From Gammaproteobacteria bacterium (lineage in GTDB: Bacteria; Pseudomonadota; Gammaproteobacteria; Eutrophobiales; Eutrophobiaceae), in NCBI GenBank assembly GCA_965222155.1, contig CBDCTH010000012.1:512001-576000 (forward strand): a DNA stretch of 64,000 nt, given 5' to 3'. The notes under the pieces are model-generated. The model searched no databases, was not told the DNA's origin, and worked only from the letters and a program-made list of their open reading frames with translations. Positions 1-64,000 of the stretch are shown piece after piece (the stretch's first letter is position 1; each line of letters begins with the position of its first letter). The position numbers and the translations under genes are program-made.

Positions 1-206
1 AGCACATCGTCCACGTTAGCGCGTAAGCCCAACCCGGCTACAGGCCCTATGGCGGGGCCGCCTGAAAGACCAGAATGGGTATCCCTGTGGCGTGTCCTTT
101 CCAGTCGGTCAGACCTTGTTAAGACCGAATGTGTTCGTGCGGCCTGATGCTTAGAACGCCCAAAAATAGTTACACAGCAAATATGAGGCGTTAACAGGAA
201 CTGCTG

Positions 207-650
207 TCAAAGCAGTTTTTTTGCTATGCCGGATAGGGTGGATCGGAGGGCCGGGTCCGCAATTTTGTCAGCCACCTGACGTATACCGTCTGCAGTGTCG
301 GGGGAGACTGTCAGCGGCCGGAGCGAGGTCTGGTGCGGCGGGTCAGGGAGCACTACCTTGATGCGGATTGTGCTGAGCTCCGGCATGTCGACCTGGAAGA
401 TTGTGAGGATTTCAGGGGTCATATAGCGTAACCTGGTCGCCCAGCTGTCGCTATCGGTATGTAATACAAGGATTTTCTGCTGGTAATCAGCGACAACGAC
501 GTGTTTATTCAGCGGGCTGTCGAGATTTTTACACAGTTTGATTTGTAGCTCCTTGATTTTTTCGGTATGATTGCATATCTGTGACAGTCGATCAGAGGAG
601 GCAAGGAGGTCTGTTATCGTACTGATTTGTGATTTGGTGCGGGTATTCAT
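207..650 (-). CDS. DUF721/DciA family protein
   Basis: LVLHTDSDSWATRLRY motif; canonical position divergent from M23-secA; ATG at 650 chosen as start. Confidence 0.8.
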   Translation of the reverse strand: MNTRTKSQISTITDLLASSDRLSQICNHTEKIKELQIKLCKNLDSPLNKHVVVADYQQKILVLHTDSDSWATRLRYMTPEILTIFQVDMPELSTIRIKVVLPDPPHQTSLRPLTVSPDTADGIRQVADKIADPALRSTLSGIAKKLL

Positions 651-679
651 TATCTCGAATAGCAATCTGGTTATGGCAA

Positions 680-1564
680 ATGAAGATAATAGTCTTTCTG
701 AATGAAAGAAAGAAGGCCTTGCGACTGACTGTCAGTCTCTGGACCTGCGCTTTTGTGCTGGTAGCGGTTGCCGGACTTGGCGTTGTCATTTCCAACCTTG
801 GTGGTATTTATATGGATAAACGTCACCTTGAGGGTGAATTGCAGACCCTGGAGGACGTGAAGACGGATACGGAGACAACCTTGAATGTAATGGTGGGCCG
901 ATTGAGTTTATTGCAGAGCCACGTTATGCGCCTGGATGCGCTGGGCGCCCGCCTCGCCAAGATGGCGCAACTGGATGACATGGAATTCGGTATTGCAAAT
1001 CCGCCTGGAATAGGCGGACCTCAGACTATGCTTGCCGACGGTTCACAGGGATTGTCGGATTTTGATTTCCTCATTTCCCTGTATCAACTGGAGCAGGCCC
1101 TGGAGGACCGTCAGGATAAGTTATCAGCCATGGAAGCCATGCTGATGGGAAGAAGTTTACAGGACCAGGCCCGTCCGTTAGGCAACCCTGCCGAAGGCGG
1201 CTGGTTTTCTTCATTATTCGGTTATCGGACTGACCCGATCTCCGGGAAAAAAGAGTATCACGTAGGGATTGATTTAGCCGGCAGATCCGGCATGCTGGTT
1301 ACCTCCGTCGCCTCGGGTATCGTAACCTGGTCGGCGCCGGACCAGGGATATGGCAACCTGGTAGAAATCAGTCATGGTAACGGCTACGTTACCAGGTACG
1401 CACATAACAAAGAGAACCTGGTCAGTGTCGGGGAAAAAGTCGAGAAAGGTGATGTGATTGCAATTATGGGCAGTAGCGGGCGCAGTACCGGCACACATGT
1501 TCATTTCGAGGTTGTCAGAAACGGCCGACACGTTAATCCCCGCAGCTATATTTCCTTGCAGTAA
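680..1564 (+). CDS. M23 family metallopeptidase
   Basis: HVGID, RYAH and GRSTGTHVHFEV motifs; N-terminal TM plus coiled coil; upstream of secA. Confidence 0.92.
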   Translation: MKIIVFLNERKKALRLTVSLWTCAFVLVAVAGLGVVISNLGGIYMDKRHLEGELQTLEDVKTDTETTLNVMVGRLSLLQSHVMRLDALGARLAKMAQLDDMEFGIANPPGIGGPQTMLADGSQGLSDFDFLISLYQLEQALEDRQDKLSAMEAMLMGRSLQDQARPLGNPAEGGWFSSLFGYRTDPISGKKEYHVGIDLAGRSGMLVTSVASGIVTWSAPDQGYGNLVEISHGNGYVTRYAHNKENLVSVGEKVEKGDVIAIMGSSGRSTGTHVHFEVVRNGRHVNPRSYISLQ

Positions 1565-1646
1565 TTCTTTATTTTTTCAATCCGTTCTGTTTTAATCAGC
1601 CCTCACTTCCCGGCTGTTGCCGTGGCGTATTAATGGGATATTTCAC

Positions 1647-4337
1647 GTGATCAGAACTGTTTTCACAAAAATTTTCGGCAGCAGGAATTTGCGTGTCCTG
1701 AAGAGGATGCAAAAGACCGTAAGTCGGATCAATGACCTCGAGGATAGCGTATCCCGGCTCGAGGATGCCGAATTTCCGCAAAAAACCGCACAGTTGAAAT
1801 CCAGGTGGGAACAGGGTGAAACCCTGGAAGAGCTCTTGCCGGAGGCATTTGCCCTGGTGCGCGAAGCGGGCAGGAGAACCCTGAATATGCGGCACTTTGA
1901 CGTACAACTGCTTGGCGGTATCGTATTGCACCAGGGCAACATCGCGGAAATGCGTACCGGTGAAGGTAAGACGCTGGTGGCGACTTTGCCTGCATATCTT
2001 AATGCCCTGACCGACGCCGGCGTGCATATCATTACCGTGAACGATTACTTGGCGCAGCGTGATGCGGAATGGATGGGGGCTATCTATTCTTTCCTGGGAA
2101 TGTCGACGGGAGTGATCATTTCCGGCCTCAATAATGAGGAACGGAAACGGGCCTATGCCACCGACATCACCTATGGAACCAATAATGAATTCGGTTTCGA
2201 TTACTTGCGGGACAATATGAAGTTCCACAGTGAGGATCAGGTTCAGCGCAGTTTAAAATACGCAATAGTTGACGAAGTGGATTCGATACTCATCGATGAG
2301 GCGCGTACTCCGCTTATCATTTCAGGTATGGTGGATGACAGGTCCGACCTGTACCTGAGCATGAACAAGATAGTGCCCCGATTAAAGTTGCAAAAAGAGG
2401 AAGATGATGGCGGCGATTATGTGATCGATGAAAAGAGCAAGCAGGCTTACCTGACGGAAACAGGCCATGAGCGGCTGGAAAAACTGTTGTTGGAAAACAA
2501 TATCATGCAGCGCGGCATGAGTTTATATGATCCGGTCAATATTCCCATACTGCATCACTTGAATTCCGCGCTGCGAGCCCATGCCTTGTTTCACAATAAC
2601 GTCGAATATATTGTCCAGAACGATGAAGTGGTCATCGTCGATGAATTCACCGGCAGGACCATGCCGGGCAGGCGCTGGTCGGATGGGTTGCACCAGGCCA
2701 TTGAGGCAAAGGAAAATGTGCCGATTCAGAATGAAAATCAGACCCTGGCAACCATAACCTACCAGAATTACTTCCGGCTTTATGAAAAGCTGGCCGGTAT
2801 GACGGGTACGGCTGATACCGAAGCATACGAATTTCAACAGATATACGGCCTTGAGGTAGCTGTCGTTCCGACTCATCTGCCGATGGTGAGAGATGACCAG
2901 CCGGACATGATATACCTGACCGTCGGGGAGAAATTTGCGGCAATAATCGACGATATAAGGTCGTGCCAGGCACGCGGACAGCCCGTTCTTGTGGGTACGG
3001 TTTCCATAGAAGTATCGGAATACCTGTCCAATCAACTGAAGAAGCAGAAAATTAAACACCAGGTTTTGAATGCCAAGCATCATGAAAGGGAAGCCGAAAT
3101 TATCGCCCAGGCCGGACGCCCCGGGGCGGTGACGATCGCAACGAACATGGCCGGCCGGGGTACCGATATTGTGCTTGGCGGAAACCTGGATGCGGAAATC
3201 AAAGCCCTGGACAATGCCGATGCGGCAGTACTGAATAAAGTTCGTAGCGCCTGGCAGGAGCGCCATGAGAAGGTGGTCGAAAATGGCGGATTGCGCATAA
3301 TCGGCACGGAACGACATGAATCCAGGCGCGTTGACAACCAGTTAAGAGGACGCTCGGGACGCCAGGGTGACCCGGGGTCAAGCCGGTTCTATATTTCTCT
3401 TGAAGATGATTTGATGCGTATCTTTGCATCGGAACGGGTTGCCTCCATCATGCAGAGACTGGGAATGGAAGAAGGCGAGGCTATCGAATCGAACCTGGTA
3501 ACCAAGGCGATTGAGAACGCACAGAGGAAAGTCGAGGCCCATAACTTCGATATTCGCAAACATCTGCTGGAATATGATGACGTTGCAAACGACCAGCGTA
3601 AGGTGATTTATGAATGGCGTCATGAACTGCTGGGTGAGAACGACATTTCCACTGATATTCAAACGATGCGGGAAGACGTGGTAAAAGGTATTTTTGCAAT
3701 TCATATCCCTCCCGGCAGCCCGGACGAAACATGGAATACCTCCGGTTTGACGGAGGCATTGGTGAATGAATTAAACGTACATTTGCCGATACGACAGTGG
3801 CTGGACGAGTATGCTTCCATGGATGAAGAGGCGTTGCTTGCCAGGGTTATTGATAATGCTACGAAAGATGTGGAAACAAGACATGCCGACCTGTCGGAGG
3901 AATTAGTCCGCAGGGTTGAAAAGGGTCTGATGCTGGATACCCTGGACCGGCACTGGAAAGAACACCTGGTTGCGATGGATCACTTGAGGCAAGGCATCGG
4001 GCTGCGCGGATACGCCGCAAAAAACCCCAAACAGGAATACAAGAAGGAAGCATTCGCCATGTTCAGCGACATGCTGGAAAATATCAAATCTGACGTTATT
4101 AGCGTGTTGGCAAAAATACACGTCAGGGAAGACCAGGATATTAAGGTATTACAGGACCGCCCCCAACCTGCGGAGATGCAGTTTAATCATCCGGACGCAC
4201 CCAGTGCCCTGGGTAAGCAGGGCGAAAGCCAGGGACAAAAACCCTATATCCGCAATGAAAGAAAGATCGGCCGGAATGAGCCCTGTCCCTGCGGCTCCGG
4301 GAAAAAATATAAACATTGTCATGGTAAGCTCAACTGA
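1647..4337 (+). CDS. secA: Preprotein translocase ATPase SecA
   Basis: [27 protein letters not shown] and C-terminal [14 protein letters not shown]; GTG start at 1647 inferred. Confidence 0.99.
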
Positions 4338-4396
4338 TCCGGTGGTGACACTGTGGGGACAGGTTCGGGTGGGCTTTTCAAAACTCTTACAGAAAA

Positions 4397-4415
4397 GGGG
4401 GACAGATTTATTTTT
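4397..4415. repeat. Half copy of palindromic repeat family A (GGGGACAGATTTATTTT)
   Basis: Same sequence at 20283 and 38342. Confidence 0.7.
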
Positions 4416-4426
4416 GCTCAGGACGC

Positions 4427-4518
4427 CCATTCCGGCGCAGGCCGGAATCCAGTCAATTTTATGAATCATTTTAAGGAAAACCGGTTTAACTGGATACCGG
4501 GTCAAGCCCGGAATGGCG
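4427..4518. repeat. REP/REPIN-like double palindrome
   Basis: ATTCCGGCGCAGGCCGGAATCCAG ... CTGGATACCGGGTCAAGCCCGGAATGG form an inverted pair between secA and argJ. Confidence 0.7.
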
Positions 4519-4541
4519 GATTGCTGTTTTCTTGATGAATT

Positions 4542-5759
4542 ATGGCTATCGGATTGACACCTCCCGCTACGCTCCTGCCGGTTGACGGCGTTCTGGCTGC
4601 CGCCTGTTCGGCAGGTATTTATGGTAAGCCCCGGGATGACCTGGCGCTTTTTGCTGTCTGTGAAGGCGCCACGGTCAGCGCCGTGTTTACCCGTAACCGT
4701 TTTTACGCAGCGCCGGTTGCCGTTGCCGCAACACACCTGCAGCATGGTTCTGTCAAATTCCTGCTGGTTAATGCCGGCAATGCCAATGCCGGCACGGGCG
4801 CCAGGGGTATCGACGATACCATGCGGGTCTGTCAGGCCCTGGCGGAGCAGGGCAGTTGCCCGGTTGAAGCGGTATTACCGTTTTCCACCGGGGTAATTGG
4901 AGAATACCTGCCGGTCGGGAATATATGCAATGCGTTGCCGGGGTTGTACGACGCTTTGGCCGATGACGCCTGGCTCAATTGCGCCCGGGCGATAATGACG
5001 ACGGATACGCTGCCAAAAGGCTGCTCCGCCCGGTTTTCCGCTGATGCGGGAGTGGTTACCGTGACCGGTATAGCAAAGGGCTCAGGCATGATAAAACCGG
5101 ATATGGCAACCATGCTCGCGTTTATCGCCACGGATGCCGGCGTGGAACAAAGCTTATTGGACCGCATATTGGCGTCGGCGCTAGAACAATCATTCAACCG
5201 GATCTGTGTTGACGGTGATACCTCCACCAATGATGCCTGTGTGCTGGTTGCTACCGGCAAGAGCCCTTGCCGTATTATCGATGAAAACAGTCCGGCATAC
5301 GGCTTGCTGGAAGAACAAATCACGCAGGCATGTATCCGCCTGGCCCAGGCAATTGTCAGGGATGGCGAAGGCGCGACAAAATTCGTAACGATCCAGGTTG
5401 ATAACGCCCGAAGTGAAGCAGAGTGTGCTGCTGTAGCGGATGCCATATCAACATCTCCACTGGTCAAAACCGCGTTATATGCTGCTGACCCCAACTGGGG
5501 CAGGATATTGGCCGCTATCGGACGCAGCAAGGCCGGCAATCCGGACATCGACAGGGTTTCGGTATATCTGAACGAGGTATGTGTAGTCGAAAATGGCGCC
5601 AGGGCAAAAGACTACACCGAGGAACAAGGGGTCGCCGCCATGCAGTCCGATGAAATTCTGCTGCGCATCAACTTGAACAGGGGTGAGCTGAGCGGCCGCT
5701 ACTGGACCTGTGACCTGTCCCATGACTACGTCACGATCAACGCGGAGTACCGAACCTGA
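4542..5759 (+). CDS. argJ: Glutamate N-acetyltransferase ArgJ
   Basis: IMTTDT, KGSGMIKPDMATML, DGDTSTND and INAEYRT motifs. Confidence 0.98.
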   Translation: MAIGLTPPATLLPVDGVLAAACSAGIYGKPRDDLALFAVCEGATVSAVFTRNRFYAAPVAVAATHLQHGSVKFLLVNAGNANAGTGARGIDDTMRVCQALAEQGSCPVEAVLPFSTGVIGEYLPVGNICNALPGLYDALADDAWLNCARAIMTTDTLPKGCSARFSADAGVVTVTGIAKGSGMIKPDMATMLAFIATDAGVEQSLLDRILASALEQSFNRICVDGDTSTNDACVLVATGKSPCRIIDENSPAYGLLEEQITQACIRLAQAIVRDGEGATKFVTIQVDNARSEAECAAVADAISTSPLVKTALYAADPNWGRILAAIGRSKAGNPDIDRVSVYLNEVCVVENGARAKDYTEEQGVAAMQSDEILLRINLNRGELSGRYWTCDLSHDYVTINAEYRT

Positions 5760-6187
5760 GGCTTTTGCCACAGGGGACGCGGAGAGCACAGAGTATTATC
5801 AATCCGGATTTCTCAGGTCTAATGTTGCCATCGGATAGATGTCCGCTGTTACTGAGTTATGGTCATCTGCTCACCATGTCACCATTACAGACTTCACTTG
5901 ATGCGCCCTCGCTGGTCTTTTCGCCGCCAACGGGCACATGCTCCCTATTTAAATTTGACTTGGACGCCGCGCTCGGCTAAAGTTACGCTTAATGAAGACA
6001 AACCATCTCGACCAAGCAATAGGAACCATCCACATGAACTTGACCCTGGCAAACCCGAAGGGGTTATCTGCAGCAAGCTGCGTGGGTCGGTTTGGCGCGG
6101 TCAGACGGGCTCCGTCGGTCTACCATCTCTTGGCGTTGGCCCCGGCCTTCACCTCCAGTGCGCTGCCGCCTGAAGCCAGTCAGTCTA

Positions 6188-6206
6188 CCCCCCCCCCCCC
6201 CCCCCC
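6188..6206. repeat. C19 homopolymer
   Basis: Direct count of 19 consecutive C. Confidence 0.9.
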
Positions 6207-6436
6207 GGAAAATACAGCTTTTTCAGTGAGTTAGAACACTTTTCCGGCCCCACTGCGCGGGCCGGCAACAGCGTATTTCAGCATACAAGCAGGGCAGCCC
6301 CTCACTGCTTGATGCAGGACTCCATCAGTACGGCGACGTACTGCGGCCTCCCCATGACTTCCCGCCGTCAACCCGGCACACAGCGGGTGTCTTTGCCTTG
6401 CCTAACGCGTCACTTGATAACCATGAAGAAAGCAAC

Positions 6437-9343
6437 ATGGCTATTCTGAAAGAAGACAACGGCGATGCGCCAGCAAGCATCGATGCCCAATACACGATTT
6501 CCGTCGGTGATGTCTTTCAAGGCACGCTCAATCCCACCGACAATGAAGATGGCAGCCAGACCCAGGATACAGACTGGATCCGGGTCACGCTGACTGCCGG
6601 GACCATCTACAGGTTCAGTCCTGCAGGCATCGGAGCGGTGCCTGAGAAAACTTGGTTCGCACTTTCGCTCCGGGATGCAAACGGGGACATTGTATTTGAG
6701 ACTTCAGGTCGGGCCAGTTCTTATACTGTTGAGATTGAGCCGGTCTCAACCACGGGCACTTATTACGTCGGGGTCGGGATAGAACGTTACTCTACCAGCG
6801 ACGTACTCAGCGCGCTTGACTATGAGATTTCGGTGTCTGAGAACACGACCCCCGAGGGCACCTATGACGAGATTGCCGATTATCTGACGAACGGCTACGG
6901 GAGACCCCGTCGCGCCTTCGACGTTGAACCCGGCGGTACTTTGACCGCTGACATCACCGCCCTGACACCTGCGGGTCAGCAACTCGCTCGCTGGGCCCTG
7001 GAGGCCTGGACCTCCGTCACCGGCATCGGTTTCGAGTTCGTGGACGGTGATGCGCACATTACCTTCGACGACAAAAATGACGGGTTCACTGGCCAGGGCG
7101 GAGCAACCTCGTGGACACCCTCAGATGACGGCACGTACTTGATTATCTCTTCGCATGTCAACATCCGGGAAGACAGTCTCCCTCTCCATGCCACAATTGA
7201 CAGCTATGCCTTTTCTACCTACATCCACGAAATCGGCCATGCCCTCGGTCTCGGCCACCCGGGACCTTACCCAGAGTATGACGATGATGGAAAGATACTT
7301 CCTTGGGACTACGGTGTCGACAACCTATTCCTGAACGACTCTGACCAGGCGACAGCGATGTCCTACTTCAGCCAGGAGTGGAACACCTATATTGAGGCCA
7401 GCAGAGCTACCCCTGTCACGCCGATGATTGCGGACATCATCGCCATTCAGAATCTCTATGGCACGCCCACTGATATCAACCTCGGCGACACCGTCTATGG
7501 CTATCACTCTAACGTGGACGGCTACCTTGGTCTGCTCTTTGCACGCTGGACTGGTGAGGAAAATCCCTTCGCTGGTATAGATGTGGGTAAGCTTAGCAGG
7601 CCAACTTTGGCTGACCTGGACAATGACGGCGACCTGGACCTGGTCGTGGGTGAGTATTACGGCCCCCTGTACTACTACGAGGACACCGGCAGCCGCAGTC
7701 AACCGGGCTTCACAGAACGCACTGGCGCTGCCGATCCCCTGGATGGTATCAATACGGGTAGGTACAGTACCTCCACCTTTGCCGACCTGGACGACGATGG
7801 TGATCTGGACCTGGTCGTGGGTGATTGGTACGACACCCTGCACTACTATGAGAACACCGGCAGCCGCAGTCAGCTGGGCTTCACAGAACGCACTGGCGCT
7901 GCCGATCCCTTGGCTGGTATCGATGTGGGTTGGCTCAGTGTGCCAACCTTTGCCGACTTGGACGACGATGGTGATCTGGACCTGGTCGTGGGTGAGCGGG
8001 ACGGTATCCTGAACTACTACGAGAACACCGGCAGCCGCAGTCAGCCGGACTTTACAGAGCGTACCGGCGTTGACAATCCCCTGGATGGTATCGATGTGGA
8101 TACTCACAGCAACCCAACCTTTGCCGACCTGGACAACGACGGCGACCTGGACCTGGTCGTGGGTGAGGGGAACGGTATCCTGAACTACTTCGAGAACACT
8201 GGCAGCCGCAGTCAGCCGGGCTTCACAAAGCGCACCGGCGTTGACAATCCCCTGGATGGCATCGATGTGGATAGTAACAGCGCCCCAACCTTTGCCGACT
8301 TGGACAACGACGGCGACCTGGACCTGGTCATGGGTAAGGAGGACGGCTTCCTGCACTACTACGAGAACACCGGCAGCCGCACCGAGGCGAGTTTCACCTC
8401 ATTACAGCTAAGCCGACCGGTCACACTGACCCTCTACGACAACGGCGGCAGCGATACGCTCGACCTGCGCACCGATAGGACTGACCAGCGAGTCGACTTA
8501 CGTCCGGAAGGTATATCAAACGTCTACAGCCTGGTCGGTAATCTGGTCATCGCCCGAGGGACGGTGATCGAACACTTCATCGCCGGCTCCGGCAATGACA
8601 CAGTCATCGGCAACACGACGGCCAATCGTCTGGAGGGACGCGCCGGCAATGATTTCCTCTGGGGCAGCGCCGGCAATGACATATTAATCGGCGGCCCGGG
8701 CGCGGATCGACTGGTTGGCAACAGCGGGCATGACACGGCCGCCTATACCCATTCCCCCACCGGTGTCACGGTGCGCCTGCACAACCTCTCGGCCACGGGC
8801 GGCGATGCGACCGGTGATACCTTCCCTTACCGGGTTGACGTCGCCTGGACCGATAGTGACGGTGTTGAGCAGACCGAATCCCTGCCCGATGTCGAGCACC
8901 TGAGCGGCTCTGCCCACGACGACGTGCTGGCCGGGGACCGCCGGGATAACAGCATCGACGGTGGCGCCGGCAACGATACCCTGTACGGCGGCCCGGGCGG
9001 TGGCGATGACCTGCTGACCGGCGGCAGTGGGGATGACGTGCTGTACGGCGGGCAGGGGAACGACACCCTGCGGGGCAGCGGTGGTGACGATGTGCTACAT
9101 GGCGGGCCGGGCGCGGACATCTTTATCTTTGACCCCGGAAACGGCGCCGACCGCATCGCTGGCTTTGCCGATGGCGCGGACAAGATTGACCTCACCGGTT
9201 TCGGTCTCACTGGCTTTGACGAGGTTGAAGCGGCGCCGGTTGCGGCGGGTGTCATGCTCGACTTGGGGGCTCAGGGCGGCGGCACGATCCTGTTGGCCGA
9301 CTTCGATATGGTCAACCTGGATGCGGGGAACTTTATTGTTTGA
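6437..9343 (+). CDS. Serralysin-like (M10B) zinc metalloprotease with FG-GAP/VCBS repeats and RTX Ca-binding repeats
   Basis: HEIGHALGLGH zinc motif, Met-turn TAMSY, five DLDxDGDLDL repeats, GGxGxD nonapeptides, no Sec signal. Confidence 0.9.
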   Translation: MAILKEDNGDAPASIDAQYTISVGDVFQGTLNPTDNEDGSQTQDTDWIRVTLTAGTIYRFSPAGIGAVPEKTWFALSLRDANGDIVFETSGRASSYTVEIEPVSTTGTYYVGVGIERYSTSDVLSALDYEISVSENTTPEGTYDEIADYLTNGYGRPRRAFDVEPGGTLTADITALTPAGQQLARWALEAWTSVTGIGFEFVDGDAHITFDDKNDGFTGQGGATSWTPSDDGTYLIISSHVNIREDSLPLHATIDSYAFSTYIHEIGHALGLGHPGPYPEYDDDGKILPWDYGVDNLFLNDSDQATAMSYFSQEWNTYIEASRATPVTPMIADIIAIQNLYGTPTDINLGDTVYGYHSNVDGYLGLLFARWTGEENPFAGIDVGKLSRPTLADLDNDGDLDLVVGEYYGPLYYYEDTGSRSQPGFTERTGAADPLDGINTGRYSTSTFADLDDDGDLDLVVGDWYDTLHYYENTGSRSQLGFTERTGAADPLAGIDVGWLSVPTFADLDDDGDLDLVVGERDGILNYYENTGSRSQPDFTERTGVDNPLDGIDVDTHSNPTFADLDNDGDLDLVVGEGNGILNYFENTGSRSQPGFTKRTGVDNPLDGIDVDSNSAPTFADLDNDGDLDLVMGKEDGFLHYYENTGSRTEASFTSLQLSRPVTLTLYDNGGSDTLDLRTDRTDQRVDLRPEGISNVYSLVGNLVIARGTVIEHFIAGSGNDTVIGNTTANRLEGRAGNDFLWGSAGNDILIGGPGADRLVGNSGHDTAAYTHSPTGVTVRLHNLSATGGDATGDTFPYRVDVAWTDSDGVEQTESLPDVEHLSGSAHDDVLAGDRRDNSIDGGAGNDTLYGGPGGGDDLLTGGSGDDVLYGGQGNDTLRGSGGDDVLHGGPGADIFIFDPGNGADRIAGFADGADKIDLTGFGLTGFDEVEAAPVAAGVMLDLGAQGGGTILLADFDMVNLDAGNFIV
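7571..8390 (+). repeat. Five 171-bp (57 aa) intragenic tandem repeats
   Basis: Units start at 7571, 7742, 7913, 8084 and 8255; the last is partial. Confidence 0.9.
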
Positions 9344-9539
9344 TCGGCATCAGGGTTCTGGGTTGCATCATCACAAAACCTGACTATGAAACAAAACAGT
9401 GACTTCATGAAAGGTTCCGGGAAACGGATTTGCTGAGGAGTTTACCCAGGTGTTGCTGGCAATAGTGATTTTTGTGAGAGGAGGTAAAGCATCATGACTT
9501 TTTCTTTTAATTCGGAAGTGAACGGGAAGGATAAAAAAG

Positions 9540-9878
9540 ATGAGCTACGTGACTGAGACGGACGAAGTTACCAGGTGGAACAGCCCGAGGATGATTATTC
9601 TGAAGGACATAGGAATTGTATTCATCGCGGCTATCTCCATCATGGTGATAATGTTCTCGTATTGGCAGTACTCTTCCTCATCCCCCCTGGATAGTTATCC
9701 GGGTATCTATGTTGTGAGTTGGCTCAGTGTGATTCTCGGCGGCTTATTGGGGTGGCGTACCCGGCGGCTGGAGATTGCTCTACTTATGAGCACTGCGGTC
9801 GGAGTGGCTTGGCGGATCAGTGTCGTTTGGATTGTAATGGTGGCAGTCATTGAATATGTGCTTAACGATGCGCAATAA
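9540..9878 (+). CDS. Small hypothetical membrane protein
   Basis: 112 aa ORF with about three hydrophobic stretches; AAGGA upstream. Confidence 0.55.
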   Translation: MSYVTETDEVTRWNSPRMIILKDIGIVFIAAISIMVIMFSYWQYSSSSPLDSYPGIYVVSWLSVILGGLLGWRTRRLEIALLMSTAVGVAWRISVVWIVMVAVIEYVLNDAQ

Positions 9879-10144
9879 GAGCGCGATAAGACACGATTCG
9901 CTCCAAGCTGCTGAAGGTGGGTGCGCGCAGGCAGGTACGTATCAGCGTGCGCACGGTGTAGCGGGCGTTTGTGGCGCGTTATCCGTATGCTGTGTGTGTT
10001 ACCCGGCTCCAGACGGTTCCGTCAAGTCAGTCTGCTTTTTCTCCGTGCAATAAGCAAATTCACAGGATAATTAATCCGCCGAGAATGGTAGTAATTACAG
10101 GTATCTTCATCCAAAGCAACAGCAGAAACTTGCTACGCCGTACA

Positions 10145-12139
10145 ATGAAAAAAATAGTCATAATTCTTTCCATCTTGGCGATTGGCATGTCTGCCTGTAG
10201 CAACAATACTAAATATAAACCTGTAACGGTGGACAACCGAGGCGAGGCCGGTGTAATTCTCCTCTCGGTCAATTCGACTATTCCTTGGAGTGAAGCGTCG
10301 ACTGAGATGGCCCCTGAATTCGATTTGGCTAACGGAGATGCAGCACTTAAAAAGGTTATTCGTTCCACGGCGCGGGTGCAGCAGCAGATCCTCGATACTT
10401 TTGGGGTTGGTTTGGGCATCGGGCTGGGACAAACCAGCACAGCACCGGATGCCCCGACCACACCACCCTCCAACTCTACGCCACCAACACTAACCGGTGG
10501 ACAGGATGACATCGGTGTGGATCCTTTTCTGGAATATAAAGCAGCACAATCATTATACCAGTATGTCAAACTATTGAACGCGGAAGTTCGCAATGCAGCT
10601 ATCCGCAAAGGTTACGTTCCCCATATTGTGATGCTGAAACTTACCCCGATGTTATATCGGCGGAATCTGTCCTACGATATTCACGCAACAATATCTTTCT
10701 TCCATACGAAGCTCTCTCCAGCTCCTGATCACAAACTGCCCTATGTTGTCCCTATTCTGGCAACGGATAACCTGGAACGCGCAATCAAGTCCTCGGTGGT
10801 GGAAGTTTCTCGTCAGGTCGGCTTGGCTTTAAATGCCATGATTAGCGGCACTGGCGCAAACTTGAGCCTCGCCAAACTGAACCGAAACCTGCATGCAATC
10901 GAAGCAAGCGACTTTAACAGCCTTCTTACTGTAGGGCGCCTGACAGATAACAGCCTTTATATACGTCTCGGCGCCGCCAGCCAGGCTACGGCTCGCTTTG
11001 CTGCAATTGGAAAAACCTACGATATTGCCACTCTGGTTCTGGTGCCGCATGAGTATTACAAAAGTTGCAACAGGCAAGGAGAAGTCCCAACACTGAGTAT
11101 TATCAGTCGTACTGAATTGCGCAATGCCTTCACTGGTGAACAACTGAACGAGACTCCACAGCATATTCAAATAGATAAATTTGAGGAAAGCCTTCGTCCT
11201 GTGTTGAAAGTCAACCCGGACGCATTGAAGGCTTGGGACAAAAAAACACCAGACGAAAAGTATGCGTCTCTTACGAAACTGGCCGCAGAGGTTCATAAGT
11301 CAGATTGGAACGGTTTTGAAACAGCCGCGAAAAAAGAGGGGGGCATATGCAAACTCCCAGACGTGTACCTAAAGCCCTTATGGCACGTGATTGCCGGCAT
11401 TACGGCGGACAGTTCCTTCAAAAGTGCATCTGTACAACTCAAATCTTTGCCTTCTCTGAAGATCCCGTCTCAAACGGCGATCTTGCGCGATTATGGAGAA
11501 AAAGGCATGGAAGTAGTGCTTCGCAATGTTTCCGGCGCTCATACAGGAGCAGTAACAGGGCGACTTGTATACGAATCCGGTGAAGAATTCCCGGCCGAAA
11601 CTATCACTGTTGAACCCGATGCACAACTTCTACGTCTTAGATTTGTATCACCCAAACCATGGAAGTTAGACCCTAAGGGTTCAAGCCTGTGTATTAAAGC
11701 TTCCGAGTGTCATTGGGGAAATGCCTGTCCAGAAAATGATTTGCAGGACTGTTACCCAGTGGCCTACTTGCCAGTTCTTCCTGTACCACCACCACTACCT
11801 TCATTGGACCTCAGGCAGACGCTGAAAGTGATTGTTGCTAATAAAGGCAAAGGAGATACAACCATATTTATCGATCGCCTGGAGGAAGACAGCGTTGAGT
11901 TAACGGTTGAAGGCGCTCGGATTGTGAGTGCTAACGACGACAGCAATAAACCGATTCCAGTGAGTAAACAACGAGTTATGTTAAACGCTGACACAAGCGT
12001 TAATTTGAGTCTTGATAACCTCCGCCCCGGTATAAAAGTAACAATCAAGGCCACAGGGCTAAAAAAGGCGCCGGGAACCAACAAGCCGATTCCAACCGGT
12101 TCTAAGAAGGTAGACTTCGAGGTGGTCAAGGCCGAATAA
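10145..12139 (+). CDS. Large hypothetical lipoprotein
   Basis: MKKIVIILSILAIGMSA-C lipobox-type signal at ATG 10145; Pro/Thr-rich linker; beta-rich C-terminus. Confidence 0.75.
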   Translation: MKKIVIILSILAIGMSACSNNTKYKPVTVDNRGEAGVILLSVNSTIPWSEASTEMAPEFDLANGDAALKKVIRSTARVQQQILDTFGVGLGIGLGQTSTAPDAPTTPPSNSTPPTLTGGQDDIGVDPFLEYKAAQSLYQYVKLLNAEVRNAAIRKGYVPHIVMLKLTPMLYRRNLSYDIHATISFFHTKLSPAPDHKLPYVVPILATDNLERAIKSSVVEVSRQVGLALNAMISGTGANLSLAKLNRNLHAIEASDFNSLLTVGRLTDNSLYIRLGAASQATARFAAIGKTYDIATLVLVPHEYYKSCNRQGEVPTLSIISRTELRNAFTGEQLNETPQHIQIDKFEESLRPVLKVNPDALKAWDKKTPDEKYASLTKLAAEVHKSDWNGFETAAKKEGGICKLPDVYLKPLWHVIAGITADSSFKSASVQLKSLPSLKIPSQTAILRDYGEKGMEVVLRNVSGAHTGAVTGRLVYESGEEFPAETITVEPDAQLLRLRFVSPKPWKLDPKGSSLCIKASECHWGNACPENDLQDCYPVAYLPVLPVPPPLPSLDLRQTLKVIVANKGKGDTTIFIDRLEEDSVELTVEGARIVSANDDSNKPIPVSKQRVMLNADTSVNLSLDNLRPGIKVTIKATGLKKAPGTNKPIPTGSKKVDFEVVKAE

Positions 12140-12176
12140 GTCTCACAGAGTTATAAATCAAATAAGGAGTAAATCA

Positions 12177-13163
12177 ATGTACGATTGCGATAAAAAAAAT
12201 GATGAAAAAACAAATGGTGGTACCGGAACCGACCCCGTCCCTCTTTTCTGGATAGCGAAACCGACCGCTCTGGACGGCGGTAATGAATCTTCGGCCCGGC
12301 GTATCGTCACCATGGGGTGGCACCCTGATATACCCGACTTTCGGGATAAATCTCTTAAGCATAAGGATATATGCAAGAAACTCGCTGATACCAATTCCTT
12401 AATAACCAATGGTGCAGATATCCCGGATTCTGTAGATCATAGAGAGTGGTGTTCCCCCGTAGAGGATCAGGGCAAGCTGGGTTCCTGCACCGCTCAGGCC
12501 GTAGTTGGACTCATGGAATACATGATGCGTCGAAGCACTGGTGAACATGTAGACGGTTCCCGACTCTTCACCTATAAAGTCACACGAAAACTACTCGGCC
12601 GGACAGGAGACCACGGGGCTTATCTGCGGACTGCCATGCATTCAGTGGCCGCCTTTGGCGTGCCGCCGGAAAAGCATTGGCCCTATGTCATTGAGAACTA
12701 TGAAGAAGAGCCATCTAGCTTTCTCTATTCCTTTACCAACAACTACAAGGCTCTCAACTACACTCGTCTCGACCCCATCGGTGAACAACCCGACAAGATT
12801 CTCGATTCTCTCAAGCGGGTTTTGGCAGCGGGATACTGTGCAGTCTTCGGATTTACAGTCTACTCCTCTCTATCCAATAAAGCTGACATCCCCTATCCGA
12901 CGGAAGACGATTCGGTTTGGGGTGGTCACGCTGTAATGGCTGTCGGCTACGATGACTATCATAAAAAAGACAACAGTGATAAAGTGGTCCCCTCTCTAAT
13001 TATCAAAAACTCGTGGGGACCGGGTTGGGGTGAGCATGGCTATGGCTACCTACCGTATAAATACGTCCGCGAAGGATTAGCGAGAGATTTCTGGACTGTC
13101 TTCAAATGGGATTGGATAGACTCCGGAAAATTCGACGGAGCAGAGGTTAATAACCGTACCTAA
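12177..13163 (+). CDS. Papain-like C1 family cysteine peptidase
   Basis: QGKLGSCTAQA (Cys), GGHAVMAVGYD (His) and IKNSWG (Asn); AAGGAG RBS. Confidence 0.93.
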   Translation: MYDCDKKNDEKTNGGTGTDPVPLFWIAKPTALDGGNESSARRIVTMGWHPDIPDFRDKSLKHKDICKKLADTNSLITNGADIPDSVDHREWCSPVEDQGKLGSCTAQAVVGLMEYMMRRSTGEHVDGSRLFTYKVTRKLLGRTGDHGAYLRTAMHSVAAFGVPPEKHWPYVIENYEEEPSSFLYSFTNNYKALNYTRLDPIGEQPDKILDSLKRVLAAGYCAVFGFTVYSSLSNKADIPYPTEDDSVWGGHAVMAVGYDDYHKKDNSDKVVPSLIIKNSWGPGWGEHGYGYLPYKYVREGLARDFWTVFKWDWIDSGKFDGAEVNNRT

Positions 13164-13195
13164 TTTACCACCCTTGTTATTACCATTATTAACAG

Positions 13196-13510
13196 TGTCG
13201 TCAACAAATAGATTTGTCCGTTCCGAGCGCCCCCGGGCCGCCGGGGAATACGTGGGTATCATCGCAATGCTTAACTGCCGCAGGGCCTGCCCGAACTGCG
13301 TCAGGTTGACCTTGTCCACTTTCCCGCCGGCCTCAGGGGTTAAACCAATAATGACTCCCCCGGTCCGTGTATAACGAGCAGAATAATCCCTTCTCTTCAA
13401 CCACCTCGCGCACTCCCTTAAAACCGCTCTGAGTGCCTTCCTCCGCATAGAAGAACATTGAATAATGGGTGCTGGTCGCATCCTCCATGGTCACAATCAC
13501 CAATCCGCCG
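13196..13510 (-). mobile_element. Truncated, frameshifted transposase remnant of IS1202-like (ISNCY) type with one terminal inverted repeat
   Basis: IVTMEDATS..SLYTDRGSHYW and TQFGQALRQL..YSPAARGRSER lie in two frames; TGTCGTCAACAAATAGATTTGTCC end at 13196. Confidence 0.75.
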
Positions 13511-13555
13511 GATGCCTGCAGGGGGCGCATCCAGGGATATCAAACCAGTATCAAA

Positions 13556-13628
13556 CCAGGACACCCATAAAAAGAGACGGGTTGAGGCCGCTCCTTTTTT
13601 CCGCAAGATGATTTTATGGGTGTCCTGG
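13556..13628. repeat. MITE-like ~73 bp element, copy 1
   Basis: Terminal inverted repeats CCAGGACACCCATAAAA / TTTTATGGGTGTCCTGG. Confidence 0.8.
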
Positions 13629-13851
13629 AATTGCTTCCATACCAAGACACTGTATGCCCGTCATCTTAGCTCCGATAGATACACCGCATAATAATTTCGC
13701 CAACTCTGGCGCATATTTTTGGGATATATCCCCATCATGCTACGATCTCGTTAAGGATACTCGTGATATGTACCATTTTCTTGCGTTTCCGTCGTATCAT
13801 TCATATATAGTACCTCATCAGAAGAGATGGCCGAGTGGCTTAATATCAAAT

Positions 13852-13925
13852 CAGGACACCCATAAAAAGGGAATGGGTTGAGGCCGGTCCTTATTTTCCT
13901 CAAGATGATTTTATGGGTGTCCTGG
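13852..13925. repeat. MITE-like ~73 bp element, copy 2
   Basis: Direct repeat of 13556-13628 with the same inverted repeats and a diverged interior. Confidence 0.8.
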
Positions 13926-13981
13926 AATTATCCTCTGACTACATACAGGGGCAGGTATCCATGATCTATCAAATTCCCGTC

Positions 13982-14006
13982 GGGGGCAGATTTGAAATCT
14001 GTCCCC
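13982..14006. repeat. Palindromic repeat family A
   Basis: GGGGGCAGATTTGAAATCTGTCCCC. Confidence 0.8.
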
Positions 14007-14022
14007 TGTTCTTCTGGTACCC

Positions 14023-15003
14023 ATGGCGGACAACAGAACAGATATCGTCTTAGGCGTTGTCTATAACGCCGGGAAGGACAAGGTGCTGGTAACCAGGCGC
14101 CCGCGCCACTCCCACCTTGGCGGCCTGTGGGAATTTCCCGGCGGCAAGGTCAAGAGTGGCGAAAACCCACTTCAGGCCTTGCAGCGGGAACTGTTCGAGG
14201 AGATAAATATAGAGGTAAGGGATTGCTCACCGCTGATCTCATTCGATTATGATTACCCCGATAAATCGTTGAGATTCCATGTATGGAAAATACACGGCTG
14301 GGCGGGGGAGTTAACGGGAAAAGAAGGACAGGAAACGCAATGGGTCGATATATCCTCCCTGGCGGCTCAGGATTTTCCTGCGGCGAACAAGGGTATTATA
14401 GCTGCCTGCAAACTGCCGGCGCTGTATCTCATCACCCCGGACCTGGATAGTTATACCCCGGCTTTTGTGAGCGAATTACAGGCGTACCTGGCGGCAGGTG
14501 TGAAACTGGTACAGTTTAGAAGTAAAAAATCGGATATCCGCGCACCCGCCCTCAGCGAAATGATTAGCGCCTGTCGAAGCCGGGGAGCGGGGCTGATCGT
14601 CAATTCCACTCCTGAGTTTGCCATGAAAGTCGGCGCTGCCGGTGTCCACCTGACCAGCAAACGCCTGCTGGAATTAACCGGACGCCCGTTACCTGCCGGG
14701 TCCTGGGTTGGCGCTTCCTGCCACGACCTCCGGGAATTGAATCATGCCGTAGAGACGGGCATTGATTTTTGTGTCTTATCGCAGGTCAGCAAATCCAGCG
14801 GAAAGAATGGTTTTTCACTGGGGTGGGACAGGTTTTCCGACATGATCAGGAATATACCCGTTCCCGTTTACGCCCTGGGTGGGATGAAACTTTCTGATTT
14901 AACTATTGCCAGGCAGCACGGCGCCCAGGGTATTGCCTTGATAAGCGACGTGTGGAACAAGCCGGACTCCGCCGCAAGACTAACCCGGACGTTAATCGAA
15001 TGA
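14023..15003 (+). CDS. mutT: Nudix hydrolase (MutT-like) fused to thiamine-phosphate-synthase-like domain
   Basis: WEFPGGKVKSGE..RELFEE Nudix box; LYLIT, GVHL, GASCH and VYALGG in the TIM-barrel half. Confidence 0.9.
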   Translation: MADNRTDIVLGVVYNAGKDKVLVTRRPRHSHLGGLWEFPGGKVKSGENPLQALQRELFEEINIEVRDCSPLISFDYDYPDKSLRFHVWKIHGWAGELTGKEGQETQWVDISSLAAQDFPAANKGIIAACKLPALYLITPDLDSYTPAFVSELQAYLAAGVKLVQFRSKKSDIRAPALSEMISACRSRGAGLIVNSTPEFAMKVGAAGVHLTSKRLLELTGRPLPAGSWVGASCHDLRELNHAVETGIDFCVLSQVSKSSGKNGFSLGWDRFSDMIRNIPVPVYALGGMKLSDLTIARQHGAQGIALISDVWNKPDSAARLTRTLIE

Positions 15004-15006
15004 TTT

Positions 15007-15777
15007 TTATGAAATACAGTAATGCAGTTCAAATTCCACGTCATTTTCGGTTTGTACCGGCCGGTTTTCGGTTTCGGCCTGTTCCATGAACCGGACGGTA
15101 ACCCGATGTTTTCCCCCACTGATTTCAGGGAAACACTTCCGCTCCCGAGGGATGATTATTCTGATCAACTTATAGGTCGTGCCCGTTTCAATGGACTGCT
15201 GAAAAAATCCCGCCATGGCAGTTTCTTTTGTCGGATTGGCGTTGTTCCTGATCAAATTCAGCACCAGGTTTGTGCCCTTTTGGACAATTAACATATCTTC
15301 CTGCCATTCCCGCAGACGTTGTTGCCTGGCGCGCGTTGGCTTGTTCAGCCAGTGGTGATAAGCAGGCAGGTCAAAATTGCTAGCGCCTCCCGCCAGTGAG
15401 CCTTTTTGTTTGATAGAGCTGATCAACTCATCCGCATCCAGTATCGCCCCCGGCTGACAGGCATTATCCTGAATAGTCTCGAGACACTCGTTGAGATCGC
15501 CAAGGACGTGTTTGAGCTTGTACGTATCCACTCCGGGATTTCCTTTCAGCGAGCGCAACACCGACTGGCAGCGCTCCAGTTCCTTGGCCAACTCGGTTTT
15601 GATGTCGGACAACTTCAGTAAATTATTCAAGTCAGTTAACAGGGAGATGGACAAGCGCATATCCCAAACGTCCAGTGACCCGGAATAATGATTTAACCGG
15701 TTGAATAAGTTCTCAATCCTTAATAAGGTCCTGATGCGTTCATTCAGGGGTTGTTCATATACCAGGTGATTTTCCAT
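15007..15777 (-). CDS. zapD: Cell division protein ZapD
   Basis: YEQPLNERIRTLLRIE and PEISGGKHR; downstream of coaE. Confidence 0.93.
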   Translation of the reverse strand: MENHLVYEQPLNERIRTLLRIENLFNRLNHYSGSLDVWDMRLSISLLTDLNNLLKLSDIKTELAKELERCQSVLRSLKGNPGVDTYKLKHVLGDLNECLETIQDNACQPGAILDADELISSIKQKGSLAGGASNFDLPAYHHWLNKPTRARQQRLREWQEDMLIVQKGTNLVLNLIRNNANPTKETAMAGFFQQSIETGTTYKLIRIIIPRERKCFPEISGGKHRVTVRFMEQAETENRPVQTENDVEFELHYCIS

Positions 15778-15799
15778 AGCAGTTACGCCGGCCAATTTG

Positions 15800-16417
15800 T
15801 TAATGATTGTTTTTCTGACGGGATAATTCGATATATTTGTTATGTATATTTACAACCTTAATTTTCATATCGCTCATACTACCATCGTTGACAATAATGT
15901 CATGCGCGGCGCGCAGTCTTTCCGAGCGGCTGATTTGAGCCATGATTATACTCCTTGCCTGGTCTTCATTCGTATTATCTCGCCGGGTCACCCGCTCTAC
16001 CTGTAATTCTTCAGGTGCATCCACCACCAGTACCCTGTCCATGGCCGCCTGTCCGCCTGTTTCCATCAATAAGGGTATGCAGATAATACAATAAGGATAT
16101 TTCACTCGATTTATGAACGTTTGAATTTCCGCGCGGACGCGCGGGTGGATGATGGCTTCCAGTTGTTTTTTCAACGCCGGATCGGTAAAGATGAGTTCGC
16201 GTAAATGTTGCCGGTTCAGGTTGCCTGATTCGTCAAGACTCTCATTTCCGAACAGGTCGACCACTTCGTTGAAAGCCGCCTGACCGGGCATGGTAAGCCT
16301 GTGAGAAATTTCATCTGCGTCGATAGTGGGTACTCCAAGCTCATCAAAATAGTTTTTGACTATCGACTTGCCGCTGCCAATTCCCCCGGTTAAACCTACT
16401 CGCATGGGACGGTTCAT
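15800..16417 (-). CDS. coaE: Dephospho-CoA kinase
   Basis: GLTGGIGSGKS P-loop, IDAD and IIHP motifs. Confidence 0.97.
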   Translation of the reverse strand: MNRPMRVGLTGGIGSGKSIVKNYFDELGVPTIDADEISHRLTMPGQAAFNEVVDLFGNESLDESGNLNRQHLRELIFTDPALKKQLEAIIHPRVRAEIQTFINRVKYPYCIICIPLLMETGGQAAMDRVLVVDAPEELQVERVTRRDNTNEDQARSIIMAQISRSERLRAAHDIIVNDGSMSDMKIKVVNIHNKYIELSRQKNNH

Positions 16418-17292
16418 AGCGCGCTTGCTCCCAGCAGGTAGGGATAATCAAACAGGTTTAATCCCCATACCAGGCTCAGCCATCCTGCCAGAGCCAGGTA
16501 AGGCCCGAAAGATATTGGCGCCGACCTTTGCCGCCGGCGAAACAAAACCAGGTACAGCCCGACCAGTGAGCCGAGCAGGGAGGAGAGAAAAACAATCGAT
16601 GCCAATGCCTGCCAGCCTGTCCATGCCCCCAGCATTGCGAGCAGCTTCAGATCTCCCAAACCCAAACCCTCCTTTCCGCTAATGAGTTTGAACAACTGAT
16701 AAACAATCCAGAAAATGCCATAACCCGCCACGGCGCCCAACAGGCTGGAATACAAGTCAGTGAATAGCCCGAAATAGTTGCAGAGCAGGCCCAGCCATAG
16801 AAAAGGAAGGGTGATATTATCCGGCAGCAGTTGATGGTCAATATCAATGAAAGTCAATGAGATAAGCGCCCAGGTGAATAAACAGGCAAACACCATCCGG
16901 ACGGACACATCATAGTTTACCGCGACTGCCACTGTCAGTAATGCGGTTAACACCTCGACGAGGGGGTAGCGCAATGAAATCCGCTTGTTACAGCCCGTGC
17001 ATCTTCCCTTGAGAAAGACAAAACTCAACACGGGAATATTTTCCAACGCGGTGATCCTGTGACCGCAGTACGGACACCTGGAGCCGGGTTTTAATAAATT
17101 ATAAGGTTCCGCGGCGGGTTTTCCCCCATTTTTCAGTTCGAGAAATTCATGGCAGTCCTGGCGCCAGGCAAACTTCATTATGCCGGGAAGCCGCAGGATA
17201 ACCACGTTCAGGAAACTCCCGATCAGCAAACCAAGTACCGCGCTCACGGCATAAAAAAGGGGAGGCGGCATTTGCAGGAGTATATTCATCAC
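16414..17292 (-). CDS. pilD: Prepilin peptidase/N-methyltransferase
   Basis: GSFLNVVILRLP, two CxxC pairs, DIDHQLLPD and GLGDLKL. Confidence 0.96.
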   Translation of the reverse strand: MMNILLQMPPPLFYAVSAVLGLLIGSFLNVVILRLPGIMKFAWRQDCHEFLELKNGGKPAAEPYNLLKPGSRCPYCGHRITALENIPVLSFVFLKGRCTGCNKRISLRYPLVEVLTALLTVAVAVNYDVSVRMVFACLFTWALISLTFIDIDHQLLPDNITLPFLWLGLLCNYFGLFTDLYSSLLGAVAGYGIFWIVYQLFKLISGKEGLGLGDLKLLAMLGAWTGWQALASIVFLSSLLGSLVGLYLVLFRRRQRSAPISFGPYLALAGWLSLVWGLNLFDYPYLLGASAL

Positions 17293-17429
17293 ATACTGTA
17301 AAAAGGGGGGACGAGTTCATCAATATAACGAATCCTGTAAGGAATTCAATAGGGTGTGGGTCTGCACAGGCTAATATCCACACTGTGTCCTCTGTGCCCT
17401 CTGTGGTAAACAATCCCCTATGTCCCCTT

Positions 17430-20006
17430 TTATCGGGCGGAGAAGGTGAGGGCGCCTTCGTCCGCGTCCACGTAAATGGTATCCGCTGCATGAAAATTCC
17501 CGGCCAGTAACTCTTTTGCCAAAGGTGTTTCCAAGTGGGTCTGGACGGCCCGTTTTAAGGGGCGGGCGCCGTATACCGGGTCAAAACCGTTCTGCGCCAA
17601 GGTGTCTTTAGCCTTATCTGAGACGCTGATGGTGATGCCTTGTTCGGTCAGACGCTGTTTCAGCCTTTCAATCTGGATCTCGGCAATAGCCTTAAGTTGT
17701 GTGCGCTTTAAGCTATGGAACACTACCAGATCATCAATCCTGTTGAGGAATTCCGGCCGGAAATAAGCGGATACGATCTCCAGTACCGTCGATTTCATGG
17801 TCTCATAGTCGGCGTCGTCGGACAGTTCACGAATTCGATCCGAACCCAGGTTCGATGTCATGATGATAACGCTATTACGGAAATCAACGGTTCTACCCTG
17901 GCCGTCCGTCAAACGGCCGTCGTCCAATACTTGTAACAGTACGTTGAAAACGTCAGGGTGGGCTTTTTCCACTTCGTCCAGCAGTACCAGGCTATAGGGT
18001 CTGCGTCTGACCTGTTCGGTCAGTTGTCCGCCTTCGTCATAGCCAATATAGCCGGGCGGCGCGCCGATCAGCCTGGCCACTGCGTGCTTTTCCATATACT
18101 CCGACATGTCGATGCGGACAATGGCGTCTTCGCTGTCAAATAAAAAATCAGCCAGGGCTTTGCACAATTCCGTCTTGCCTACCCCGGTGGGACCGAGAAA
18201 AAGAAAAGAACCATTGGGTCTGTTCGGATCGGAAAGCCCGGCGCGGGCGCGGCGAATGGCATCTGACACCGCAACAATGGCCTCATCCTGGCCGATAACC
18301 CGGCGATGCAGCGCCTGCTCCATCTGCAGCAACTTGTCTCTTTCCCCCTGCAACATCTTTGCCACAGGAATTCCCGTCCACTTGGACACCACTTCAGCGA
18401 TCTCGTTTTCAGTTACCTTATTGCGTAACAATTGCATCGGCTTGGTTTCGGTGCGATCGGCTTTTTCGAGTTGTTTTTCAAGAGCGGGAATAATGCCGTA
18501 TTGCAATTCCGACATTCTGTTGAGATCTCCGGCCCGTTGCGCCGCCTCAAATTCCAGCCTGGCCTGCTCCAGTTTTTCCTTGATGTCATGAGCGCCCTGT
18601 AAGGCCGCTTTTTCGGATTTCCAAATCTCTTCCAGGTCGGCAAACTCCAGCTCTACGTTGCTTATGTCTTTCTCCAGGTCGGACAAACGTTTCTTTGATG
18701 CCTCATCGGATTCCTTTTTCAAGGCCTCGCGCTCAATCTTCATTTGAATGAGGCGCCTCTCCAGACGGTCCATCGCTTCCGGTTTGGAATCTATCTCGAT
18801 ACTGATTCTGCTGGCGGCCTCATCAATCAAGTCAATGGCTTTGTCGGGCAATTGTCTGTCAGTGATGTAACGCTGCCCTAGATTGGCCGCGGAAATTATT
18901 GCCGGATCGGTAATCTGAACGTTATGGTGTACTTCATAACGTTCTTTCAGACCGCGTAGAATGGCAATGGTGTCATCCACATTCGGTTCGTCGATGAATA
19001 TTTTCTGAAAGCGCCGCTCCAGCGCCGCGTCTTTTTCGATATTTTCCCTGTATTCATCCAGGGTCGTAGCGCCGATACAGTGTAACTCACCCCTGGCCAG
19101 GGCGGGTTTCAACATATTGCCGGCATCCATTGACCCTTCCGCCTTACCGGCGCCGACCATGGTATGCACCTCATCAATAAACAGGATGATCTGGCCCTGT
19201 TGTTTGTTGAGATCGTTCAATACCCCTTTCAGTCGTTCCTCAAACTCGCCGCGAAACTTCGCTCCGGCGATGAGTGAACCCATGTCCAATGCCAGCAATT
19301 GCTTGCCTTTCAAGGAGTCGGGCACCTCGCCGTTGATGATACGTTGCGCCAGGCCCTCGACTATGGCTGTTTTACCGACACCCGGTTCCCCGATCAGCAC
19401 AGGATTATTTTTCGTTCGTCTTTGCAGGACCTGGATCGTGCGGCGTATCTCCTCATCCCGACCGATAACGGGATCCAGTTTCCCCTGGATGGCCTGTTCA
19501 GTTAGATTAATCGTGAATTTATCCAATGCGCCCCGGTTATCTTCACTGTGAGGGTCGTTAACGCTTTCCCCGCCACGGATTTTATTTATCGCCGCCTCTA
19601 TTTTATGTTTGTCGGCGCCGCACTCTCGCATGAGTTTCCCCAGCCCTGATTTGTCGTCAGTGGCGGCAAGGGAGAACAATTCGCTGGAAATATATTGATC
19701 CTTACGATTTTGCGCGTACTTGTCCGTGAGGTTGAGCAGCCGCTCCAGGTCTTTGGACACGTATATTTCCCCGTTGTGTCCCTGTACCCGGGGAAAATTC
19801 TCCATGTCACGGGTTATTTGTTTGTGCAACCCGTCGACATCCACCCCTGCCAGGCCCAGTAAATGGGTGGTCGAACCGCCTTCCTGGTCCAACAGCGCGG
19901 CCATAACGTGTAACGGTTCTATAAATTGGTTATCGCGCCCCAGCGCCAGACTCTGGGCATTCGCCAAAGCCTGCTGGAATTTACTGGTTAATCTGTCTGT
20001 ACGCAT
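17430..20006 (-). CDS. clpB: Chaperone ClpB
   Basis: Two AAA+ modules ([16 protein letters not shown]) and a middle coiled coil. Confidence 0.99.
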
Positions 20007-20039
20007 CAGTCAAGTCCGGTAATTGGTGACACCATATAA

Positions 20040-20065
20040 ATATGGGCATTTAGGTCCGATTCAAG
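20040..20065 (-). promoter_or_regulatory. Sigma-32 (RpoH) promoter of clpB
   Basis: Minus strand reads CTTGAA-N13-CCCATAT, matching the heat-shock consensus. Confidence 0.75.
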
Positions 20066-20080
20066 TCTGTGTCCTTTCCA

Positions 20081-20869
20081 TCACTGCATCCATATCATAC
20101 TTGCCATACGTCCTGTCACGCCGTCCCTGCGATAGGAATAGAACAGGTCTTTTCTACTGTAGGTACACAGGTTACATCCATAAACGTCTTCGACACCTTG
20201 TTGCAGCAGCTTGATTTTCACCAGTTGTCCGAGGTCCAGGAACCAGTGATTCGCACGACTCTGACGGATTGCCTGAGAAAACGGGACAGATTTATTTTCA
20301 CTCTGTTCCGACCGGGGACAAATTTCAAATCTGTCCCCGGTCCCCAGGCAAGCAGTGATAACGTCAGCCCCGACTTCGTAATTTTCCTGACTGATATACG
20401 GCCCCAGCCAGGCCAGTAATTCCCGGGGATTGGCGTTAAACATGGCCAGGGCGCTTTTTATGATGCCTTGACACAGGCCGCGCCAACCGATGTGGATAGC
20501 GGCAATTTCAGTGCCGGATTTATTACAGAGCAACAGGGGAATACAGTCAGCCGTTAAAACTGCACATACCCTGTCGGTTGCGCGAGTATAAGCGCCGTCC
20601 GCGTCTGCGTTTTCGTCCGGATTGACTTCAACTACCCTGCTGCCGTGGCGCTGTTTCAACCAGTTCGGCGCGGCCGGCAGGCTTAATTGACTTTGCAACC
20701 GTAAGCGGTTCTCTGCAACGGCCTGCAGGTCATCGCCTACATGACCGGCAAGGTTAAAGCTGTCGAACGGGGGGCGACTGACACCGACCAGCCGCGTTGT
20801 CGTTCCGGCGTGAATGTGCCCGGGCGCAGGCCAGTCTGCGGCCATCCATATCTCATTCATTCGACTCAT
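20081..20869 (-). CDS. pgeF: Peptidoglycan editing factor PgeF (YfiH), carrying an in-frame repeat insertion
   Basis: FNLAGHVGDD, TADCIP, HIGWRG and FYSYRR; rluD-pgeF-clpB synteny. Confidence 0.95.
   Translation of the reverse strand: MSRMNEIWMAADWPAPGHIHAGTTTRLVGVSRPPFDSFNLAGHVGDDLQAVAENRLRLQSQLSLPAAPNWLKQRHGSRVVEVNPDENADADGAYTRATDRVCAVLTADCIPLLLCNKSGTEIAAIHIGWRGLCQGIIKSALAMFNANPRELLAWLGPYISQENYEVGADVITACLGTGDRFEICPRSEQSENKSVPFSQAIRQSRANHWFLDLGQLVKIKLLQQGVEDVYGCNLCTYSRKDLFYSYRRDGVTGRMASMIWMQ
20283..20342. repeat. Family A repeats (half plus full copy) inside pgeF
   Basis: GGGACAGATTTATTTT and GACCGGGGACAAATTTCAAATCTGTCCCCGGTC. Confidence 0.85.
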
Positions 20870-21806
20870 GCCTGATGGCGGCCAGTAATTCTTCGATATC
20901 TGCGGTCAGTGGCGCCGACCACTCCAGGCTTTCATTATTCAGCGGATGCAGCAACTCCAGCCGGACCGCATGCAGCGCCTGTCTGGGAAATGCGGCAATC
21001 TTTTTCCTGAGTGTGTCCGATACATTTTTAGGAAACCGCTTCCTTCCCCCATAAACAGGGTCGCCGATAACAGGATGGCCCAGGTGCGCCATGTGGACCC
21101 GGATTTGATGGGTACGTCCCGTCTCAAGTCTTATTTTAAGGTCCGTACAGATGGGATATTTCCTGACGATCCGATAATGGGTCGTTGCGGTTTTACCCTT
21201 GTCGGTAACGGCCATGCGGGTTCGTAACGTCGGGTGCCTGCCTATGGCAGCGTTTATCGTACCGCCGCTGATTAAATGCCCATGCACGACAGCCCGGTAT
21301 TCTCTTGTGATTTTCCGGTCCTGTAAATCCTTCACCAGTCTCGTATGGGCTTCCAGTGTTTTCGCCACCACCATGATTCCTGAAGTTTCCTTATCGAGGC
21401 GCTGAACAATACCCGCCCTTGGGACCTGCGCCAAATCAGGGCAGTGATACAGCAAGGCGTTGACCAGGGTACGATCCGGGTTGCCGGCGCCCGGGTGAAC
21501 GACAATGCCCGGCGCCTTGTTGATGACAAGAATGGCCTCATCCTCATAGAGGACATCGATGGGGATAGCCTGTTCAATCCATTTTTCATTTCGATTTTCA
21601 AGCTGCGCCCTGACCTTGATCGACTGACCCCCCTGGACGGTATCTTTCTGCTTCAGCGAAGCGCCGTCCACGCTGACAAAACCATCTCTTATCCATGCCT
21701 GCAAGCGGGAACGGGAATGCTGCGGGCATAACAGGGCCAGGACCTGGTCGAGTCGTTTCCCGGTATGCTGTTCCGGCACAATTAGCGTATGGTTCTCCTT
21801 TCTCAT
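20853..21806 (-). CDS. rluD: 23S rRNA pseudouridine synthase RluD
   Basis: S4 domain, VVHPGAG, RLDKETSG and TGRTHQIRVH. Confidence 0.97.
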   Translation of the reverse strand: MRKENHTLIVPEQHTGKRLDQVLALLCPQHSRSRLQAWIRDGFVSVDGASLKQKDTVQGGQSIKVRAQLENRNEKWIEQAIPIDVLYEDEAILVINKAPGIVVHPGAGNPDRTLVNALLYHCPDLAQVPRAGIVQRLDKETSGIMVVAKTLEAHTRLVKDLQDRKITREYRAVVHGHLISGGTINAAIGRHPTLRTRMAVTDKGKTATTHYRIVRKYPICTDLKIRLETGRTHQIRVHMAHLGHPVIGDPVYGGRKRFPKNVSDTLRKKIAAFPRQALHAVRLELLHPLNNESLEWSAPLTADIEELLAAIRHESNE

Positions 21807-21885
21807 CTCAACATTAGTATAAGCTACACAGGGTACGGAGATCACATTACACGCGGGAACAGCCGAAGCCTACTACCCTCCGCCC

Positions 21886-22119
21886 TCACCATCTCGTTCG
21901 ACCCCGGGTTGCTGAGAATGCAGAGTTCACCGAATCGGAAGGGAGAGATGCCATTCCATATCTCAAATTGTACTGTTCTATCATCTCTTTACCTCCTTTC
22001 TTAAGGACAATGAGGTCGCACATTGTGCTCTCGACCCAAAGCAGGTACATGAAGCATTGGCCCGCTTCCAAAAGGAGTTGATCAACTTCAACAGTTAGTC
22101 TTGTCATTTGTGTGCTCAT
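21886..22119 (-). CDS. Short hypothetical ORF or gene fragment
   Basis: 77 aa ORF with ATG downstream of the R-M gene; no recognised motif. Confidence 0.3.
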   Translation of the reverse strand: MSTQMTRLTVEVDQLLLEAGQCFMYLLWVESTMCDLIVLKKGGKEMIEQYNLRYGMASLPSDSVNSAFSATRGRTRW

Positions 22120-22213
22120 TCTTATTTTTGACTGGATCCCACTTGCATCGTCGAAGTCCCCTCACCGTATCCGGGAAGTTCTGACATTGACCCGATTGCA
22201 AATGGCAATTTTC

Positions 22214-25003
22214 TCACCGCCTTCGGCGTTTCCTTCCCTTCATTTGCGCCGCGAGCGGCGTTTGCATCTTCTCGTAGAGCATAAACAGGTGCTCGACACG
22301 CTCGCGCTCGGAGGCGAAGCCGGTGCGCCGATAAAGCCGGTCCACCGCACGGTCAAGTGCCTGATGCGCCCGGCGCAGGTTCGGCGGCATCAAGTCAGGA
22401 TCGTAGAGATCAGCCAGTGTCGCGCCAGGATGAGCGGCACGGGCATCGAGCACTGCCTGGGCCAGCGGTTCCAATCTCGACAGGTCCTCTCCTTTGGGCA
22501 GCATCGGAAAGGTGTTGTAGACGAGACCGATGGAGTAGCGGTAGTCGCTCTTGAGCCGCCCGCCGATATGGCGCAGCCAGGCCATGTGCATGGCCGAGGT
22601 CAGTAGCGCGAAATCCGCCAGCGTTGCGTTTTGCAGAATCCTCACGAGATTGCTCGGAAAGACCGGCGGCTTCAGCCAGCCGATGGGCGCATACTCCCGC
22701 CGCTCGGAACTGACTTCGGGAATCACCAGAAACGGCGCATTGGGGATGACCTCGACATTGTACCGCGTCGGGTAATCGGCAATCGCCAACGTACTCTTGC
22801 GCTTGCTCTTCATCCGAAAGCGGCGGACGGCCGCCATGCGTTCGCGTACGCGGGGAAGGCCCTTCAGCTCCGTCGGCGATGCTTCCTGCAAGGCCAGAAT
22901 CCACCGCTCGCTTCCTTGCAGGTATTCGCGAGCGCCGACATAGGGGCGAAGAAATCGCAAGGCGTCCGGCTCGGCTTCCAAAAGTTCGGCGCGTTCCTCC
23001 GAGTTGAAAATGTACTCGCCGTCATCGATGGGCTGGCTTCCACTAACCAGCCTGCCTATCCCATTGATCGGCGCGCTTTCCTCTCGCACCACCAGATGCG
23101 GGTCGGAGAGCCCGCCAGCGTCGAACAGGTAGGGCGACAGCGCGGCGTGGCCGCTTTCCTCCGGCTCGCCGTTGATATCGGGATAGCTGAACAGGCGTTT
23201 CTCCGGTCGCGCGGCCTCCTGCCGGTCGAGGCCGAGAATAACAACATGCACGTGTGCCTTGCCGCGCGCGTCCGATCCCCACGCGAACGTGCGGTGCGCG
23301 AACGCGATCTCCAGCTTGCAACGCTCGAACAGGACCGGCCAGAGTTGCGCGACCTGCTCGCCTTGCGTGATCGAGTTGGTGGCGACGAAGCCGATCCGGG
23401 CGCGGCTGCCCTGCACATACTCTCCCGCCTTGATGAACCATGCGGCGACGTAATCGAGCGTGCCGCCGCTCTTGCCGAGCGCCGCGATCCCTCGCACCTG
23501 AGCACGTTGTTCCGTTGTCTGATACTTTGCGCCCACGAAGGGTGGGTTGCCGAAGACGAAGGAACAATCGCCCGGCGGCAGCAATTCGGACCAGTCGGTT
23601 TCCAGCGCGTCGCCGTGGACGATGTGCGGCGACTTCTCCAGAGGAATGCGAGCGTAGGTCTGGCCGAACTCCAGGCTCAGCCGGTTGTTCATGATGTGGT
23701 CCATCATCCACAGCGCGGTCTCAGCAGTGCGAGCCGGGAACTCGCCAAGCTCGATCCCGTAGAACTGATCCACGTCCACCGCCGACTGCCATGCGGCATC
23801 GAGCAGCGTCTGCGTGGTCGCGACGGTCGCGTCCCGAATCTCCTGGATGACCTCGATTTCGAGTAGCCGCAATTCCCGGTAGGCGATGATGAGGAAGTTG
23901 CCGCAACCGCACGCCGGGTCGAAGAACGTCATGCCGCCGAGCTTCACCTGGAATTGCCGGAGCGCGGCAAGGCGGTTTCGGCCGCGCCGCGCCCTCGCTC
24001 GCTCGAACTCGGCGCGCAGGTCGTCCATGAATAGCGGTTCGATCACCTTGAGGATGTTCTTCTCGGTCGTGTAGTGCGCGCCCTGGGCTCGGCGTTCCGC
24101 CGGGTCCATCACCGACTGGAACAGCGCGCCGAAGATCGCGGGCGAGAGTTTCGACCAGTCGAAGCGGCAGGCGTCCAGCAGCGCCCCGCGCATCGCCGCG
24201 TCGAACGAGAAGGTCCGCAGATGCCCATCGAACAGGTCGCCGTTGACGTAGGGGAACCGGGCAAGGTCCTCATCGAGGGTCGCGGGACGCCTGTCCTCCG
24301 GCGTGTCGAGCACCTCGAACAGCTGCGCGAGCCACGGCCCGAGATCGGCCCCGTCCTCGCTTGTGCGCGTCTCGATGAAATCGAGGAAGATGTCGCGCGG
24401 CTCGAACACCCCGGTGTCGTCGGCGAACATGCAGAACACGACGCGCACGAGGAACCGTTCCAGATCGTGCCCCCGGTGCCCCGCGTCCGCGAGCGCATCG
24501 TGCAGCTGCCCAACCAGCTCGGCGGCCTCGATGTTCGCCGGGTCCTGATCGCGGAAAGTCCGGCGCTGTACGCCGAGGATGAAGCCGAACGCCTCGACAT
24601 GGGCGGGAAGGTCAGCGAGCGTGAACGCGGCGACCTCCCGCTCGTCCAGGTCGTGAAGCTCGAAGGTCTGGAAGTCGCTGACCAGAATGTAGCGCGGGCG
24701 GTCGCGCTCGGGCAGCGCGTCGAAGTACTCCCCGGCCTGGGCGTATGCCGCCTTCAGGTCGCGCCCGGCGCTTTTCTGCTCGACGATCAAGACGCCCGGC
24801 CAGAACAGGTCGATGAAGCCCGAGCGGTTGTCCAGCTTCGCGACATGGGACTCGTAGCGCGCGACGTTCCGCCGCCGCACCCCGAACACCTCGAAGAAGG
24901 CGTTGTAGAAGCTCTGCGTTTCGCCCTTCTCGTAGGCCGCGTCCGCCCAGTCCTTGGCGAAGTCTGCGGCGCGAGCACGAACCTCGTTCCACGACAGGCG
25001 CAT
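22214..25003 (-). CDS. MmeI-like type IIL restriction endonuclease-methyltransferase
   Basis: N-terminal IDLFWPGVLIVEQKS PD-(D/E)xK motif, GAHYT, FDPACGCGNF (motif I), GNPPF (motif IV, m6A) and C-terminal TRD; start reassigned to ATG 25003. Confidence 0.92.
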   Translation of the reverse strand: MRLSWNEVRARAADFAKDWADAAYEKGETQSFYNAFFEVFGVRRRNVARYESHVAKLDNRSGFIDLFWPGVLIVEQKSAGRDLKAAYAQAGEYFDALPERDRPRYILVSDFQTFELHDLDEREVAAFTLADLPAHVEAFGFILGVQRRTFRDQDPANIEAAELVGQLHDALADAGHRGHDLERFLVRVVFCMFADDTGVFEPRDIFLDFIETRTSEDGADLGPWLAQLFEVLDTPEDRRPATLDEDLARFPYVNGDLFDGHLRTFSFDAAMRGALLDACRFDWSKLSPAIFGALFQSVMDPAERRAQGAHYTTEKNILKVIEPLFMDDLRAEFERARARRGRNRLAALRQFQVKLGGMTFFDPACGCGNFLIIAYRELRLLEIEVIQEIRDATVATTQTLLDAAWQSAVDVDQFYGIELGEFPARTAETALWMMDHIMNNRLSLEFGQTYARIPLEKSPHIVHGDALETDWSELLPPGDCSFVFGNPPFVGAKYQTTEQRAQVRGIAALGKSGGTLDYVAAWFIKAGEYVQGSRARIGFVATNSITQGEQVAQLWPVLFERCKLEIAFAHRTFAWGSDARGKAHVHVVILGLDRQEAARPEKRLFSYPDINGEPEESGHAALSPYLFDAGGLSDPHLVVREESAPINGIGRLVSGSQPIDDGEYIFNSEERAELLEAEPDALRFLRPYVGAREYLQGSERWILALQEASPTELKGLPRVRERMAAVRRFRMKSKRKSTLAIADYPTRYNVEVIPNAPFLVIPEVSSERREYAPIGWLKPPVFPSNLVRILQNATLADFALLTSAMHMAWLRHIGGRLKSDYRYSIGLVYNTFPMLPKGEDLSRLEPLAQAVLDARAAHPGATLADLYDPDLMPPNLRRAHQALDRAVDRLYRRTGFASERERVEHLFMLYEKMQTPLAAQMKGRKRRRR

Positions 25004-25127
25004 CAGTTCACGCCGCCCGCCTTGTACCGCGCGAGGGATCGCTTCCCGGCGACCGGAAGCGGCACCCGCAGACGAACGACGGCTTCCGAGACAGTCGTCC
25101 GTTCCGCGGCGCGGCCGCGAGATCGGA

Positions 25128-25448
25128 TCATGCCTGCAACGCGGCCGCGCGCCTTTCGGCGGCGGCCCGGTCCCGGCGCGTCTGCGCAAGCTCGTAGCTC
25201 GCCTGCATCCGCATCCAGTGATCAGCAGTGCCCCAGCTGATATCCTCCAGCGCCAGCGCCATTTTCGCGGACACCCCTGCCTTGCCGTTCAGCAGCCGCG
25301 ACAACGTTCCGCGCTCACAGCCCAAGCGCGCCGCCGTCTCGCTTACGTTCCACCCCACATCGTTCATGCTCTCGCGGATCAGTTCGCCCAGGTGCGGTGG
25401 GTTCAGCATCGGGCTGACGCGATCGTTTGCAATGTCGTTCATGGTCAA
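25128..25448 (-). CDS. higA: HigA family antitoxin
   Basis: PPHLGELIRE, HTH and WMRMQASYEL. Confidence 0.9.
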   Translation of the reverse strand: MTMNDIANDRVSPMLNPPHLGELIRESMNDVGWNVSETAARLGCERGTLSRLLNGKAGVSAKMALALEDISWGTADHWMRMQASYELAQTRRDRAAAERRAAALQA

Positions 25449-25460
25449 CGCTCCCCTCGG

Positions 25461-25733
25461 TCAGTGGTAGTCAATCAAATTTACGTCTACGGCCTCGCCG
25501 TCCTCGAAACGGAACACCACGCGCCAGTTGCCGAAGACGCGAACGCTCCACTGGCCCGCGCGGTTGCCCTTCAGGGGATGCAGCCGGAAGCCCGGCGCAT
25601 CGGCGCTGCCCGGATGCGTCGCCTCTTGCAGCCGGAGCAGGATACGCCGAAGCCGTGGCGCCAGCCCGACAGGCAGTCGCGCGGCATCGTCCCGCTCGTG
25701 CAGTGCCCGCAGTCCCTTGTGCCTGATCTTCAT
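25461..25733 (-). CDS. higB: HigB (RelE-type) toxin
   Basis: HKGLRAL, LHPLKGNRAGQWSVRV.GNWRVVFRF and DYH; toxin precedes antitoxin. Confidence 0.92.
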   Translation of the reverse strand: MKIRHKGLRALHERDDAARLPVGLAPRLRRILLRLQEATHPGSADAPGFRLHPLKGNRAGQWSVRVFGNWRVVFRFEDGEAVDVNLIDYH

Positions 25734-25740
25734 GCAACAT

Positions 25741-25759
25741 TGTAGCGCGCCACGTTACA
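25741..25759. promoter_or_regulatory. Putative HigA operator
   Basis: Imperfect inverted repeat TGTAGCG-N5-CGTTACA just upstream of higB. Confidence 0.55.
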
Positions 25760-25864
25760 CGCCGCAAGCGTTTGTATGGGTCCAACCAGGACTATCTTAA
25801 AGTCATGCCAGGCGCTTCCGCTAAATCGGGGTCAATACAGTGATTTTTGCCGGATTCGAACACA

Positions 25865-25891
25865 GGGGGGACAGATTTAAATCTGTCCCCC
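25865..25891. repeat. Palindromic repeat family A
   Basis: GGGGGACAGATTTAAATCTGTCCCCC. Confidence 0.85.
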
Positions 25892-25913
25892 AGGAGTCAC
25901 GGGTATGTTTCCT

Positions 25914-25979
25914 TGGGAGGGAGGGCGTCTCGCCCTCCACGAGGGCAGAATGCCCTCGCTCCCGGGAGTTAGCGGGAGC
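25914..25979. repeat. REP-like family D (GAGGGC..GCCCTC hairpins)
   Basis: Two hairpins; 25941-25979 is an imperfect reverse complement of 43788-43826. Confidence 0.7.
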
Positions 25980-26133
25980 ACCTGTATGTTGATCGAGTTT
26001 CTTGATAAGGAGCTTATTGTGCTCATTGAATCGGTCAGTGAACTGTTTGCTCTTTTGTGAGGAAGGGCGGCAGGAATCCATGATATGATATCGTCACGAT
26101 CGATCAGTAAAATAGTCAGGTTTCGCATTGATC

Positions 26134-27261
26134 ATGCCCGGCGACCGCAGCTCGCGTTTTCTTACATTTTTTATTCAGTCCGTTGTTGTCGGGTTGGCCG
26201 GCGCGTTCGTCCTGCTGTATCTGTTCCCCAGCCTGTATTTGTCCCAAAACGGTGTTGACATCAGAACAGACCAGAGTGTTGTCGTCTCCTACAGCGAGGC
26301 GGTGGCCGCGGTTGCGCCCGCAGTGGTTAACGTCTACGCCACATATATCGAGCGGCAGACGATTCATCCCCTGTTCCAGGACCCCTTGTTCCGCCGTTTC
26401 TTCGGCCCCCGGGTTCCGAGTGAGCGGCGTAATAACAATCTCGGCTCCGGGGTGATTATAGATGGGGATGGCTATTTACTTACCAATGCCCATGTCATCA
26501 ACAATGCTGATGAAATACTCATCACGCTGTACGATGGAAGACAATCGCCTGCGGAGGTCGTGGGCATTGACGCGGATACCGACCTCGCGGTGCTGAAAAT
26601 AGAACTGGACAACCTGCATGTAGCCCCATCCGGCGATTCAAGCCGGGTGAAGGTGGGGGATGTCGTCCTGGCTATAGGGAACCCGTATGATTTCGGCCAG
26701 ACTGTCACCCAGGGCATCGTCAGCGCCACGGGACGTAACAGGGTAGGTATTACCACGTTCGAGAATTTTATCCAGACAGACGCGGATATCAATCCGGGCA
26801 ATTCCGGCGGGGCCCTGATTTCCGCAACAGGGAAATTAATAGGGATCAACACGGCAATTATATCCAGCAGCGGTGGTTCTCAAGGGATCGGCCTGGCTAT
26901 TCCGACTAACCTGGCTCTGGACGTAATGCAGCAGATTATTGATTACGGCCATGTCATCCGCGGCTGGATCGGTATCGAAGCGCAGATTGTGCCGCGGGAT
27001 ATCATCGATGCGAGAGGTCCGGTTGAAAGCGGCATCCTGATCGCGGCCGTTCTCAACGGCAGCCCGGCTGATCAGGCCGGAATCATGCCTGGCGATATCA
27101 TGTCCAGGATCGACGGCAAGCCCCTGTTTGACCCGCAATACACGATCAACCTGATCTCCCAGGTCAAACCGGGCGACACGATAGAAATAGAACTCCTGCG
27201 CGGCTGGGAGAGAGTAACGTTAAGCGTACAAGTGGCAGAACGACCAGCCCTCAGACAGTAA
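26134..27261 (+). CDS. degS: DegS/HtrA serine protease with one PDZ domain
   Basis: TNAHV, DLAVLK and GNSGG catalytic triad; N-terminal TM; single PDZ. Confidence 0.88.
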   Translation: MPGDRSSRFLTFFIQSVVVGLAGAFVLLYLFPSLYLSQNGVDIRTDQSVVVSYSEAVAAVAPAVVNVYATYIERQTIHPLFQDPLFRRFFGPRVPSERRNNNLGSGVIIDGDGYLLTNAHVINNADEILITLYDGRQSPAEVVGIDADTDLAVLKIELDNLHVAPSGDSSRVKVGDVVLAIGNPYDFGQTVTQGIVSATGRNRVGITTFENFIQTDADINPGNSGGALISATGKLIGINTAIISSSGGSQGIGLAIPTNLALDVMQQIIDYGHVIRGWIGIEAQIVPRDIIDARGPVESGILIAAVLNGSPADQAGIMPGDIMSRIDGKPLFDPQYTINLISQVKPGDTIEIELLRGWERVTLSVQVAERPALRQ

Positions 27262-27270
27262 ACCTCTTTT

Positions 27271-27372
27271 AACATGGATGGGCAGGATAAACAGGATAAT
27301 TTCAATATCATACGAGGGCAGGTCCCCAGACCATTCTTTTAGAATCCTGTACATCCTGTTAATCCATGTGAA
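27271..27372. repeat. Inverted-repeat element family C between convergent genes
   Basis: ACATGGATGGGCAGGATAAACAGGAT ... ATCCTGTACATCCTGTTAATCCATGT; a half copy lies at 38421-38444. Confidence 0.7.
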
Positions 27373-27381
27373 TTTTTTCTT

Positions 27382-28683
27382 TCAGTTTTCCTTCATGCGC
27401 AGTTCTGCGGAACGGGCATGTGCCGACAGCCCTTCGGCGCGGGCCAGAACGGTTGCGGTGCGGGCAAGCTCGGAGGCGGACGCGGCGCTGCATTCAATCA
27501 GGGATGAGCGTTTCTGGAAATCATAGACTCCCAGTGGTGATGAGAATCTTGCAGTCCTGCCGGTAGGCAGGACGTGACTCGGGCCTGCGCAGTAATCTCC
27601 CAGTGCTTCTGCGGCAAAATGTCCCAGGAAGATTGCGCCGGCGTGCCTGATTCCTTCCAGGTACCTGTCCGGATCCTGTAGCGCGAGTTCCAGGTGCTCC
27701 GGCGCCAGCCGGTTTACGATGGCGCATGCCTGTTCCATGCCCCCGGCCCGGATCAATGCGCCGTTGTTCACGATTGCAGTGCGAATAATGTCGGCGCGTT
27801 CCATCTGTGCGATCTGTTGGTTAATTGAGACTTCAACCCGTTCAGGCAAACTTGCGTCGGTCGTTACCAGGATAGCCCGGGCATCCTCGTCATGCTCTGC
27901 CTGAGCGAACATGTCCATAGCGATCCAGTCCGGGTCAGCGCTCTCGTCGGCAACGACCACCACCTCGGATGGGCCGGCGATCATGTCTATGCCGACAACG
28001 CCGAAAACAAGCCGTTTGGCGGCAGCAACGTAGCGATTTCCCGGTCCCACGATCTTATCGACCGCGGGAACCGGGCCGGCGCCGTAGGCCAGGGCCGCGA
28101 TGGCTTGTGCACCGCCGATTGAAAAGACCTTGTCGACCCCCGCCACTTGTGCTGCCGCCAGGACAACGGGGGCGATTTCATCATTGACTGCCGGCACGAC
28201 CATAATAATTTCCCCGACACCGGCCACTTGCGCCGGTATTGCATTCATTAATACCGATGACGGGTACGCTGCCTTGCCGCCTGGAACGTAAATGCCTACT
28301 CTATCCAGGGGGGTAATGCGTTGTCCGAGGGTTGAGCCGTCCTGATCCCGGTAACTCCAGGATTGGGCTTTCTGATGCTGGTGGTACTCGCGTATGCGCG
28401 CTGCGGCGCTCTCCAATGCCTGGCGGAGGTCCGGTGGTATCGCCGCCAGGGCTTGCTGCAGGCTTGTTTCAGCCACTTCCAGGTCGCCGGGTCCGACTGA
28501 ACGGTGGTCAAATCGATTGGTGTATTCCACCAGCGCCGTGACGCCGTTATCCCTGACGTTGCTCAGGATTGCCGAGACGGTCGCGGTCAGCTCCGGGTCC
28601 AGGGTTTCGTTGCCGGCCAGCAGTTGTGCAAAGCGGTTTTCAAATTGCGGATCAGAATCGTCCAGCCTGGTAATGCGGATCAT
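27382..28683 (-). CDS. hisD: Histidinol dehydrogenase
   Basis: [25 protein letters not shown] and APEHLE. Confidence 0.98.
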
Positions 28684-29312
28684 TGGGGTACGGCCTCGCT
28701 AAGGCGTTTTATGAAAGGCTTGATAATCTCCTGTTTCATCTTCATTGCTGCCTTGTTGACGATGAGACGGGAACTGATGTCAGCAATTTTCTCCAGTGCT
28801 ACCAGGCCGTTTTCTTTCAGGGTATTGCCCGTATTGACCAGATCAACTATCAGGTCGGACAAGCCCAGCACGGGAGCGAGTTCCATGGAACCGTACAACT
28901 TTATGATCTCCACCTGTTGCCCTCTTTCGGCAAAAAAGTTCCGGGTTGTCGTAACATATTTGGTGGCAACGCGTAACCGCCCCGACATCTCCGGGGCGTC
29001 CTGCGACCCTGCCAGCATCAAGCGGCAGCGGGCAATGTTCAGGTCCAACGGCTCGTACAGGTTGTCGCTATCAGTTTCGATAAGCACGTCTTTGCCGGCG
29101 ATGCCGAGATCCGCGCCGCCGTTCAGGACGTAGGTGGGTACGTCAGACGCGCGGATGACGATCAGCCTGATTTCGGCATGGTTGGTTTCAAAAATAAGTT
29201 TGCGTGTCGTGTTGGGATCATCAAGAGGGCGAACATCGATGCGCGCAAGCAAGGGGAGGGACTCTGTAAGAATTCGTCCTTTGGAAACCGCGATGGTAAT
29301 CCCGTTTTTCAT
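28680..29312 (-). CDS. hisG: ATP phosphoribosyltransferase, short form
   Basis: SKGRI, ATKY and GSMELAP; 210 aa with no C-terminal regulatory domain. Confidence 0.96.
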
Positions 29313-29349
29313 TTATAGTTGCGTTTCCGTTTATTTCTCGTCGAACAAG

Positions 29350-29434
29350 ATATTTGGGGTCAGGGTAAAAATACTGGATGATAAACCATCACCGCCTGTC
29401 AAATTAGCTGTATTTTTACTCTGACCCCAAATAT
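29350..29434. repeat. MITE-like inverted-repeat element between murA and hisG
   Basis: ATATTTGGGGTCAGGGTAAAAATAC / GTATTTTTACTCTGACCCCAAATAT. Confidence 0.75.
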
Positions 29435-29437
29435 TCA

Positions 29438-30700
<1,263 letters not shown>

Positions 30701-30961
30701 TTAGCCCGTGGATATAACTCGAAGTGAGCTCTTTTTCTTCCATTGTTCCGGGGTGTAGGTCTGTATGGAGAGTGCATGGATGTCAGTTCCCATCTTGTCT
30801 CCCAGGGCCTTGTAGACCAACTGGTGTTGCTGGACCATGTTCTTTCCGGCAAATACATCGCTTACGATGATTGCCGTGAAGTGCGTTCCATCACCCTCCA
30901 CCTCGACCTCACTGCCCGGGACACCGGCTTCGATCAATCTTGTAATATCTTCAACCTGCAT
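30701..30961 (-). CDS. ibaG: BolA/IbaG family protein
   Basis: GDGTHF, QHQLVY and IHALSI; upstream of murA. Confidence 0.88.
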   Translation of the reverse strand: MQVEDITRLIEAGVPGSEVEVEGDGTHFTAIIVSDVFAGKNMVQQHQLVYKALGDKMGTDIHALSIQTYTPEQWKKKSSLRVISTG

Positions 30962-30991
30962 GGGATCCCCCGGCATCAGCGCAGATAAACC

Positions 30992-31624
30992 TTATGTTTC
31001 ATCGGTCAACGATTGTTCCAGCTTCTCATTTTTGTCTACCAGTTTTTGAATCAATGATTCAAGACCGTTGTTGCGAATCTCGGAGGCAAATGACTTCCGG
31101 TACGTCTCTACCAGGCTAATCCCTTCAAAGGCGACGTTTACCACCTTCCAACTGCCGTCACTGATATGCATGGTGTAATTGACCGGCGTGACACCGCTGT
31201 CTGAGACGATCTCGGTTTTCACCATCACGATATTGGGTTTGGAACCCGTCAGGGTTTCCAGGTAATTGACTCTCTCGTTGGTAAATCCAAGCACCGCCTT
31301 GGCATAGGTACGCACCAGCAGGCTTTTGAATTCATAGGTGAATATAGTGCGTTGTTCTTCGCTAGCCTGCTTCCAGTACTTACCCAGTATCCATCTTGAC
31401 ATATTGTTGAAATCGAAGACGGGGATGATCAGGTCATTTATCAGGTCATAGACTATTTCCGGTTGTGCATCAAGCTTTTTCTTTTCTTCAGCGATACGTG
31501 CAATCACGCCATCGACTGTGGCGAGTATGACATCTTTCGGCTCGCCTATATCATCAGCGGCGGGCGCAGTTAGCGCCAGCGCCGACAACAGCAATATCAT
31601 TAAAATGCCAACTTTCCGTTTCAT
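30992..31624 (-). CDS. mlaC: MlaC/Ttg2D phospholipid-binding protein
   Basis: Signal peptide, LGKYW, LVRTY and WKVVNVAFEGISL. Confidence 0.88.
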   Translation of the reverse strand: MKRKVGILMILLLSALALTAPAADDIGEPKDVILATVDGVIARIAEEKKKLDAQPEIVYDLINDLIIPVFDFNNMSRWILGKYWKQASEEQRTIFTYEFKSLLVRTYAKAVLGFTNERVNYLETLTGSKPNIVMVKTEIVSDSGVTPVNYTMHISDGSWKVVNVAFEGISLVETYRKSFASEIRNNGLESLIQKLVDKNEKLEQSLTDET

Positions 31625-31752
31625 GGTTTGATTTCTCCTGATTGAATGAGTATGGGGCTAAACTCTACATTCTAATTTGATCCTGACAATTGAGAAAGAT
31701 TTTATTTGGCAAAGTTCCAGGATTTCCATATTTTTTTGGGGAAAACGGCGGG

Positions 31753-31810
31753 AGAGGGGACAGATTTCAAATCTGTCCCCTCTGTGATCTCTGTGTCCTC
31801 TATGGCTAAA
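31753..31810. repeat. Family A palindrome followed by family B (CTCTGTG-rich) repeat
   Basis: AGAGGGGACAGATTTCAAATCTGTCCCCTCT then GTGATCTCTGTGTCCTCTATGG; family B also at 17382-17409 and inverted at 5767-5793. Confidence 0.75.
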
Positions 31811-34298
31811 ACGGACGGAATATCAGAATCAGCTTGGGCAGCAGGGTGAGTGCTGCCAGCAGGGCGATGAACATGGCCAGGGCGGTGAGCACGCCGAAGT
31901 AAATGGTCGGAATGAAATTGGACATCACCAGGATTGAAAAACCGGTGATGATCGTGACCGCCGTGTAGAAAACGGCTCGGCCTATGTTGGCATGACAATA
32001 ATGGAGCGTCGATACGTAGTCGGCTTTGCCTGGGTATTCCTCGCGAAAGCGGTAGATATAATGGATGCTGTTGTCCACCGCGATGCCGATAGTGATGGCG
32101 GCAATGGTTATCGTCATCAAATCCAGGGGGATATCCAGGATACCCATCAGGCCCAGGATGATACCGGCGGCCAGGATGTTCGGCAGGATGCCGATGAGGG
32201 CAAGGGAGAAGGAACGGAACAGGACCAGCAGCATCAGGGCAATACCCAGCATCACGACCCCCAGAGTTTCGATCTGGGAAGTGAACAGGCTTTGCAGCAT
32301 GTTATTGTATAACACCATCATGCCGCTGACCTGGAACTCATCCTCGGTCAGACCCAGTTCCGTGCGCAGGTCTGCGTTGATTTTTTCCAGGAACTGCTTG
32401 CGGCGCAATTCGGGAAGGGAATCCAGGATGCGTATATTGATGCGGGCTTCGTTGTCCGCAATGGAGATATACGGATCAATCAGTTGTTCCTTGATTTCCT
32501 GGGGCATTTTTTTGTTGATGACCGCGAGTTCGAAGGCGTCGAACTCCTCACCCTCATTCAGGTCTTCAGCCAGGCGCAGGACCGAAGCCAGTGACAGTAC
32601 CTTGCCTACTTCCGGCAGGCTGTCCAGGTAGTCGTGAACCGCCTTGATGCGGTCGATCTTGTACGCGGTAAACCACGTATCCGCCGGGTGCGCGGGTTCT
32701 TCCTCGAAGCCGCCGAACAAATCATCCGGATCGGCAAATTCATCATCCCCTTCCAGCGGCTCTTCTTCCTCCCCGAACTCCTTGACGGGATCGAATTTGA
32801 GGACGACGTCCATGGGCGCAGTGCCGCCCAGTTCGTTATCGATCAGTGTCAGACCCTGGTGTATTTCCGTAGTGTCGCTGAAGTAATTGACAAAGCTGTT
32901 CTCGACCTTCAGCCGGGATACGCCGTAAAGGCTGAGTGCAGCCAGCAGCAGGGCGACCAGCACCACACTGTTGCCGAATTTTTCGGTAATTTTCGCCAGG
33001 GTCGCGGTAAACGGCACTTCCTGCTTACCGGGGGCGGTGATCTTTTTATCAAGGGATATCAGTATCACCGGGAACAGCAGGAAGGATGTCATGAAAGTAA
33101 CGCTGAGACCCAGGGTCATCATCCAGCCGAAATCGATCACAGGCTTAATATCGCTGACGACCAGTGAGCCGAATCCGATCATGGTGGTCAGCGCGGTATA
33201 CAGGCAGGGCCAGACCATGTGCCGGACGGTATTGGAAACCAGCTCGGTCTGGTTCAGCCCGGCAAAGTCACGGCTGAGTTGCCGGTAACGCACGATCAGG
33301 TGTACGTTCATCGACATGGTGAGAATGAGCATCAGGGAAATGAAATTGGACGATATAACCGTGACCCGCCAGCCGATCAGTCCCAGCAGACCCATCATGA
33401 TGACTACAGCAAATATGCAACTGCACAGAGGTAGCAGGACAAAACGGGGTTGCCTGAAAATGATCGAGAGCATGATCACCAGGAAAGCAAACACGCCGGC
33501 GCCGAACACCAGCAGGTCGTTCTTGATGAACGTGATCATGTCATCTGCGATCATGGGAATGCCGCCCAGGTAGAGAGTCCCCCGGTCCCGGTACCGATCC
33601 ATCACCTCTCGGGTTGCTGCTACGGTTTCGTGATTGAGGCGGATGACCTCCTCCTTGATTTCTTCATACTGTTCCAGGGTATCTGCCAGCTCCATTTGTT
33701 CCGCTTCAGTCAGGCCCTCGTGCTCCTGCTTGAACAGCAGTTCATTTCTCCTCTTCTGCGCATCGGTAAAGATTTCCTTGTTTTTCAGATTGACCTGCAA
33801 CGCCGTTGTCCGGGCATCCTGGCTGATGAGCAGGTCCAGAAATATCGGGCTGGCCAACAGTTCTTCCCGCGCCCGGTCCCGGTCTATGGTCGGGTCCTCC
33901 AGGGTGCGATATTTCCTGGCTACCTCAATCAGTTTCCCGCCGATGATCTTTACCAGCGGGGCATCGACCAACGAGAACACCGATGCAACACCCGGTATCT
34001 GTTTCAAATCCTCACGCAGTTGATGAATCGTTTCCAGCGACGAGACTGAAAACAGGTCCGCGGCGGGAGTGAACGTCACGACCAGAAACTCTTGCGTTTC
34101 GTATCGTTTGTTCACCTGGCGTAGTATGCGCAGGTCCTTGTCGCTTTCCAGGATAAGGGTATCGGTGGAGGCATCCAGTTTGAAATCCCTGGAATGCCAG
34201 GCAAAGAAAGCAAATACGGCCAGGAGCGCCAGCAGCACCAGCCCGGGCCGCCCGAGAATATACCGGTCGTAAATGGCAGTTATTTGATTTACCAACAT
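31806..34298 (-). CDS. MMPL/RND family transporter
   Basis: Two TM bundles with large periplasmic loops; GIAVDNSIH motif. Confidence 0.9.
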   Translation of the reverse strand: MLVNQITAIYDRYILGRPGLVLLALLAVFAFFAWHSRDFKLDASTDTLILESDKDLRILRQVNKRYETQEFLVVTFTPAADLFSVSSLETIHQLREDLKQIPGVASVFSLVDAPLVKIIGGKLIEVARKYRTLEDPTIDRDRAREELLASPIFLDLLISQDARTTALQVNLKNKEIFTDAQKRRNELLFKQEHEGLTEAEQMELADTLEQYEEIKEEVIRLNHETVAATREVMDRYRDRGTLYLGGIPMIADDMITFIKNDLLVFGAGVFAFLVIMLSIIFRQPRFVLLPLCSCIFAVVIMMGLLGLIGWRVTVISSNFISLMLILTMSMNVHLIVRYRQLSRDFAGLNQTELVSNTVRHMVWPCLYTALTTMIGFGSLVVSDIKPVIDFGWMMTLGLSVTFMTSFLLFPVILISLDKKITAPGKQEVPFTATLAKITEKFGNSVVLVALLLAALSLYGVSRLKVENSFVNYFSDTTEIHQGLTLIDNELGGTAPMDVVLKFDPVKEFGEEEEPLEGDDEFADPDDLFGGFEEEPAHPADTWFTAYKIDRIKAVHDYLDSLPEVGKVLSLASVLRLAEDLNEGEEFDAFELAVINKKMPQEIKEQLIDPYISIADNEARINIRILDSLPELRRKQFLEKINADLRTELGLTEDEFQVSGMMVLYNNMLQSLFTSQIETLGVVMLGIALMLLVLFRSFSLALIGILPNILAAGIILGLMGILDIPLDLMTITIAAITIGIAVDNSIHYIYRFREEYPGKADYVSTLHYCHANIGRAVFYTAVTIITGFSILVMSNFIPTIYFGVLTALAMFIALLAALTLLPKLILIFRPF

Positions 34299-34413
34299 AA
34301 TAATAATGTCTGGACAACAGCAGAGTATGCTAATAAATTAATCCGGATATGGCAAAATATATCGTCGCCTTGTGATAAACTTGCCGGAAATTCAGAGCAG
34401 GAGAGGTTAGTAA

Positions 34414-34827
34414 ATGTATAAACTGATATTTCTCATCCTGGCATTCAGCGCGTTTTGCAGTCATGCTCAGGAGAGAACCCCGGCGCCTGACAATGCCGAG
34501 CTGTATTTCATTTCGCCCGCTGACGGCGCGACGTTGTCAAACCCGATTAACGTTCGCTTCGGCCTGAGGAACATGGGAGTCGCGCCGGCCGGTATTCAGT
34601 ACGAGGATTCAGGTCACCACCATCTGCTGGTGGATACGCCCGTGCCGGCCCTTAACCTGCCGATCATCAATGATGAAAACCACCGCCACTTCGGCAAGGG
34701 CCAGACGGAAGTCACCCTGGACCTGTCGCCCGGTGTTCATACCCTGCAGCTCCTGCTGGGTGATTTCGTCCATATCCCCCATGAACCCGCCGTGATCTCG
34801 GGCCGGATAACCATAACCGTCGAGTAG
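34414..34827 (+). CDS. DUF4399 family exported protein
   Basis: Signal peptide, GHHHLLVD, HFGKGQTE and HTLQLLLGD. Confidence 0.85.
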   Translation: MYKLIFLILAFSAFCSHAQERTPAPDNAELYFISPADGATLSNPINVRFGLRNMGVAPAGIQYEDSGHHHLLVDTPVPALNLPIINDENHRHFGKGQTEVTLDLSPGVHTLQLLLGDFVHIPHEPAVISGRITITVE

Positions 34828-34847
34828 CTTATCCGCAGTCGGAGGTG

Positions 34848-36140
34848 TCAGGAAATTCGTTTTATGCACCTTCTCATGCCGGCAAAAATCGGTTCGGCAA
34901 TATCACCCGGAAAATTCGTGGGGATATTTGCTGCTGCTGCATCGATCACCGAATCCAGCCTGTCCGTGACATCCTCTATGATTTGTTGCATTTGTACCTT
35001 GGGAAAATCGACTTTTGCCGAATGACTGAACCAATGTCGCGGCATGATTTCATGCCACGCATAATGTACATTTTTGCCGCGCAGTGCCATCGCCATTTTC
35101 AAGTCCCTGTATTCAATCTGGCGCCTCTCAGCGAGGGGATATGCCGAGATGACGTCGTAAACAGGGGTCAGTTCAAACCGTCCGCCCTGGCGCAGGAAAA
35201 TACTGAAATTTTTTGCATGGCCGTCAATAGCGCCTAGAAGCCAGAAGATGAAGACAGTTCGCATAAACCGGAACCGGTCGTCTTCCGCTCGAAGTGAAGA
35301 CCTGAGTCGTTCCATAATTTTTGTGATGCCCGGACCGCCTTCATTTTCATATTTCAAGGCAGGCGCAATCCCATTTACCTGACACATGTCTTCTACAGGA
35401 TGGCGGATGATCCAGGATTTGTCTTTGGCGAATTTTCGGTCAAAACGCTCGACCACAAGCGCTTTGATATTTTCAAACTTCACAACACTGGCCGCAGCAA
35501 CAGGCAAGCCAAAGCCTCTTAATATCTCGAGGCATAACCACTCATTTTCAGTGCTGTCCGACAGATCAATACCTGCATGGTCAATTCTCCCAATCGGTAA
35601 TTTCAGTATGTGTGTGGTAGGTGTTGCGCCTACAGGACGTTGCCATTGCCCTTGGTGCATAAGCAACGCCGTTTTTTCCTGGACACCGGCAATGGAGATC
35701 CTGAATTCCCTGTCTTTAAACATGCCTAACGGCAGCGCTTTGTAGTTTCTGAGTTCTTCTGCGATATCTTTTTCATTCAAAGGCACACCTTCAATTTTCT
35801 TCACCTCGGTCTGCGTTGGTCCGCTTGTGAGCTGGATGGCGCCGACGCAGTCCTTACCGATGCATGAGAGCAAATCAAAAGGCTGGTTGGTTTTGGTGCC
35901 GAACCTGGCCTGGATTCGATTTCGGAGGTCCATGCTGTCGGGCAACAAGTTATCGAAGTAGTTGTATACCACGTCGCCCTTATGTCGCTTATCCGTAAGC
36001 GGCAAGGAAAGGGAGAGGGGAAGCGCCCCCCTGAGTTCGAGCCATGAATCGTTGTAAACAAGCTCATGAACACCACCGCGCCGCCAGATATATTCTCCGA
36101 CTTCATGGCCGTTCATGTAAATAAACAGGGACGACGCCAT
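34848..36140 (-). CDS. hipA: HipA serine/threonine kinase toxin
   Basis: LSLSLP, ISIAGVQEK, DGHAKNFS and PVYDV. Confidence 0.95.
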   Translation of the reverse strand: MASSLFIYMNGHEVGEYIWRRGGVHELVYNDSWLELRGALPLSLSLPLTDKRHKGDVVYNYFDNLLPDSMDLRNRIQARFGTKTNQPFDLLSCIGKDCVGAIQLTSGPTQTEVKKIEGVPLNEKDIAEELRNYKALPLGMFKDREFRISIAGVQEKTALLMHQGQWQRPVGATPTTHILKLPIGRIDHAGIDLSDSTENEWLCLEILRGFGLPVAAASVVKFENIKALVVERFDRKFAKDKSWIIRHPVEDMCQVNGIAPALKYENEGGPGITKIMERLRSSLRAEDDRFRFMRTVFIFWLLGAIDGHAKNFSIFLRQGGRFELTPVYDVISAYPLAERRQIEYRDLKMAMALRGKNVHYAWHEIMPRHWFSHSAKVDFPKVQMQQIIEDVTDRLDSVIDAAAANIPTNFPGDIAEPIFAGMRRCIKRIS

Positions 36141-36382
36141 TACCAGAGCGCCTCATCATCGAACAGCTTATTCCTGGGTTCCAGATGCATTTCCAGGCCA
36201 AGAGCCGACATGTATTTGAATACCGTGTCCAATCGTACGGCTGTAGCTCCTGCCTCTATCCTGGAAACGGTTTTCTGTGGCAGGTTGAATTTGTTGCCTG
36301 CTTCAACTTGCGTCAATCCCTGGTTTTTCCTGTAATGTCGAAGGACTTTTCCCAGAGTCTCAGGTGAGGTAACAGGTATCAT
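36140..36382 (-). CDS. hipB: HipB antitoxin
   Basis: Xre-type HTH, terminal Trp; stop codon overlaps the hipA start. Confidence 0.9.
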   Translation of the reverse strand: MIPVTSPETLGKVLRHYRKNQGLTQVEAGNKFNLPQKTVSRIEAGATAVRLDTVFKYMSALGLEMHLEPRNKLFDDEALW

Positions 36383-36419
36383 AATGGTCTCGTTCTTGTG
36401 GATTGATTAATATTCAGAA

Positions 36420-36491
36420 TATAACCGAACTGTCATATTTTATAATTATAACAGTTTAGTTATTAATGTCAAATATAACTGTTCTGTTATA
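36420..36491. promoter_or_regulatory. Three putative HipB operators TATAAC-N6-GTTATA
   Basis: 18-bp inverted repeats at 36420, 36447 and 36474 (27-bp period). Confidence 0.8.
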
Positions 36492-36522
36492 GTAAAAAGC
36501 AGGAGATTTATTTTTATTAACA

Positions 36523-36547
36523 GGGAACAGGTTTCAAATCTGTCCCC
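36523..36547. repeat. Palindromic repeat family A (degenerate)
   Basis: GGGAACAGGTTTCAAATCTGTCCCC. Confidence 0.7.
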
Positions 36548-36557
36548 ATTAGTCGAG

Positions 36558-37154
36558 TCATACCGGCAGTTTAAGCTCGCCGCGGATAATCCGGTCGATT
36601 GTATCCACGTAGAGCTCGTGCTCGACTGCCAGGATTCGTCCGGCCAGGCTGTCTGCGCTATCTCCCGGTTTTACGGGTATCTTTTTTTGTGCCAGGATCG
36701 GACCGTTATCGTATACCCGGTCTACGACGTGGACGGTCACGCCGGTCTCCCGGGCGCCGGCCGCAAGCACGGCTTCATGCACGCGCCGGCCATACATGCC
36801 CTGACCGCCATACTCCGGCAACAGGCCGGGATGGATATTAATGATGCGCCCGGGAAACGTAGCCAGTGTCACCGCACCGATCTTTTTCATATATCCCGCC
36901 AGGATCACCAGGTTGACGTCATGATCGAGCAGTACGTCCACGATTTCCCGATCCAGGTCATCCGGGTCCGGGTGAGTGCGGCTGCTCAGGCAAAACCAGG
37001 GAATGTTTTCATTGCGGGCTCGTTCCAGGGCACCGGAATCCCTGTTATTGCTGATAACCACCACGGGCCTCGACGCCAACCTGCCGGAACGGCAGGCATC
37101 GATCACCGCCTGCATATTGCTGCCATTATGAGATGCAAAAAATCCGAGGTTCAT
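36558..37154 (-). CDS. purN: Phosphoribosylglycinamide formyltransferase
   Basis: GSNMQA, LAGYM, NIHP, GVTVH and YDNGPI. Confidence 0.95.
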   Translation of the reverse strand: MNLGFFASHNGSNMQAVIDACRSGRLASRPVVVISNNRDSGALERARNENIPWFCLSSRTHPDPDDLDREIVDVLLDHDVNLVILAGYMKKIGAVTLATFPGRIINIHPGLLPEYGGQGMYGRRVHEAVLAAGARETGVTVHVVDRVYDNGPILAQKKIPVKPGDSADSLAGRILAVEHELYVDTIDRIIRGELKLPV

Positions 37155-37184
37155 GTCGTGTTACCGGCTATCTGCACGCATGGT

Positions 37185-38327
37185 TCAGCCCGCCGTGGCA
37201 AACCCCAGGCGGGCGAATTTCTCATGTAACCGGCTTTCCTGACCGGGCAGGACCACCCGCAAATCCGCAAATTCCCGCCTGAATAGATAATCCTCCCTTA
37301 ATGACGTGAAAAAATCGCCCCATTTATCCGGCTCGACTTCTTCAATCTCCCTGAAGGCAGCACAGTCCGTGCGGACGTCATAGCTGGCAAGCACTGCCGC
37401 TTTCACGGACTCGATAGCGCTGCCGAAACCGGACAGGTTAAGCTCCAGGTTTCCGTCGGACAGGGTTACCCCGTCGGCTGCCGTTGTAGGAATGCCGGCC
37501 CATGCGCAGACCTGCTCGTAAACCATGCGCGCCGCGTTCAGTTTCGCCCGGGCGCTGTAGCCGGCGATATGGGGGGTCGCCAGCGCCGCTAGGCTGAGCA
37601 GTCCGGTGTTGAGATGAGGTTCATTATCCCAAACGTCCAGCGCCAGGCGGCTTGCCGGGTTGCGCCTGGCGAAATCGATCAAATCCTGTTCGTTCACGAC
37701 GCCGCCCCTGGCCGTATTGACCAGTATGACATCCGTGCTGAGCCTGGCCAGGAAATCCCGATCGACCATACGCGATGTGGGATAGTCGCCTGCCGTTGTC
37801 AGCGGGACATGCAGGGTAATCACGTCCGACCTCAATACTTCATCCTGTTCCCGGTAAATGAAGCGGTTGTCGTCATCCCGGATAAACGGGTCATAAACCC
37901 GTGTCTCAAGTCCGACGATATTCAGCAGGAATCGAAGCCGCGCTCCCACGTGACCACAACCGATAATGCCCACCGTCTTACCTTCCAGCTCTATGCCGTA
38001 TTGTTCCGACAATACGAACAGGCAGCTCAATACGTATTCGGCAACTGCGTTCGCGTTACAGCCTTTTGCATCAAACAAGGGGAGCGCATGGGCGTGCAGG
38101 TAATCGAGGTCCGCGTGGTCGGTCCCACTCGTTGCGCTGGCAACACATTTTATCCGTGAACCGGCCAGCAACCTCCGGTCAACCTGGGTCACGGACCTGA
38201 CAACCAGGCAGTCTGCGTCCCTGATTGATGCAGGCGTGATATCCCTGTCGTCAAGCAGCGCAACTTCACCCAAAGTTGAAAAAAACCGCTCAACAAAAGG
38301 AATAGCCTTGTCAGCGACGATTTTCAT
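37185..38327 (-). CDS. pdxB: Erythronate-4-phosphate dehydrogenase
   Basis: VRSVT, GCNANAVAEY, GCGHVG and TPHIAGYS. Confidence 0.95.
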   Translation of the reverse strand: MKIVADKAIPFVERFFSTLGEVALLDDRDITPASIRDADCLVVRSVTQVDRRLLAGSRIKCVASATSGTDHADLDYLHAHALPLFDAKGCNANAVAEYVLSCLFVLSEQYGIELEGKTVGIIGCGHVGARLRFLLNIVGLETRVYDPFIRDDDNRFIYREQDEVLRSDVITLHVPLTTAGDYPTSRMVDRDFLARLSTDVILVNTARGGVVNEQDLIDFARRNPASRLALDVWDNEPHLNTGLLSLAALATPHIAGYSARAKLNAARMVYEQVCAWAGIPTTAADGVTLSDGNLELNLSGFGSAIESVKAAVLASYDVRTDCAAFREIEEVEPDKWGDFFTSLREDYLFRREFADLRVVLPGQESRLHEKFARLGFATAG

Positions 38328-38341
38328 ATCAAAGTGCAACA

Positions 38342-38462
38342 GGGGACAGATTTATTTTCTTTGTGATCTGCGTATGGGATTGGGTCCCTCAGGGAGAAAA
38401 AATCAGTCCCCTTTTTTATCCCGTTCATCCTGTGCATCCATGTGAAAAATAAATCAGTCCCC
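38342..38462. repeat. Cluster of family A half-sites with a nested family C half
   Basis: GGGGACAGATTTATTTT ... AAAAATCAGTCCCC ... AAAATAAATCAGTCCCC. Confidence 0.75.
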
Positions 38463-38464
38463 TT

Positions 38465-39379
38465 TTATTGCTCTTTCTCAACCGGCATCAAATCCTGTTT
38501 GCTGATGCCCAGCGCCAGGGTGACCGGGCTGGCAACGTAGATGGAAGAATAAGTCCCTATGATGACACCGACAATCAGCGCTGCGGAGAAGGGCCGGATA
38601 ATCTCGCCCCCCATGAAGAACAAGGCAGCCAGTACCAGCAAGGTCGTCAGGGACGTCATCAGGGTGCGGTTCAGGGTCTGGTTCAATGACGCATTGATTA
38701 CCTCCACCGGCGTACCCTTACGCATACGGCGGAAATTTTCCCGAATACGGTCAAAAACAACAATGGTGTCGTTGAGTGAATAGCCGATGACCGCCAGCAG
38801 CGCAGCCAGGACGGTCAAATCAAAATCCAGTTGCAAAACAGAAAAGAAACCGATGGTGATTGTGACGTCATGCACCAGTGCGACGATGGCGCCGACGGAG
38901 AACCGGCGCTGGAAACGAAACGCGATATATATAAAAATCATGATCAGCGCATAGATCATCGCCAGCCCGCCGTCTTCCTGGAGATCTTCACCCACCCGGG
39001 GCCCGACAAACTCCACACGCCGGATCTCGACTGAATGGCCGGATTGTTTCAGGACTTCTATGATATCGTTGCTGATATCAGCGCTGTTCTTGCCCTGGAC
39101 CTCGGCGACCCGGATCAGTATATCCCTGGCGGAGCCGAAATACTGTACGACCGCATCGCTGAACTCAGTGGCGGACAGCACGTTCCTTACCTGATCAAGT
39201 TCAACAGTCTCCTGGTAACTGACTTCCACCAGGGTGCCACCGGTAAAATCGATGCCGAAATTGAGTTTCTGCGTGATAAGGGAGACCAGGGAAACACTGA
39301 TCAGCAGGGTTGAGAATATAACCGCTAATTTGCGTTTACCCATAAAGTCGAAATTGAATCTTTGTATCGGGTTTTCCAT
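38465..39379 (-). CDS. secF: Protein translocase subunit SecF
   Basis: GIDFTGG and GYSLNDTIVVFDRIREN. Confidence 0.98.
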   Translation of the reverse strand: MENPIQRFNFDFMGKRKLAVIFSTLLISVSLVSLITQKLNFGIDFTGGTLVEVSYQETVELDQVRNVLSATEFSDAVVQYFGSARDILIRVAEVQGKNSADISNDIIEVLKQSGHSVEIRRVEFVGPRVGEDLQEDGGLAMIYALIMIFIYIAFRFQRRFSVGAIVALVHDVTITIGFFSVLQLDFDLTVLAALLAVIGYSLNDTIVVFDRIRENFRRMRKGTPVEVINASLNQTLNRTLMTSLTTLLVLAALFFMGGEIIRPFSAALIVGVIIGTYSSIYVASPVTLALGISKQDLMPVEKEQ

Positions 39380-39401
39380 GGCGCAGTTCAGGAGCGGTTG
39401 A

Positions 39402-41261
39402 TCAGATAACCAGTCGTCGCAGCTTTTTGCCGCCGTATATCAGGTTCACGACGGCGCGGGTTACCATGATGGCTGTAAACATGGAGCAGACTATTCCCAG
39501 GGACAGGGTCACGGCAAACCCCTTGATTGGCCCGGTGCCGAAACTGAACAGGACGATAGCGGCAAATAAGGTCGTAATATTGGCGTCAGCGATGGTCGTA
39601 AATGCTTTTTCATAACCGGCGTGGATACTGGCCTGGGGTGAATTACCGTTCCTGATTTCCTCCCGGATGCGCTGGAAGATAAGCACGTTGGCGTCCACCG
39701 CCATACCCACGGTAAGTACGATCCCGGCGATACCCGGCAGGGTAAGGGTAGCCTGCAACATTGACAGCAAGGCAACGATCAATATCAGGTTCAATGCCAG
39801 GGCCACATCCGCAGCCAGGCCGAAACCCTTGTACCAGACGGCCATGAAAATCAGCACCAGGATAAAACCGACCTGTACCGACATGAAACCTTTCTCGATA
39901 TTATCCTGGCCGAGACTGGGGCCTACGGTGCGCTCTTCAATGATTTCAATGGGCGCCGCCAGGGCGCCGGCCCGAAGCAGCAGGGCCAGGTTGCGGGATT
40001 CCTCGGTGGAATCCAGACCGGTGATTTGAAAGCGTTTTCCCAACTGCTCGCGGATAGTGGCAACATTGATCACTTCTTCGATGGTTTCCTTACGTTTAAC
40101 CATTTCACCGTCTTTTTCGACGGTTTCCGTTTTGTTCTCGATAAACACTACAGCCATGGTCCTGCCCACTTCTTCGGCGGTGGCATCGCTGAAGCGCTTT
40201 GCGCCCTTGCCGTCCAGGGTGATGGAGACGTTGGGACTGCCGGAGGCGGAATCAAACCCGGCCGCGGCATCGATGATATAGTCACCGGTCAGCATGATCT
40301 GTTTCTGCAACAGAACCGGGTTGCCGGTTCGATCGTAATACAGTCGGGAACCTGCCGGCACCCGGCCGTCCAGGGCATCCTGCACGGCATGATCCTCATC
40401 GGTCATGCGGAACTCCAGGGTCGCGGTAGCGCCCAGGATGTCTTTTGCCCTGGCGGGATCCTGTACTCCCGGGAGTTGCACGACCACCCGCTCCAGGCCC
40501 TGCTGCTGGATGACAGGTTCGGCCACACCCAATTCGTTGACCCGTTTACGCAGGGTGGTGATGTTCTGTTGCAGGGCCAGCCGTCGGGTTTCTTTTACGG
40601 CATTCTCGCTTAACCTGACCACCAGGGGAAATTCGCCGCTCTCCGCCTCGGGTTGGTCAAGCTCCAGGTCGGGAAAATTATCCTCTATCTCAGTGATGCC
40701 CTGCCGGCGCTGGTCGGCGCCACGGAATCGGATCAATAAACCACCTTCCCTGAGCCGGGTGATGGTCTTATAGCGAATCCGGTTATCCCGCAGTTGTGTC
40801 CTGATGTCCGAGATGTAACGTTCCTCTGCCTTGGCAACAGCCGCTTCCATGTCCACCTGCATCAGGAAATGCACGCCACCGCGCAGGTCCAGACCCAGGA
40901 ACATGGGCTCGGCGTTGAACGCCCGTAACCAGTCCGGTGTTGCCGGCGCCAGGTTGAGGGCGACGGTATGGGAACGGCCCAACGCTTGCTTCACTATATC
41001 CTGGGCTTTGAGCTGGGTTGCCTCATCCTGAAACCTGACTACAAGGTTATTTTCTGCCAGGCTTATCTCGCCGTATTTTATGCCTGCCTCGTCCAGTGCA
41101 TCTTCCACGGAATACCGGGTCAACTCGCTGATCTCGGCTCCCCGCGCTGCAGAGACTTGCAGGGCCGGGTCCTTGCCGTACAGATTGGGCAAAGCATAGA
41201 GGCAACCGACCGTAATGACGACGATGATTAACAGGTATTTCCAGAGAGGGTAACGGTTCAT
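39402..41261 (-). CDS. secD: Protein translocase subunit SecD
   Basis: LGLDLRGG, VGPSLG and GMAVDANVL. Confidence 0.98.
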   Translation of the reverse strand: MNRYPLWKYLLIIVVITVGCLYALPNLYGKDPALQVSAARGAEISELTRYSVEDALDEAGIKYGEISLAENNLVVRFQDEATQLKAQDIVKQALGRSHTVALNLAPATPDWLRAFNAEPMFLGLDLRGGVHFLMQVDMEAAVAKAEERYISDIRTQLRDNRIRYKTITRLREGGLLIRFRGADQRRQGITEIEDNFPDLELDQPEAESGEFPLVVRLSENAVKETRRLALQQNITTLRKRVNELGVAEPVIQQQGLERVVVQLPGVQDPARAKDILGATATLEFRMTDEDHAVQDALDGRVPAGSRLYYDRTGNPVLLQKQIMLTGDYIIDAAAGFDSASGSPNVSITLDGKGAKRFSDATAEEVGRTMAVVFIENKTETVEKDGEMVKRKETIEEVINVATIREQLGKRFQITGLDSTEESRNLALLLRAGALAAPIEIIEERTVGPSLGQDNIEKGFMSVQVGFILVLIFMAVWYKGFGLAADVALALNLILIVALLSMLQATLTLPGIAGIVLTVGMAVDANVLIFQRIREEIRNGNSPQASIHAGYEKAFTTIADANITTLFAAIVLFSFGTGPIKGFAVTLSLGIVCSMFTAIMVTRAVVNLIYGGKKLRRLVI

Positions 41262-41308
41262 AGACAGCTAAAAACTTTCTTTTGATAATGAGTGCGGCAA
41301 GATCCAGG

Positions 41309-41634
41309 TCAGAGTGTTTTCAGCGTTCCCTTGGGCAATAGCGCGGATACGGCCTGTTTCTGTACCTTTACCTCCGTCTCCTTCGCAATTTCCAGCACGA
41401 TGAAATTATCCCCCACCTGGTTGATCTTTCCCAACACGCCGCCGTTGGTCACGACTTCATCCCCTTTCGTCAGACCGCCGACCAGTTGCTTGTGCTCCTT
41501 GGCCTGCTTCATCTGCGGCCGGATTAAAAAGAAATAAAAAATGACAAAGAACAATACCATCATGAACAGGAAGGAGCCGCCCCCCCCTGCCCAGCCCCCT
41601 GAGCCCACGCGTTGTTTATGAAGAAATCAATCAT
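41309..41634 (-). CDS. yajC: YajC, frameshifted at a G8 tract as sequenced
   Basis: ATG 41634 gives MIDFFINNAWAQ; the body (FYFFLIRPQ..GDEVVTNGG) is in another frame; the 326-nt span is not a multiple of 3. Confidence 0.9.
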
Positions 41635-42032
41635 CGATACGGTGCTTATGAAAATGAATTAGGTATTATGCCATAATTGTTACTTTGATGAAGTCCCAGT
41701 ATTTTCCAACATGAAATGAGCCTGAAGGAGGGGGGTGAACCATTTCATTACCAGGTGATGCAATGACAAATCGTCAGGACAGACGATTTACAAAGTACGT
41801 CCTGTACTTTGCCCCGTTGGGGCCAGTCTCGCGCGGCTCGACTGTTCAACAGCTCCAGGCAAATTTGTGCACGGCACAGGTCGTCCGAAGGGTTGCGCCC
41901 AGAGCCTGCCCCCCTGCTTACAACCGCAGGGGCAGGCTCTGTATGGAGTTGAGCAGGGGGATGGGCGCAATGAGTGCGCAGGATTTTTGATGTGCGCCCG
42001 CCATGGCGCACACCCCCTACGCGTGACTCTCC

Positions 42033-42057
42033 GGGGACGGATTTCAAATCCGTCCCC
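42033..42057. repeat. Palindromic repeat family A with compensatory change
   Basis: GGGGACGGATTTCAAATCCGTCCCC. Confidence 0.8.
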
Positions 42058-42128
42058 TTATGGTAGCTTTCTCTTTTGGATTGATGTAGGCTTTACGATG
42101 TGTTACGACAACTGAATAAGGAGAAGTC

Positions 42129-42274
42129 TTGGAGATAACCGGAGTAGTTTGGCTGGTCAAACTAACCGCGGTCGCTTCTTAAGCGTATTCTTCGTCTATA
42201 CAGAGGATAAACAAGCTATCATCGTTTCAGTCCGGGACATGTCATAGAAAGAAAGGAGAAGATATGCCAGCTAA
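42129..42274 (+). pseudogene. BrnT-like toxin remnant
   Basis: AAGGAG RBS and LEITGVVWL, then a frame change to GQTNRGRFLSVFF..IVSVRDMS*KERRRY (internal deletion plus stop codon). Confidence 0.7.
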
Positions 42275-42566
42275 AACACCCATTTCAAATGCCGACACGT
42301 ACCAGGATATTGGGGCGTTTTGGGATAAACACGATGCTACCGAGTTCGGACAACAAACCAACGCTGAATTTCAGGTGGGTATATCATCGCAACGCAGATA
42401 CTACCCATTAGACCGGGATCTTTCTGTTGAGATTAGGCGAATTGCTGAGCAACAAGGAGTTAGTCAAGAAACACTGCTGAATATCTGGGTTCAAGAAAAA
42501 ATCGATCAAATTCAAATTGCCAACCAAGACCACAGCCTGACAAAAGATTCCAGCGGACGCTCCTGA
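42264..42566 (+). CDS. CopG/BrnA-like antitoxin
   Basis: IGAFWDKHD and RHH-like IAEQQGVSQETLLNIWVQEK; overlaps the toxin remnant. Confidence 0.75.
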   Translation: MPAKTPISNADTYQDIGAFWDKHDATEFGQQTNAEFQVGISSQRRYYPLDRDLSVEIRRIAEQQGVSQETLLNIWVQEKIDQIQIANQDHSLTKDSSGRS

Positions 42567-42594
42567 CGTCGCGCCGCTGCACCAAACATTACGT
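42535..42594 (+). other. Degenerate integron attC-like site
   Basis: GCCTGAC..CAGCGGACGC..GCGCCGCTG..ATTACGT, 60 bp; both R boxes carry one mismatch to consensus. Confidence 0.55.
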
Positions 42595-42605
42595 ATTACT
42601 CTAAC

Positions 42606-43163
42606 ATGAATGGAAACTCAAATTTCACTATTGTCAGCGATCAGTCGGAGAACGACGTTGACGCCAACGGAGCTCATCTCAAGATGGTCGAAGCGGCAGT
42701 CATCCGCGATGTGACGGAGGGCATCATTCCCGACCGGTTGGACGGGATGCCCCAGCTTCCTTTCAACCTGATGAAATCGGAGCAACTGGTCTGGCTGATT
42801 GAGGACGTTGAGTACTATCAGGTCAAAATTCGGCGGGAACGGCGGGGTATGTCTCGCGGACTCAGCATCCGGATCGTCAAGGGCCTTTACTATCGGCCCA
42901 GCGTCTTCAAAAGCCGGACGATAGAAACTGAGGAACAGCTCTACGCTGATACCGGACTGCTCGGCATAACCAGCAAGCATATTTACTTTCACGGACTACG
43001 CAAGCGTTTCCGCATCCGCCTCGACCGGATAGTGTCCTTTGAACCGTATAGCGATGGGATCGGCATAACGCGCGACACCCAAAACGCTTTGCCGGAAACT
43101 TTCATTACCGGTGACGGCTGGTTTCTCTACAACCTGGTGGCCAATCTGGCGCAGCAGTGTTAG
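42606..43163 (+). CDS. Hypothetical protein, possibly N-terminally truncated
   Basis: 185 aa ORF; DTGLLGITSKHIYF suggests a PH-like beta domain (inference). Confidence 0.6.
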   Translation: MNGNSNFTIVSDQSENDVDANGAHLKMVEAAVIRDVTEGIIPDRLDGMPQLPFNLMKSEQLVWLIEDVEYYQVKIRRERRGMSRGLSIRIVKGLYYRPSVFKSRTIETEEQLYADTGLLGITSKHIYFHGLRKRFRIRLDRIVSFEPYSDGIGITRDTQNALPETFITGDGWFLYNLVANLAQQC

Positions 43164-43323
43164 TCCGCTTTTCTCAACGATTATGGATGAATTTGAAGGT
43201 CTGATTGATACCGGATTTGCCTCGGTGAAATCCGGCGACGTGGGCTATCCGGAAGCGTTCAACAAGGCGCATATCGAGTACCCGCTTAAATAAACCCTGC
43301 CATCCCTCTGGCGGGGTCGGTGG

Positions 43324-43662
43324 CTATGTGAAGAGGGAGTTCAGAAAAGGCAATACCTCAACAGCTATAATCAGTCCGACCATCCATTTTAAAACCAGTG
43401 AATCGGCCTTCAATGCTCCTATATCGGCCTTCACTGTCACCATATCGGCCTTCAATGCTCCTATATCGGCCTTCAATGCTCCTATATCGGCCTTCAATGC
43501 CCCTATATCGACCTTCACTGCCATGATATCCGACTTTGTTGCGAGGTTCTGATTCATAGCATGGTTTATCGTCGTTACTATCGCCTCGGCCTGTGTGTCG
43601 TTTAAGCCTGAGTTCGTCATGGCCTTGACCGCTTGGTGAGTATCAAATATTGCTGTATTCAT
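43324..43662 (-). CDS. DUF1640/CCDC90-like coiled-coil membrane-anchored protein
   Basis: FDTH..QAEAI..LATKSD, heptad repeats and C-terminal KWMVG TM segment. Confidence 0.75.
   Translation of the reverse strand: MNTAIFDTHQAVKAMTNSGLNDTQAEAIVTTINHAMNQNLATKSDIMAVKVDIGALKADIGALKADIGALKADMVTVKADIGALKADSLVLKWMVGLIIAVEVLPFLNSLFT
43402..43527. repeat. Six 21-bp tandem repeats (KADIGAL heptads)
   Basis: ATCGGCCTTCAATGCTCCTAT units. Confidence 0.92.
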
Positions 43663-43775
43663 TAATTCCTGGCTCCTTTTTTGTCCTGGCTGACTACAAG
43701 AATATAGCGCCATCATTTCATAAATGCGTTGCAGGAAAGCATAGCAGGAGCAATGACGGAGTCAAGCGATATAGC

Positions 43776-43835
43776 CGGGAGTCAGCCGTTCCTGCTAACT
43801 CCCGGGAACGATGGCATCTTGCCCTCACTCCCGGG
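43776..43835. repeat. REP-like family D copy
   Basis: Inverted relative to 25941-25979. Confidence 0.65.
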
Positions 43836-43931
43836 TACAACAGTGGCTAAAACCTGTCTTCAGACGTTGCAGCTACCCTGTACTCAACAGTATTCATCGC
43901 ACAGCGCCGCCATTAGCGGGAACTGCTGATC

Positions 43932-43941
43932 GCAAGCTTGC
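43932..43941. promoter_or_regulatory. GCAAGCTTGC palindrome upstream of cas6
   Basis: Same core as 46345 and 56592; TAAGAT -10-like hexamer at 43970. Confidence 0.5.
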
Positions 43942-44081
43942 CACCTGTTGCCGCGACAATGATTCACTGTAAGATAAATGCAGGACAAGGCTTTTGCCAT
44001 TATTATTCTCATAGCCTGTGCAATTTCAGGTCAAACAACTCCGGATAAACAGCTGTGGTGTGTAGTAAATGAGAGACTTCC

Positions 44082-45038
44082 ATGAATGCAACATTATTAA
44101 TTGAACCCCGATTACCGCTGGCATACTACCGGTTCAGGTTCCGTACAGAGGAACCAATACATTTGCCGAGCTACTCCGGTTCCGCCTGGCGCGGCGTATT
44201 CGGCCACAGCCTGAAAAAACTGGTCTGCGTTACCCGTGAACCACACTGTGAACCCTGCCTGTTGTACCGCAGCTGTATTTATCCCTATATCTTTGAAACA
44301 CCGCCCGACCCCGGCGTCGGCAAACTGCGCAAATACAATGCTGCGCCGCATCCGTTCGTACTGTGCCCGGGCGCTACCATGCGTGGTGAGCTGTCGGCGG
44401 ATACCGAGCACAGTCTGGACGTAACGCTGTTCGGGCACGGTAACCGTCATCTTCCCTATATCATTCATGCGCTTGGCCAGGCCGGGCAGCGCGGCATCGG
44501 GAAACAACGCGGAACGCTCGAATTGTTTGAAGTCCGGCAACGAGTACAGGAGACATGGCTTTCCATCTACCAGCCTGGCGGGACCTTACAACCTCATCCT
44601 GCAGCATGTGTCAGCCTGCCGGATTGCCCGGCGTCGTTGCAAATCCGGTTCCTGACACCCTTGCGTATAAAAGCCGGCGAGCGCCTCGTCACGCCGGACA
44701 ACTTTACTTTCAAGACCCTGTTTTCTACCCTGCTGCGGCGTATTTCCCTGCTCACTGCATTTCATACCGACACTCCACTGGAAACCGACTTTGCTGCGCT
44801 GACCCAGGCTGCCAGGGTGATGCCCGTGACGAATCATGACTTGCGCTGGCACGATTGGACCCGTTATTCCAGCCGGCAGGACAGCCTGATGCAGCTTGGC
44901 GGGCTGTTGGGCACGGTTGTTTTTGAGCACGACCAGCTTGCGCCTTTCTGGCCCTATCTCTGGCTCGGCCAGTGGACTCACACCGGCAAAAATACCAGCA
45001 TGGGTCTGGGCAAGTATGAAATCATCGAGGTAGTTTAA
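44082..45038 (+). CDS. cas6: CRISPR pre-crRNA endoribonuclease Cas6
   Basis: GSAWRGVFG, Cys cluster and C-terminal G-loop HTGKNTSMGLG. Confidence 0.93.
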   Translation: MNATLLIEPRLPLAYYRFRFRTEEPIHLPSYSGSAWRGVFGHSLKKLVCVTREPHCEPCLLYRSCIYPYIFETPPDPGVGKLRKYNAAPHPFVLCPGATMRGELSADTEHSLDVTLFGHGNRHLPYIIHALGQAGQRGIGKQRGTLELFEVRQRVQETWLSIYQPGGTLQPHPAACVSLPDCPASLQIRFLTPLRIKAGERLVTPDNFTFKTLFSTLLRRISLLTAFHTDTPLETDFAALTQAARVMPVTNHDLRWHDWTRYSSRQDSLMQLGGLLGTVVFEHDQLAPFWPYLWLGQWTHTGKNTSMGLGKYEIIEVV

Positions 45039-45066
45039 CTCGACTCATCCCCTGAACGACAATACC

Positions 45067-46338
45067 ATGGAAGCCGTAATGAAATATACTGATAGCGCAA
45101 TAAAGCCTGTACCGGAAAACAGAAATCCGGTGTCTGTATTGGAAAGTGGTAATCCGGTATCCAATGCAGGTTCAGCCAGCGCGCCGGGAGGTTTTGAAAA
45201 ACGCATTTTACTGTGTGTGGCAGGTTTATCGCCGCAGGTGATTACCGAGTCGCTTTATGCACTGGCAACACGGGAAGACAAATTCATCCCGACGGAAATT
45301 CATATCATTACCACCGCCGAAGGCGCCGGCAGGATACACCTGACCCTGTTTGAGGACGACCAGGAAGAACAACATTTTTACCGGCTCTGCGCTGATCTCG
45401 ACCTCAACCCCATGGACATCCGCTTCAACGCTGACACCATCCACCGGATAGGCCGTCAGCCAGACGACAATACACCCCTGTCTGCGTGTCCCGCACAGGC
45501 AGGACTGGACGACATCCGCAGTATCGGCGACAACGAGGCCGCGGCCGATACCATCACCGCCATCGTGCGCGACCTGACCGCCGACCCGCAAGCAGCCATC
45601 CATGCTTCTATCGCCGGTGGCCGTAAGACCATGGGCTTCTACCTGGGCTATGCCATGAGCTTGTTCGGACGTGAGCAGGACCGTTTATCCCACGTGCTGG
45701 TATCCCCACCGTTCGAATCGCACAATCAGTTCTACTACCCACCCAAAAAACCGAAAGTGTTGCGGGACAGGAACGACCGCCCGATACATACTCGTGATGC
45801 TGAAATCACATTGGCAGACATCCCTTTTGTACGACTACGGGGGCACTTGGACAAGGGCATACTCGGCGGAAGCATGAGTTATTCCGAAACCGTTTCCCGA
45901 ACACAGCACAACGTTAATCCGCCAAAGCTGATACTCGACAGCACCAACAAAACAATACAGTGTGGTGGTTACTCCATCCCCCTCGCTCCCAGCCTTTTTG
46001 CCTTTTATACCTGGTTTGCCCGGCGTCTGTTGGCGGGCAAACCGGGCATACACTGGAGCCAGGACGGGCTAGAAGAAGAATACCTCGAAGAATATGCCCG
46101 CATTGTTGGTGAGCACAGCGCGGAATATGATAATGCCTGTGTCAGCTTAAAAAAAGGCATGGACGAGGATTTCATTGACCCGAAAACAAGCAAGATCAAC
46201 AAACAGCTTGAAGAAACCTTAGGCAAGGAACCCGCCAGGCCTTACCTGATCAGTAAAACGGGTATTAAACCCGGAACTCGATACGGCTTGAAAGGTTTAA
46301 CGCTGAAAAAGGAGCAGGTACGATTTCTGGAGGAATGA
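45067..46338 (+). CDS. NE0113-family CARF protein (Csm6/Csx1-like, candidate ring nuclease) with probable C-terminal winged HTH
   Basis: GLSPQVITESLYAL, DDIR, SIAGGRKTMG and DRLSHVLV; no convincing HEPN domain seen. Confidence 0.85.
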   Translation: MEAVMKYTDSAIKPVPENRNPVSVLESGNPVSNAGSASAPGGFEKRILLCVAGLSPQVITESLYALATREDKFIPTEIHIITTAEGAGRIHLTLFEDDQEEQHFYRLCADLDLNPMDIRFNADTIHRIGRQPDDNTPLSACPAQAGLDDIRSIGDNEAAADTITAIVRDLTADPQAAIHASIAGGRKTMGFYLGYAMSLFGREQDRLSHVLVSPPFESHNQFYYPPKKPKVLRDRNDRPIHTRDAEITLADIPFVRLRGHLDKGILGGSMSYSETVSRTQHNVNPPKLILDSTNKTIQCGGYSIPLAPSLFAFYTWFARRLLAGKPGIHWSQDGLEEEYLEEYARIVGEHSAEYDNACVSLKKGMDEDFIDPKTSKINKQLEETLGKEPARPYLISKTGIKPGTRYGLKGLTLKKEQVRFLEE

Positions 46339-46344
46339 CAGAAG

Positions 46345-46395
46345 CGGCAAGCTTGCCGAATGTAAAAAACGAATCCCTTTTATAATAGTATGAGC
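46345..46395 (+). promoter_or_regulatory. CGGCAAGCTTGCCG palindrome plus TATAAT promoter of the cmr operon
   Basis: Perfect 14-bp palindrome at 46345-46358; TATAAT at 46381. Confidence 0.7.
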
Positions 46396-46458
46396 ACAAG
46401 CGGTCGAAATAACGGTTATATGCACGAGAATACCTGACATGGCAGACTCACAAAAAAT

Positions 46459-47598
46459 ATGCCCTCTGGAGCAGTCATAATGCAGAAGATGAAATACAAA
46501 GTCAGGTTTCTGACACCGGCATTTCTTGGCAACGCCGAGCAGAACGGTCAGTGGCGCACGCCACCGTTCAAGGCGTTGCTGCGACAGTGGTGGCGGGTGG
46601 CGGTGGCAAAGGAAGTTAGCTATGACTATACGCGGCTTCGTGAGCGAGAAGGCCGGTTATTCGGGCACGCTTGGCTCAAGGACGACAAAGGAAAAAGCTG
46701 GGCGTCGAAGAGCCAAGTTCGTCTACGCCTTGAACCTTGGTTGGCCGGCAGGATGACTAATGAAAAATGGCCGGGTGGACGAATCGAGAAGATAATAACG
46801 ACGCGCGATGGGAAAGGAAAGGTTCGAAGCGATCTATATCTTGGCTTTGGCCCGGTTCTGCCTAGTAAGAGAGACAACCGGAAAGATATTGAGTTGGCCC
46901 ACAATGCGATTGATGTGGATACAACGGCGACATTGCAGATATTATCCGAAGCACTGCCTGATGAACACCACTTCCTGTGTGACACCATTCAGTTGATTCA
47001 TTGGTTCGGAGCACTTGGATCTCGGAGTCGCAACGGCTGGGGTTCGCTCATTCTTGAGGGGCCTGCTATCGACCCAGCAAGCCGAATGATTGACACATCG
47101 CTACTTTCCCGTGTAACTCAATATTGGAAGGAATGCTTACATACCGATTGGGCGAACGCGATAGGTTGTGACGAACATGGTCCTTTGATCTGGGTGACCG
47201 GCCCAGTGAAGGATTGGCAGGCAGTGGTGAAGGAGTTTGCCTCACACCTCGTGAGCGTGCGTCGTGTAGCGAAGGACTTTCATCCGCGTGGGCAGGCTAA
47301 TGGTCTTCACGGTATTCATCTGCTCGGATACCCAGCGGGTAGCCGGTGGCAACTAAGCGCTTGGGGGAACGATGGGCGCCTTGCCAGCCCGTTACGGTTC
47401 AAAGTGATCGCTTGGGATGAGGGTCTTCTTCGGGGGATGATCTTCCACATTCCCTGCAACATTCCGGAATCGTTGAGGGACAAACTTGGGAACACCGGGC
47501 AGGATTGGTTGACAAAGAACCAAGAAGCGGTTTGGGCACAGGTGCATGAAAAGCTGGATAACTCACCGAGGCTTATCAGAATGAGTCAACCAGGATGA
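46459..47598 (+). CDS. cmr1: Type III-B RAMP Cmr1
   Basis: FLTPAFLG, LLRQWWR and GALGSRSRNGWGS; start may be 46480. Confidence 0.88.
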   Translation: MPSGAVIMQKMKYKVRFLTPAFLGNAEQNGQWRTPPFKALLRQWWRVAVAKEVSYDYTRLREREGRLFGHAWLKDDKGKSWASKSQVRLRLEPWLAGRMTNEKWPGGRIEKIITTRDGKGKVRSDLYLGFGPVLPSKRDNRKDIELAHNAIDVDTTATLQILSEALPDEHHFLCDTIQLIHWFGALGSRSRNGWGSLILEGPAIDPASRMIDTSLLSRVTQYWKECLHTDWANAIGCDEHGPLIWVTGPVKDWQAVVKEFASHLVSVRRVAKDFHPRGQANGLHGIHLLGYPAGSRWQLSAWGNDGRLASPLRFKVIAWDEGLLRGMIFHIPCNIPESLRDKLGNTGQDWLTKNQEAVWAQVHEKLDNSPRLIRMSQPG

Positions 47599-50500
47599 GC
47601 AGGCAGGACAAAATGACACTCTGGCATGCCAAACTTGCTGCCTGGACGCACGACCCGGCGGAGAAGGCGTTAGTTCTGCTGCGCGACCCCGCAGGCCACG
47701 AGTGGGGAACAGTCGCGGACCTCAGGGAGAGAATCTTCGGCCAACGGGACATCCCGCCGACATTGAAGAGCATAGTCGAGCGAGCTGATCACTGGGCCGC
47801 CGCGGCAGATCGCCCCCAATGGCCTCGTGATGAAAAGGACGGGCGTTATGTGCAGTGGGCGCGGGTTCGTTTCACTGAGAAACCGATACTCATACATCCC
47901 CTGTCAGGGGAAGATCTCGAGCTTGAAAAGCTATCAGATATTCCCGTCGAACATATCAAGGCAGTCAGCCGAGACCACTTTTCTAAACTGATCGATAGTG
48001 AGAAGAACGAGAAGAAAACCGCGTTGGCATTCTGGCGCTTCGGCCCGATGCTTAGAAAAACGAATGGGCAGCAGCCAGATGAACTCGGCGAGTTTTGGGG
48101 ACTTCTGCCTGCTGACACACGAATACCGGACCACACGATCTGGCAGCACCTGGACCTTACTGCGGCGTTTGCTACAGCCTTTCATGCCGATAAGAACAAC
48201 AACCCCGCGCTGCTGGCGGTCAGTTTCGGTCCGGTGCAGGAATTCATCGCCCAGGCGCGCACCACGTCCGATCTCTGGGCCGGGTCTCACCTGCTCTCCC
48301 GCATCGCATGGGAAGGGATCAAAGTGGTCTGCACCGAATATGGTCCTGATGCGGTGCTATTTCCTCAGTTGCGCGGCATTCCACAGGTGGACCTTTGGCT
48401 GCAGAACGAGATGAAACTTCCGAAGGACTGGTTCAAAGACGAAGAATGGAGAAAAGGTACCACTGATTCCAATCCGCTGTTTGCGGCAGCGTTGCCGAAC
48501 CGGTTTGTTGTGTTGGTGCCTGCTTCGGCGGCTACAGAGTTGGCGAAGTGCATCACTACGACGGTCCGTGATTGGGTGATTAGCAAAGGCAATGAAGCAC
48601 TCGACAAGTTACTTAAACGGGCGTGTATTTCTGACACTAACGTCCAGGAAGTATACGATCAGATTAAGGCGCAACTCACTGGCTTCCCGGAAGTCCACTG
48701 GACAGTTGTGCCGTGGTGCCCATTGATTGGCGACAGCGGTGGTGTACCGGATGTTACCAGTTTGTATGGCGTACTGAAGACGTTCCATGGAGAAGAGACG
48801 TCTCAGGGCTTTCTCGACTCGAATGCTTGGAAGCTGCTCTCCCGCGAGCTGACAGCCAATGGGCAGCGTTTCTATATGCCTAACGCCGGCGTTCTCTACC
48901 CCGCGCTGTATGATCTCCTCGACCGTTCGCAGGCGGCTGCGAAGTCCGTACGCACGTTCCGGCAGTTGGCTCAAAAGGGCTACCGCTGCTCGCTGTGCGG
49001 TGAACGGGAATGGCTCACCCATGATCGGGAACTTCTGAATCTGCCGCCGGGAAAGCGTCGCGAAGCGGGCAGCCTCTGGTGGAAACTGCAAGACACTAGC
49101 TGGGCTCGAAAAGGTGAGCATCTTTGCGCACTTTGCACCCTGAAGCGATTGTGGCCCAACCTCTACTGTGACGAAACCGCTGAGGCTCTTAACATCCATC
49201 TAACTCGTTTCGTCGTGTCCACTCACACGATGGCCCTTGCTACCAGCTTGGAACGGTGGTTGGAGCAACAGAATCGGAAGCGCCTGCCTGAACGATGGCT
49301 TAGCCAGTTAGAACCGCTGTCCCGTCAGAGAACCGTGGCGTTACCCCGCAAGCTCGCAAAACGCTTACTCGACGATGACCCAAATATACGCGCTATGCTT
49401 CGGGGGCTACCGCTCTTCCTCGAGGACCGCGACGAAGAGTCGCAGAGCGATGAATCCGATGACCGAGACAAAACAGAAATGCTTACCAGGGAACTCGACT
49501 GTGAGCTAAAAAAGGTGCTCGGTCACAAACCGGAAGCCTACTACGCGATGATTCTCATGGATGGCGACCGTATGGGCGCGTGGTTGTCCGGTCAGGGCGA
49601 GGACGGAGAACGCTATCGGTTGCCGTTCGAATGCGCTTGGCATCCTCAGCTACGCACCAGGCTCAGGGGCCGCCATGCAAAGGATGATCTAGCGACATAT
49701 CTTAGTGAAAAGCGTCCCGTCTCACCAGCCCGTCATATGGCGATTTCAAGCTCGCTCAACGGATTCGCTCTACATATCGCTCGCTACATCATCGAGGATG
49801 TTGGTAAAGGTAAGCTGATTTATGCTGGTGGTGACGACGTGCTGGCTATGGTCTCCGTGGACGACTTGTTGGCAATCATGTTCCTGTTGCGACTCGCTTA
49901 TAGTGGCATCTCTCCAATCGAATACGAGGATAAGTTACAACTTGAGAAACTAACCGGTCTATCATCCAGTCGTTTCGACCTTCGTCGTGGGTATGTGACA
50001 CTTGACGATAAGCTGTATCGCATGATGGGGAACCGGGCCACTGCCTCTGCCGGCGCCGTGGTCGCTCACCATAAGGCACCTCTCGGTTTCGTGCTTCGCA
50101 AGTTACGGGAGGCGGAGCAGCGGGCGAAGAAAGACGGCGGGCGCGATGCCTTTGCTATTTCGTTGCTCAAGCGTTCCAGCGGTGCAACTCAGCTTATCTG
50201 CCCTTGGTTCATGCCACAATTGAGTAAACTCGCGGGCGGGCAGAAGGCTATGCACAATCCGGAAGAAACTCCTATGGGTCAACTCATCCTGTTGCGCGAT
50301 CGGTTCGCGAGCCAAACGTTCTCTCGTCGCGCCGCGTACCTCACCCAGGGCTGGCTGACCGAAACTCCCGAATCCGCACTCAGTGCCATGCTCGGTTACC
50401 AGTTCAAGCAACAGACCATCGGCGACGAGGCTGACAAGCAAGATGCCGAGTCCGTCGGTAAGACTATCGGGGAACTGGCTATCGCCATCAATGCGTCGTC

Positions 50501-50633
50501 GAGTGGCCGGGAAACCGAGAGCGGCTATCACCGGCGAGAATTACGGCTTCGGTCCTTCATTGAAGATTTTCTTGCCGTTGCCGAGTTTCTTGCCCGAGAA
50601 GGGCGAACGAAAGCCCCGGTGACGAGGGAGTAA
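47595..50633 (+). CDS. cas10: Type III-B Cas10/Cmr2
   Basis: THDP, SDLWAGSHLLS, CSLCGE, DGDRMG and YAGGDD cyclase motif. Confidence 0.96.
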   Translation: MSRQDKMTLWHAKLAAWTHDPAEKALVLLRDPAGHEWGTVADLRERIFGQRDIPPTLKSIVERADHWAAAADRPQWPRDEKDGRYVQWARVRFTEKPILIHPLSGEDLELEKLSDIPVEHIKAVSRDHFSKLIDSEKNEKKTALAFWRFGPMLRKTNGQQPDELGEFWGLLPADTRIPDHTIWQHLDLTAAFATAFHADKNNNPALLAVSFGPVQEFIAQARTTSDLWAGSHLLSRIAWEGIKVVCTEYGPDAVLFPQLRGIPQVDLWLQNEMKLPKDWFKDEEWRKGTTDSNPLFAAALPNRFVVLVPASAATELAKCITTTVRDWVISKGNEALDKLLKRACISDTNVQEVYDQIKAQLTGFPEVHWTVVPWCPLIGDSGGVPDVTSLYGVLKTFHGEETSQGFLDSNAWKLLSRELTANGQRFYMPNAGVLYPALYDLLDRSQAAAKSVRTFRQLAQKGYRCSLCGEREWLTHDRELLNLPPGKRREAGSLWWKLQDTSWARKGEHLCALCTLKRLWPNLYCDETAEALNIHLTRFVVSTHTMALATSLERWLEQQNRKRLPERWLSQLEPLSRQRTVALPRKLAKRLLDDDPNIRAMLRGLPLFLEDRDEESQSDESDDRDKTEMLTRELDCELKKVLGHKPEAYYAMILMDGDRMGAWLSGQGEDGERYRLPFECAWHPQLRTRLRGRHAKDDLATYLSEKRPVSPARHMAISSSLNGFALHIARYIIEDVGKGKLIYAGGDDVLAMVSVDDLLAIMFLLRLAYSGISPIEYEDKLQLEKLTGLSSSRFDLRRGYVTLDDKLYRMMGNRATASAGAVVAHHKAPLGFVLRKLREAEQRAKKDGGRDAFAISLLKRSSGATQLICPWFMPQLSKLAGGQKAMHNPEETPMGQLILLRDRFASQTFSRRAAYLTQGWLTETPESALSAMLGYQFKQQTIGDEADKQDAESVGKTIGELAIAINASSSGRETESGYHRRELRLRSFIEDFLAVAEFLAREGRTKAPVTRE

Positions 50634-50637
50634 TGCA

Positions 50638-50922
50638 ATGCATCCGTTGATTGAAGCGCATCGTGCAGAAATTTTAGCCTTGGCTAAGCGCCGTGGCATT
50701 AATAATGTGCGAGTGTTCGGTTCCATGGCCAGGGGCGACGCGGATGAAGCCAGTGATGTGGACCTGCTGGTATCTATTCCTCGCAACAAGAGCGGCCTCG
50801 CGCTTGGCGGGCTGCTCATGGATGTTCAGGAGTTGGTGCAACGCCGAGTGGATATAGTAAGTGACCAGGGCTTGCATCCGGCTCTACGCGAACGCATACT
50901 TTCCGAGGCTGTACCACTATGA
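50638..50922 (+). CDS. Minimal nucleotidyltransferase (MntA-type antitoxin)
   Basis: FGSMARGDADEASDVDLL matches GSx10DxD. Confidence 0.92.
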   Translation: MHPLIEAHRAEILALAKRRGINNVRVFGSMARGDADEASDVDLLVSIPRNKSGLALGGLLMDVQELVQRRVDIVSDQGLHPALRERILSEAVPL

Positions 50923-51281
50923 GATCTGCTGCCGAATCCGACAAAGTCTTGCTAATTCATATTCAGAGTAGTATTGAAAACATTCGCCAGTACACTGGCG
51001 TAAAACGGGATACTTTCTTCGGTTCGCAGTTGGTCCAGGATGCAGTGCTGCGTAACCTTCAGACGCTCGCCGAATCTACGCAACGACTCAGTAAGCCACT
51101 CAAGGCCACGGAACCAGGCATTCCGTGGCAGGAGATAGCCGGTTTTCGAAACGTACTTACGCATAGTTATCTGGGTCTTGATCTTGACGTGATATGGAAT
51201 GTACTGGAACATGATCTGGATGCATTGTCCGAGGCCGTTGAGCGCATGACGCAGTTTATCGAGGGAGACGTTTCTTCGTGA
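50919..51281 (+). CDS. HEPN/DUF86 ribonuclease toxin (HepT-type)
   Basis: IPWQEIAGFRNVLTHSY matches Rx4HxY; ATGA overlap with the MNT gene. Confidence 0.92.
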   Translation: MRSAAESDKVLLIHIQSSIENIRQYTGVKRDTFFGSQLVQDAVLRNLQTLAESTQRLSKPLKATEPGIPWQEIAGFRNVLTHSYLGLDLDVIWNVLEHDLDALSEAVERMTQFIEGDVSS

Positions 51282-52450
51282 CCACAAACCTCTTCCTGGA
51301 ACCACTCGACGTGCTCTACCTACGTGGTAATCGCCTGTTCCAAGGCGCAGGCGCGCATGGCGAAGCATTGATGCCACCCTGGCCGTCACTCGCTGCTGGG
51401 GCTATTCGCTCGCGAATGCTGGCGGATGCGGAGGTGGACTTCGAGTCCTTCGCGGGTGGCTCACTGATCGATAATCCAGGTATCGATCATGCTCTGGGCA
51501 CTCCGGAGAAGCCCGGTGCTTTCCGTGTTTCCAACTTCGTCCTTGCTCGTGGCGGCTCGCGTGCAATGCGACCGAACGAGGCAAGTGTTGAACTTTGTGT
51601 ACCACTGCCAGCCGATGTGGTCATCACGGATGGTGAAGGACTCGGTAATGCCACCTATCTGATCCCCAGCGAGTTGCCTCTGAAAACCAGTGCGGTTCTT
51701 CCGATGGTTCCGGCGTTGCGGACGGTGAGCCCGGGTAAACCAGTCTCTGGCCTGTGGCTGAATTGCAATGGTTGGTCGGCGTACCTGAAGGGCAAACCAA
51801 TTGAGAAAGATCACCTGCTGCGGAGTTCTGAGCTTTGGGGACTCGACCCCCGTCTTGGCATTGCACTGGACCGCACGAGTGGAACCACTGATACTGGTAT
51901 GCTTTATACCGTCGAAACAGTTGGGCTGTGCGATGATGTCGGGTTTCTTGTGCGTATTGATGGCGCGGATGGTTTACTACCGAATTCAAATTTGCTTCGA
52001 CTTGGAGGCGACGGGCGGGGTTCGACAACCAAGGTGGTCAAGGTCGAATGGCCGGAGCCCAACTGGGAACGTGTTGAACAGGAAAGAAGGTTCCGTGTTG
52101 TACTCGCCACCCCCGGCATTTTCCCGGATGGGTGGCAACTGCCGGGTTGCACAGCCGATGGGTGGTGGTCAGGTCCGCAAGGGGTGCGGGCTAAGCTGGT
52201 GACTGCCACAGTCTCCCGCGCCAGCGTGGTGAGCGGGTGGGACCTCGTCAGTAGGCAGCCCAAGGCGGCCCTGCGGACTGCTCCCGTAGGCTCGGTCTAC
52301 TGGTTTGAGAACCTCGAAGGCGGAACGGTGGGCCTTCGCAAGCTTGCGGATGAGGGCTTATGGCCCTGTATGATAGACAATGACATCGACTTGGCCCGAC
52401 GAGCGGAAGGGTTCAATAATATCTATATTGCGGCTTGGCCGCAGGTCTAG
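51278..52450 (+). CDS. cmr3: Type III-B Cmr3
   Basis: LEPLDVLYLR, PPWPS, RLGGDGR, SGWDL and PVGSVY. Confidence 0.93.
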   Translation: MTTNLFLEPLDVLYLRGNRLFQGAGAHGEALMPPWPSLAAGAIRSRMLADAEVDFESFAGGSLIDNPGIDHALGTPEKPGAFRVSNFVLARGGSRAMRPNEASVELCVPLPADVVITDGEGLGNATYLIPSELPLKTSAVLPMVPALRTVSPGKPVSGLWLNCNGWSAYLKGKPIEKDHLLRSSELWGLDPRLGIALDRTSGTTDTGMLYTVETVGLCDDVGFLVRIDGADGLLPNSNLLRLGGDGRGSTTKVVKVEWPEPNWERVEQERRFRVVLATPGIFPDGWQLPGCTADGWWSGPQGVRAKLVTATVSRASVVSGWDLVSRQPKAALRTAPVGSVYWFENLEGGTVGLRKLADEGLWPCMIDNDIDLARRAEGFNNIYIAAWPQV

Positions 52451-52465
52451 AAGCGAGGTAGGAAT

Positions 52466-53413
52466 ATGTACCAGGCACAGAAAGCACTCTTTTTTTACTG
52501 CGTAAGTCCCGTCCATATGGGTGCAGGTACTGCCATCGGGCTGATAGACAACCCGATACAACGCGAGCGACATACTGACTACCCCTTATTCGCTGGTTCC
52601 GGCATCAAGGGAGCAGTGCGTCATCACTTCCATGCCGATGGCTGGAACAAAGACGAGGAACTGCTCAACCGTATCTTTGGGCCCAAGAATTCCGAGTTTG
52701 CAGGAGCAGTAAGTTTCGGTGATGCTCAGTTAGTTGCCTTTCCGGTGCGCTGTACCAAACACGCCTATGTTTATGCCACATCACCGACTGCCTTGGCGCG
52801 CACGCGGCGGCAACTCGAACACTTGCAGGTCACCCCTGATTGGAAAATAACTGAAGTCGAGGAAGGCGGTTGTCGTGTCGTGCCCGGATCGGGTTTGACC
52901 GAAGGAACGAGCCTGAATCTGGAGGTATTTCAGTACACTGCAACAGACGAAAAGGAGCTTGCAAAGATTGCCGGTTGGCTTGCGGACCAAGCATTGCCGC
53001 CGGGCGATGCCTATGCCTTCTTCCGTGACAAGCTCAAAACCGACCTCGTGTTGTTGCCGGATGAGGACTTTACTTACTACATCAAGAACGCCACTGTGGT
53101 CGAGCCCCACGTGCGTATTGATGACAAGACAGGAACCGCCGACGACGGTGGCCTCTTCTACACTGAGAATCTACCGCCGGAATCGTTACTCCTGGCTCCA
53201 TTGATGGCTTCGGGAGAGCGACGCGGGCGCCATGATGGTAGTAATGACCATATAATGTGTGCGCAGGAGGTTATGGAGAAGGTACTTGATGGACACAATG
53301 AAGGAGTAGGGCTGAATGGCCTATGCTTACAGCTTGGTGGCGATGCCACCACGGGACGCGGTCAGGTCATTGTTACGTCAGTAGAGGAGAAGGATAATGA
53401 TGCGGACACTTGA
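52466..53413 (+). CDS. cmr4: Type III-B Cmr4
   Basis: HMGAG, IDNPIQRE (catalytic Asp) and QLGGDATTGRG. Confidence 0.96.
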   Translation: MYQAQKALFFYCVSPVHMGAGTAIGLIDNPIQRERHTDYPLFAGSGIKGAVRHHFHADGWNKDEELLNRIFGPKNSEFAGAVSFGDAQLVAFPVRCTKHAYVYATSPTALARTRRQLEHLQVTPDWKITEVEEGGCRVVPGSGLTEGTSLNLEVFQYTATDEKELAKIAGWLADQALPPGDAYAFFRDKLKTDLVLLPDEDFTYYIKNATVVEPHVRIDDKTGTADDGGLFYTENLPPESLLLAPLMASGERRGRHDGSNDHIMCAQEVMEKVLDGHNEGVGLNGLCLQLGGDATTGRGQVIVTSVEEKDNDADT

Positions 53414-53750
53414 ACAACAGCGGGCCGAGTATGCTTGGAAGATAGTACAGGAAGGCTGCAACGATAAATACACCAGTCTTGCCAAAGGCGCGCCAGCACT
53501 TATCATGGCTAACGGCCTGATGCAGAGCCTGGCCTTCTACGAGTCGAAAGGTCAGGACCACCATAAGACATTAAACAGGCACATTCTTGGTTGGTTGTAC
53601 AAACAGAAACTGGTCAAAACCGAAGATTTTGTAACTGCGATGAACGATCTGCACAAGACCAGTTCGGTTAACTACCGCCGCGCAACCCAGGAGGCTCTGG
53701 ATTTCCTGAAGTGGGTGCGGCAGTTCGCTCCTGCGGCGCAGAGCGAATAG
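53397..53750 (+). CDS. cmr5: Type III-B Cmr5
   Basis: TLEQQRA, PALIMANGLMQSLAF; small helical protein. Confidence 0.92.
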   Translation: MMRTLEQQRAEYAWKIVQEGCNDKYTSLAKGAPALIMANGLMQSLAFYESKGQDHHKTLNRHILGWLYKQKLVKTEDFVTAMNDLHKTSSVNYRRATQEALDFLKWVRQFAPAAQSE

Positions 53751-53773
53751 CGAGAGGAAGGATCGATCTATCT

Positions 53774-54979
53774 ATGCCTATAGCCGCCGTACCTGAATAC
53801 CTCGGAAATGATTTGAGCGATTGTCCGCCAGGGCATCGTTTTACACTTTATGGCGCGTTCTGGGAAAAACAGAGCTGGAAACGGGTGAAAAATATTGAGC
53901 TGACACATCTGAAGCCGGTTTCCAAAAACTTGTCTCCTGCCACCGCCACACTGCGCGACGCGCTTATCCAACGTCAGCACTGTCTTGCAGAAAGGCTTGG
54001 CGAGGGCGTGTCGAGTTACTTGACCAAATCGGTTTCTCCCTTCGTAACCGGTACCGGTATTGAGCACCCGCTGGAAAATGGAATGGCCTTTGTCAATCCA
54101 TACGGTTTGCCCTATCTTCCCGGCTCCGGCGTTAAAGGCGCGCTGCGCAAGGCAGCCGAGGAATTGGCAGATGCGGCAACAGAAGAAGATAACGGATGGA
54201 CGAAGAAGGCGATAGAAGTATTGTTTGGAAAGCAACCTCGCTCCGTAACCGACAAAGCTGAACGCGGCGCGCTGACGTTCTGGGATGTCTTTCCCGACTG
54301 CTCAAAGCTGTGTATCGAGATAATGACCCCTCACTATAGTGACTATTATCAGGGGAACACCTCGCCTCACGACGCTGGCGCTCCGATACCGATCTACTTC
54401 ATCGCTGTGCCCGCAGAGAGCGACTTTGCTTTCCATGTGCAATGCGATGTACGCTGTTTGAAGGACAAGGCTGATTTGTCAGGACAATGGCGAAAGCTGC
54501 TCGACAGCGCATTCGATCACGCCTTCGATTGGCTTGGCTTCGGCGCCAAGACGGCTGTCGGATATGGTCATATGCGCATTGATACAGCTGCGACAAAACG
54601 GAACGAAGACGAGCGCAGAAAGAGCGCGGTGCAGGCAACGGAACGCCGAGAACGAGAGAAGCAGGAACAAGATCTACAGGATGCACGGGGGCATCTCCCA
54701 GAAGATGCCGTTTGGATAGAAAAACAATTTATGGCCGGTGAATGGTCCGATACAAACCGTTTCCTGGTTGAGGTGGAGAAATTTCTTGCCCACAAGCGGG
54801 ATCTCAGTAACGAAGCATATGATCGCTTGGTGGGTGAGATATCAGATCGTTGGCCTGGAATACTGGAAAACCCTGACGTTGTCAGGGGCAAGAAAAAAAA
54901 GCCAAAATACAAGCCTAGACCGCGTGAATTGGCGAAGAAACTGATCGCGTTGAAACCGGAAGCTAAAAAGAGTCCGTGA
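53774..54979 (+). CDS. cmr6: Type III-B Cmr6 with C-terminal extension
   Basis: YGLPYLPGSGVKG, IMTPHY and GFGAKTAVGYG; ATG 53774 chosen as start. Confidence 0.94.
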   Translation: MPIAAVPEYLGNDLSDCPPGHRFTLYGAFWEKQSWKRVKNIELTHLKPVSKNLSPATATLRDALIQRQHCLAERLGEGVSSYLTKSVSPFVTGTGIEHPLENGMAFVNPYGLPYLPGSGVKGALRKAAEELADAATEEDNGWTKKAIEVLFGKQPRSVTDKAERGALTFWDVFPDCSKLCIEIMTPHYSDYYQGNTSPHDAGAPIPIYFIAVPAESDFAFHVQCDVRCLKDKADLSGQWRKLLDSAFDHAFDWLGFGAKTAVGYGHMRIDTAATKRNEDERRKSAVQATERREREKQEQDLQDARGHLPEDAVWIEKQFMAGEWSDTNRFLVEVEKFLAHKRDLSNEAYDRLVGEISDRWPGILENPDVVRGKKKKPKYKPRPRELAKKLIALKPEAKKSP

Positions 54980-55003
54980 AAGAACTAATCCTCATGAACG
55001 ACG

Positions 55004-56215
55004 ATGTCCGAAATCCATATCTGCCTGTTATCTGACCAATTACTCCCGAATCTCATCCCGATTCTCATGGAACGGCCGGTTTGTGTCTATCTTGTCGCGA
55101 CCCCGGAGATGGTGAAAAGGGGACGCGATGTACGGATGCGGCGATTGCTGCGCCATGAGAAGATCGAACCGCGCATTCGCGAAGGCGCACCAAGCACCGG
55201 TATCGATAAAATCCGCGCATTCGCCGAGAAGCTGACGCATGAGATAGTGAAGGACAAGGACAGCGCCGGCAGGACTCTCGTGCTAAATGCAACCGGTGGG
55301 ACGAAGTTGCTCTCCATGGGATTTGTCGAGGTGTTCCGTGCGCACTTGGAAGGCTATCCGTTGCGGGTCATCTATACCGATACGGAGCATCAGGTGCTCG
55401 AAACCCTTGTACCTCGTGGGTTGGATGCCACGCCGATGGGAGGTGTGCTGCGGGTAGAGAGCTATCTGGCCGCGCAAGGAATGACATTCGTCTCGGCAAT
55501 GTCGGATGACTTGGAGTGGCGGTCCGTCGTTCAGGAGCGATGCAAACTCACTGTATACCTTGCTAACGAATGCGAGCGCCTCGGCGGTTTTCTTGGAATG
55601 CTGAATGGGCTTGTACACGGAACTGGACGGCAGTCGGGTGCACTTGCATCGAACGGAGGCGAGTTGCTCCATCCTGAACAACGACTCAACCGGTCACCCC
55701 GAGGATTGTACCGGGAGGTGCTGAAACGTGTCGCCGATGTGGGTCTGATCCAATGGGTCGACGCCAAGACGGTCCGCTTCAACACGGTCGAGGCTGCACG
55801 CTATCTCGGTGGCCATTGGCTGGAGGAGTACGCTTGGTTGGTCGCTGACGCCGCGGGCCTGCAAGACGCTCGGTGCTCGGCAACCGTGCGGTGGGAGTTA
55901 CAGAGCGGACCCGAGGCGCCGACCAACGAGTTCGACTTGCTGGCGGTGCATAACAACCGGCTCCTGCTCGTCGAGTGCAAGACAGGACAACAAGCTGCCG
56001 GTGAGCAGGCAGTTGCCACGCGACTGGAGAGCTTGAGCCGGAACGCGGGAGGTTTGTTCGGCTTATCTCTGCTTGTGTCCGCCAGAGCTCTCCCGACTAC
56101 GATGAGAAATCGTTGCCAGAGCCTTGGCATCAGGCTCCTTGAACAAGGAGAGGTAAAGAGGCTTGCGGATTACGTCGATCAATGGCGAGATACCGGCGCG
56201 CTTACATCCCGGTGA
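55004..56215 (+). CDS. Card1/Can2-like (DUF1887) CARF plus PD-(D/E)xK nuclease
   Basis: SDQLLPN, NATGGTK, GHWLEEY and NEFDLL..VECKT. Confidence 0.88.
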   Translation: MSEIHICLLSDQLLPNLIPILMERPVCVYLVATPEMVKRGRDVRMRRLLRHEKIEPRIREGAPSTGIDKIRAFAEKLTHEIVKDKDSAGRTLVLNATGGTKLLSMGFVEVFRAHLEGYPLRVIYTDTEHQVLETLVPRGLDATPMGGVLRVESYLAAQGMTFVSAMSDDLEWRSVVQERCKLTVYLANECERLGGFLGMLNGLVHGTGRQSGALASNGGELLHPEQRLNRSPRGLYREVLKRVADVGLIQWVDAKTVRFNTVEAARYLGGHWLEEYAWLVADAAGLQDARCSATVRWELQSGPEAPTNEFDLLAVHNNRLLLVECKTGQQAAGEQAVATRLESLSRNAGGLFGLSLLVSARALPTTMRNRCQSLGIRLLEQGEVKRLADYVDQWRDTGALTSR

Positions 56216-56477
56216 GTCGCGGAGTTGCCGACCCGCTGAGTCACCCCTGGGCGGAGTAACCCAGACCTGTCTGGTACTGCGCGGCCGTGTGCCCATCCAA
56301 TCTTTACGACTTTAATTGAAGTAAAAAAGATAGTAGCCTGTAACGGTTTTCAAGCTATGAGGGTAGTAGCCAATGCCGAGAGTCAGCGCAAAACGACAAA
56401 TCGACACTTCCCGTCGACCAGTGTAATGAAGTGGGGATACGCCCGGGTGATGAGTACCGGAGCATCGTTGAGGTGGC

Positions 56478-56585
56478 AAACCTGCCAAGCCGTACCTGAT
56501 CAGTGATATCAGCGTCATTCACTGATAATATAACCTGAAGGCATTGATGCTGAAAAAGGAACAGGTACGGTTCCCGGAAGAATGA
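56478..56585 (+). pseudogene. Remnant 3' end of a second NE0113-type CARF gene
   Basis: KPAKPYLIS..**..LKALMLKKEQVRFPEE* versus EPARPYLIS..LKGLTLKKEQVRFLEE* of 45067-46338. Confidence 0.85.
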
Positions 56586-56591
56586 CGAGGA

Positions 56592-56642
56592 CGGCAAGCT
56601 TGCCGAATGTAAAAAGACGGGGTTTATTGTATTAGTATGAGC
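56592..56642 (+). promoter_or_regulatory. CGGCAAGCTTGCCG palindrome and promoter of the csm operon
   Basis: Same palindrome, AATGTAAAAA and TAGTATGAGC at identical offsets to 46345-46395. Confidence 0.7.
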
Positions 56643-56666
56643 TATTAAACGGCAAGAACACTTAAT

Positions 56667-59351
56667 ATGACTGATCCAGCAAATTTCATTACACCATCAG
56701 CACGAGTGGCGCTCGCAGCTTTTTTGCACGACCTCGGCAAGTTTGCTGAGAGGGCAAAAATTGATACTTCCTCTGAAATTCTCGAAAGTAATCAGCAGAT
56801 TTACTGTCCGCATCATAAAAAATCAACAGACGATAAAGGCTGGTTTTCTCATAAACATGCAGCCTACACCGCTATCGCTTTGGACCGGATTGAAGCACAC
56901 TTACCACCGCTCAAAGGCCAGAATGTGGAACCGTTTGCAACCTGGGGTTCGGATGACGTCGATGATTCACTGATCAATGGCGCGGCCAAGCACCACAAAC
57001 CCGATACTTTTCTGCAGTGGATTATTGCCACCGCTGATCGCGTTGCATCCGGCTTTGAACGTAACGAGTTCGAAGAATATAACAAGGCAAGGGAAGGCAC
57101 AGCTACCGGTAAAGATCATTACACAGCCCGACAGTTGACCTTATTTGAACAAATCCGATTGTATGACAAAAGCCGCAAACAGACGTATCGTTATCGTTAT
57201 CGCTATAAACTTAAGCCGCTTTGCCCTGATGCGTTAGTGCCTGTGCCAGCAGAAGGCTATGAGCCGGAAAGTCGCGCTGAAGCTCAAAGGGAATATAAGG
57301 CACTCTGGGACGGTTTTACCGAAGGACTTGGAAAGATACCTGAATCCCATCGAAAGAATCTACCTCTCTGGCTGGATCACTTCGAATCGCTGTGGGGTTG
57401 CTATACTCACGCGATACCATCTGCTACTGCGTTTAATACTCGACCGGACGTATCACTTTACGATCATTCCCGTGCAACAGCGGCACTGGCGGTTGCGCTG
57501 TGGCGGTATCACCATGAGCGTAAGGATGATACAGAAAGAGCAACCCGAGTGATGCGAAACAGGGAAGATTGGAATGAGCAGAAGTTGCTGCTCATCCAGG
57601 GTGATTTTTTTGGTATCCAGGATTTCATTTTTGCTACTGGTGGTGAAACCCGGAAACGTGCAGCCAAGCTGTTACGGGGACGTTCGTTCTATATCTCTCT
57701 GTTGACCGAATGTGCCGCTCTTAAAATATTAGACAAGCTGGGGCTACCGGCAACCAGCCAGATTACTAATGCCGCCGGTAAATTCCTGATCGTTGCGCCG
57801 AATACTGAAGGTATACGCAATACTTTGGGCCAGGTTCAACAGGAGTTGGACGAATGGTTCAAGACTAATAGCTGGGCAGTCTCAGGTATCGGTTTAGCAG
57901 CTTTACCTGCTTGCTGCAACGATTTTCTGAAACAACAGGGAGACGAAGAAAACACGCCTTTTCAACGCCTCATGACAAGACTGTTTGAGGCGTTGGAAAA
58001 TGCCAAGCTGAAACGTTTCGACCTGTGCAATCAGCAACCTGAAGCAGCGATTTTTACCGGCTTTTTAGAGCAATTTCATAATAATAAGGGAGTTTGTGAG
58101 ATCGATGGGCACTCTCCGGCAACGCAAGTCGATGATGGGATATCCATAAGTGACTTGGCGCATGACCAAATCAGGGTCGGTGAGTATCTGACCAAATACG
58201 AGCGGTTTTTGATCACCCGCAATGAACTTGATCATAATACCCTGCGGCTACCCATTTTTGGCTACCATGTCAGCTTCACTCGTGACGAAGAAATAACCGG
58301 TCAATTCAGCCGGTTGGCTATCGAGGGCAAGCTGTTGCGTGCTGTTGATTTTTCTTTACCTCAAGCCAGCGCTACCGCGCTCTGGAACGGTTATGCACGG
58401 CGCTATATTAACGGCTACGTGCCCAGGTTCCGTCAGGATGATCTTGACAATAAGGACAAATACAAATCTGTAGAAGAGGCAATTGGCATTGAGCCTGATG
58501 CTGTCAAATCGCTTAATCACATTGCTTGTGAAGGCGCTGGAATTCATGCTCTGATGACCCTGAAAGGTGACGTCGATAATCTGGGGTTGATCTTCCAACA
58601 GGGTCTTGCCCGGTCGGATAAAAATGACAAAAATGGCCATAAAGGAGGGCTGACATTCGCCAAGATGGCGGCCTTATCACGGCAAATGGATGCTTTTTTT
58701 ACGATTTACCTGCCTTACCGATGCCAAAAGGATTATCCCGATACCTATACCGTATTTGCCGGTGGTGACGACTTTTTCCTGATTGGCCCCTGGCATTCAC
58801 AAATCAGATTGGCCAAGGAAATGCAGCAATGGTTCAGTGAATACGTAACGCGTAATCCCGAAGTGCACTTCTCGGTCGGTTTATTCATGACCAAGCCAGG
58901 TCTGCCGATTCGCTATTTGGCAGAACAATCTGAGCGGGCACTGGAAAAGGCCAAAAAGTATAATTCACAGGACTGCCAACCTGCACCAAAGAATGCCGTT
59001 ACCTGTTATGGGCACAGTATCGGCTGGGACAGTTTCAAGAAACTGATAGAGCAATCGGATGAACTGGAAACCCTGGCTGGCGAAATTGAACTCAGCACAG
59101 GTTATCTGTATAGCCTGTTGCAGTTTACTGACATGCAGTCGGAGATCAGCGAAAAACCGGAAAAGGCTTTATGGCACTCGTGGTTTGCCTATCGGACAAA
59201 GCGAATGCTTGAACGTATTCGCGGCCTGGATACCAGGCAATGGCATAATAAGCTGGCCGATGCCATCGCTCACCGGGGCATAGAGACATACGCCCAGGCT
59301 TACAAAATTGCCCTGTTTACTTATCTTTATAAACATCGTAAAGAGGATTGA
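56667..59351 (+). CDS. cas10: Type III-A Cas10/Csm1
   Basis: LHDLGK HD domain, VSLYDH, LRGRSF, KGDVDNLG and FAGGDD. Confidence 0.97.
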   Translation: MTDPANFITPSARVALAAFLHDLGKFAERAKIDTSSEILESNQQIYCPHHKKSTDDKGWFSHKHAAYTAIALDRIEAHLPPLKGQNVEPFATWGSDDVDDSLINGAAKHHKPDTFLQWIIATADRVASGFERNEFEEYNKAREGTATGKDHYTARQLTLFEQIRLYDKSRKQTYRYRYRYKLKPLCPDALVPVPAEGYEPESRAEAQREYKALWDGFTEGLGKIPESHRKNLPLWLDHFESLWGCYTHAIPSATAFNTRPDVSLYDHSRATAALAVALWRYHHERKDDTERATRVMRNREDWNEQKLLLIQGDFFGIQDFIFATGGETRKRAAKLLRGRSFYISLLTECAALKILDKLGLPATSQITNAAGKFLIVAPNTEGIRNTLGQVQQELDEWFKTNSWAVSGIGLAALPACCNDFLKQQGDEENTPFQRLMTRLFEALENAKLKRFDLCNQQPEAAIFTGFLEQFHNNKGVCEIDGHSPATQVDDGISISDLAHDQIRVGEYLTKYERFLITRNELDHNTLRLPIFGYHVSFTRDEEITGQFSRLAIEGKLLRAVDFSLPQASATALWNGYARRYINGYVPRFRQDDLDNKDKYKSVEEAIGIEPDAVKSLNHIACEGAGIHALMTLKGDVDNLGLIFQQGLARSDKNDKNGHKGGLTFAKMAALSRQMDAFFTIYLPYRCQKDYPDTYTVFAGGDDFFLIGPWHSQIRLAKEMQQWFSEYVTRNPEVHFSVGLFMTKPGLPIRYLAEQSERALEKAKKYNSQDCQPAPKNAVTCYGHSIGWDSFKKLIEQSDELETLAGEIELSTGYLYSLLQFTDMQSEISEKPEKALWHSWFAYRTKRMLERIRGLDTRQWHNKLADAIAHRGIETYAQAYKIALFTYLYKHRKED

Positions 59352-59355
59352 TGTT

Positions 59356-59841
59356 ATGAATAATCGAAGCCGTTCATCGGGAAAAAAACCTTGGCAAAAT
59401 ACTCAACAATCGGATGACGACCGGCCTCCCTTCAGCAAAGATCGGATTGTTCTAGCTAGCGGTGAGTTGCCAACTGATCTGTTCAGTCAGGTCGCAGAGG
59501 ATGCAGCCAAACATGTTGCCGCATGGGATGGCGAGAAAGCTGGTGGAAACGCCAGCAAACCAACACAATTGCGCAAATTCTATGACGAAATTTGTATGTG
59601 GGACAGCAAGAGCCAGCGCGATATTGACCGCTTTGACGAATATCTACCTTTTATCCTGATGTTGAAGGCGAAAGTCGCTTATTCCCAAGGCCGTAAACAT
59701 GTAGAAAAGACCTATGTCGACATACTCAATCATTGCCTGGCTGAGCTTGAGAAAAACCCAAAATGGAAAACTCTGCACAACCTGAAACTGTTTATGGAAG
59801 CCTTTACCGGTTTTTATAAAGTTTACGGGTCCAAGAATTAG
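59356..59841 (+). CDS. csm2: Type III-A Csm2
   Basis: TQLRKFYDE, MLKAKVAY and FMEAFTGFY; ATG 59356 follows GAGGA. Confidence 0.92.
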   Translation: MNNRSRSSGKKPWQNTQQSDDDRPPFSKDRIVLASGELPTDLFSQVAEDAAKHVAAWDGEKAGGNASKPTQLRKFYDEICMWDSKSQRDIDRFDEYLPFILMLKAKVAYSQGRKHVEKTYVDILNHCLAELEKNPKWKTLHNLKLFMEAFTGFYKVYGSKN

Positions 59842-59852
59842 GAGGTATCTAC

Positions 59853-60611
59853 ATGCAACTTACAGCAATCAAAACCCTAACCGGGGAAATTGAATTACTT
59901 ACTGGTCTGCACATCGGTGGGGACGACGCCGATATGCACATCGGCGGTATCGACAATCCAGTCATCAAACACCCCGTTACTCAGGAGCCTTACATTCCCG
60001 GTTCCAGCATCAAGGGAAAAATGCGCAGCCTGCTCGAATGGGAACTAGGAGTGGTCGGTCAAACGAATGGCGCACCACTTGGCTACAAGCATATTAAAGA
60101 ACTGGCCGACGACCAGGAACAGGATGCCAAAGTTATCCTCAAACTGTTTGGTGGCGCACCAGACGGTCATGACAACATGGAATTGGTCGAGGAAATCGGC
60201 CCGACCCGCCTGGCTTTCTGGGACTGTTCCCTTGACTCCGAATGGGTGGAGAAAATGGACGCTAAAAATCTCCTGTTAACCGAGGCCAAGATGGAAAACA
60301 GTATCGACCGCATCAGAGGGGTTGCAATCAACCTGCGTCAGACCGAGCGTGTGCCCGCCAGTGCAAAATTCCAATTCAATCTGACGTTGCGCAAACATGA
60401 TGATGATGACGATTTACTGGATACCATTCTCAAAGGATTACGTTTGATCGAAATTTCAGGACTTGGAGGTTCCGGTTCACGGGGTTACGGCAAGGTACGG
60501 TTCAACAACCTGGAATGCGAGGGTGAGTCTCTTGATGAGCGCATGAAGGCCATAGACCTGTTTAATTCTAAAGCGGAGGGCAATAACATTGAGTCTGATA
60601 TGGTCTCATAA
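59853..60611 (+). CDS. csm3: Type III-A Csm3
   Basis: TGLHIG, GGIDNPV (catalytic Asp), PGSSIKGKMR and GGSGSRGYG. Confidence 0.97.
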   Translation: MQLTAIKTLTGEIELLTGLHIGGDDADMHIGGIDNPVIKHPVTQEPYIPGSSIKGKMRSLLEWELGVVGQTNGAPLGYKHIKELADDQEQDAKVILKLFGGAPDGHDNMELVEEIGPTRLAFWDCSLDSEWVEKMDAKNLLLTEAKMENSIDRIRGVAINLRQTERVPASAKFQFNLTLRKHDDDDDLLDTILKGLRLIEISGLGGSGSRGYGKVRFNNLECEGESLDERMKAIDLFNSKAEGNNIESDMVS

Positions 60612-60657
60612 GCGTATGAAAAACGTGGATTGGTTTAATTCTGCCGCCTGAGCAAAT

Positions 60658-61614
60658 ATGTTCATGAACCGCTATCGCATCACGCTCGAACTGAAATCCG
60701 CTTTTGGCACTCCGCTCAAAGGCGATACACTGTTTGGCCAACTCTGCTGGACCATATTGAACCGTTATGGTGAAGACCGTCTACAGGAATTATTGACTGA
60801 TTATTCAGCACAGCCCTTTGCAGTTTGCTCGGATGGATTCCCAAACAGCTATTTACCTCGTCCTTCATTACCTGTTTCATACTTTGATATACCGGGTGAT
60901 GAGGATCGTAAAGTTGTCAAGAAAAAACGCTGGATACATCTTGGCGAACTGTTCAAGTCGATTTCGAAGTGGTTAGTCAACGCCAAACCGGGCAGCGACC
61001 TGACCGGCGATGATAACCAAAGAGAACAACCGCATAACAGCATCAATCGCTTAACCGGCACAACCGGTGAGAATATGTTCGCCCCTTACAGTCAGTCACA
61101 AATCTGGTATCCGAGCAATGCAAAATTCGACATCTATCTGTTGCTTGATGAAGCTCGACTGCCACTCTCAGATGCCAAGACTCTATTCACGGACATAGGT
61201 ACTTTTGGCTATGGTCGGGATGCCAGCATCGGACTGGGCAAATTCGAGCACATCGATTGGACTGAATGGAATTTTTCTGTCCCTGAAGCGGCTAACGCCT
61301 GTTTAACGCTGGCGCCCTGTGCGCCACAGGGATTAGGGCTGAATGGCAAAAACAGCTATTACAATGTCTTTACCCGTTTTGGACGACATGGTGACGTTGG
61401 AGTGCACGGGCAACACGGGCCCTTCAAGGCGCCTGTATTACTGGCTGATACCGCAGCCGTATTTTCGCCGATGCCTGTTGGACAAAACTATATCGGCCAG
61501 GGCTTGGGCGGAATAGAACAACCACTCTCCAAGACTATCCCAACCACCGTACACCAGGGCTATGCCCCTTATGTTCCTGTCCATCTGCCGGCTCAAAAGC
61601 AGGAGACAGTATGA
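60658..61614 (+). CDS. csm4: Type III-A Csm4
   Basis: GDTLFG, SDGFP, HNSINR and GRDASIGLG. Confidence 0.92.
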   Translation: MFMNRYRITLELKSAFGTPLKGDTLFGQLCWTILNRYGEDRLQELLTDYSAQPFAVCSDGFPNSYLPRPSLPVSYFDIPGDEDRKVVKKKRWIHLGELFKSISKWLVNAKPGSDLTGDDNQREQPHNSINRLTGTTGENMFAPYSQSQIWYPSNAKFDIYLLLDEARLPLSDAKTLFTDIGTFGYGRDASIGLGKFEHIDWTEWNFSVPEAANACLTLAPCAPQGLGLNGKNSYYNVFTRFGRHGDVGVHGQHGPFKAPVLLADTAAVFSPMPVGQNYIGQGLGGIEQPLSKTIPTTVHQGYAPYVPVHLPAQKQETV

Positions 61615-63233
61615 AATTCTTGCAGGAGCATCAGCTGAAAATCACAACGCTGGCGCCAGTGCATATCGGTTGTGGTGAAGATTACACGCCGACTGATTAT
61701 GTCATTGACGACAAAACTCTGTTTGCGTTTGATAGTACCGCCATCAACGATGCTTTGCCTGAGAACGCCCGTAACCAATTGAAGAGTCTGGTCAGCGGCA
61801 ACCGACAAGATGACGTACTAAAACAGATACAACGCTTGTTCCATGAGCATCGCGAATCATTAATGACAAAGGCCAATCATTATCTATCCGTTGCCAGTGG
61901 TGTGGCTGATCTTTATGAACAGCGAATAGGACAGACAGCCAAGAGGGAAGATGATGGAAAAAGGGTTATCAACCAACTTCACATCGAACGTACTTTCTAC
62001 AACCCGACCAATCAGAGGCCGGTCATTCCCGGTAGCAGTTTGAAAGGCGCGATTCGCACTGCTCTGCTGAATGAGGTAAATAAAGGTCAGCCAGCAGATC
62101 AGAAGAATGAAAAACTACAGGAACATCTATTCAAATATCAAATGGGCAAATTAGAACGAGACCCCATGCGCCTTATTCATGTGGCGGATAGTAATAGTAT
62201 AGAAGATTATGATACAGTTCCAAGTAAGATCCGTTTTGCAGTCAATCGTCCCCGTCGAGAGCCGGCACAAGCCAAGGCAAGCCGTACAATGGCTGAAGAT
62301 AAAGGTCTTTATCAATTGCTTGAAACCCTGCCTGAATTAAGCTTACGCGGATACAGCAGCCATTTGACGATACAAACAGTCAGTCAGCTAAGGCAAAAAA
62401 ACCAACTGAAAGACAAATTACCGACAGATGATCTGTGCTGGACAATCAGGCAAATAGCACAAGCCTGCAATCAATTTTATCTGCCTTTGTTGGAGCAGGA
62501 AATAAAAATCATCGGACAAAGAAGATATGTCGAGCCTGCTTGTGAACAACGCATAGACAGGTTGCTTGTCAGCATCAGACCACTACTGGAATCAAATAAA
62601 GCAATGTTATTGCGTGTAGGACGGCATAGCGGCGCCGAAGCCGTTACATTAAATGGCGTGCGAAATATAAAAATAATGCGGGGTAAGGAAAAACAAGCCA
62701 AATCTGAACCACAACCCCGCACCTTATGGCTGGCTGCCGATGCGCAAGGCGCGCGCTCGGAAATGACGCCATTTGGCTGGTTACTGATCGAAATCGACCC
62801 GCCTGATAATCCCTCCGTTATCCTGAAGGAGTTAATCGGCCAGGCTGGTAATTCGCGGCAGCAATGGTTAAGAAAACAGCAGCATCGCATAACAGAATTA
62901 CAAGAGAAACTAACCCAGCGCAAGCAAGAGGAATTGGAAGAACAGCAAGCCGAACAGGAAAAACAACAGCGTCTTGCCTCCATGACTGAGGAAGAACGGG
63001 CTATAGAAGAATTAAAAACATGGTTTGATCAAGATCAGGCCAATAACAAACTCACTAATCAAGGCCGTGTCCCAGGTCGTTTGCATGAATTGATAACCGG
63101 CGCAAGCAACTGGCCTAAAGAAACGAGGATTACTTTATGTGATTTAGCGGAAACCATCTACCACCCTTTAGGAATGTTGAAAGGAAAAAAAGGAAAGGAG
63201 CGTAAAGCAAGAATCGAAAAATTAAGAGAATGA
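61611..63233 (+). CDS. csm5: Type III-A Csm5 with C-terminal extension
   Basis: PVHIGCG, IPGSSLKGAIRTA, RVGRHSG and PFGW. Confidence 0.93.
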   Translation: MKFLQEHQLKITTLAPVHIGCGEDYTPTDYVIDDKTLFAFDSTAINDALPENARNQLKSLVSGNRQDDVLKQIQRLFHEHRESLMTKANHYLSVASGVADLYEQRIGQTAKREDDGKRVINQLHIERTFYNPTNQRPVIPGSSLKGAIRTALLNEVNKGQPADQKNEKLQEHLFKYQMGKLERDPMRLIHVADSNSIEDYDTVPSKIRFAVNRPRREPAQAKASRTMAEDKGLYQLLETLPELSLRGYSSHLTIQTVSQLRQKNQLKDKLPTDDLCWTIRQIAQACNQFYLPLLEQEIKIIGQRRYVEPACEQRIDRLLVSIRPLLESNKAMLLRVGRHSGAEAVTLNGVRNIKIMRGKEKQAKSEPQPRTLWLAADAQGARSEMTPFGWLLIEIDPPDNPSVILKELIGQAGNSRQQWLRKQQHRITELQEKLTQRKQEELEEQQAEQEKQQRLASMTEEERAIEELKTWFDQDQANNKLTNQGRVPGRLHELITGASNWPKETRITLCDLAETIYHPLGMLKGKKGKERKARIEKLRE

Positions 63234-63440
63234 GTTATATCTTGGGTATGCTGAGCCAAGATGAAGCAGGAGAAGAAAAAGTGTGATGCCATTACCCGTA
63301 TTCATAGCGATTGATATGTACCTGTCGCTCGGTCTCCTCTCTTCCCTGCGTGGCCGCGAGTTCTTCGCCGAACAAATGAACGAGACTGGGGCCAGCTTGG
63401 GGGAGGCCCATATAATTCGCATCGAATCAGATATCTTTCC

Positions 63441-64000
63441 ATGCCCCATGCGTTAATCACGTTTCTTGGCCGCACTCCTAAAGAAAGCCAGGGCTACCAA
63501 CGGACTGTATATCACTTTCCCGATGGCTATAAAAGTGAGCCGACAGCATTTCTCGGCTGGACCCTGGCACAACGACTGCGACCAGACCGCGTAGTCGTGC
63601 TGGGCACTCAGGGCAGCATGTGGGATTTTCTTGCCGAGCAAGCGGATATCGCGGAGGAAAGCAACGAAGATGTCGTGGGGATTTGGCAGTCACTTTGTGA
63701 TGCAGTTCAGAACAGTTCGGTCGAAGCAGGGCTTCTACAGCGTGCTGAACCGTTGATAGCGAAGTATCTCAGGACTGAAGTTCAACTTCGCCTCATTCCT
63801 GACGGGTTCAGCGAGGCGAAACAACTTCAGCTGCTGGAGGTAATGGCTGGCGCTGCGGAGGAGTGTACTGAGCTTACTCTCGACGTTTCTCACGGCTTTC
63901 GCCACTTGCCCATGATTGCAGTGGTGGCTGGTGTCTATCTCCAGGCTGTTCGTAATATTCAGATTAGAGAGATCTGGTATGGGTTTTACAATCCAGATTC
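63441..64000 (+). CDS. TM1812/TIGR02221-type CARF protein (Csx1-like), truncated by the window end
   Basis: Not in the ORF track; manual translation MPHALITFLG..LGTQGSMWD..LDVSHGFRHLP gives a DxTHG-type motif. Confidence 0.88.
   Translation, partial: MPHALITFLGRTPKESQGYQRTVYHFPDGYKSEPTAFLGWTLAQRLRPDRVVVLGTQGSMWDFLAEQADIAEESNEDVVGIWQSLCDAVQNSSVEAGLLQRAEPLIAKYLRTEVQLRLIPDGFSEAKQLQLLEVMAGAAEECTELTLDVSHGFRHLPMIAVVAGVYLQAVRNIQIREIWYGFYNPD

Follow-up and report, generated by a model that had tools for sequence, protein, structure and literature searches.

The window, i.e. the whole stretch of 64,000 nucleotides that we analysed, carries genes of a CRISPR-Cas locus, all of them on the plus strand. 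The gene cas6 (44082-45038; Pfam CRISPR_Cas6, E 9.6e-20) is followed by a gene of the NE0113 family (45067-46338), which encodes a protein of 423 amino acids with a CARF domain and a predicted winged helix and matches PF09623 and TIGR02584. Downstream of it, Pfam matches identify cmr1, cmr2/cas10, MNT, HepT, cmr3, cmr4, cmr5, cmr6 and card1/can2 (46459-56215), followed by csm1/cas10, csm2, csm3, csm4 and csm5 (56667-63233). The gene csx1 starts at 63441 and runs off the window at 64000; past it, outside the window, lie csm6, a further copy of the motif described below, cas2-cas1-cas1-cas2 and a CRISPR array.

The repeated dyad and its promoter context

The 10-bp core GCAAGCTTGC occurs 9 times in the genome of 4,553,329 bp (4.55 Mb), and 5 of these copies fall inside 24 kb, spanning C12:555932-579958, which is the CRISPR-Cas locus. 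They are situated before cas6, before cmr1, within cmr3, before csm1 and, past the window end, before cas2-cas1, that is, 4 of the 5 are in front of operons. In the window the core starts at 43932, 46347, 52338 and 56594; the expectation was 0.06 matches versus the 4 seen, and none of 100 shuffles reached 4. Regarding the extended consensus YSGCAAGCTTGCSR, it is fitted by 4 of the 5 copies in the locus, whereas none of the 4 copies elsewhere in the genome fits it.

Copy 1 (TCGCAAGCTTGCCA, 43930-43943) lies upstream of cas6 and fits the consensus. Copies 2 and 4 are perfect 14-mers (CGGCAAGCTTGCCG), the former at 46345-46358, 6 nt after the NE0113 stop codon and about 100 bp before cmr1, and the latter at 56592-56605, upstream of csm1/cas10. 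Copy 3 (TCGCAAGCTTGCGG, 52336-52349) falls inside cmr3, near its 3' end, with cmr4 following about 120 bp downstream. Copy 5 (L001:3947-3960) is outside the window, 3.9 kb beyond its end, and precedes cas2-cas1-cas1-cas2 by 51 bp. The initial annotation had reported three sites, namely the perfect 14-mer at 46345 and 56592 and the core at 43932 in non-homologous flanks. All three are present as described, but the total was too low, because the locus has five sites once the intragenic one in cmr3 and the one of the adaptation operon are added. The accompanying caveat, that two of the copies are homologous by descent, also holds: in a DNA alignment 46290-46400 is homologous to 56530-56645, and before csm1 there is a relic of a second NE0113 gene (56472-56585, plus strand) that keeps its last 38 codons and the stop codon and is interrupted by 2 in-frame stops (58% identity by tblastn, E 7e-8). 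The flanks of the core copies at 43932, 52338 and beyond the window are unrelated. Inside csm1, a near-match, CGGCAAGTTTGCTG, at 56735 corresponds to codons of the Cas10 HD motif, and such near-matches are also found in genomes without NE0113.

A predicted cas6 promoter (43948-43975, plus strand) consists of a -35-like TTGCCG (43948-43953), a 16-bp spacer and a -10-like TAAGAT (43970-43975), which places a TAnnnT box at offset 38 from the core start. For cmr there are two candidate -10 boxes (46381-46391, plus strand), TATAAT at 46381-46386 and TAGTAT at 46386-46391, and for csm the candidate is TAGTAT at 56633-56638 on the same strand, at offset 39 from the core start; TAGTAT is common to the cmr and csm copies at an equal distance from the operator. 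As the initial annotation had noted, TATAAT at 46381 lacks a good -35: inspection of the sequence gave no acceptable one 16-18 bp upstream. A sigma-70 scan listed no plus-strand promoter at these three window operators, the predicted cas6 promoter included.

The spacing could be compared among relatives of the locus, which are described in the next section. There, TAnnnT begins 38 bp from the core start at 43 of 110 intergenic sites, with every other offset below 15%, and at 7 of 19 intragenic sites. Furthermore, in several loci the cas2 start codon is at exactly +51, which fits leaderless transcripts. These comparative data, together with the conserved TAGTAT box, suggest that the centre of the palindrome is near -45.5/-46.5, abutting the -35 region, and not near -41 (-41.5) as proposed initially.

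The motif in related loci

We collected 80 loci from other genomes (1.31 Mb), picked solely through the relatedness of their proteins to NE0113. In 60 of these loci we counted 118 exact cores, and in 68 of them 151 sites of the form GCAASSTTGC; by contrast, each of nine control palindromes with a similar composition turned up 0-2 times in the same 80 loci. According to the record titles, the loci belong to Nitrospirales, gamma-, beta- and alphaproteobacteria, a cyanobacterium, Phycisphaerales, Bryobacteraceae and Binatia. The 151 sites are upstream of NE0113 (51), cmr1 (18), cas2 (16), csm1 (14) and cas6 (11), inside the 3' end of cmr3 (15) or in other cas-linked classes (8), and 18 are unclassified. 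The surroundings of the site are fully diverged across the 60 loci, the site itself being invariant, and among the relatives' sites there is no sequence conservation beyond 14 bp.

The copies inside cmr3 deserve attention, since they are also coding. In the relatives the first codon of the site is CGC, GGC or TGC (R, G or C), always keeping GC, and where the site encodes K-L the Leu codon is CTT in 16 of 16 cases. The nucleotides are better kept than the amino acid, which suggests selection at the DNA level. The sites of one locus also tend to agree with each other: the centre variants (GC versus CC/GG) are concerted within loci, as 7 loci are mixed, whereas the shuffles gave 22.1 on average and none of 5000 was as low. 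In four loci (L084, L097, L101 and L104) the position about 54 bp upstream of NE0113 is occupied not by the site but by a symmetric variant of it, TCACAAGCTTGTGA, and in compact loci (e.g. L094, L021 and L053) NE0113 is, besides the csm genes, the sole gene adjoining the sites.

As a control, the form RCAAGCTTGY was counted in 20 cas10 (type III) regions (295.5 kb) from genomes without NE0113, where it occurs 0 times, versus 18 occurrences in 11 of 32 NE0113 regions from the same phylum sample; the regions without NE0113 are a small set whose cmr genes are merely 22-32% identical to those of the window, and therefore they are not a matched control. The comparison of loci with and without the gene, which the initial annotation had put forward, thus came out in the direction that it expected, with the exact cores of 60 of 80 loci on one side and none in 20 regions on the other. 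Genome-wide counts behave differently: of 401 genomes, 223 contain the exact 12-mer GGCAAGCTTGCC, many of them without NE0113, and several genomes that do have NE0113 lack the 12-mer. Only the locus-level counts separate genomes with NE0113 from those without it. The motif does not accompany every member of the family either. GCAASSTTGC is absent from 12 of the 80 NE0113 loci, in 3 of the 80 there is no site even allowing one mismatch, and RCAAGCTTGY is missing from 21 of the 32 NE0113 regions of the own-phylum sample, including those of all the most divergent proteins (28-35% identity). Therefore, the operator would belong to a subfamily and not to all of PF09623.

The NE0113 protein and its closest known systems

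Membership in the family is clear, with PF09623 (Cas_NE0113) at E 2.5e-39 and 135.7 bits against a cut-off of 23, and TIGR02584 at E 1.2e-69 and 234.5 bits against a cut-off of 80.65. The start codon is possibly that of M5, at 45079, and residues 1-40 are of low confidence in the full-length AF2 model, whose pLDDT is 87.3. The CARF domain (about residues 45-270; 45199-45876, plus strand), recognised by Foldseek, holds the predicted dimer interface and the presumed ligand pocket; it matches, with probability 1.00, the Cad1 CARF domain (9c6a, TMt 0.68), TtCsm6, Can2, Cam1 and Sso2081. No nuclease family of Pfam was matched in the protein, so the initial description of a CARF domain without evident nuclease domain is borne out.

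The C-terminal part (about residues 285-423; 45919-46335, plus strand), which is strongly conserved within the family, is predicted to be a winged-helix domain of the OmpR/PhoB type (domain model pLDDT 90). With VIA-align, rows 1-22 are all DNA-binding domains of the OmpR/PhoB family (Z 6.2-8.8), covering 85-101 residues of domains of about 100 residues, and the best are GlnR (Z 8.8, rmsd 3.1 over 94 residues), BaeR (Z 8.8) and CadC (Z 8.6). The top Foldseek rows are also nearly all from this family, the best E-value being just 0.042. In sequence comparisons, Pfam Trans_reg_C gave no match at E <= 0.01, and profiles against PDB sequences reached KdpE, PhoB and RstA at E 0.39-0.66, so that it is the predicted structure from which the C-terminus appears to be a winged helix. 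The winged-helix tail that had been proposed for the protein is consequently retained, its type being OmpR/PhoB instead of the MarR-like one of Csa3.

The homodimer model is symmetric, with its interface at residues 151-283 taking in the invariant G184-G185-R186-K187-T188, and scores 0.79 versus 0.02 for the best of 3 controls. At least 64% of the contacts are common to the runs, with a partner pLDDT of at least 78. Of 30 proteins whose solved structures are pairs of one chain, 20 attain the mark used for this score, and so does 1 of 23 whose structures are single chains; as solved CARF dimers exist, the pass may reflect likeness to them.

Several known systems resemble this one. In the passages concerned, Makarova et al. 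2014 (PMC4012209) predicted direct transcription regulation by Csa3 and NE0113, both of them without effector domains; the same family is treated there, and those passages give no operator, regulon or promoter geometry. Our search of the literature found no description of an operator or regulon of NE0113. Csa3a and Csa3b, from type I-A loci of Sulfolobales, resemble NE0113 in having a dimer of CARF domains at the N-terminus and a winged helix at the C-terminus. According to the parts of the reports that we cite, Csa3 binds cA4 and controls cas genes, and the DNA sites that it binds are pseudo-palindromes lying ahead of the CRISPR leader and of the adaptation operon (PMC8844856, PMC8699464). 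The specific promoter binding of S. solfataricus Csa3 in vitro is described in the cited part as unaltered by cA4 (PMC8844856); therefore, a CARF-wHTH protein need not respond simply to its ligand. The differences are nevertheless considerable. The DNA-binding domain of Csa3 was docked on the complex of the MarR-family OhrR in the section cited (PMC8844856), whereas that of NE0113 is of the OmpR/PhoB type. No Csa3 model of Pfam or NCBIfam was matched by NE0113, the carriers here are bacterial, the operator sequence is different, and the proposed regulon, unlike that of Csa3, extends to cas6, to the gene of the regulator itself and to two effector operons of type III.

OmpR/PhoB domains share with the fold predicted for NE0113 a platform made of an N-terminal beta-sheet, a core of helices that includes the recognition helix and, at the C-terminus, a wing formed by a beta-hairpin, with Z reaching 8.8 over 94-100 residues. 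They bind beside or over the -35 region, and direct-repeat sites are typical of these proteins. Unlike the response regulators of this family, NE0113 has no receiver domain and has an extra helical insertion, and its predicted site is an inverted repeat, fitting a two-fold dimer. The ring nucleases Crn1/Sso2081 and Csx14 share with NE0113 the CARF-plus-helix-turn-helix architecture; the match to the Csx14 model TIGR03642 is far under the cut-off (25.9 versus 90.35 bits), i.e. below membership. To our knowledge, no DNA operator is known for Crn1.

A predicted operator and the circuit it may serve

Dyad symmetry, over-representation, a fixed promoter position and co-occurrence with the NE0113 gene are traits of an operator, and all of them are present. 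We consider it most likely that the product of 45067-46338, the NE0113-family protein, has the 14-bp dyad YSGCAAGCTTGCSR as its operator.

The first alternative is that the operator is genuine and bound by another protein, either a host factor or one that is small, unannotated and carried along with these loci, with NE0113 acting solely on the nucleotide signal, for instance as a Crn1-like ring nuclease with a structural winged helix. There are reasons to consider it: Crn1/Sso2081, a known ring nuclease with CARF and HTH, is among the fold matches of NE0113, the NCBIfam name of TIGR02584 is 'CRISPR-associated ring nuclease Csm6', and the weak Csx14 match points to the Crn1 group as described in the passage cited (PMC12409355). 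However, the identical site appears across phyla only where NE0113 is encoded, hence a host factor would have to be conserved in all those phyla; one third of the sites counted above (51 of 151) are directly upstream of NE0113 itself, and the compact loci offer no other candidate gene. Since, in addition, the dyad suits the predicted symmetric dimer and the C-terminal domain is strongly conserved, we regard another binder as unlikely.

A second alternative, that the element works as RNA or single-stranded DNA, either as a short hairpin acting as terminator or attenuator of transcription downstream of NE0113 or as a processing mark, seems to us very improbable. Two window copies do follow a stop codon by 6 nt, that of NE0113 in one case and that of the relic in the other, and the 14-mer could fold into a 5-bp stem with a 4-nt loop. 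Nevertheless, conservation is highest in AGCT, which would have to form the loop, no covariation is seen in the outer flank pair (CG 78, CA 25, TG 24, TA 15), and most of the relatives' copies are upstream of genes at a fixed distance to the -10 box. An intrinsic terminator was rejected, as there is no T-run after the site on either strand and the terminator scan had no entry at any of the four window sites. Finally, that the repeats are functionless by-products of shared descent or coding constraint is the least credible reading: two window copies are duplicates, the cmr3 copy sits in the codons R-K-L-A and the csm1 near-matches do stem from Cas10 HD-motif codons, but the unrelated flanks of the other copies, the site's invariance amid diverged surroundings in 60 loci, the relatives' motif counts, the cmr3 codon usage and the control regions without NE0113 largely refute it.

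Taking the dyad as the operator of NE0113, the protein would act as a homodimer joined via its CARF domains, each winged helix reading one GCAA half-site, and the symmetric dimer predicted for it fits a dyad operator. The operators would abut the -35 regions of the cas6-NE0113, cmr, csm and cas2-cas1 promoters, with a further one inside cmr3, ahead of cmr4-6. The one at the cas6-NE0113 promoter would let NE0113 regulate itself, and operators at all these units would allow one sensor to coordinate the processing of crRNA, the two type III effector complexes and the uptake of spacers. A response of the regulator to cyclic oligoadenylate is fairly likely, given its CARF fold and the cOA-dependent Card1/Can2, Csx1 and Csm6 of the locus. 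The CARF pocket would bind the cyclic oligoadenylate that Cas10 produces during infection, cA4 being the likeliest ligand because the locus has Card1/Can2 and Csx1 as effectors, and the ligand would then re-orient both winged helices and alter the promoter output. Regarding the sign of the regulation, which is the least certain part, we tentatively favour induction of the locus upon signalling, be it through activation or because a repression is lifted. The switch might also be reset by the CARF domain itself, through degradation of the ligand. In this reading, a sensor of the CRISPR alarm molecule would switch the whole immune locus.

Copies of the palindrome within one type III locus

The 10-bp palindrome GCAAGCTTGC, the core of the putative operator, occurs four times in the window (43932, 46347, 52338 and 56594) against a chance expectation of 0.06, and none of 100 shuffles reached four copies. 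The perfect 14-mer CGGCAAGCTTGCCG is found at 46345 and 56592. The initial annotation, which proposed a type III regulon controlled by a CARF winged-helix protein, had listed three copies (43932, 46345 and 56592); these three stand, but the one at 52338 had been overlooked. A fifth in-locus copy lies 3.9 kb past the window end, in the adjoining region of the same genome (L001:3949). The whole genome (4,553,329 bp) contains nine copies, five of them inside 24 kb. Nine copies are in themselves unremarkable, because the genome has 859 of the 1024 possible 10-bp palindromes, at a median of 3 copies; the notable feature is the clustering. Judged from the flanks, the extended consensus fits four of the five in-locus copies and none of the four copies elsewhere in the genome.

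The gene order of the locus was established with Pfam and NCBIfam, and all its genes are on the + strand: cas6 (44082-45038), the NE0113-family CARF gene (45067-46338), a cmr operon (46459-54979) with cmr1, cmr2/cas10, an MNT-HepT pair, cmr3, cmr4, cmr5 and cmr6, then card1/can2 (55004-56215), csm1 to csm5 (56667-63233) and csx1, which starts at 63441 and runs off the window. In L001 these genes are followed, again on the + strand, by small ORFs, csm6, cas2-cas1-cas1-cas2 and a CRISPR array whose repeat is 37 nt long. The first palindrome is 150 bp before cas6; the second is 6 nt past the NE0113 stop codon and about 100 bp before cmr1; the third is inside cmr3, about 120 bp before cmr4; the fourth is 63 bp before csm1, and the fifth is 51 bp before the first cas2.

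As the initial annotation had cautioned, two of these copies are homologous by descent. The stretches 46290-46400 and 56530-56645 align, the identical run being the palindrome and the next 11 bases, and the DNA before csm1 encodes a relic of the last 38 NE0113 codons (58% identity, two in-frame stops, E 7e-8). The persistence of this relic indicates that a separate cas6-NE0113 head formerly stood before the csm module, as it still does in two Nitrospirales relatives (L003 and L018). The flanks of the three other in-locus copies are unrelated.

Two other readings of these strings were rejected. A possible sixth operator, CGGCAAGTTTGCTG at 56735-56748, is a near-palindrome made by the codons of the Cas10 HD motif (H-D-L-G-K-F-A), and similar strings are present in csm1 of genomes negative for NE0113 (L118, L125); on this comparison it is a coding-sequence look-alike and no operator. 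A restriction-site origin, either through the AAGCTT core or through the MmeI-family gene of the window, was dismissed because the motif is clustered in one locus and is neither spread nor avoided genome-wide.

The MmeI-family enzyme is a full-length type IIL restriction-modification protein (22214-25189, - strand) with all five MmeI domains matched. Also outside the cas genes, we found a gene for a HipA-like kinase toxin (34848-36140, - strand), in which the HipA_C and Couple_hipA domains are matched, and a protein of 981 aa that has FG-GAP and RTX calcium-binding repeats (6398-9343). Within the gene of the latter, a 171-bp unit is repeated in tandem 4.8 times (7562-8381). Small ORFs are found on the flanks of the CRISPR modules; those at 42264-43163 are a CopG-like ORF, below the cut-off of its family, and beside it a 185-aa ORF without family. 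Shortly before the cas6 operator, the - strand encodes a small coiled-coil ORF with a CCDC90-like match (43324-43716), in which a 21-bp tandem repeat is present in 5.7 copies (43402-43521). The MNT-HepT nucleotidyltransferase/RNase toxin-antitoxin pair (50638-51281) is located in the cmr operon, with cmr2 on one side and cmr3 on the other. Three relatives (L009, L011, L048) have the pair inserted at the same point, and in another one (L002) it lies between NE0113 and csm1. In L001, a RelE-like ORF and two unknowns lie between csx1 and csm6 (L001:1044-2506). The adaptation module cas2-cas1-cas1'-cas2 is doubled (L001:4000-6333, that is G000:C12:580000-582333), and the match of its second Cas1 covers only the N-terminal part. 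The large CRISPR array (L001:6525-10136), with the repeat GTTTGAAACCAAGACCTGATTAAGAAGGGATTAAGAC, is the sole array seen near the two type III effector modules.

Conservation of the motif in NE0113 loci

The comparative set, retrieved with the NE0113 protein alone, amounted to 1.31 Mb in 80 loci of other genomes, with identities to the query of 42-73%. There were 118 exact cores, spread over 60 of these loci, and 151 occurrences of the form GCAASSTTGC in 68 loci, against 0-2 occurrences for each of nine control palindromes of similar composition. Among the 20 loci without the exact core, 17 had a version with one mismatch, such as GCAACCTTGC or ACAAGCTTGC, often in the positions that the exact core takes elsewhere, and three loci had no site even at one mismatch. 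Regarding the position of the 151 sites, 51 were at most 400 bp upstream of NE0113, 18 upstream of cmr1, 16 upstream of cas2, 15 inside the 3' end of cmr3, 14 upstream of csm1 and 11 upstream of cas6; eight belonged to other cas-linked classes and 18 were unclassified. The five in-locus sites of our genome match these recurrent classes.

The aligned sites gave the consensus Y-S-GCAA-SS-TTGC-S-R, with no conservation outside these 14 bp. Three features speak against a hairpin reading of the palindrome: the outer flank pair does not covary (CG 78, CA 25, TG 24, TA 15), the centre is the most invariant part of the motif and no run of T follows the element. Such a pattern is typical of a protein with two-fold symmetry that binds double-stranded DNA, and not of a hairpin. 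Furthermore, the centre variants (GC versus CC/GG) are concerted within loci, with seven mixed loci where 22.1 were expected and none of 5000 shuffles as low. The symmetric variant TCACAAGCTTGTGA is found about 54 bp upstream of NE0113 in four loci (L084, L097, L101, L104), and a fifth (L092) has TGACAAGCTTGTCA at a similar position. Such a joint change of independent sites, together with a symmetric change of half-sites, would be expected from a co-evolving dimeric factor.

The dependence of the motif on the NE0113 gene was examined in an own-phylum sample of 401 genomes, 32 of them with a PF09623 match, by counting RCAAGCTTGY in three sets of regions. The 32 NE0113 regions (431 kb) contained 18 sites in 11 regions, nearly all of them adjoining NE0113, 51 bp before cas2, or within cmr3 or csm2. 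The 20 cas10 regions (295.5 kb) of genomes without a PF09623 match, a small control set that is not matched by lineage, contained none, and the same was true of six cas10 regions (64 kb) on other contigs of NE0113-positive genomes. Thus the motif search in loci with and without NE0113, suggested by the initial annotation as a check, came out in favour of the proposal. The regions with the most divergent NE0113 proteins (28-35% identity) also had no RCAAGCTTGY site, and therefore the operator belongs to a subfamily. Genome-wide counts of the 12-mer GGCAAGCTTGCC did not discriminate and were replaced by these locus-level counts: at least one copy was present in 223 of the 401 genomes, some NE0113-negative genomes had 9-13 copies, and several NE0113-positive ones had none.

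The sites within coding sequence can be analysed codon by codon. The cmr3 core of the window spans codons R354-K355-L356-A357. In relatives the first residue varies (CGC for R, GGC for G, TGC for C), with the last two bases always GC. The codon of Leu356 is CTT in each of the 16 K-L cases; by contrast, two codons upstream, Leu is encoded by CTT, CTC, CTG, CTA and TTG. One relative (L025) retains the site two codons out of register. This codon usage argues that selection at the cmr3 site acts on the DNA and not on the peptide.

Predicted promoter layout and the NE0113 protein

Of 110 intergenic sites, 43 have a TAnnnT box whose start is exactly 38 bp away from that of the core; every other offset is below 15%, and a GGACA-like -35 element is found at offsets 16-20. 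If the box is read as -12 to -7, the centre of the operator would be at about -45.5 and the 14-mer would abut the -35 hexamer. In our genome the cas6 site has the box TAAGAT at offset 38, with TTGCCG 16 bp upstream of it; at offset 39 the cmr and csm sites have TAGTAT and the cas2 site has TAACTT. For the cmr promoter, the initial annotation had pointed to a TATAAT box. This box does exist, at offset 34, which gives a centre at -41.5, but the box shared by both duplicated copies is TAGTAT instead. Regarding the intragenic sites, seven of 19 have TAnnnT at offset 38 (five in cmr3 and both in csm1), so that in some loci predicted operator-promoter modules appear to be embedded in the coding sequence ahead of cmr4-6 or csm2-5. 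The sole box of the window's own cmr3 copy is at offset 31, which makes the role of this copy less evident.

In L001, in four of the 80 comparative loci and in two regions of other genomes (L088, L091), the distance between the core start and the cas2 start codon is exactly 51 bp, a spacing that fits a leaderless transcript starting on the A of the ATG. The ATG of the first cas2 in L001 is 6 nt past the -10-like box, and this gene appears to be leaderless. At the three window operators before cas6, cmr and csm, a sigma-70 consensus scan listed no + strand promoter and a terminator scan found no terminator. Since the former scan lists none there, the operator promoters are weak matches to the consensus, which fits a dependence on an activator without proving it.

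The full-length model of the NE0113 protein was confident (pLDDT 87.3). Its N-terminal domain matches the solved CARF domains of Cad1, TtCsm6, Can2, Cam1 and Sso2081 and the protein matched no nuclease family, in agreement with the CARF domain lacking a nuclease described initially. The winged-helix tail suspected at that stage was also obtained: the last 148 residues modelled alone reached a pLDDT of 90, and the top 22 rows of VIA-align were all OmpR/PhoB-family DNA-binding domains, the best being GlnR (Z 8.8, rmsd 3.1 over 94 residues), BaeR (Z 8.8) and CadC (Z 8.6). This assignment rests on VIA-align. Foldseek with the same domain gave no matches at E <= 0.001, its top rows being nearly all of the OmpR/PhoB family (best E 0.042). 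The likeness is structural, because Pfam Trans_reg_C is not matched by the protein. The NE0113 sequence had no matches at E <= 1 in the PDB, and a profile search against PDB sequences gave only E values of 0.39-0.66.

Modelling supports a homodimer through the CARF domains, with a score of 0.79 against 0.02 for the best of three controls; among solved structures, 20 of 30 one-chain pairs and one of 23 single chains attain the mark used. Agreement between runs is at least 64% of contacts, and the partner pLDDT is at least 78. This result may reflect the likeness to solved CARF dimers.

Predicted regulation and its significance

The initial observation was thus confirmed and extended, and its interpretation is supported by comparative and structural computation. 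As the best supported mechanism, we predict that a CARF-dimerised, OmpR-like winged-helix regulator binds the dyad beside the -35 region of four promoters, its own included, as well as an internal site. The signal would be cyclic oligoadenylate (cOA) from the two Cas10 proteins, with cA4 as the likeliest ligand given the Card1/Can2 and Csx1 of the locus. Its binding would alter promoter output, and the net effect may be induction during infection. The ligand response of a CARF winged-helix regulator calls for caution, because the specific DNA binding of S. solfataricus Csa3 in vitro is reported to be unchanged by cA4 (PMC8844856). The NE0113 CARF domain may also degrade its ligand, as suggested by its NCBIfam name, by a weak Csx14 match and by the placing of Csx14 with Crn1 in one account (PMC12409355).

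A more ambitious proposal, which we regard as rather doubtful, is that NE0113 acts as a master switch of type III immunity which is triggered by cOA and resets itself. The cOA made by Cas10 would bind the CARF dimer and re-orient the two OmpR-like winged helices on the 14-bp operator. This would activate cas6, the two effector operons, the adaptation operon and NE0113 itself; there would be positive feedback and interference would be coupled to spacer uptake. The same CARF pocket would slowly cleave the messenger, ending the programme, and the operators inside the cmr3 and csm1 coding sequence would provide internal, signal-dependent promoters for the backbone subunits.

Csa3 and NE0113, being without effector domains, were predicted as direct transcription regulators by Makarova et al. 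2014 (PMC4012209), and Hoikkala et al. 2024 state that predicted transcription factors were left 'for a future study' (PMC11229360). The Csa3 proteins of archaeal type I-A loci are the only CARF transcription factors known to have been studied. Their ligand response is debated (PMC8844856). In the papers covered by our literature search we found no operator, regulon or DNA-binding fold described for the NE0113 family; for the motif strings, the matches listed were unrelated cloning or primer contexts and none concerned CRISPR. NE0113 would be a CARF winged-helix regulator of cas genes whose DNA-binding domain differs from that of the known ones. Control of cas genes by such proteins was already known, and what is new here, besides this domain, is the predicted, well-defined 14-bp operator and the predicted type III-wide regulon.

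The result offers a well-specified system, open to testing, for a family that is very large: of 8000 candidates scored, 4756 proteins reached E <= 0.001. The system has an exact 14-bp operator, a predicted fixed layout relative to the -10 box and natural operator variants that are usable as specificity controls. Records titled as isolates, such as Thiocapsa sp. KS1 (L011) and Nitrosomonas sp. HPC101 (L052), also contain the module, and the regulator together with its operator might find use as a genetic switch that responds to cOA. Regarding the biology of these loci, some of the predicted operators and promoters are embedded in cas coding sequence. The predicted target set comprises crRNA processing, Cmr, Csm, adaptation and the regulator's own gene, and it suggests a link between interference signalling and spacer acquisition.

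Follow-up and report, generated by a model that had tools for sequence, protein, structure and literature searches.

In the 64,000-nucleotide stretch of gammaproteobacterial DNA analyzed here (the window), two small genes predicted to encode an antitoxin and its toxin lie between cas10 and cmr3 of a type III-B cmr operon. Why such a pair should sit at this junction, and whether it serves Cmr immunity or chiefly itself, is the question that the locus raises. The original prediction took the two genes for a minimal nucleotidyltransferase (MNT)-HEPN pair translationally coupled into the operon, and offered three readings: an addiction module guarding the cas genes as a protein analogue of CreTA, an abortive-infection backup released when cas expression is shut off, or crosstalk with Cas10 signaling at the level of adenylates.

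Organization of the cmr operon and its insert

The genes of the operon and its insert, with the sites in them, lie on the + strand. The first gene of the cmr operon, cmr1 (RAMP; positions 46459 to 47598), was recognized by its operon position and by tblastn, which paired it with the cmr1 genes of related loci, and its stop overlaps the start of cas10/cmr2 (47595 to 50633). The latter encodes a protein of 1,012 amino acids with matches to Pfam Cmr2_N (1.5e-32) and palm2 (4.4e-25) and to TIGR02577 (245.7 bits), has the cyclase motif GGDD at its residue 745, and ends with a TAA stop at 50631 to 50633. A 4-nt spacer (tgca, 50634 to 50637) separates this stop from the ATG start of the mntA-like gene (50638 to 50922; 94 amino acids), ahead of which a Shine-Dalgarno-like run, GAGGGAG, lies within the final cas10 codons. 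The start of the hepT-like HEPN RNase gene (50919 to 51281; 120 amino acids) sits in the MNT stop as an ATGA overlap at 50919 to 50922. The 3' end of hepT (51261 to 51281) supplies a Shine-Dalgarno-like run, GAGGGAGA, for cmr3 and closes with a GTGA overlap of the HEPN stop and the cmr3 start; the C-terminal tail that it encodes, GDVS[S/L], is kept in the closest homologues. The GTG start of cmr3 (51278 to 52450; 390 amino acids; Pfam Cas_Cmr3, 2e-60) agrees with its homologues, with 99 to 100% query coverage in most of the matches listed and an invariant M1 column. Downstream, cmr4 (52466 to 53413), cmr5 (53397 to 53750), and cmr6 (53711 to 54979) were assigned from family matches and operon position, and their junctions in the window are free of inserts.

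The spacer and both overlaps are thus where the original prediction had placed them, and its premise that cmr2 and cmr3 are normally adjacent is borne out by the 72 related loci without an insert, in all of which the two genes overlap or stand within 1 to 20 nt. The cas10 stop and the cmr3 start overlap in 60 of these loci; 47 of the overlaps are 4 nt long, 10 are 8 nt, and 3 are a single nucleotide. The remaining 12 loci have a gap of 1 to 20 nt. The cassette appears to have taken over the ancestral overlap of the cas10 stop with the cmr3 start, so that translation of cmr3 would still be coupled to that of the preceding gene.

The 4-nt spacer and 4-nt overlaps also leave no intergenic room for a promoter of the pair's own, as had been claimed. 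A consensus scan of the + strand found no promoter-like site from 48659 to 52391, which is weak evidence that allows for a promoter inside cas10, and the same scan, equally weak in this respect, found no terminator-like site from 50151 to 53822. Directly past the csm6 stop, about 100 nt upstream of cmr1, lies a perfect 12-nt palindrome, GGCAAGCTTGCC (46346 to 46357), with a second copy at 56593 to 56604 upstream of csm1; it is probably part of the upstream control region of the operon, with a putative regulatory role.

Identity of the pair

The MNT protein matches Pfam PF01909 (NTP_transf_2; 3.3e-13; 50.3 bits, cut-off 21) and the minimal nucleotidyltransferase of PDB 1WOT (1.9e-18), and the HEPN protein matches PF01934 (DUF86/HepT-like; 2.6e-24; 85.6 bits, cut-off 23.5) over profile positions 1 to 120. 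Both catalytic motifs are intact, as originally predicted: GSx10DxD in MNT (50719 to 50766) reads G28-S29, 10 residues, D41-V-D43, and Rx4HxY in HEPN (51147 to 51170) reads R77-N-V-L-T-H82-S-Y84 and aligns with the motif of the HepT structures 5YEP and 6M6U. Among 25 HEPN homologues, H82 and Y84 are invariant and R77 is nearly so; by analogy with characterized relatives, Y84 is the predicted AMPylation site. An AlphaFold2 model of the HEPN protein (pLDDT 90) retrieved HepT/HEPN toxin chains at every listed PDB fold match, ranks 1 to 23 (TM 0.56 to 0.70, probability 1.00), with the chains of Shewanella oneidensis HepT and the Aphanizomenon flos-aquae HEPN toxin as the best, although the Foldseek E values are weak (4e-3 for the best match, with none reaching 1e-3).

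A class I HepT/MntA pair is defined as a toxin of PF01934 or PF08780 beside a PF01909 protein, with the motifs RX4HXY and GSX10DXD (PMC7641770). The window pair has these families, both motifs, adjacency with MNT upstream, and a HepT-type helical fold, and on its sequences it falls among the toxin-antitoxin modules of class I HepT/MntA (type VII). Its scores against NCBIfam NF047751 (HepT_toxin, 58.0 bits) and NF047752 (MntA_antitoxin, 42.2 bits) fall below the cut-off of 60, which we read as the mark of a divergent subfamily, since that cut-off is an NCBI naming threshold and not a feature of the literature definition. Coordinates, motifs, and family and fold matches therefore uphold both the coupling geometry and the HepT/MntA-type assignment of the original prediction.

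Recurrence at the cas10-cmr3 junction

Related loci were sampled as the best 80 of 267 confirmed matches. Among the 77 that have both cas10 and cmr3, two (L001 and L080) carry an MNT-HEPN pair between them, in a gene order and with 4-nt overlaps identical to those of the window and with both motifs intact. A third locus, L060, is cut within its HEPN gene; the HEPN stop overlaps the cmr3 start and the fragment retains Rx4HxY, and the module is probably present at the same junction there too. With the module in L001 and L080, the window insertion is not a one-off. The cassette is nonetheless rare (two loci and one truncated case), and most Cmr loci persist without it.

The carriers fall in three distinct parts of the Cmr3 tree, where the presence of MNT-HEPN is patchy (three changes for four carriers), and the stop/start geometry is strictly kept across all three. 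The HEPN identities (67, 59, and 59%) are roughly in step with the topology of Cmr, and the MNT identities (74, 73, and 79%) are not. Global nucleotide identities, all of them 68 to 77%, carried no information and play no part in the argument. A poorly resolved HEPN tree (120 columns) places the window and L001 in a supported clade of 13 rows, with L080 elsewhere and L060 very divergent. The pair may have been gained three times at this junction, or once long ago with many subsequent losses. HepT homologues at 56 to 69% identity are numerous, forming at least 120 clusters. Two HEPN clusters agree with Cmr3 clusters in the length of their longest contig (P0123 with P0005, 2,839,652; P0131 with P0010, 177,250), a weak hint that close HEPN homologues may adjoin cmr3 there too. 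Searching plasmids with the HEPN protein by tblastn, we obtained 26 records, mostly cyanobacterial, and as all of them lie below 46% identity, they are uninformative about the close subfamily. A recombination tract shared by the window and L080 was also considered: the last 100 amino acids of Cas10 are 33% identical and the first 100 of Cmr3 are 61% identical, whereas the sister locus L052, which has no insert, gives 35% and 59%, so that there is no sign of such a tract.

One account of this pattern would be that the cassette arrived at a junction able to tolerate it, has no effect, and persists since clean removal is rare. Toxin-antitoxin cassettes move readily and are common (15,977 class I pairs are reported in PMC7641770), and the patchy tree distribution is in keeping with this account. 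However, no full copy has lost either catalytic motif, the coupling geometry is kept, and the GC3 of the cassette tracks that of each host locus, an amelioration of composition that argues for long retention under selection. Toxin-antitoxin cassettes do occur in the flanking DNA as well, but their frequency per cmr junction is about six times that in the flanks (see below). We therefore regard a wholly neutral insertion as unlikely. The conserved geometry and host-ameliorated composition leave room for a selected role.

Toxin-antitoxin cassettes at other cmr junctions

Of 358 junctions that we examined in the 80 loci, 38 are enlarged, and toxin-antitoxin cassettes account for 26 of the 38. Sixteen of these cassettes are codirectional with the operon and 10 are antisense; the families are MNT-HEPN (2), an unassigned ORF with PIN (6), and HicA/HicB (8), together with Phd-PIN (4), RHH-PIN (4), and VapB-PIN (2) among the antisense cassettes. 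At least six unrelated toxin-antitoxin families thus occupy related cmr junctions, in both orientations, and cassettes are found in 22 of the 81 operons of the Cmr clade, about a quarter. Several gaps also contained + strand ORFs of 219 to 248 amino acids without a Pfam match, which a minus-strand control exposed as spurious shadows of antisense toxin-antitoxin pairs.

Flanking DNA holds about nine toxin-bearing modules per 716 greedily called ORFs, and junctions compared with flanks give an odds ratio of 6.2 (Fisher's test, p = 6e-7), or p = 0.03 when only the 12 tree-independent changes are counted; the flank baseline behind these values is approximate, as its genes were crudely called, and the loci are related to one another by descent. 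The junctions are family specific, with MNT-HEPN at cas10-cmr3, HicAB at cmr5-cmr6, and PIN pairs at cmr3-cmr4. This fidelity of each family to one junction stands unexplained if the cassettes are simply passengers.

The variety of families at these junctions points to a generic passenger or retention role and away from adenylate crosstalk with Cas10. Such crosstalk would require that activated Cas10 use up ATP in making cyclic oligoadenylates, or that a ring nuclease or phosphodiesterase of the locus strip the oligo-AMP from Tyr84, thereby freeing HepT as an additional effector RNase of the type III-B system. Several features invite this idea: Cas10 has its GGDD motif, MntA-type enzymes consume ATP, and reversal of AMPylation is said to require phosphodiesterases that are as yet unknown (PMC7641770). 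The locus also encodes effectors of the cOA type, an NE0113-type CARF protein (a ring nuclease by its NCBIfam name) and Card1, with CARF proteins at 45067 to 46338 and 55004 to 56215, and in three lineages the pair comes immediately after cas10. The same effectors and the GGDD Cas10 also favor the passenger reading, since the locus is thereby equipped with signaling effectors without the pair. Yet the Pfam search found no CARF or SAVED sensor domain in either protein; the 94-amino-acid protein is NTP_transf_2/Polbeta only and the 120-amino-acid protein HepT-like only, with the catalytic-family match spanning most of the length of each. Moreover, sister operons bear PIN and HicA cassettes, which involve no adenylate chemistry, the pair is present in only two or three of about 78 related loci, and, with close HepT homologues so numerous, a clade specific to Cmr should not be assumed. 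This part of the original prediction thus found no support, and we consider crosstalk very unlikely. We see just as little likelihood in a related proposal, that the pair is a domesticated second arm of immunity, in which AMPylation is coupled to cOA signaling and the post-cas10 position was fixed in three Cmr lineages by selection for coexpression in stoichiometric amounts with Cas10.

A probable promoter-less passenger

The reading that we favor, as fairly probable, is that the pair, a class I HepT/MntA (type VII) cassette of the ordinary sort, rides as a promoter-less passenger in the type III-B cmr operon, likely by selfish persistence rather than through any signaling function; it is probably not a signaling component of Cmr immunity. 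Transcription of mntA and hepT would come from the cmr promoter, and translation would pass along a coupled chain from cas10 across the 4-nt gap to mntA, through ATGA to hepT, and through GTGA to cmr3. By analogy with characterized relatives, from which we infer both the AMPylation chemistry and the toxicity of HepT, MntA would use ATP to oligo-AMPylate Tyr84 beside the Rx4H site of HepT, thereby holding the RNase inactive. The cassette would persist selfishly, with the presumed side effect that the surrounding cas genes become harder to lose.

Among the readings first offered, the addiction module fits best, given the many unrelated toxin-antitoxin families at cmr junctions, but its analogy with CreTA is loose, as MntA is a self-contained enzyme and no sequence feature ties the antitoxin activity to Cas proteins. 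Neutralization of HepT is covalent, and in the available text of PMC13000451 standalone MntA is reported to be stable in S. oneidensis, with less than 10% degraded in 60 min. Classical postsegregational killing should for these reasons not be assumed.

Without a promoter of their own, mntA and hepT would be exposed to any block of cmr expression, which would stop the supply of MntA. The pair might accordingly act as an abortive-infection backup: a block of cmr transcription or translation, by phage shut-off or anti-CRISPR repression, would halt MntA supply, and unmodified or de-AMPylated HepT would arrest the cell. In the window, L001, L080, and L060, the pair is codirectional and tightly coupled with no nearby + strand promoter-like site, the MNT family is the PADLOC phage-defense candidate PDC-S09 (2.6e-32), and the accessible part of the HepT/MntA literature suggests that the trigger could be ATP level, proteolysis, or enzymes that remove AMP (PMC13000451). 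The same shut-off would, however, halt hepT along with mntA, and HepT already AMPylated would stay off unless a phosphodiesterase acted; in addition, the 10 antisense cassettes among the 26 are not slaved to cas expression, and no anti-phage activity of the HepT/MntA family was found in the available portions of the literature searched. Release on cas shut-off is therefore possible for the cotranscribed window pair but is weakened as a general rule, and we assign this explanation a low probability.

If the retention reading is true, the passenger cassette would be a protein-based counterpart to the idea that toxin-antitoxin elements guard costly CRISPR-Cas loci against loss, in a bacterial type III-B system open to genetic testing. 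Junction-specific cassettes in about a quarter of the Cmr clade sharpen this retention idea, and the sense MNT-HEPN inserts preserve stop/start coupling. In annotation, such passengers could pass for accessory effectors, and in engineering, careless removal of the cassette would break the translational coupling to cmr3. If the cassette is inert, it is one more case of toxin-antitoxin genes accumulating in defense loci.

Comparison with known systems

The closest characterized relative is the type VII prototype, S. oneidensis HepT/MntA (SO_3166/SO_3165; PDB 5YEP, 6M6U, and 7BXO), which likewise has MNT upstream and agrees with the window pair in both motifs, in Pfam families, and in HepT fold. 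Its HepT is the top fold match of the window HEPN protein (TM about 0.65), with weak sequence similarity (phmmer 1.3e-4, 22 to 24% identity). The window proteins are shorter (HEPN, 120 versus 133 amino acids; MNT, 94 amino acids), and unlike the S. oneidensis pair, they are encoded within a cas operon without room for a promoter. The HEPN-MNT module of A. flos-aquae (PDB 7AE2, 7AE6, 7AE8, and 7AE9) has the same fold class and neutralization through an AMPylated Tyr, and its chains are fold matches at ranks 11 to 23, with 11 to 14% identity to the window HEPN protein over the fold alignment. It is reportedly found near a type I-D CRISPR-Cas locus, beside the cas genes and not inside the operon. 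The accessible text of PMC11610964 lists it as a type VII toxin that cleaves tRNA 3' ends.

HEPN RNases are themselves familiar in type III loci, in the form of Csm6/Csx1 (PMC3710099, in the part available). In those proteins a CARF sensor is joined to an Rx4-6H HEPN domain from other families, whereas the window protein is a 120-amino-acid, HepT-only protein paired with MNT. Toxin-antitoxin pairs inside type III interference cassettes have also been described, as the vapBC pairs of Sulfolobales, for which the available portion of PMC4390879 already proposes an addiction or retention role in maintaining CRISPR-Cas. Their toxins are PIN proteins of type II, found in archaea and regulated independently; the window pair is bacterial, type VII, and coupled at a fixed junction. 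The VapBC-like module of type III-D2, a toxin-antitoxin-like pair and a typical component of such loci, belongs to another toxin family and another subtype, and, in the text available from PMC13294483, is dispensable for growth arrest, with a role as a SAM-AMP off-switch suggested, a case that leads away from the retention reading. PMC6546367 reports that its accessory clusters yielded no toxin-antitoxin pairs, and no description of HepT/MntA between cas10 and cmr3 was found in the literature searched, including the accessible parts of PMC11229360 and PMC12669027. As far as the available texts of PMC4390879 and PMC13294483 go, toxin-antitoxin pairs within type III cas cassettes are already published, and the arrangement is recurrent and essentially known in kind.

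The idea of a retention element is shared with CreTA. CreTA is RNA-based, and its antitoxin acts through the Cas effector complex. It is a toxin-antitoxin element inside a CRISPR-Cas locus that makes the cas genes addictive, according to the accessible part of PMC12737573. Unlike CreTA, the window pair consists of two proteins, and no sequence feature links MntA activity to Cmr. Since MntA makes up a whole enzyme by itself, with no sequence feature suggesting dependence on Cas proteins, we use the comparison in the sense that the cassette may work like CreTA, not that it belongs with it.

A coupled HepT/MntA-like pair within the cmr operon

Two small + strand genes, encoding proteins of 94 aa (50638-50922) and 120 aa (50919-51281), lie between cas10/cmr2 (47595-50633, +; stop TAA at 50631-50633) and cmr3 (51278-52450, +). 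A listing of ORFs, together with the sequence of 50500-51400 read directly, bore out the arrangement described in the original prediction: a 4-nt spacer after the cas10 stop, a second ORF starting within the ATGA that closes the first, and a GTG start of cmr3 overlapping the stop of the second (GTGA). The accompanying claim that there is no intergenic room for a separate promoter agrees with this spacing. In a consensus scan, which is weak evidence, + strand promoter-like sites were absent between 48659 and 52391, as were + strand terminator-like sites between 50151 and 53822.

The 94-aa protein is a minimal nucleotidyltransferase (MNT; PF01909 at 3.3e-13 with Pfam) whose match to 1WOT, a minimal nucleotidyltransferase of solved structure, reaches 1.9e-18, and the 120-aa protein is a HepT-like HEPN protein (PF01934 at 2.6e-24). 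Both predicted motifs, GSx10DxD and Rx4HxY, are intact, as G28-S29-x10-D41-x-D43 in MNT and R77-x4-H82-x-Y84 in HEPN. Class I HepT/MntA is defined, in an excerpt of PMC7641770, as a toxin of PF01934 or PF08780 that has RX4HXY, encoded beside an antitoxin of PF01909 that has GSX10DXD; the window pair conforms to all sequence criteria of this definition. The HEPN protein matched the solved S. oneidensis HepT weakly in sequence (1.3e-4), with an alignment spanning the motif, and its AlphaFold2 model, built from 25 homologues (pLDDT 90), had only HepT or HEPN toxin chains as best PDB fold matches (TM 0.56-0.70, with weak Foldseek E-values). NCBIfam equivalog scores fell slightly below cut-off (HepT, 58 versus 60; MntA, 42.2 versus 60), from which we take the pair to be a putative divergent subfamily. 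The MNT family corresponds to the PADLOC phage-defence candidate PDC-S09 (2.6e-32), and the HEPN protein had no PADLOC match. In characterized relatives, MntA puts AMP from ATP on the motif tyrosine and thereby blocks the RNase (excerpt of PMC7641770); by analogy, the window pair would use the same AMPylation chemistry.

According to Pfam and NCBIfam, the gene order is cas6, NE0113-type CARF protein, cmr1, cas10, MNT, HEPN, cmr3, cmr4, cmr5, cmr6, and Card1; farther downstream are the type III-A csm operon, which is complete, and a fragmentary Csx1. Type III-B (cmr) and type III-A (csm) loci are in tandem on one strand (44082-63998) and include three CARF-type genes, NE0113/Csm6-like (45067-46338), Card1 (55004-56215), and Csx1 (from 63441). 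Within the window, CRISPR arrays were looked for and not detected, and neither cas1 nor cas2 was matched among the window ORFs scanned with Pfam. Upstream of csm1, the 3' end of the csm6/NE0113 gene recurs as a degenerate copy interrupted by in-frame stops (56479-56615, compared with 46229-46368). Both this copy and the intact csm6 upstream of cmr1 are followed by an identical perfect palindrome of 12 nt, GGCAAGCTTGCC, together with GAATGTAAAAA (palindromes at 56593-56604 and 46346-46357), and the III-B and III-A operons may have a regulatory element in common here. Elsewhere in the window are about eight tandem 21-nt units (7-aa repeats; 43381-43548) within a 130-aa ORF with a weak CCDC90-like coiled-coil match (43324-43716, -), an MmeI-family restriction-modification fusion (22214-25189, -), a HipA kinase toxin (34848-36140, -), and, just upstream of the CRISPR region, an ORF with a weak CopG-antitoxin-like match (42264-42566, +).

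Recurrence of the pair between cas10 and cmr3

Twenty-five Cmr3 homologues were aligned and GTDB was scanned with one genome per species, yielding 267 confirmed matches. The best 80 loci (L001 to L080), from which the window's own genome is absent and in which the best Cmr3 identity is 69%, were examined for the pair by tblastn of the window proteins and Pfam scans. Among these best 80 of 267, the recurrence that the original prediction set out as a check was found: the full pair is present in 2 of the 77 loci with both cas10 and cmr3, and one truncated case adds to these. The full carriers are L001, a Nitrospirales MAG (in global alignment with the window, MNT 74%, HEPN 67%, Cmr3 70%, and Cas10 73%), and L080, from Thiocapsa sp. 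KS1 (MNT 73%, HEPN 59%, Cmr3 49%, and Cas10 49%). Both have the layout cas10, 1- to 10-nt gap, MNT, ATGA overlap, HEPN, xTGA overlap, cmr3. The truncated locus, L060 (Mariprofundaceae), starts within a HEPN gene that retains an intact Rx4HxY motif and has a stop overlapping the start of cmr3. Of the 72 insert-free loci, 60 show an overlap between the cas10 stop and the start of cmr3 (4 nt in 47 of these); therefore, the cassette occupies the exact site of the ancestral cas10/cmr3 coupling, and the former part of the cas10 stop is now played by the HEPN stop. All four copies (window, L001, L080, and L060) carry a purine-rich Shine-Dalgarno-like run within the final HEPN codons, and the tail GD[V/I]S is common to the closest HEPN homologues. 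A second HEPN-class/MNT pair was observed in L001 just after cmr6 (13592-14005, NTase_sub_bind at 9.3e-40, then 14265-14573, NTP_transf_2; Pfam).

On a Cmr3 tree (81 rows, quick IQ-TREE, SH-aLRT support), the four carriers fall at three places, and parsimony requires three changes for the cassette. The window groups with L001 as its sister (98), with the cassette-free L002 as next relative; L080 belongs to the second major clade, where its sister L052 is cassette-free, and the sister of L060, L055 (77% Cmr3 identity), also has no cassette. An AU test rejected grouping of the four carriers (p = 5e-5), the group having been defined by insert content after tree inspection. A HEPN tree that included 119 homologues from the database was poorly resolved, with only 121 columns; in it, the window and L001 lie within a supported 13-row clade, L080 is placed elsewhere beside a database protein of 96% identity, and L060 diverges strongly. 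In each of the three full copies, cassette GC3 follows that of its host locus, so none is a recent arrival, and the cas flanks of the window and of L080 showed no elevated identity to each other. The distribution may reflect either three captures at one junction or a single old capture with many losses.

Toxin-antitoxin cassettes at cmr junctions

All cmr1-to-cmr6 junctions of the 80 loci were measured, and 38 of 358 were enlarged (at least 250 bp): 5 of 77 at cas10-cmr3, 4 of 61 at cmr1-cas10, 17 of 78 at cmr3-cmr4, 0 of 71 at cmr4-cmr5, and 12 of 71 at cmr5-cmr6. Pfam scans of gap ORFs of at least 70 aa (92 on the + and 81 on the - strand) revealed 16 co-directional and 10 antisense toxin-antitoxin cassettes. 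Each family sits mainly at its own junction despite several changes per family on the Cmr3 tree. MNT-HEPN is found co-directionally at cas10-cmr3 (L001 and L080). At cmr3-cmr4 are PIN pairs, either co-directional, with an unassigned 81- to 101-aa ORF preceding the toxin (L009, L021, L024, L026, L027, and L033), or antisense, as Phd/YefM-PIN (L047, L062, L064, and L070). The cmr5-cmr6 junction holds co-directional HicA/HicB (L004, L006, L007, L009, L010, L033, and L055, with the HicA model reached in L006, L033, and L055) and antisense RHH-PIN_3 (L047, L056, L062, and L070), and cmr1-cas10 holds antisense VapB-PIN (L066 and L077) and one co-directional HicA (L009). At least one cassette is present in 20 of 80 loci, or in 22 of 81 with L060 and the window added, a pattern requiring 12 changes on the Cmr3 tree.

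The other 12 of the 38 enlarged junctions have different contents. A gene of about 500 aa encoding Schlafen AlbA_2, HATPase_c_4, and Fic-like_C domains occupies cas10-cmr3 in L030 (8409-9992, overlapping both neighbours by 4 nt), L031 (4217-5716), and L065 (8487-9989). A RhuM-Fic/DOC gene of about 325 aa lies at cmr3-cmr4 in L042 (5041-6018), L044 (4495-5538), and L067 (11123-12100), which form one small clade and require just one change on the Cmr3 tree. One gap holds a Uma2 gene (L008), and five had no Pfam match (L005, L011, L054, L072, and L075).

As a baseline, greedy ORF calling in the 649,932 bp that lie beyond cmr1-cmr6 gave 716 ORFs, and a Pfam scan of all 330 flank ORFs of 60 to 175 aa identified about 9 toxin-bearing modules, of PIN (L009, L010, L025, L030 [two], L036, and L077) or HEPN type (L001 and L075). 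The resulting enrichment at junctions (26/358 versus 9/716; odds ratio, 6.2; p = 6e-7; p = 0.03 with 12 independent events instead) is rough, since gene calling was crude and the loci are related. In two loci, a toxin gene 3' of cmr6, encoding PIN in L077 (11338-12235) and a PF05168 HEPN in L075 (4721-5722), is directly followed by a STIV_B116-like gene. Ring nucleases of both viral and cellular origin are among the members of the STIV_B116-like family, and a toxin-type RNase beside a possible cyclic oligoadenylate-degrading enzyme may merit attention.

Interpretation and relation to known systems

The common factor across loci is a toxin-antitoxin cassette in a cmr junction, and neither nucleotidyltransferase chemistry nor cotranscription with cas genes. 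This generic pattern argues against two readings in the original prediction, namely, adenylate-level crosstalk with Cas10 as the cause of the association and, as a general rule, toxin release when cas expression is shut off. For the MNT-HEPN cassette specifically, which is co-directional and coupled in 4/4 copies, either is a less likely alternative. The best-supported reading is that the cassette is a selfish passenger that persists because it preserves operon coupling and that possibly hinders loss of the cas genes. Classical addiction, also proposed originally, is unproven for the HepT/MntA family, since HepT neutralization is covalent and a standalone MntA is reported to be stable (excerpt of PMC13000451).

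Text searches of the literature turned up no paper that places HepT/MntA between cas10 and cmr3. A term search of the text of a 2024 type III survey (PMC11229360) likewise returned none of the terms sought, and a large survey of accessory genes in type III loci reports toxin-antitoxin pairs as not found (PMC6546367). Guarding of cas genes by CreTA RNA pairs is described in part of PMC12737573. In Sulfolobales, according to passages of PMC4390879, vapBC pairs are interspersed in cas cassettes, four of them in one Acidianus type III-D cassette, and have been proposed to aid CRISPR-Cas maintenance, and an excerpt of PMC13294483 calls a VapBC-like module typical of type III-D2 loci. Toxin-antitoxin pairs inside type III cas cassettes are already in print.
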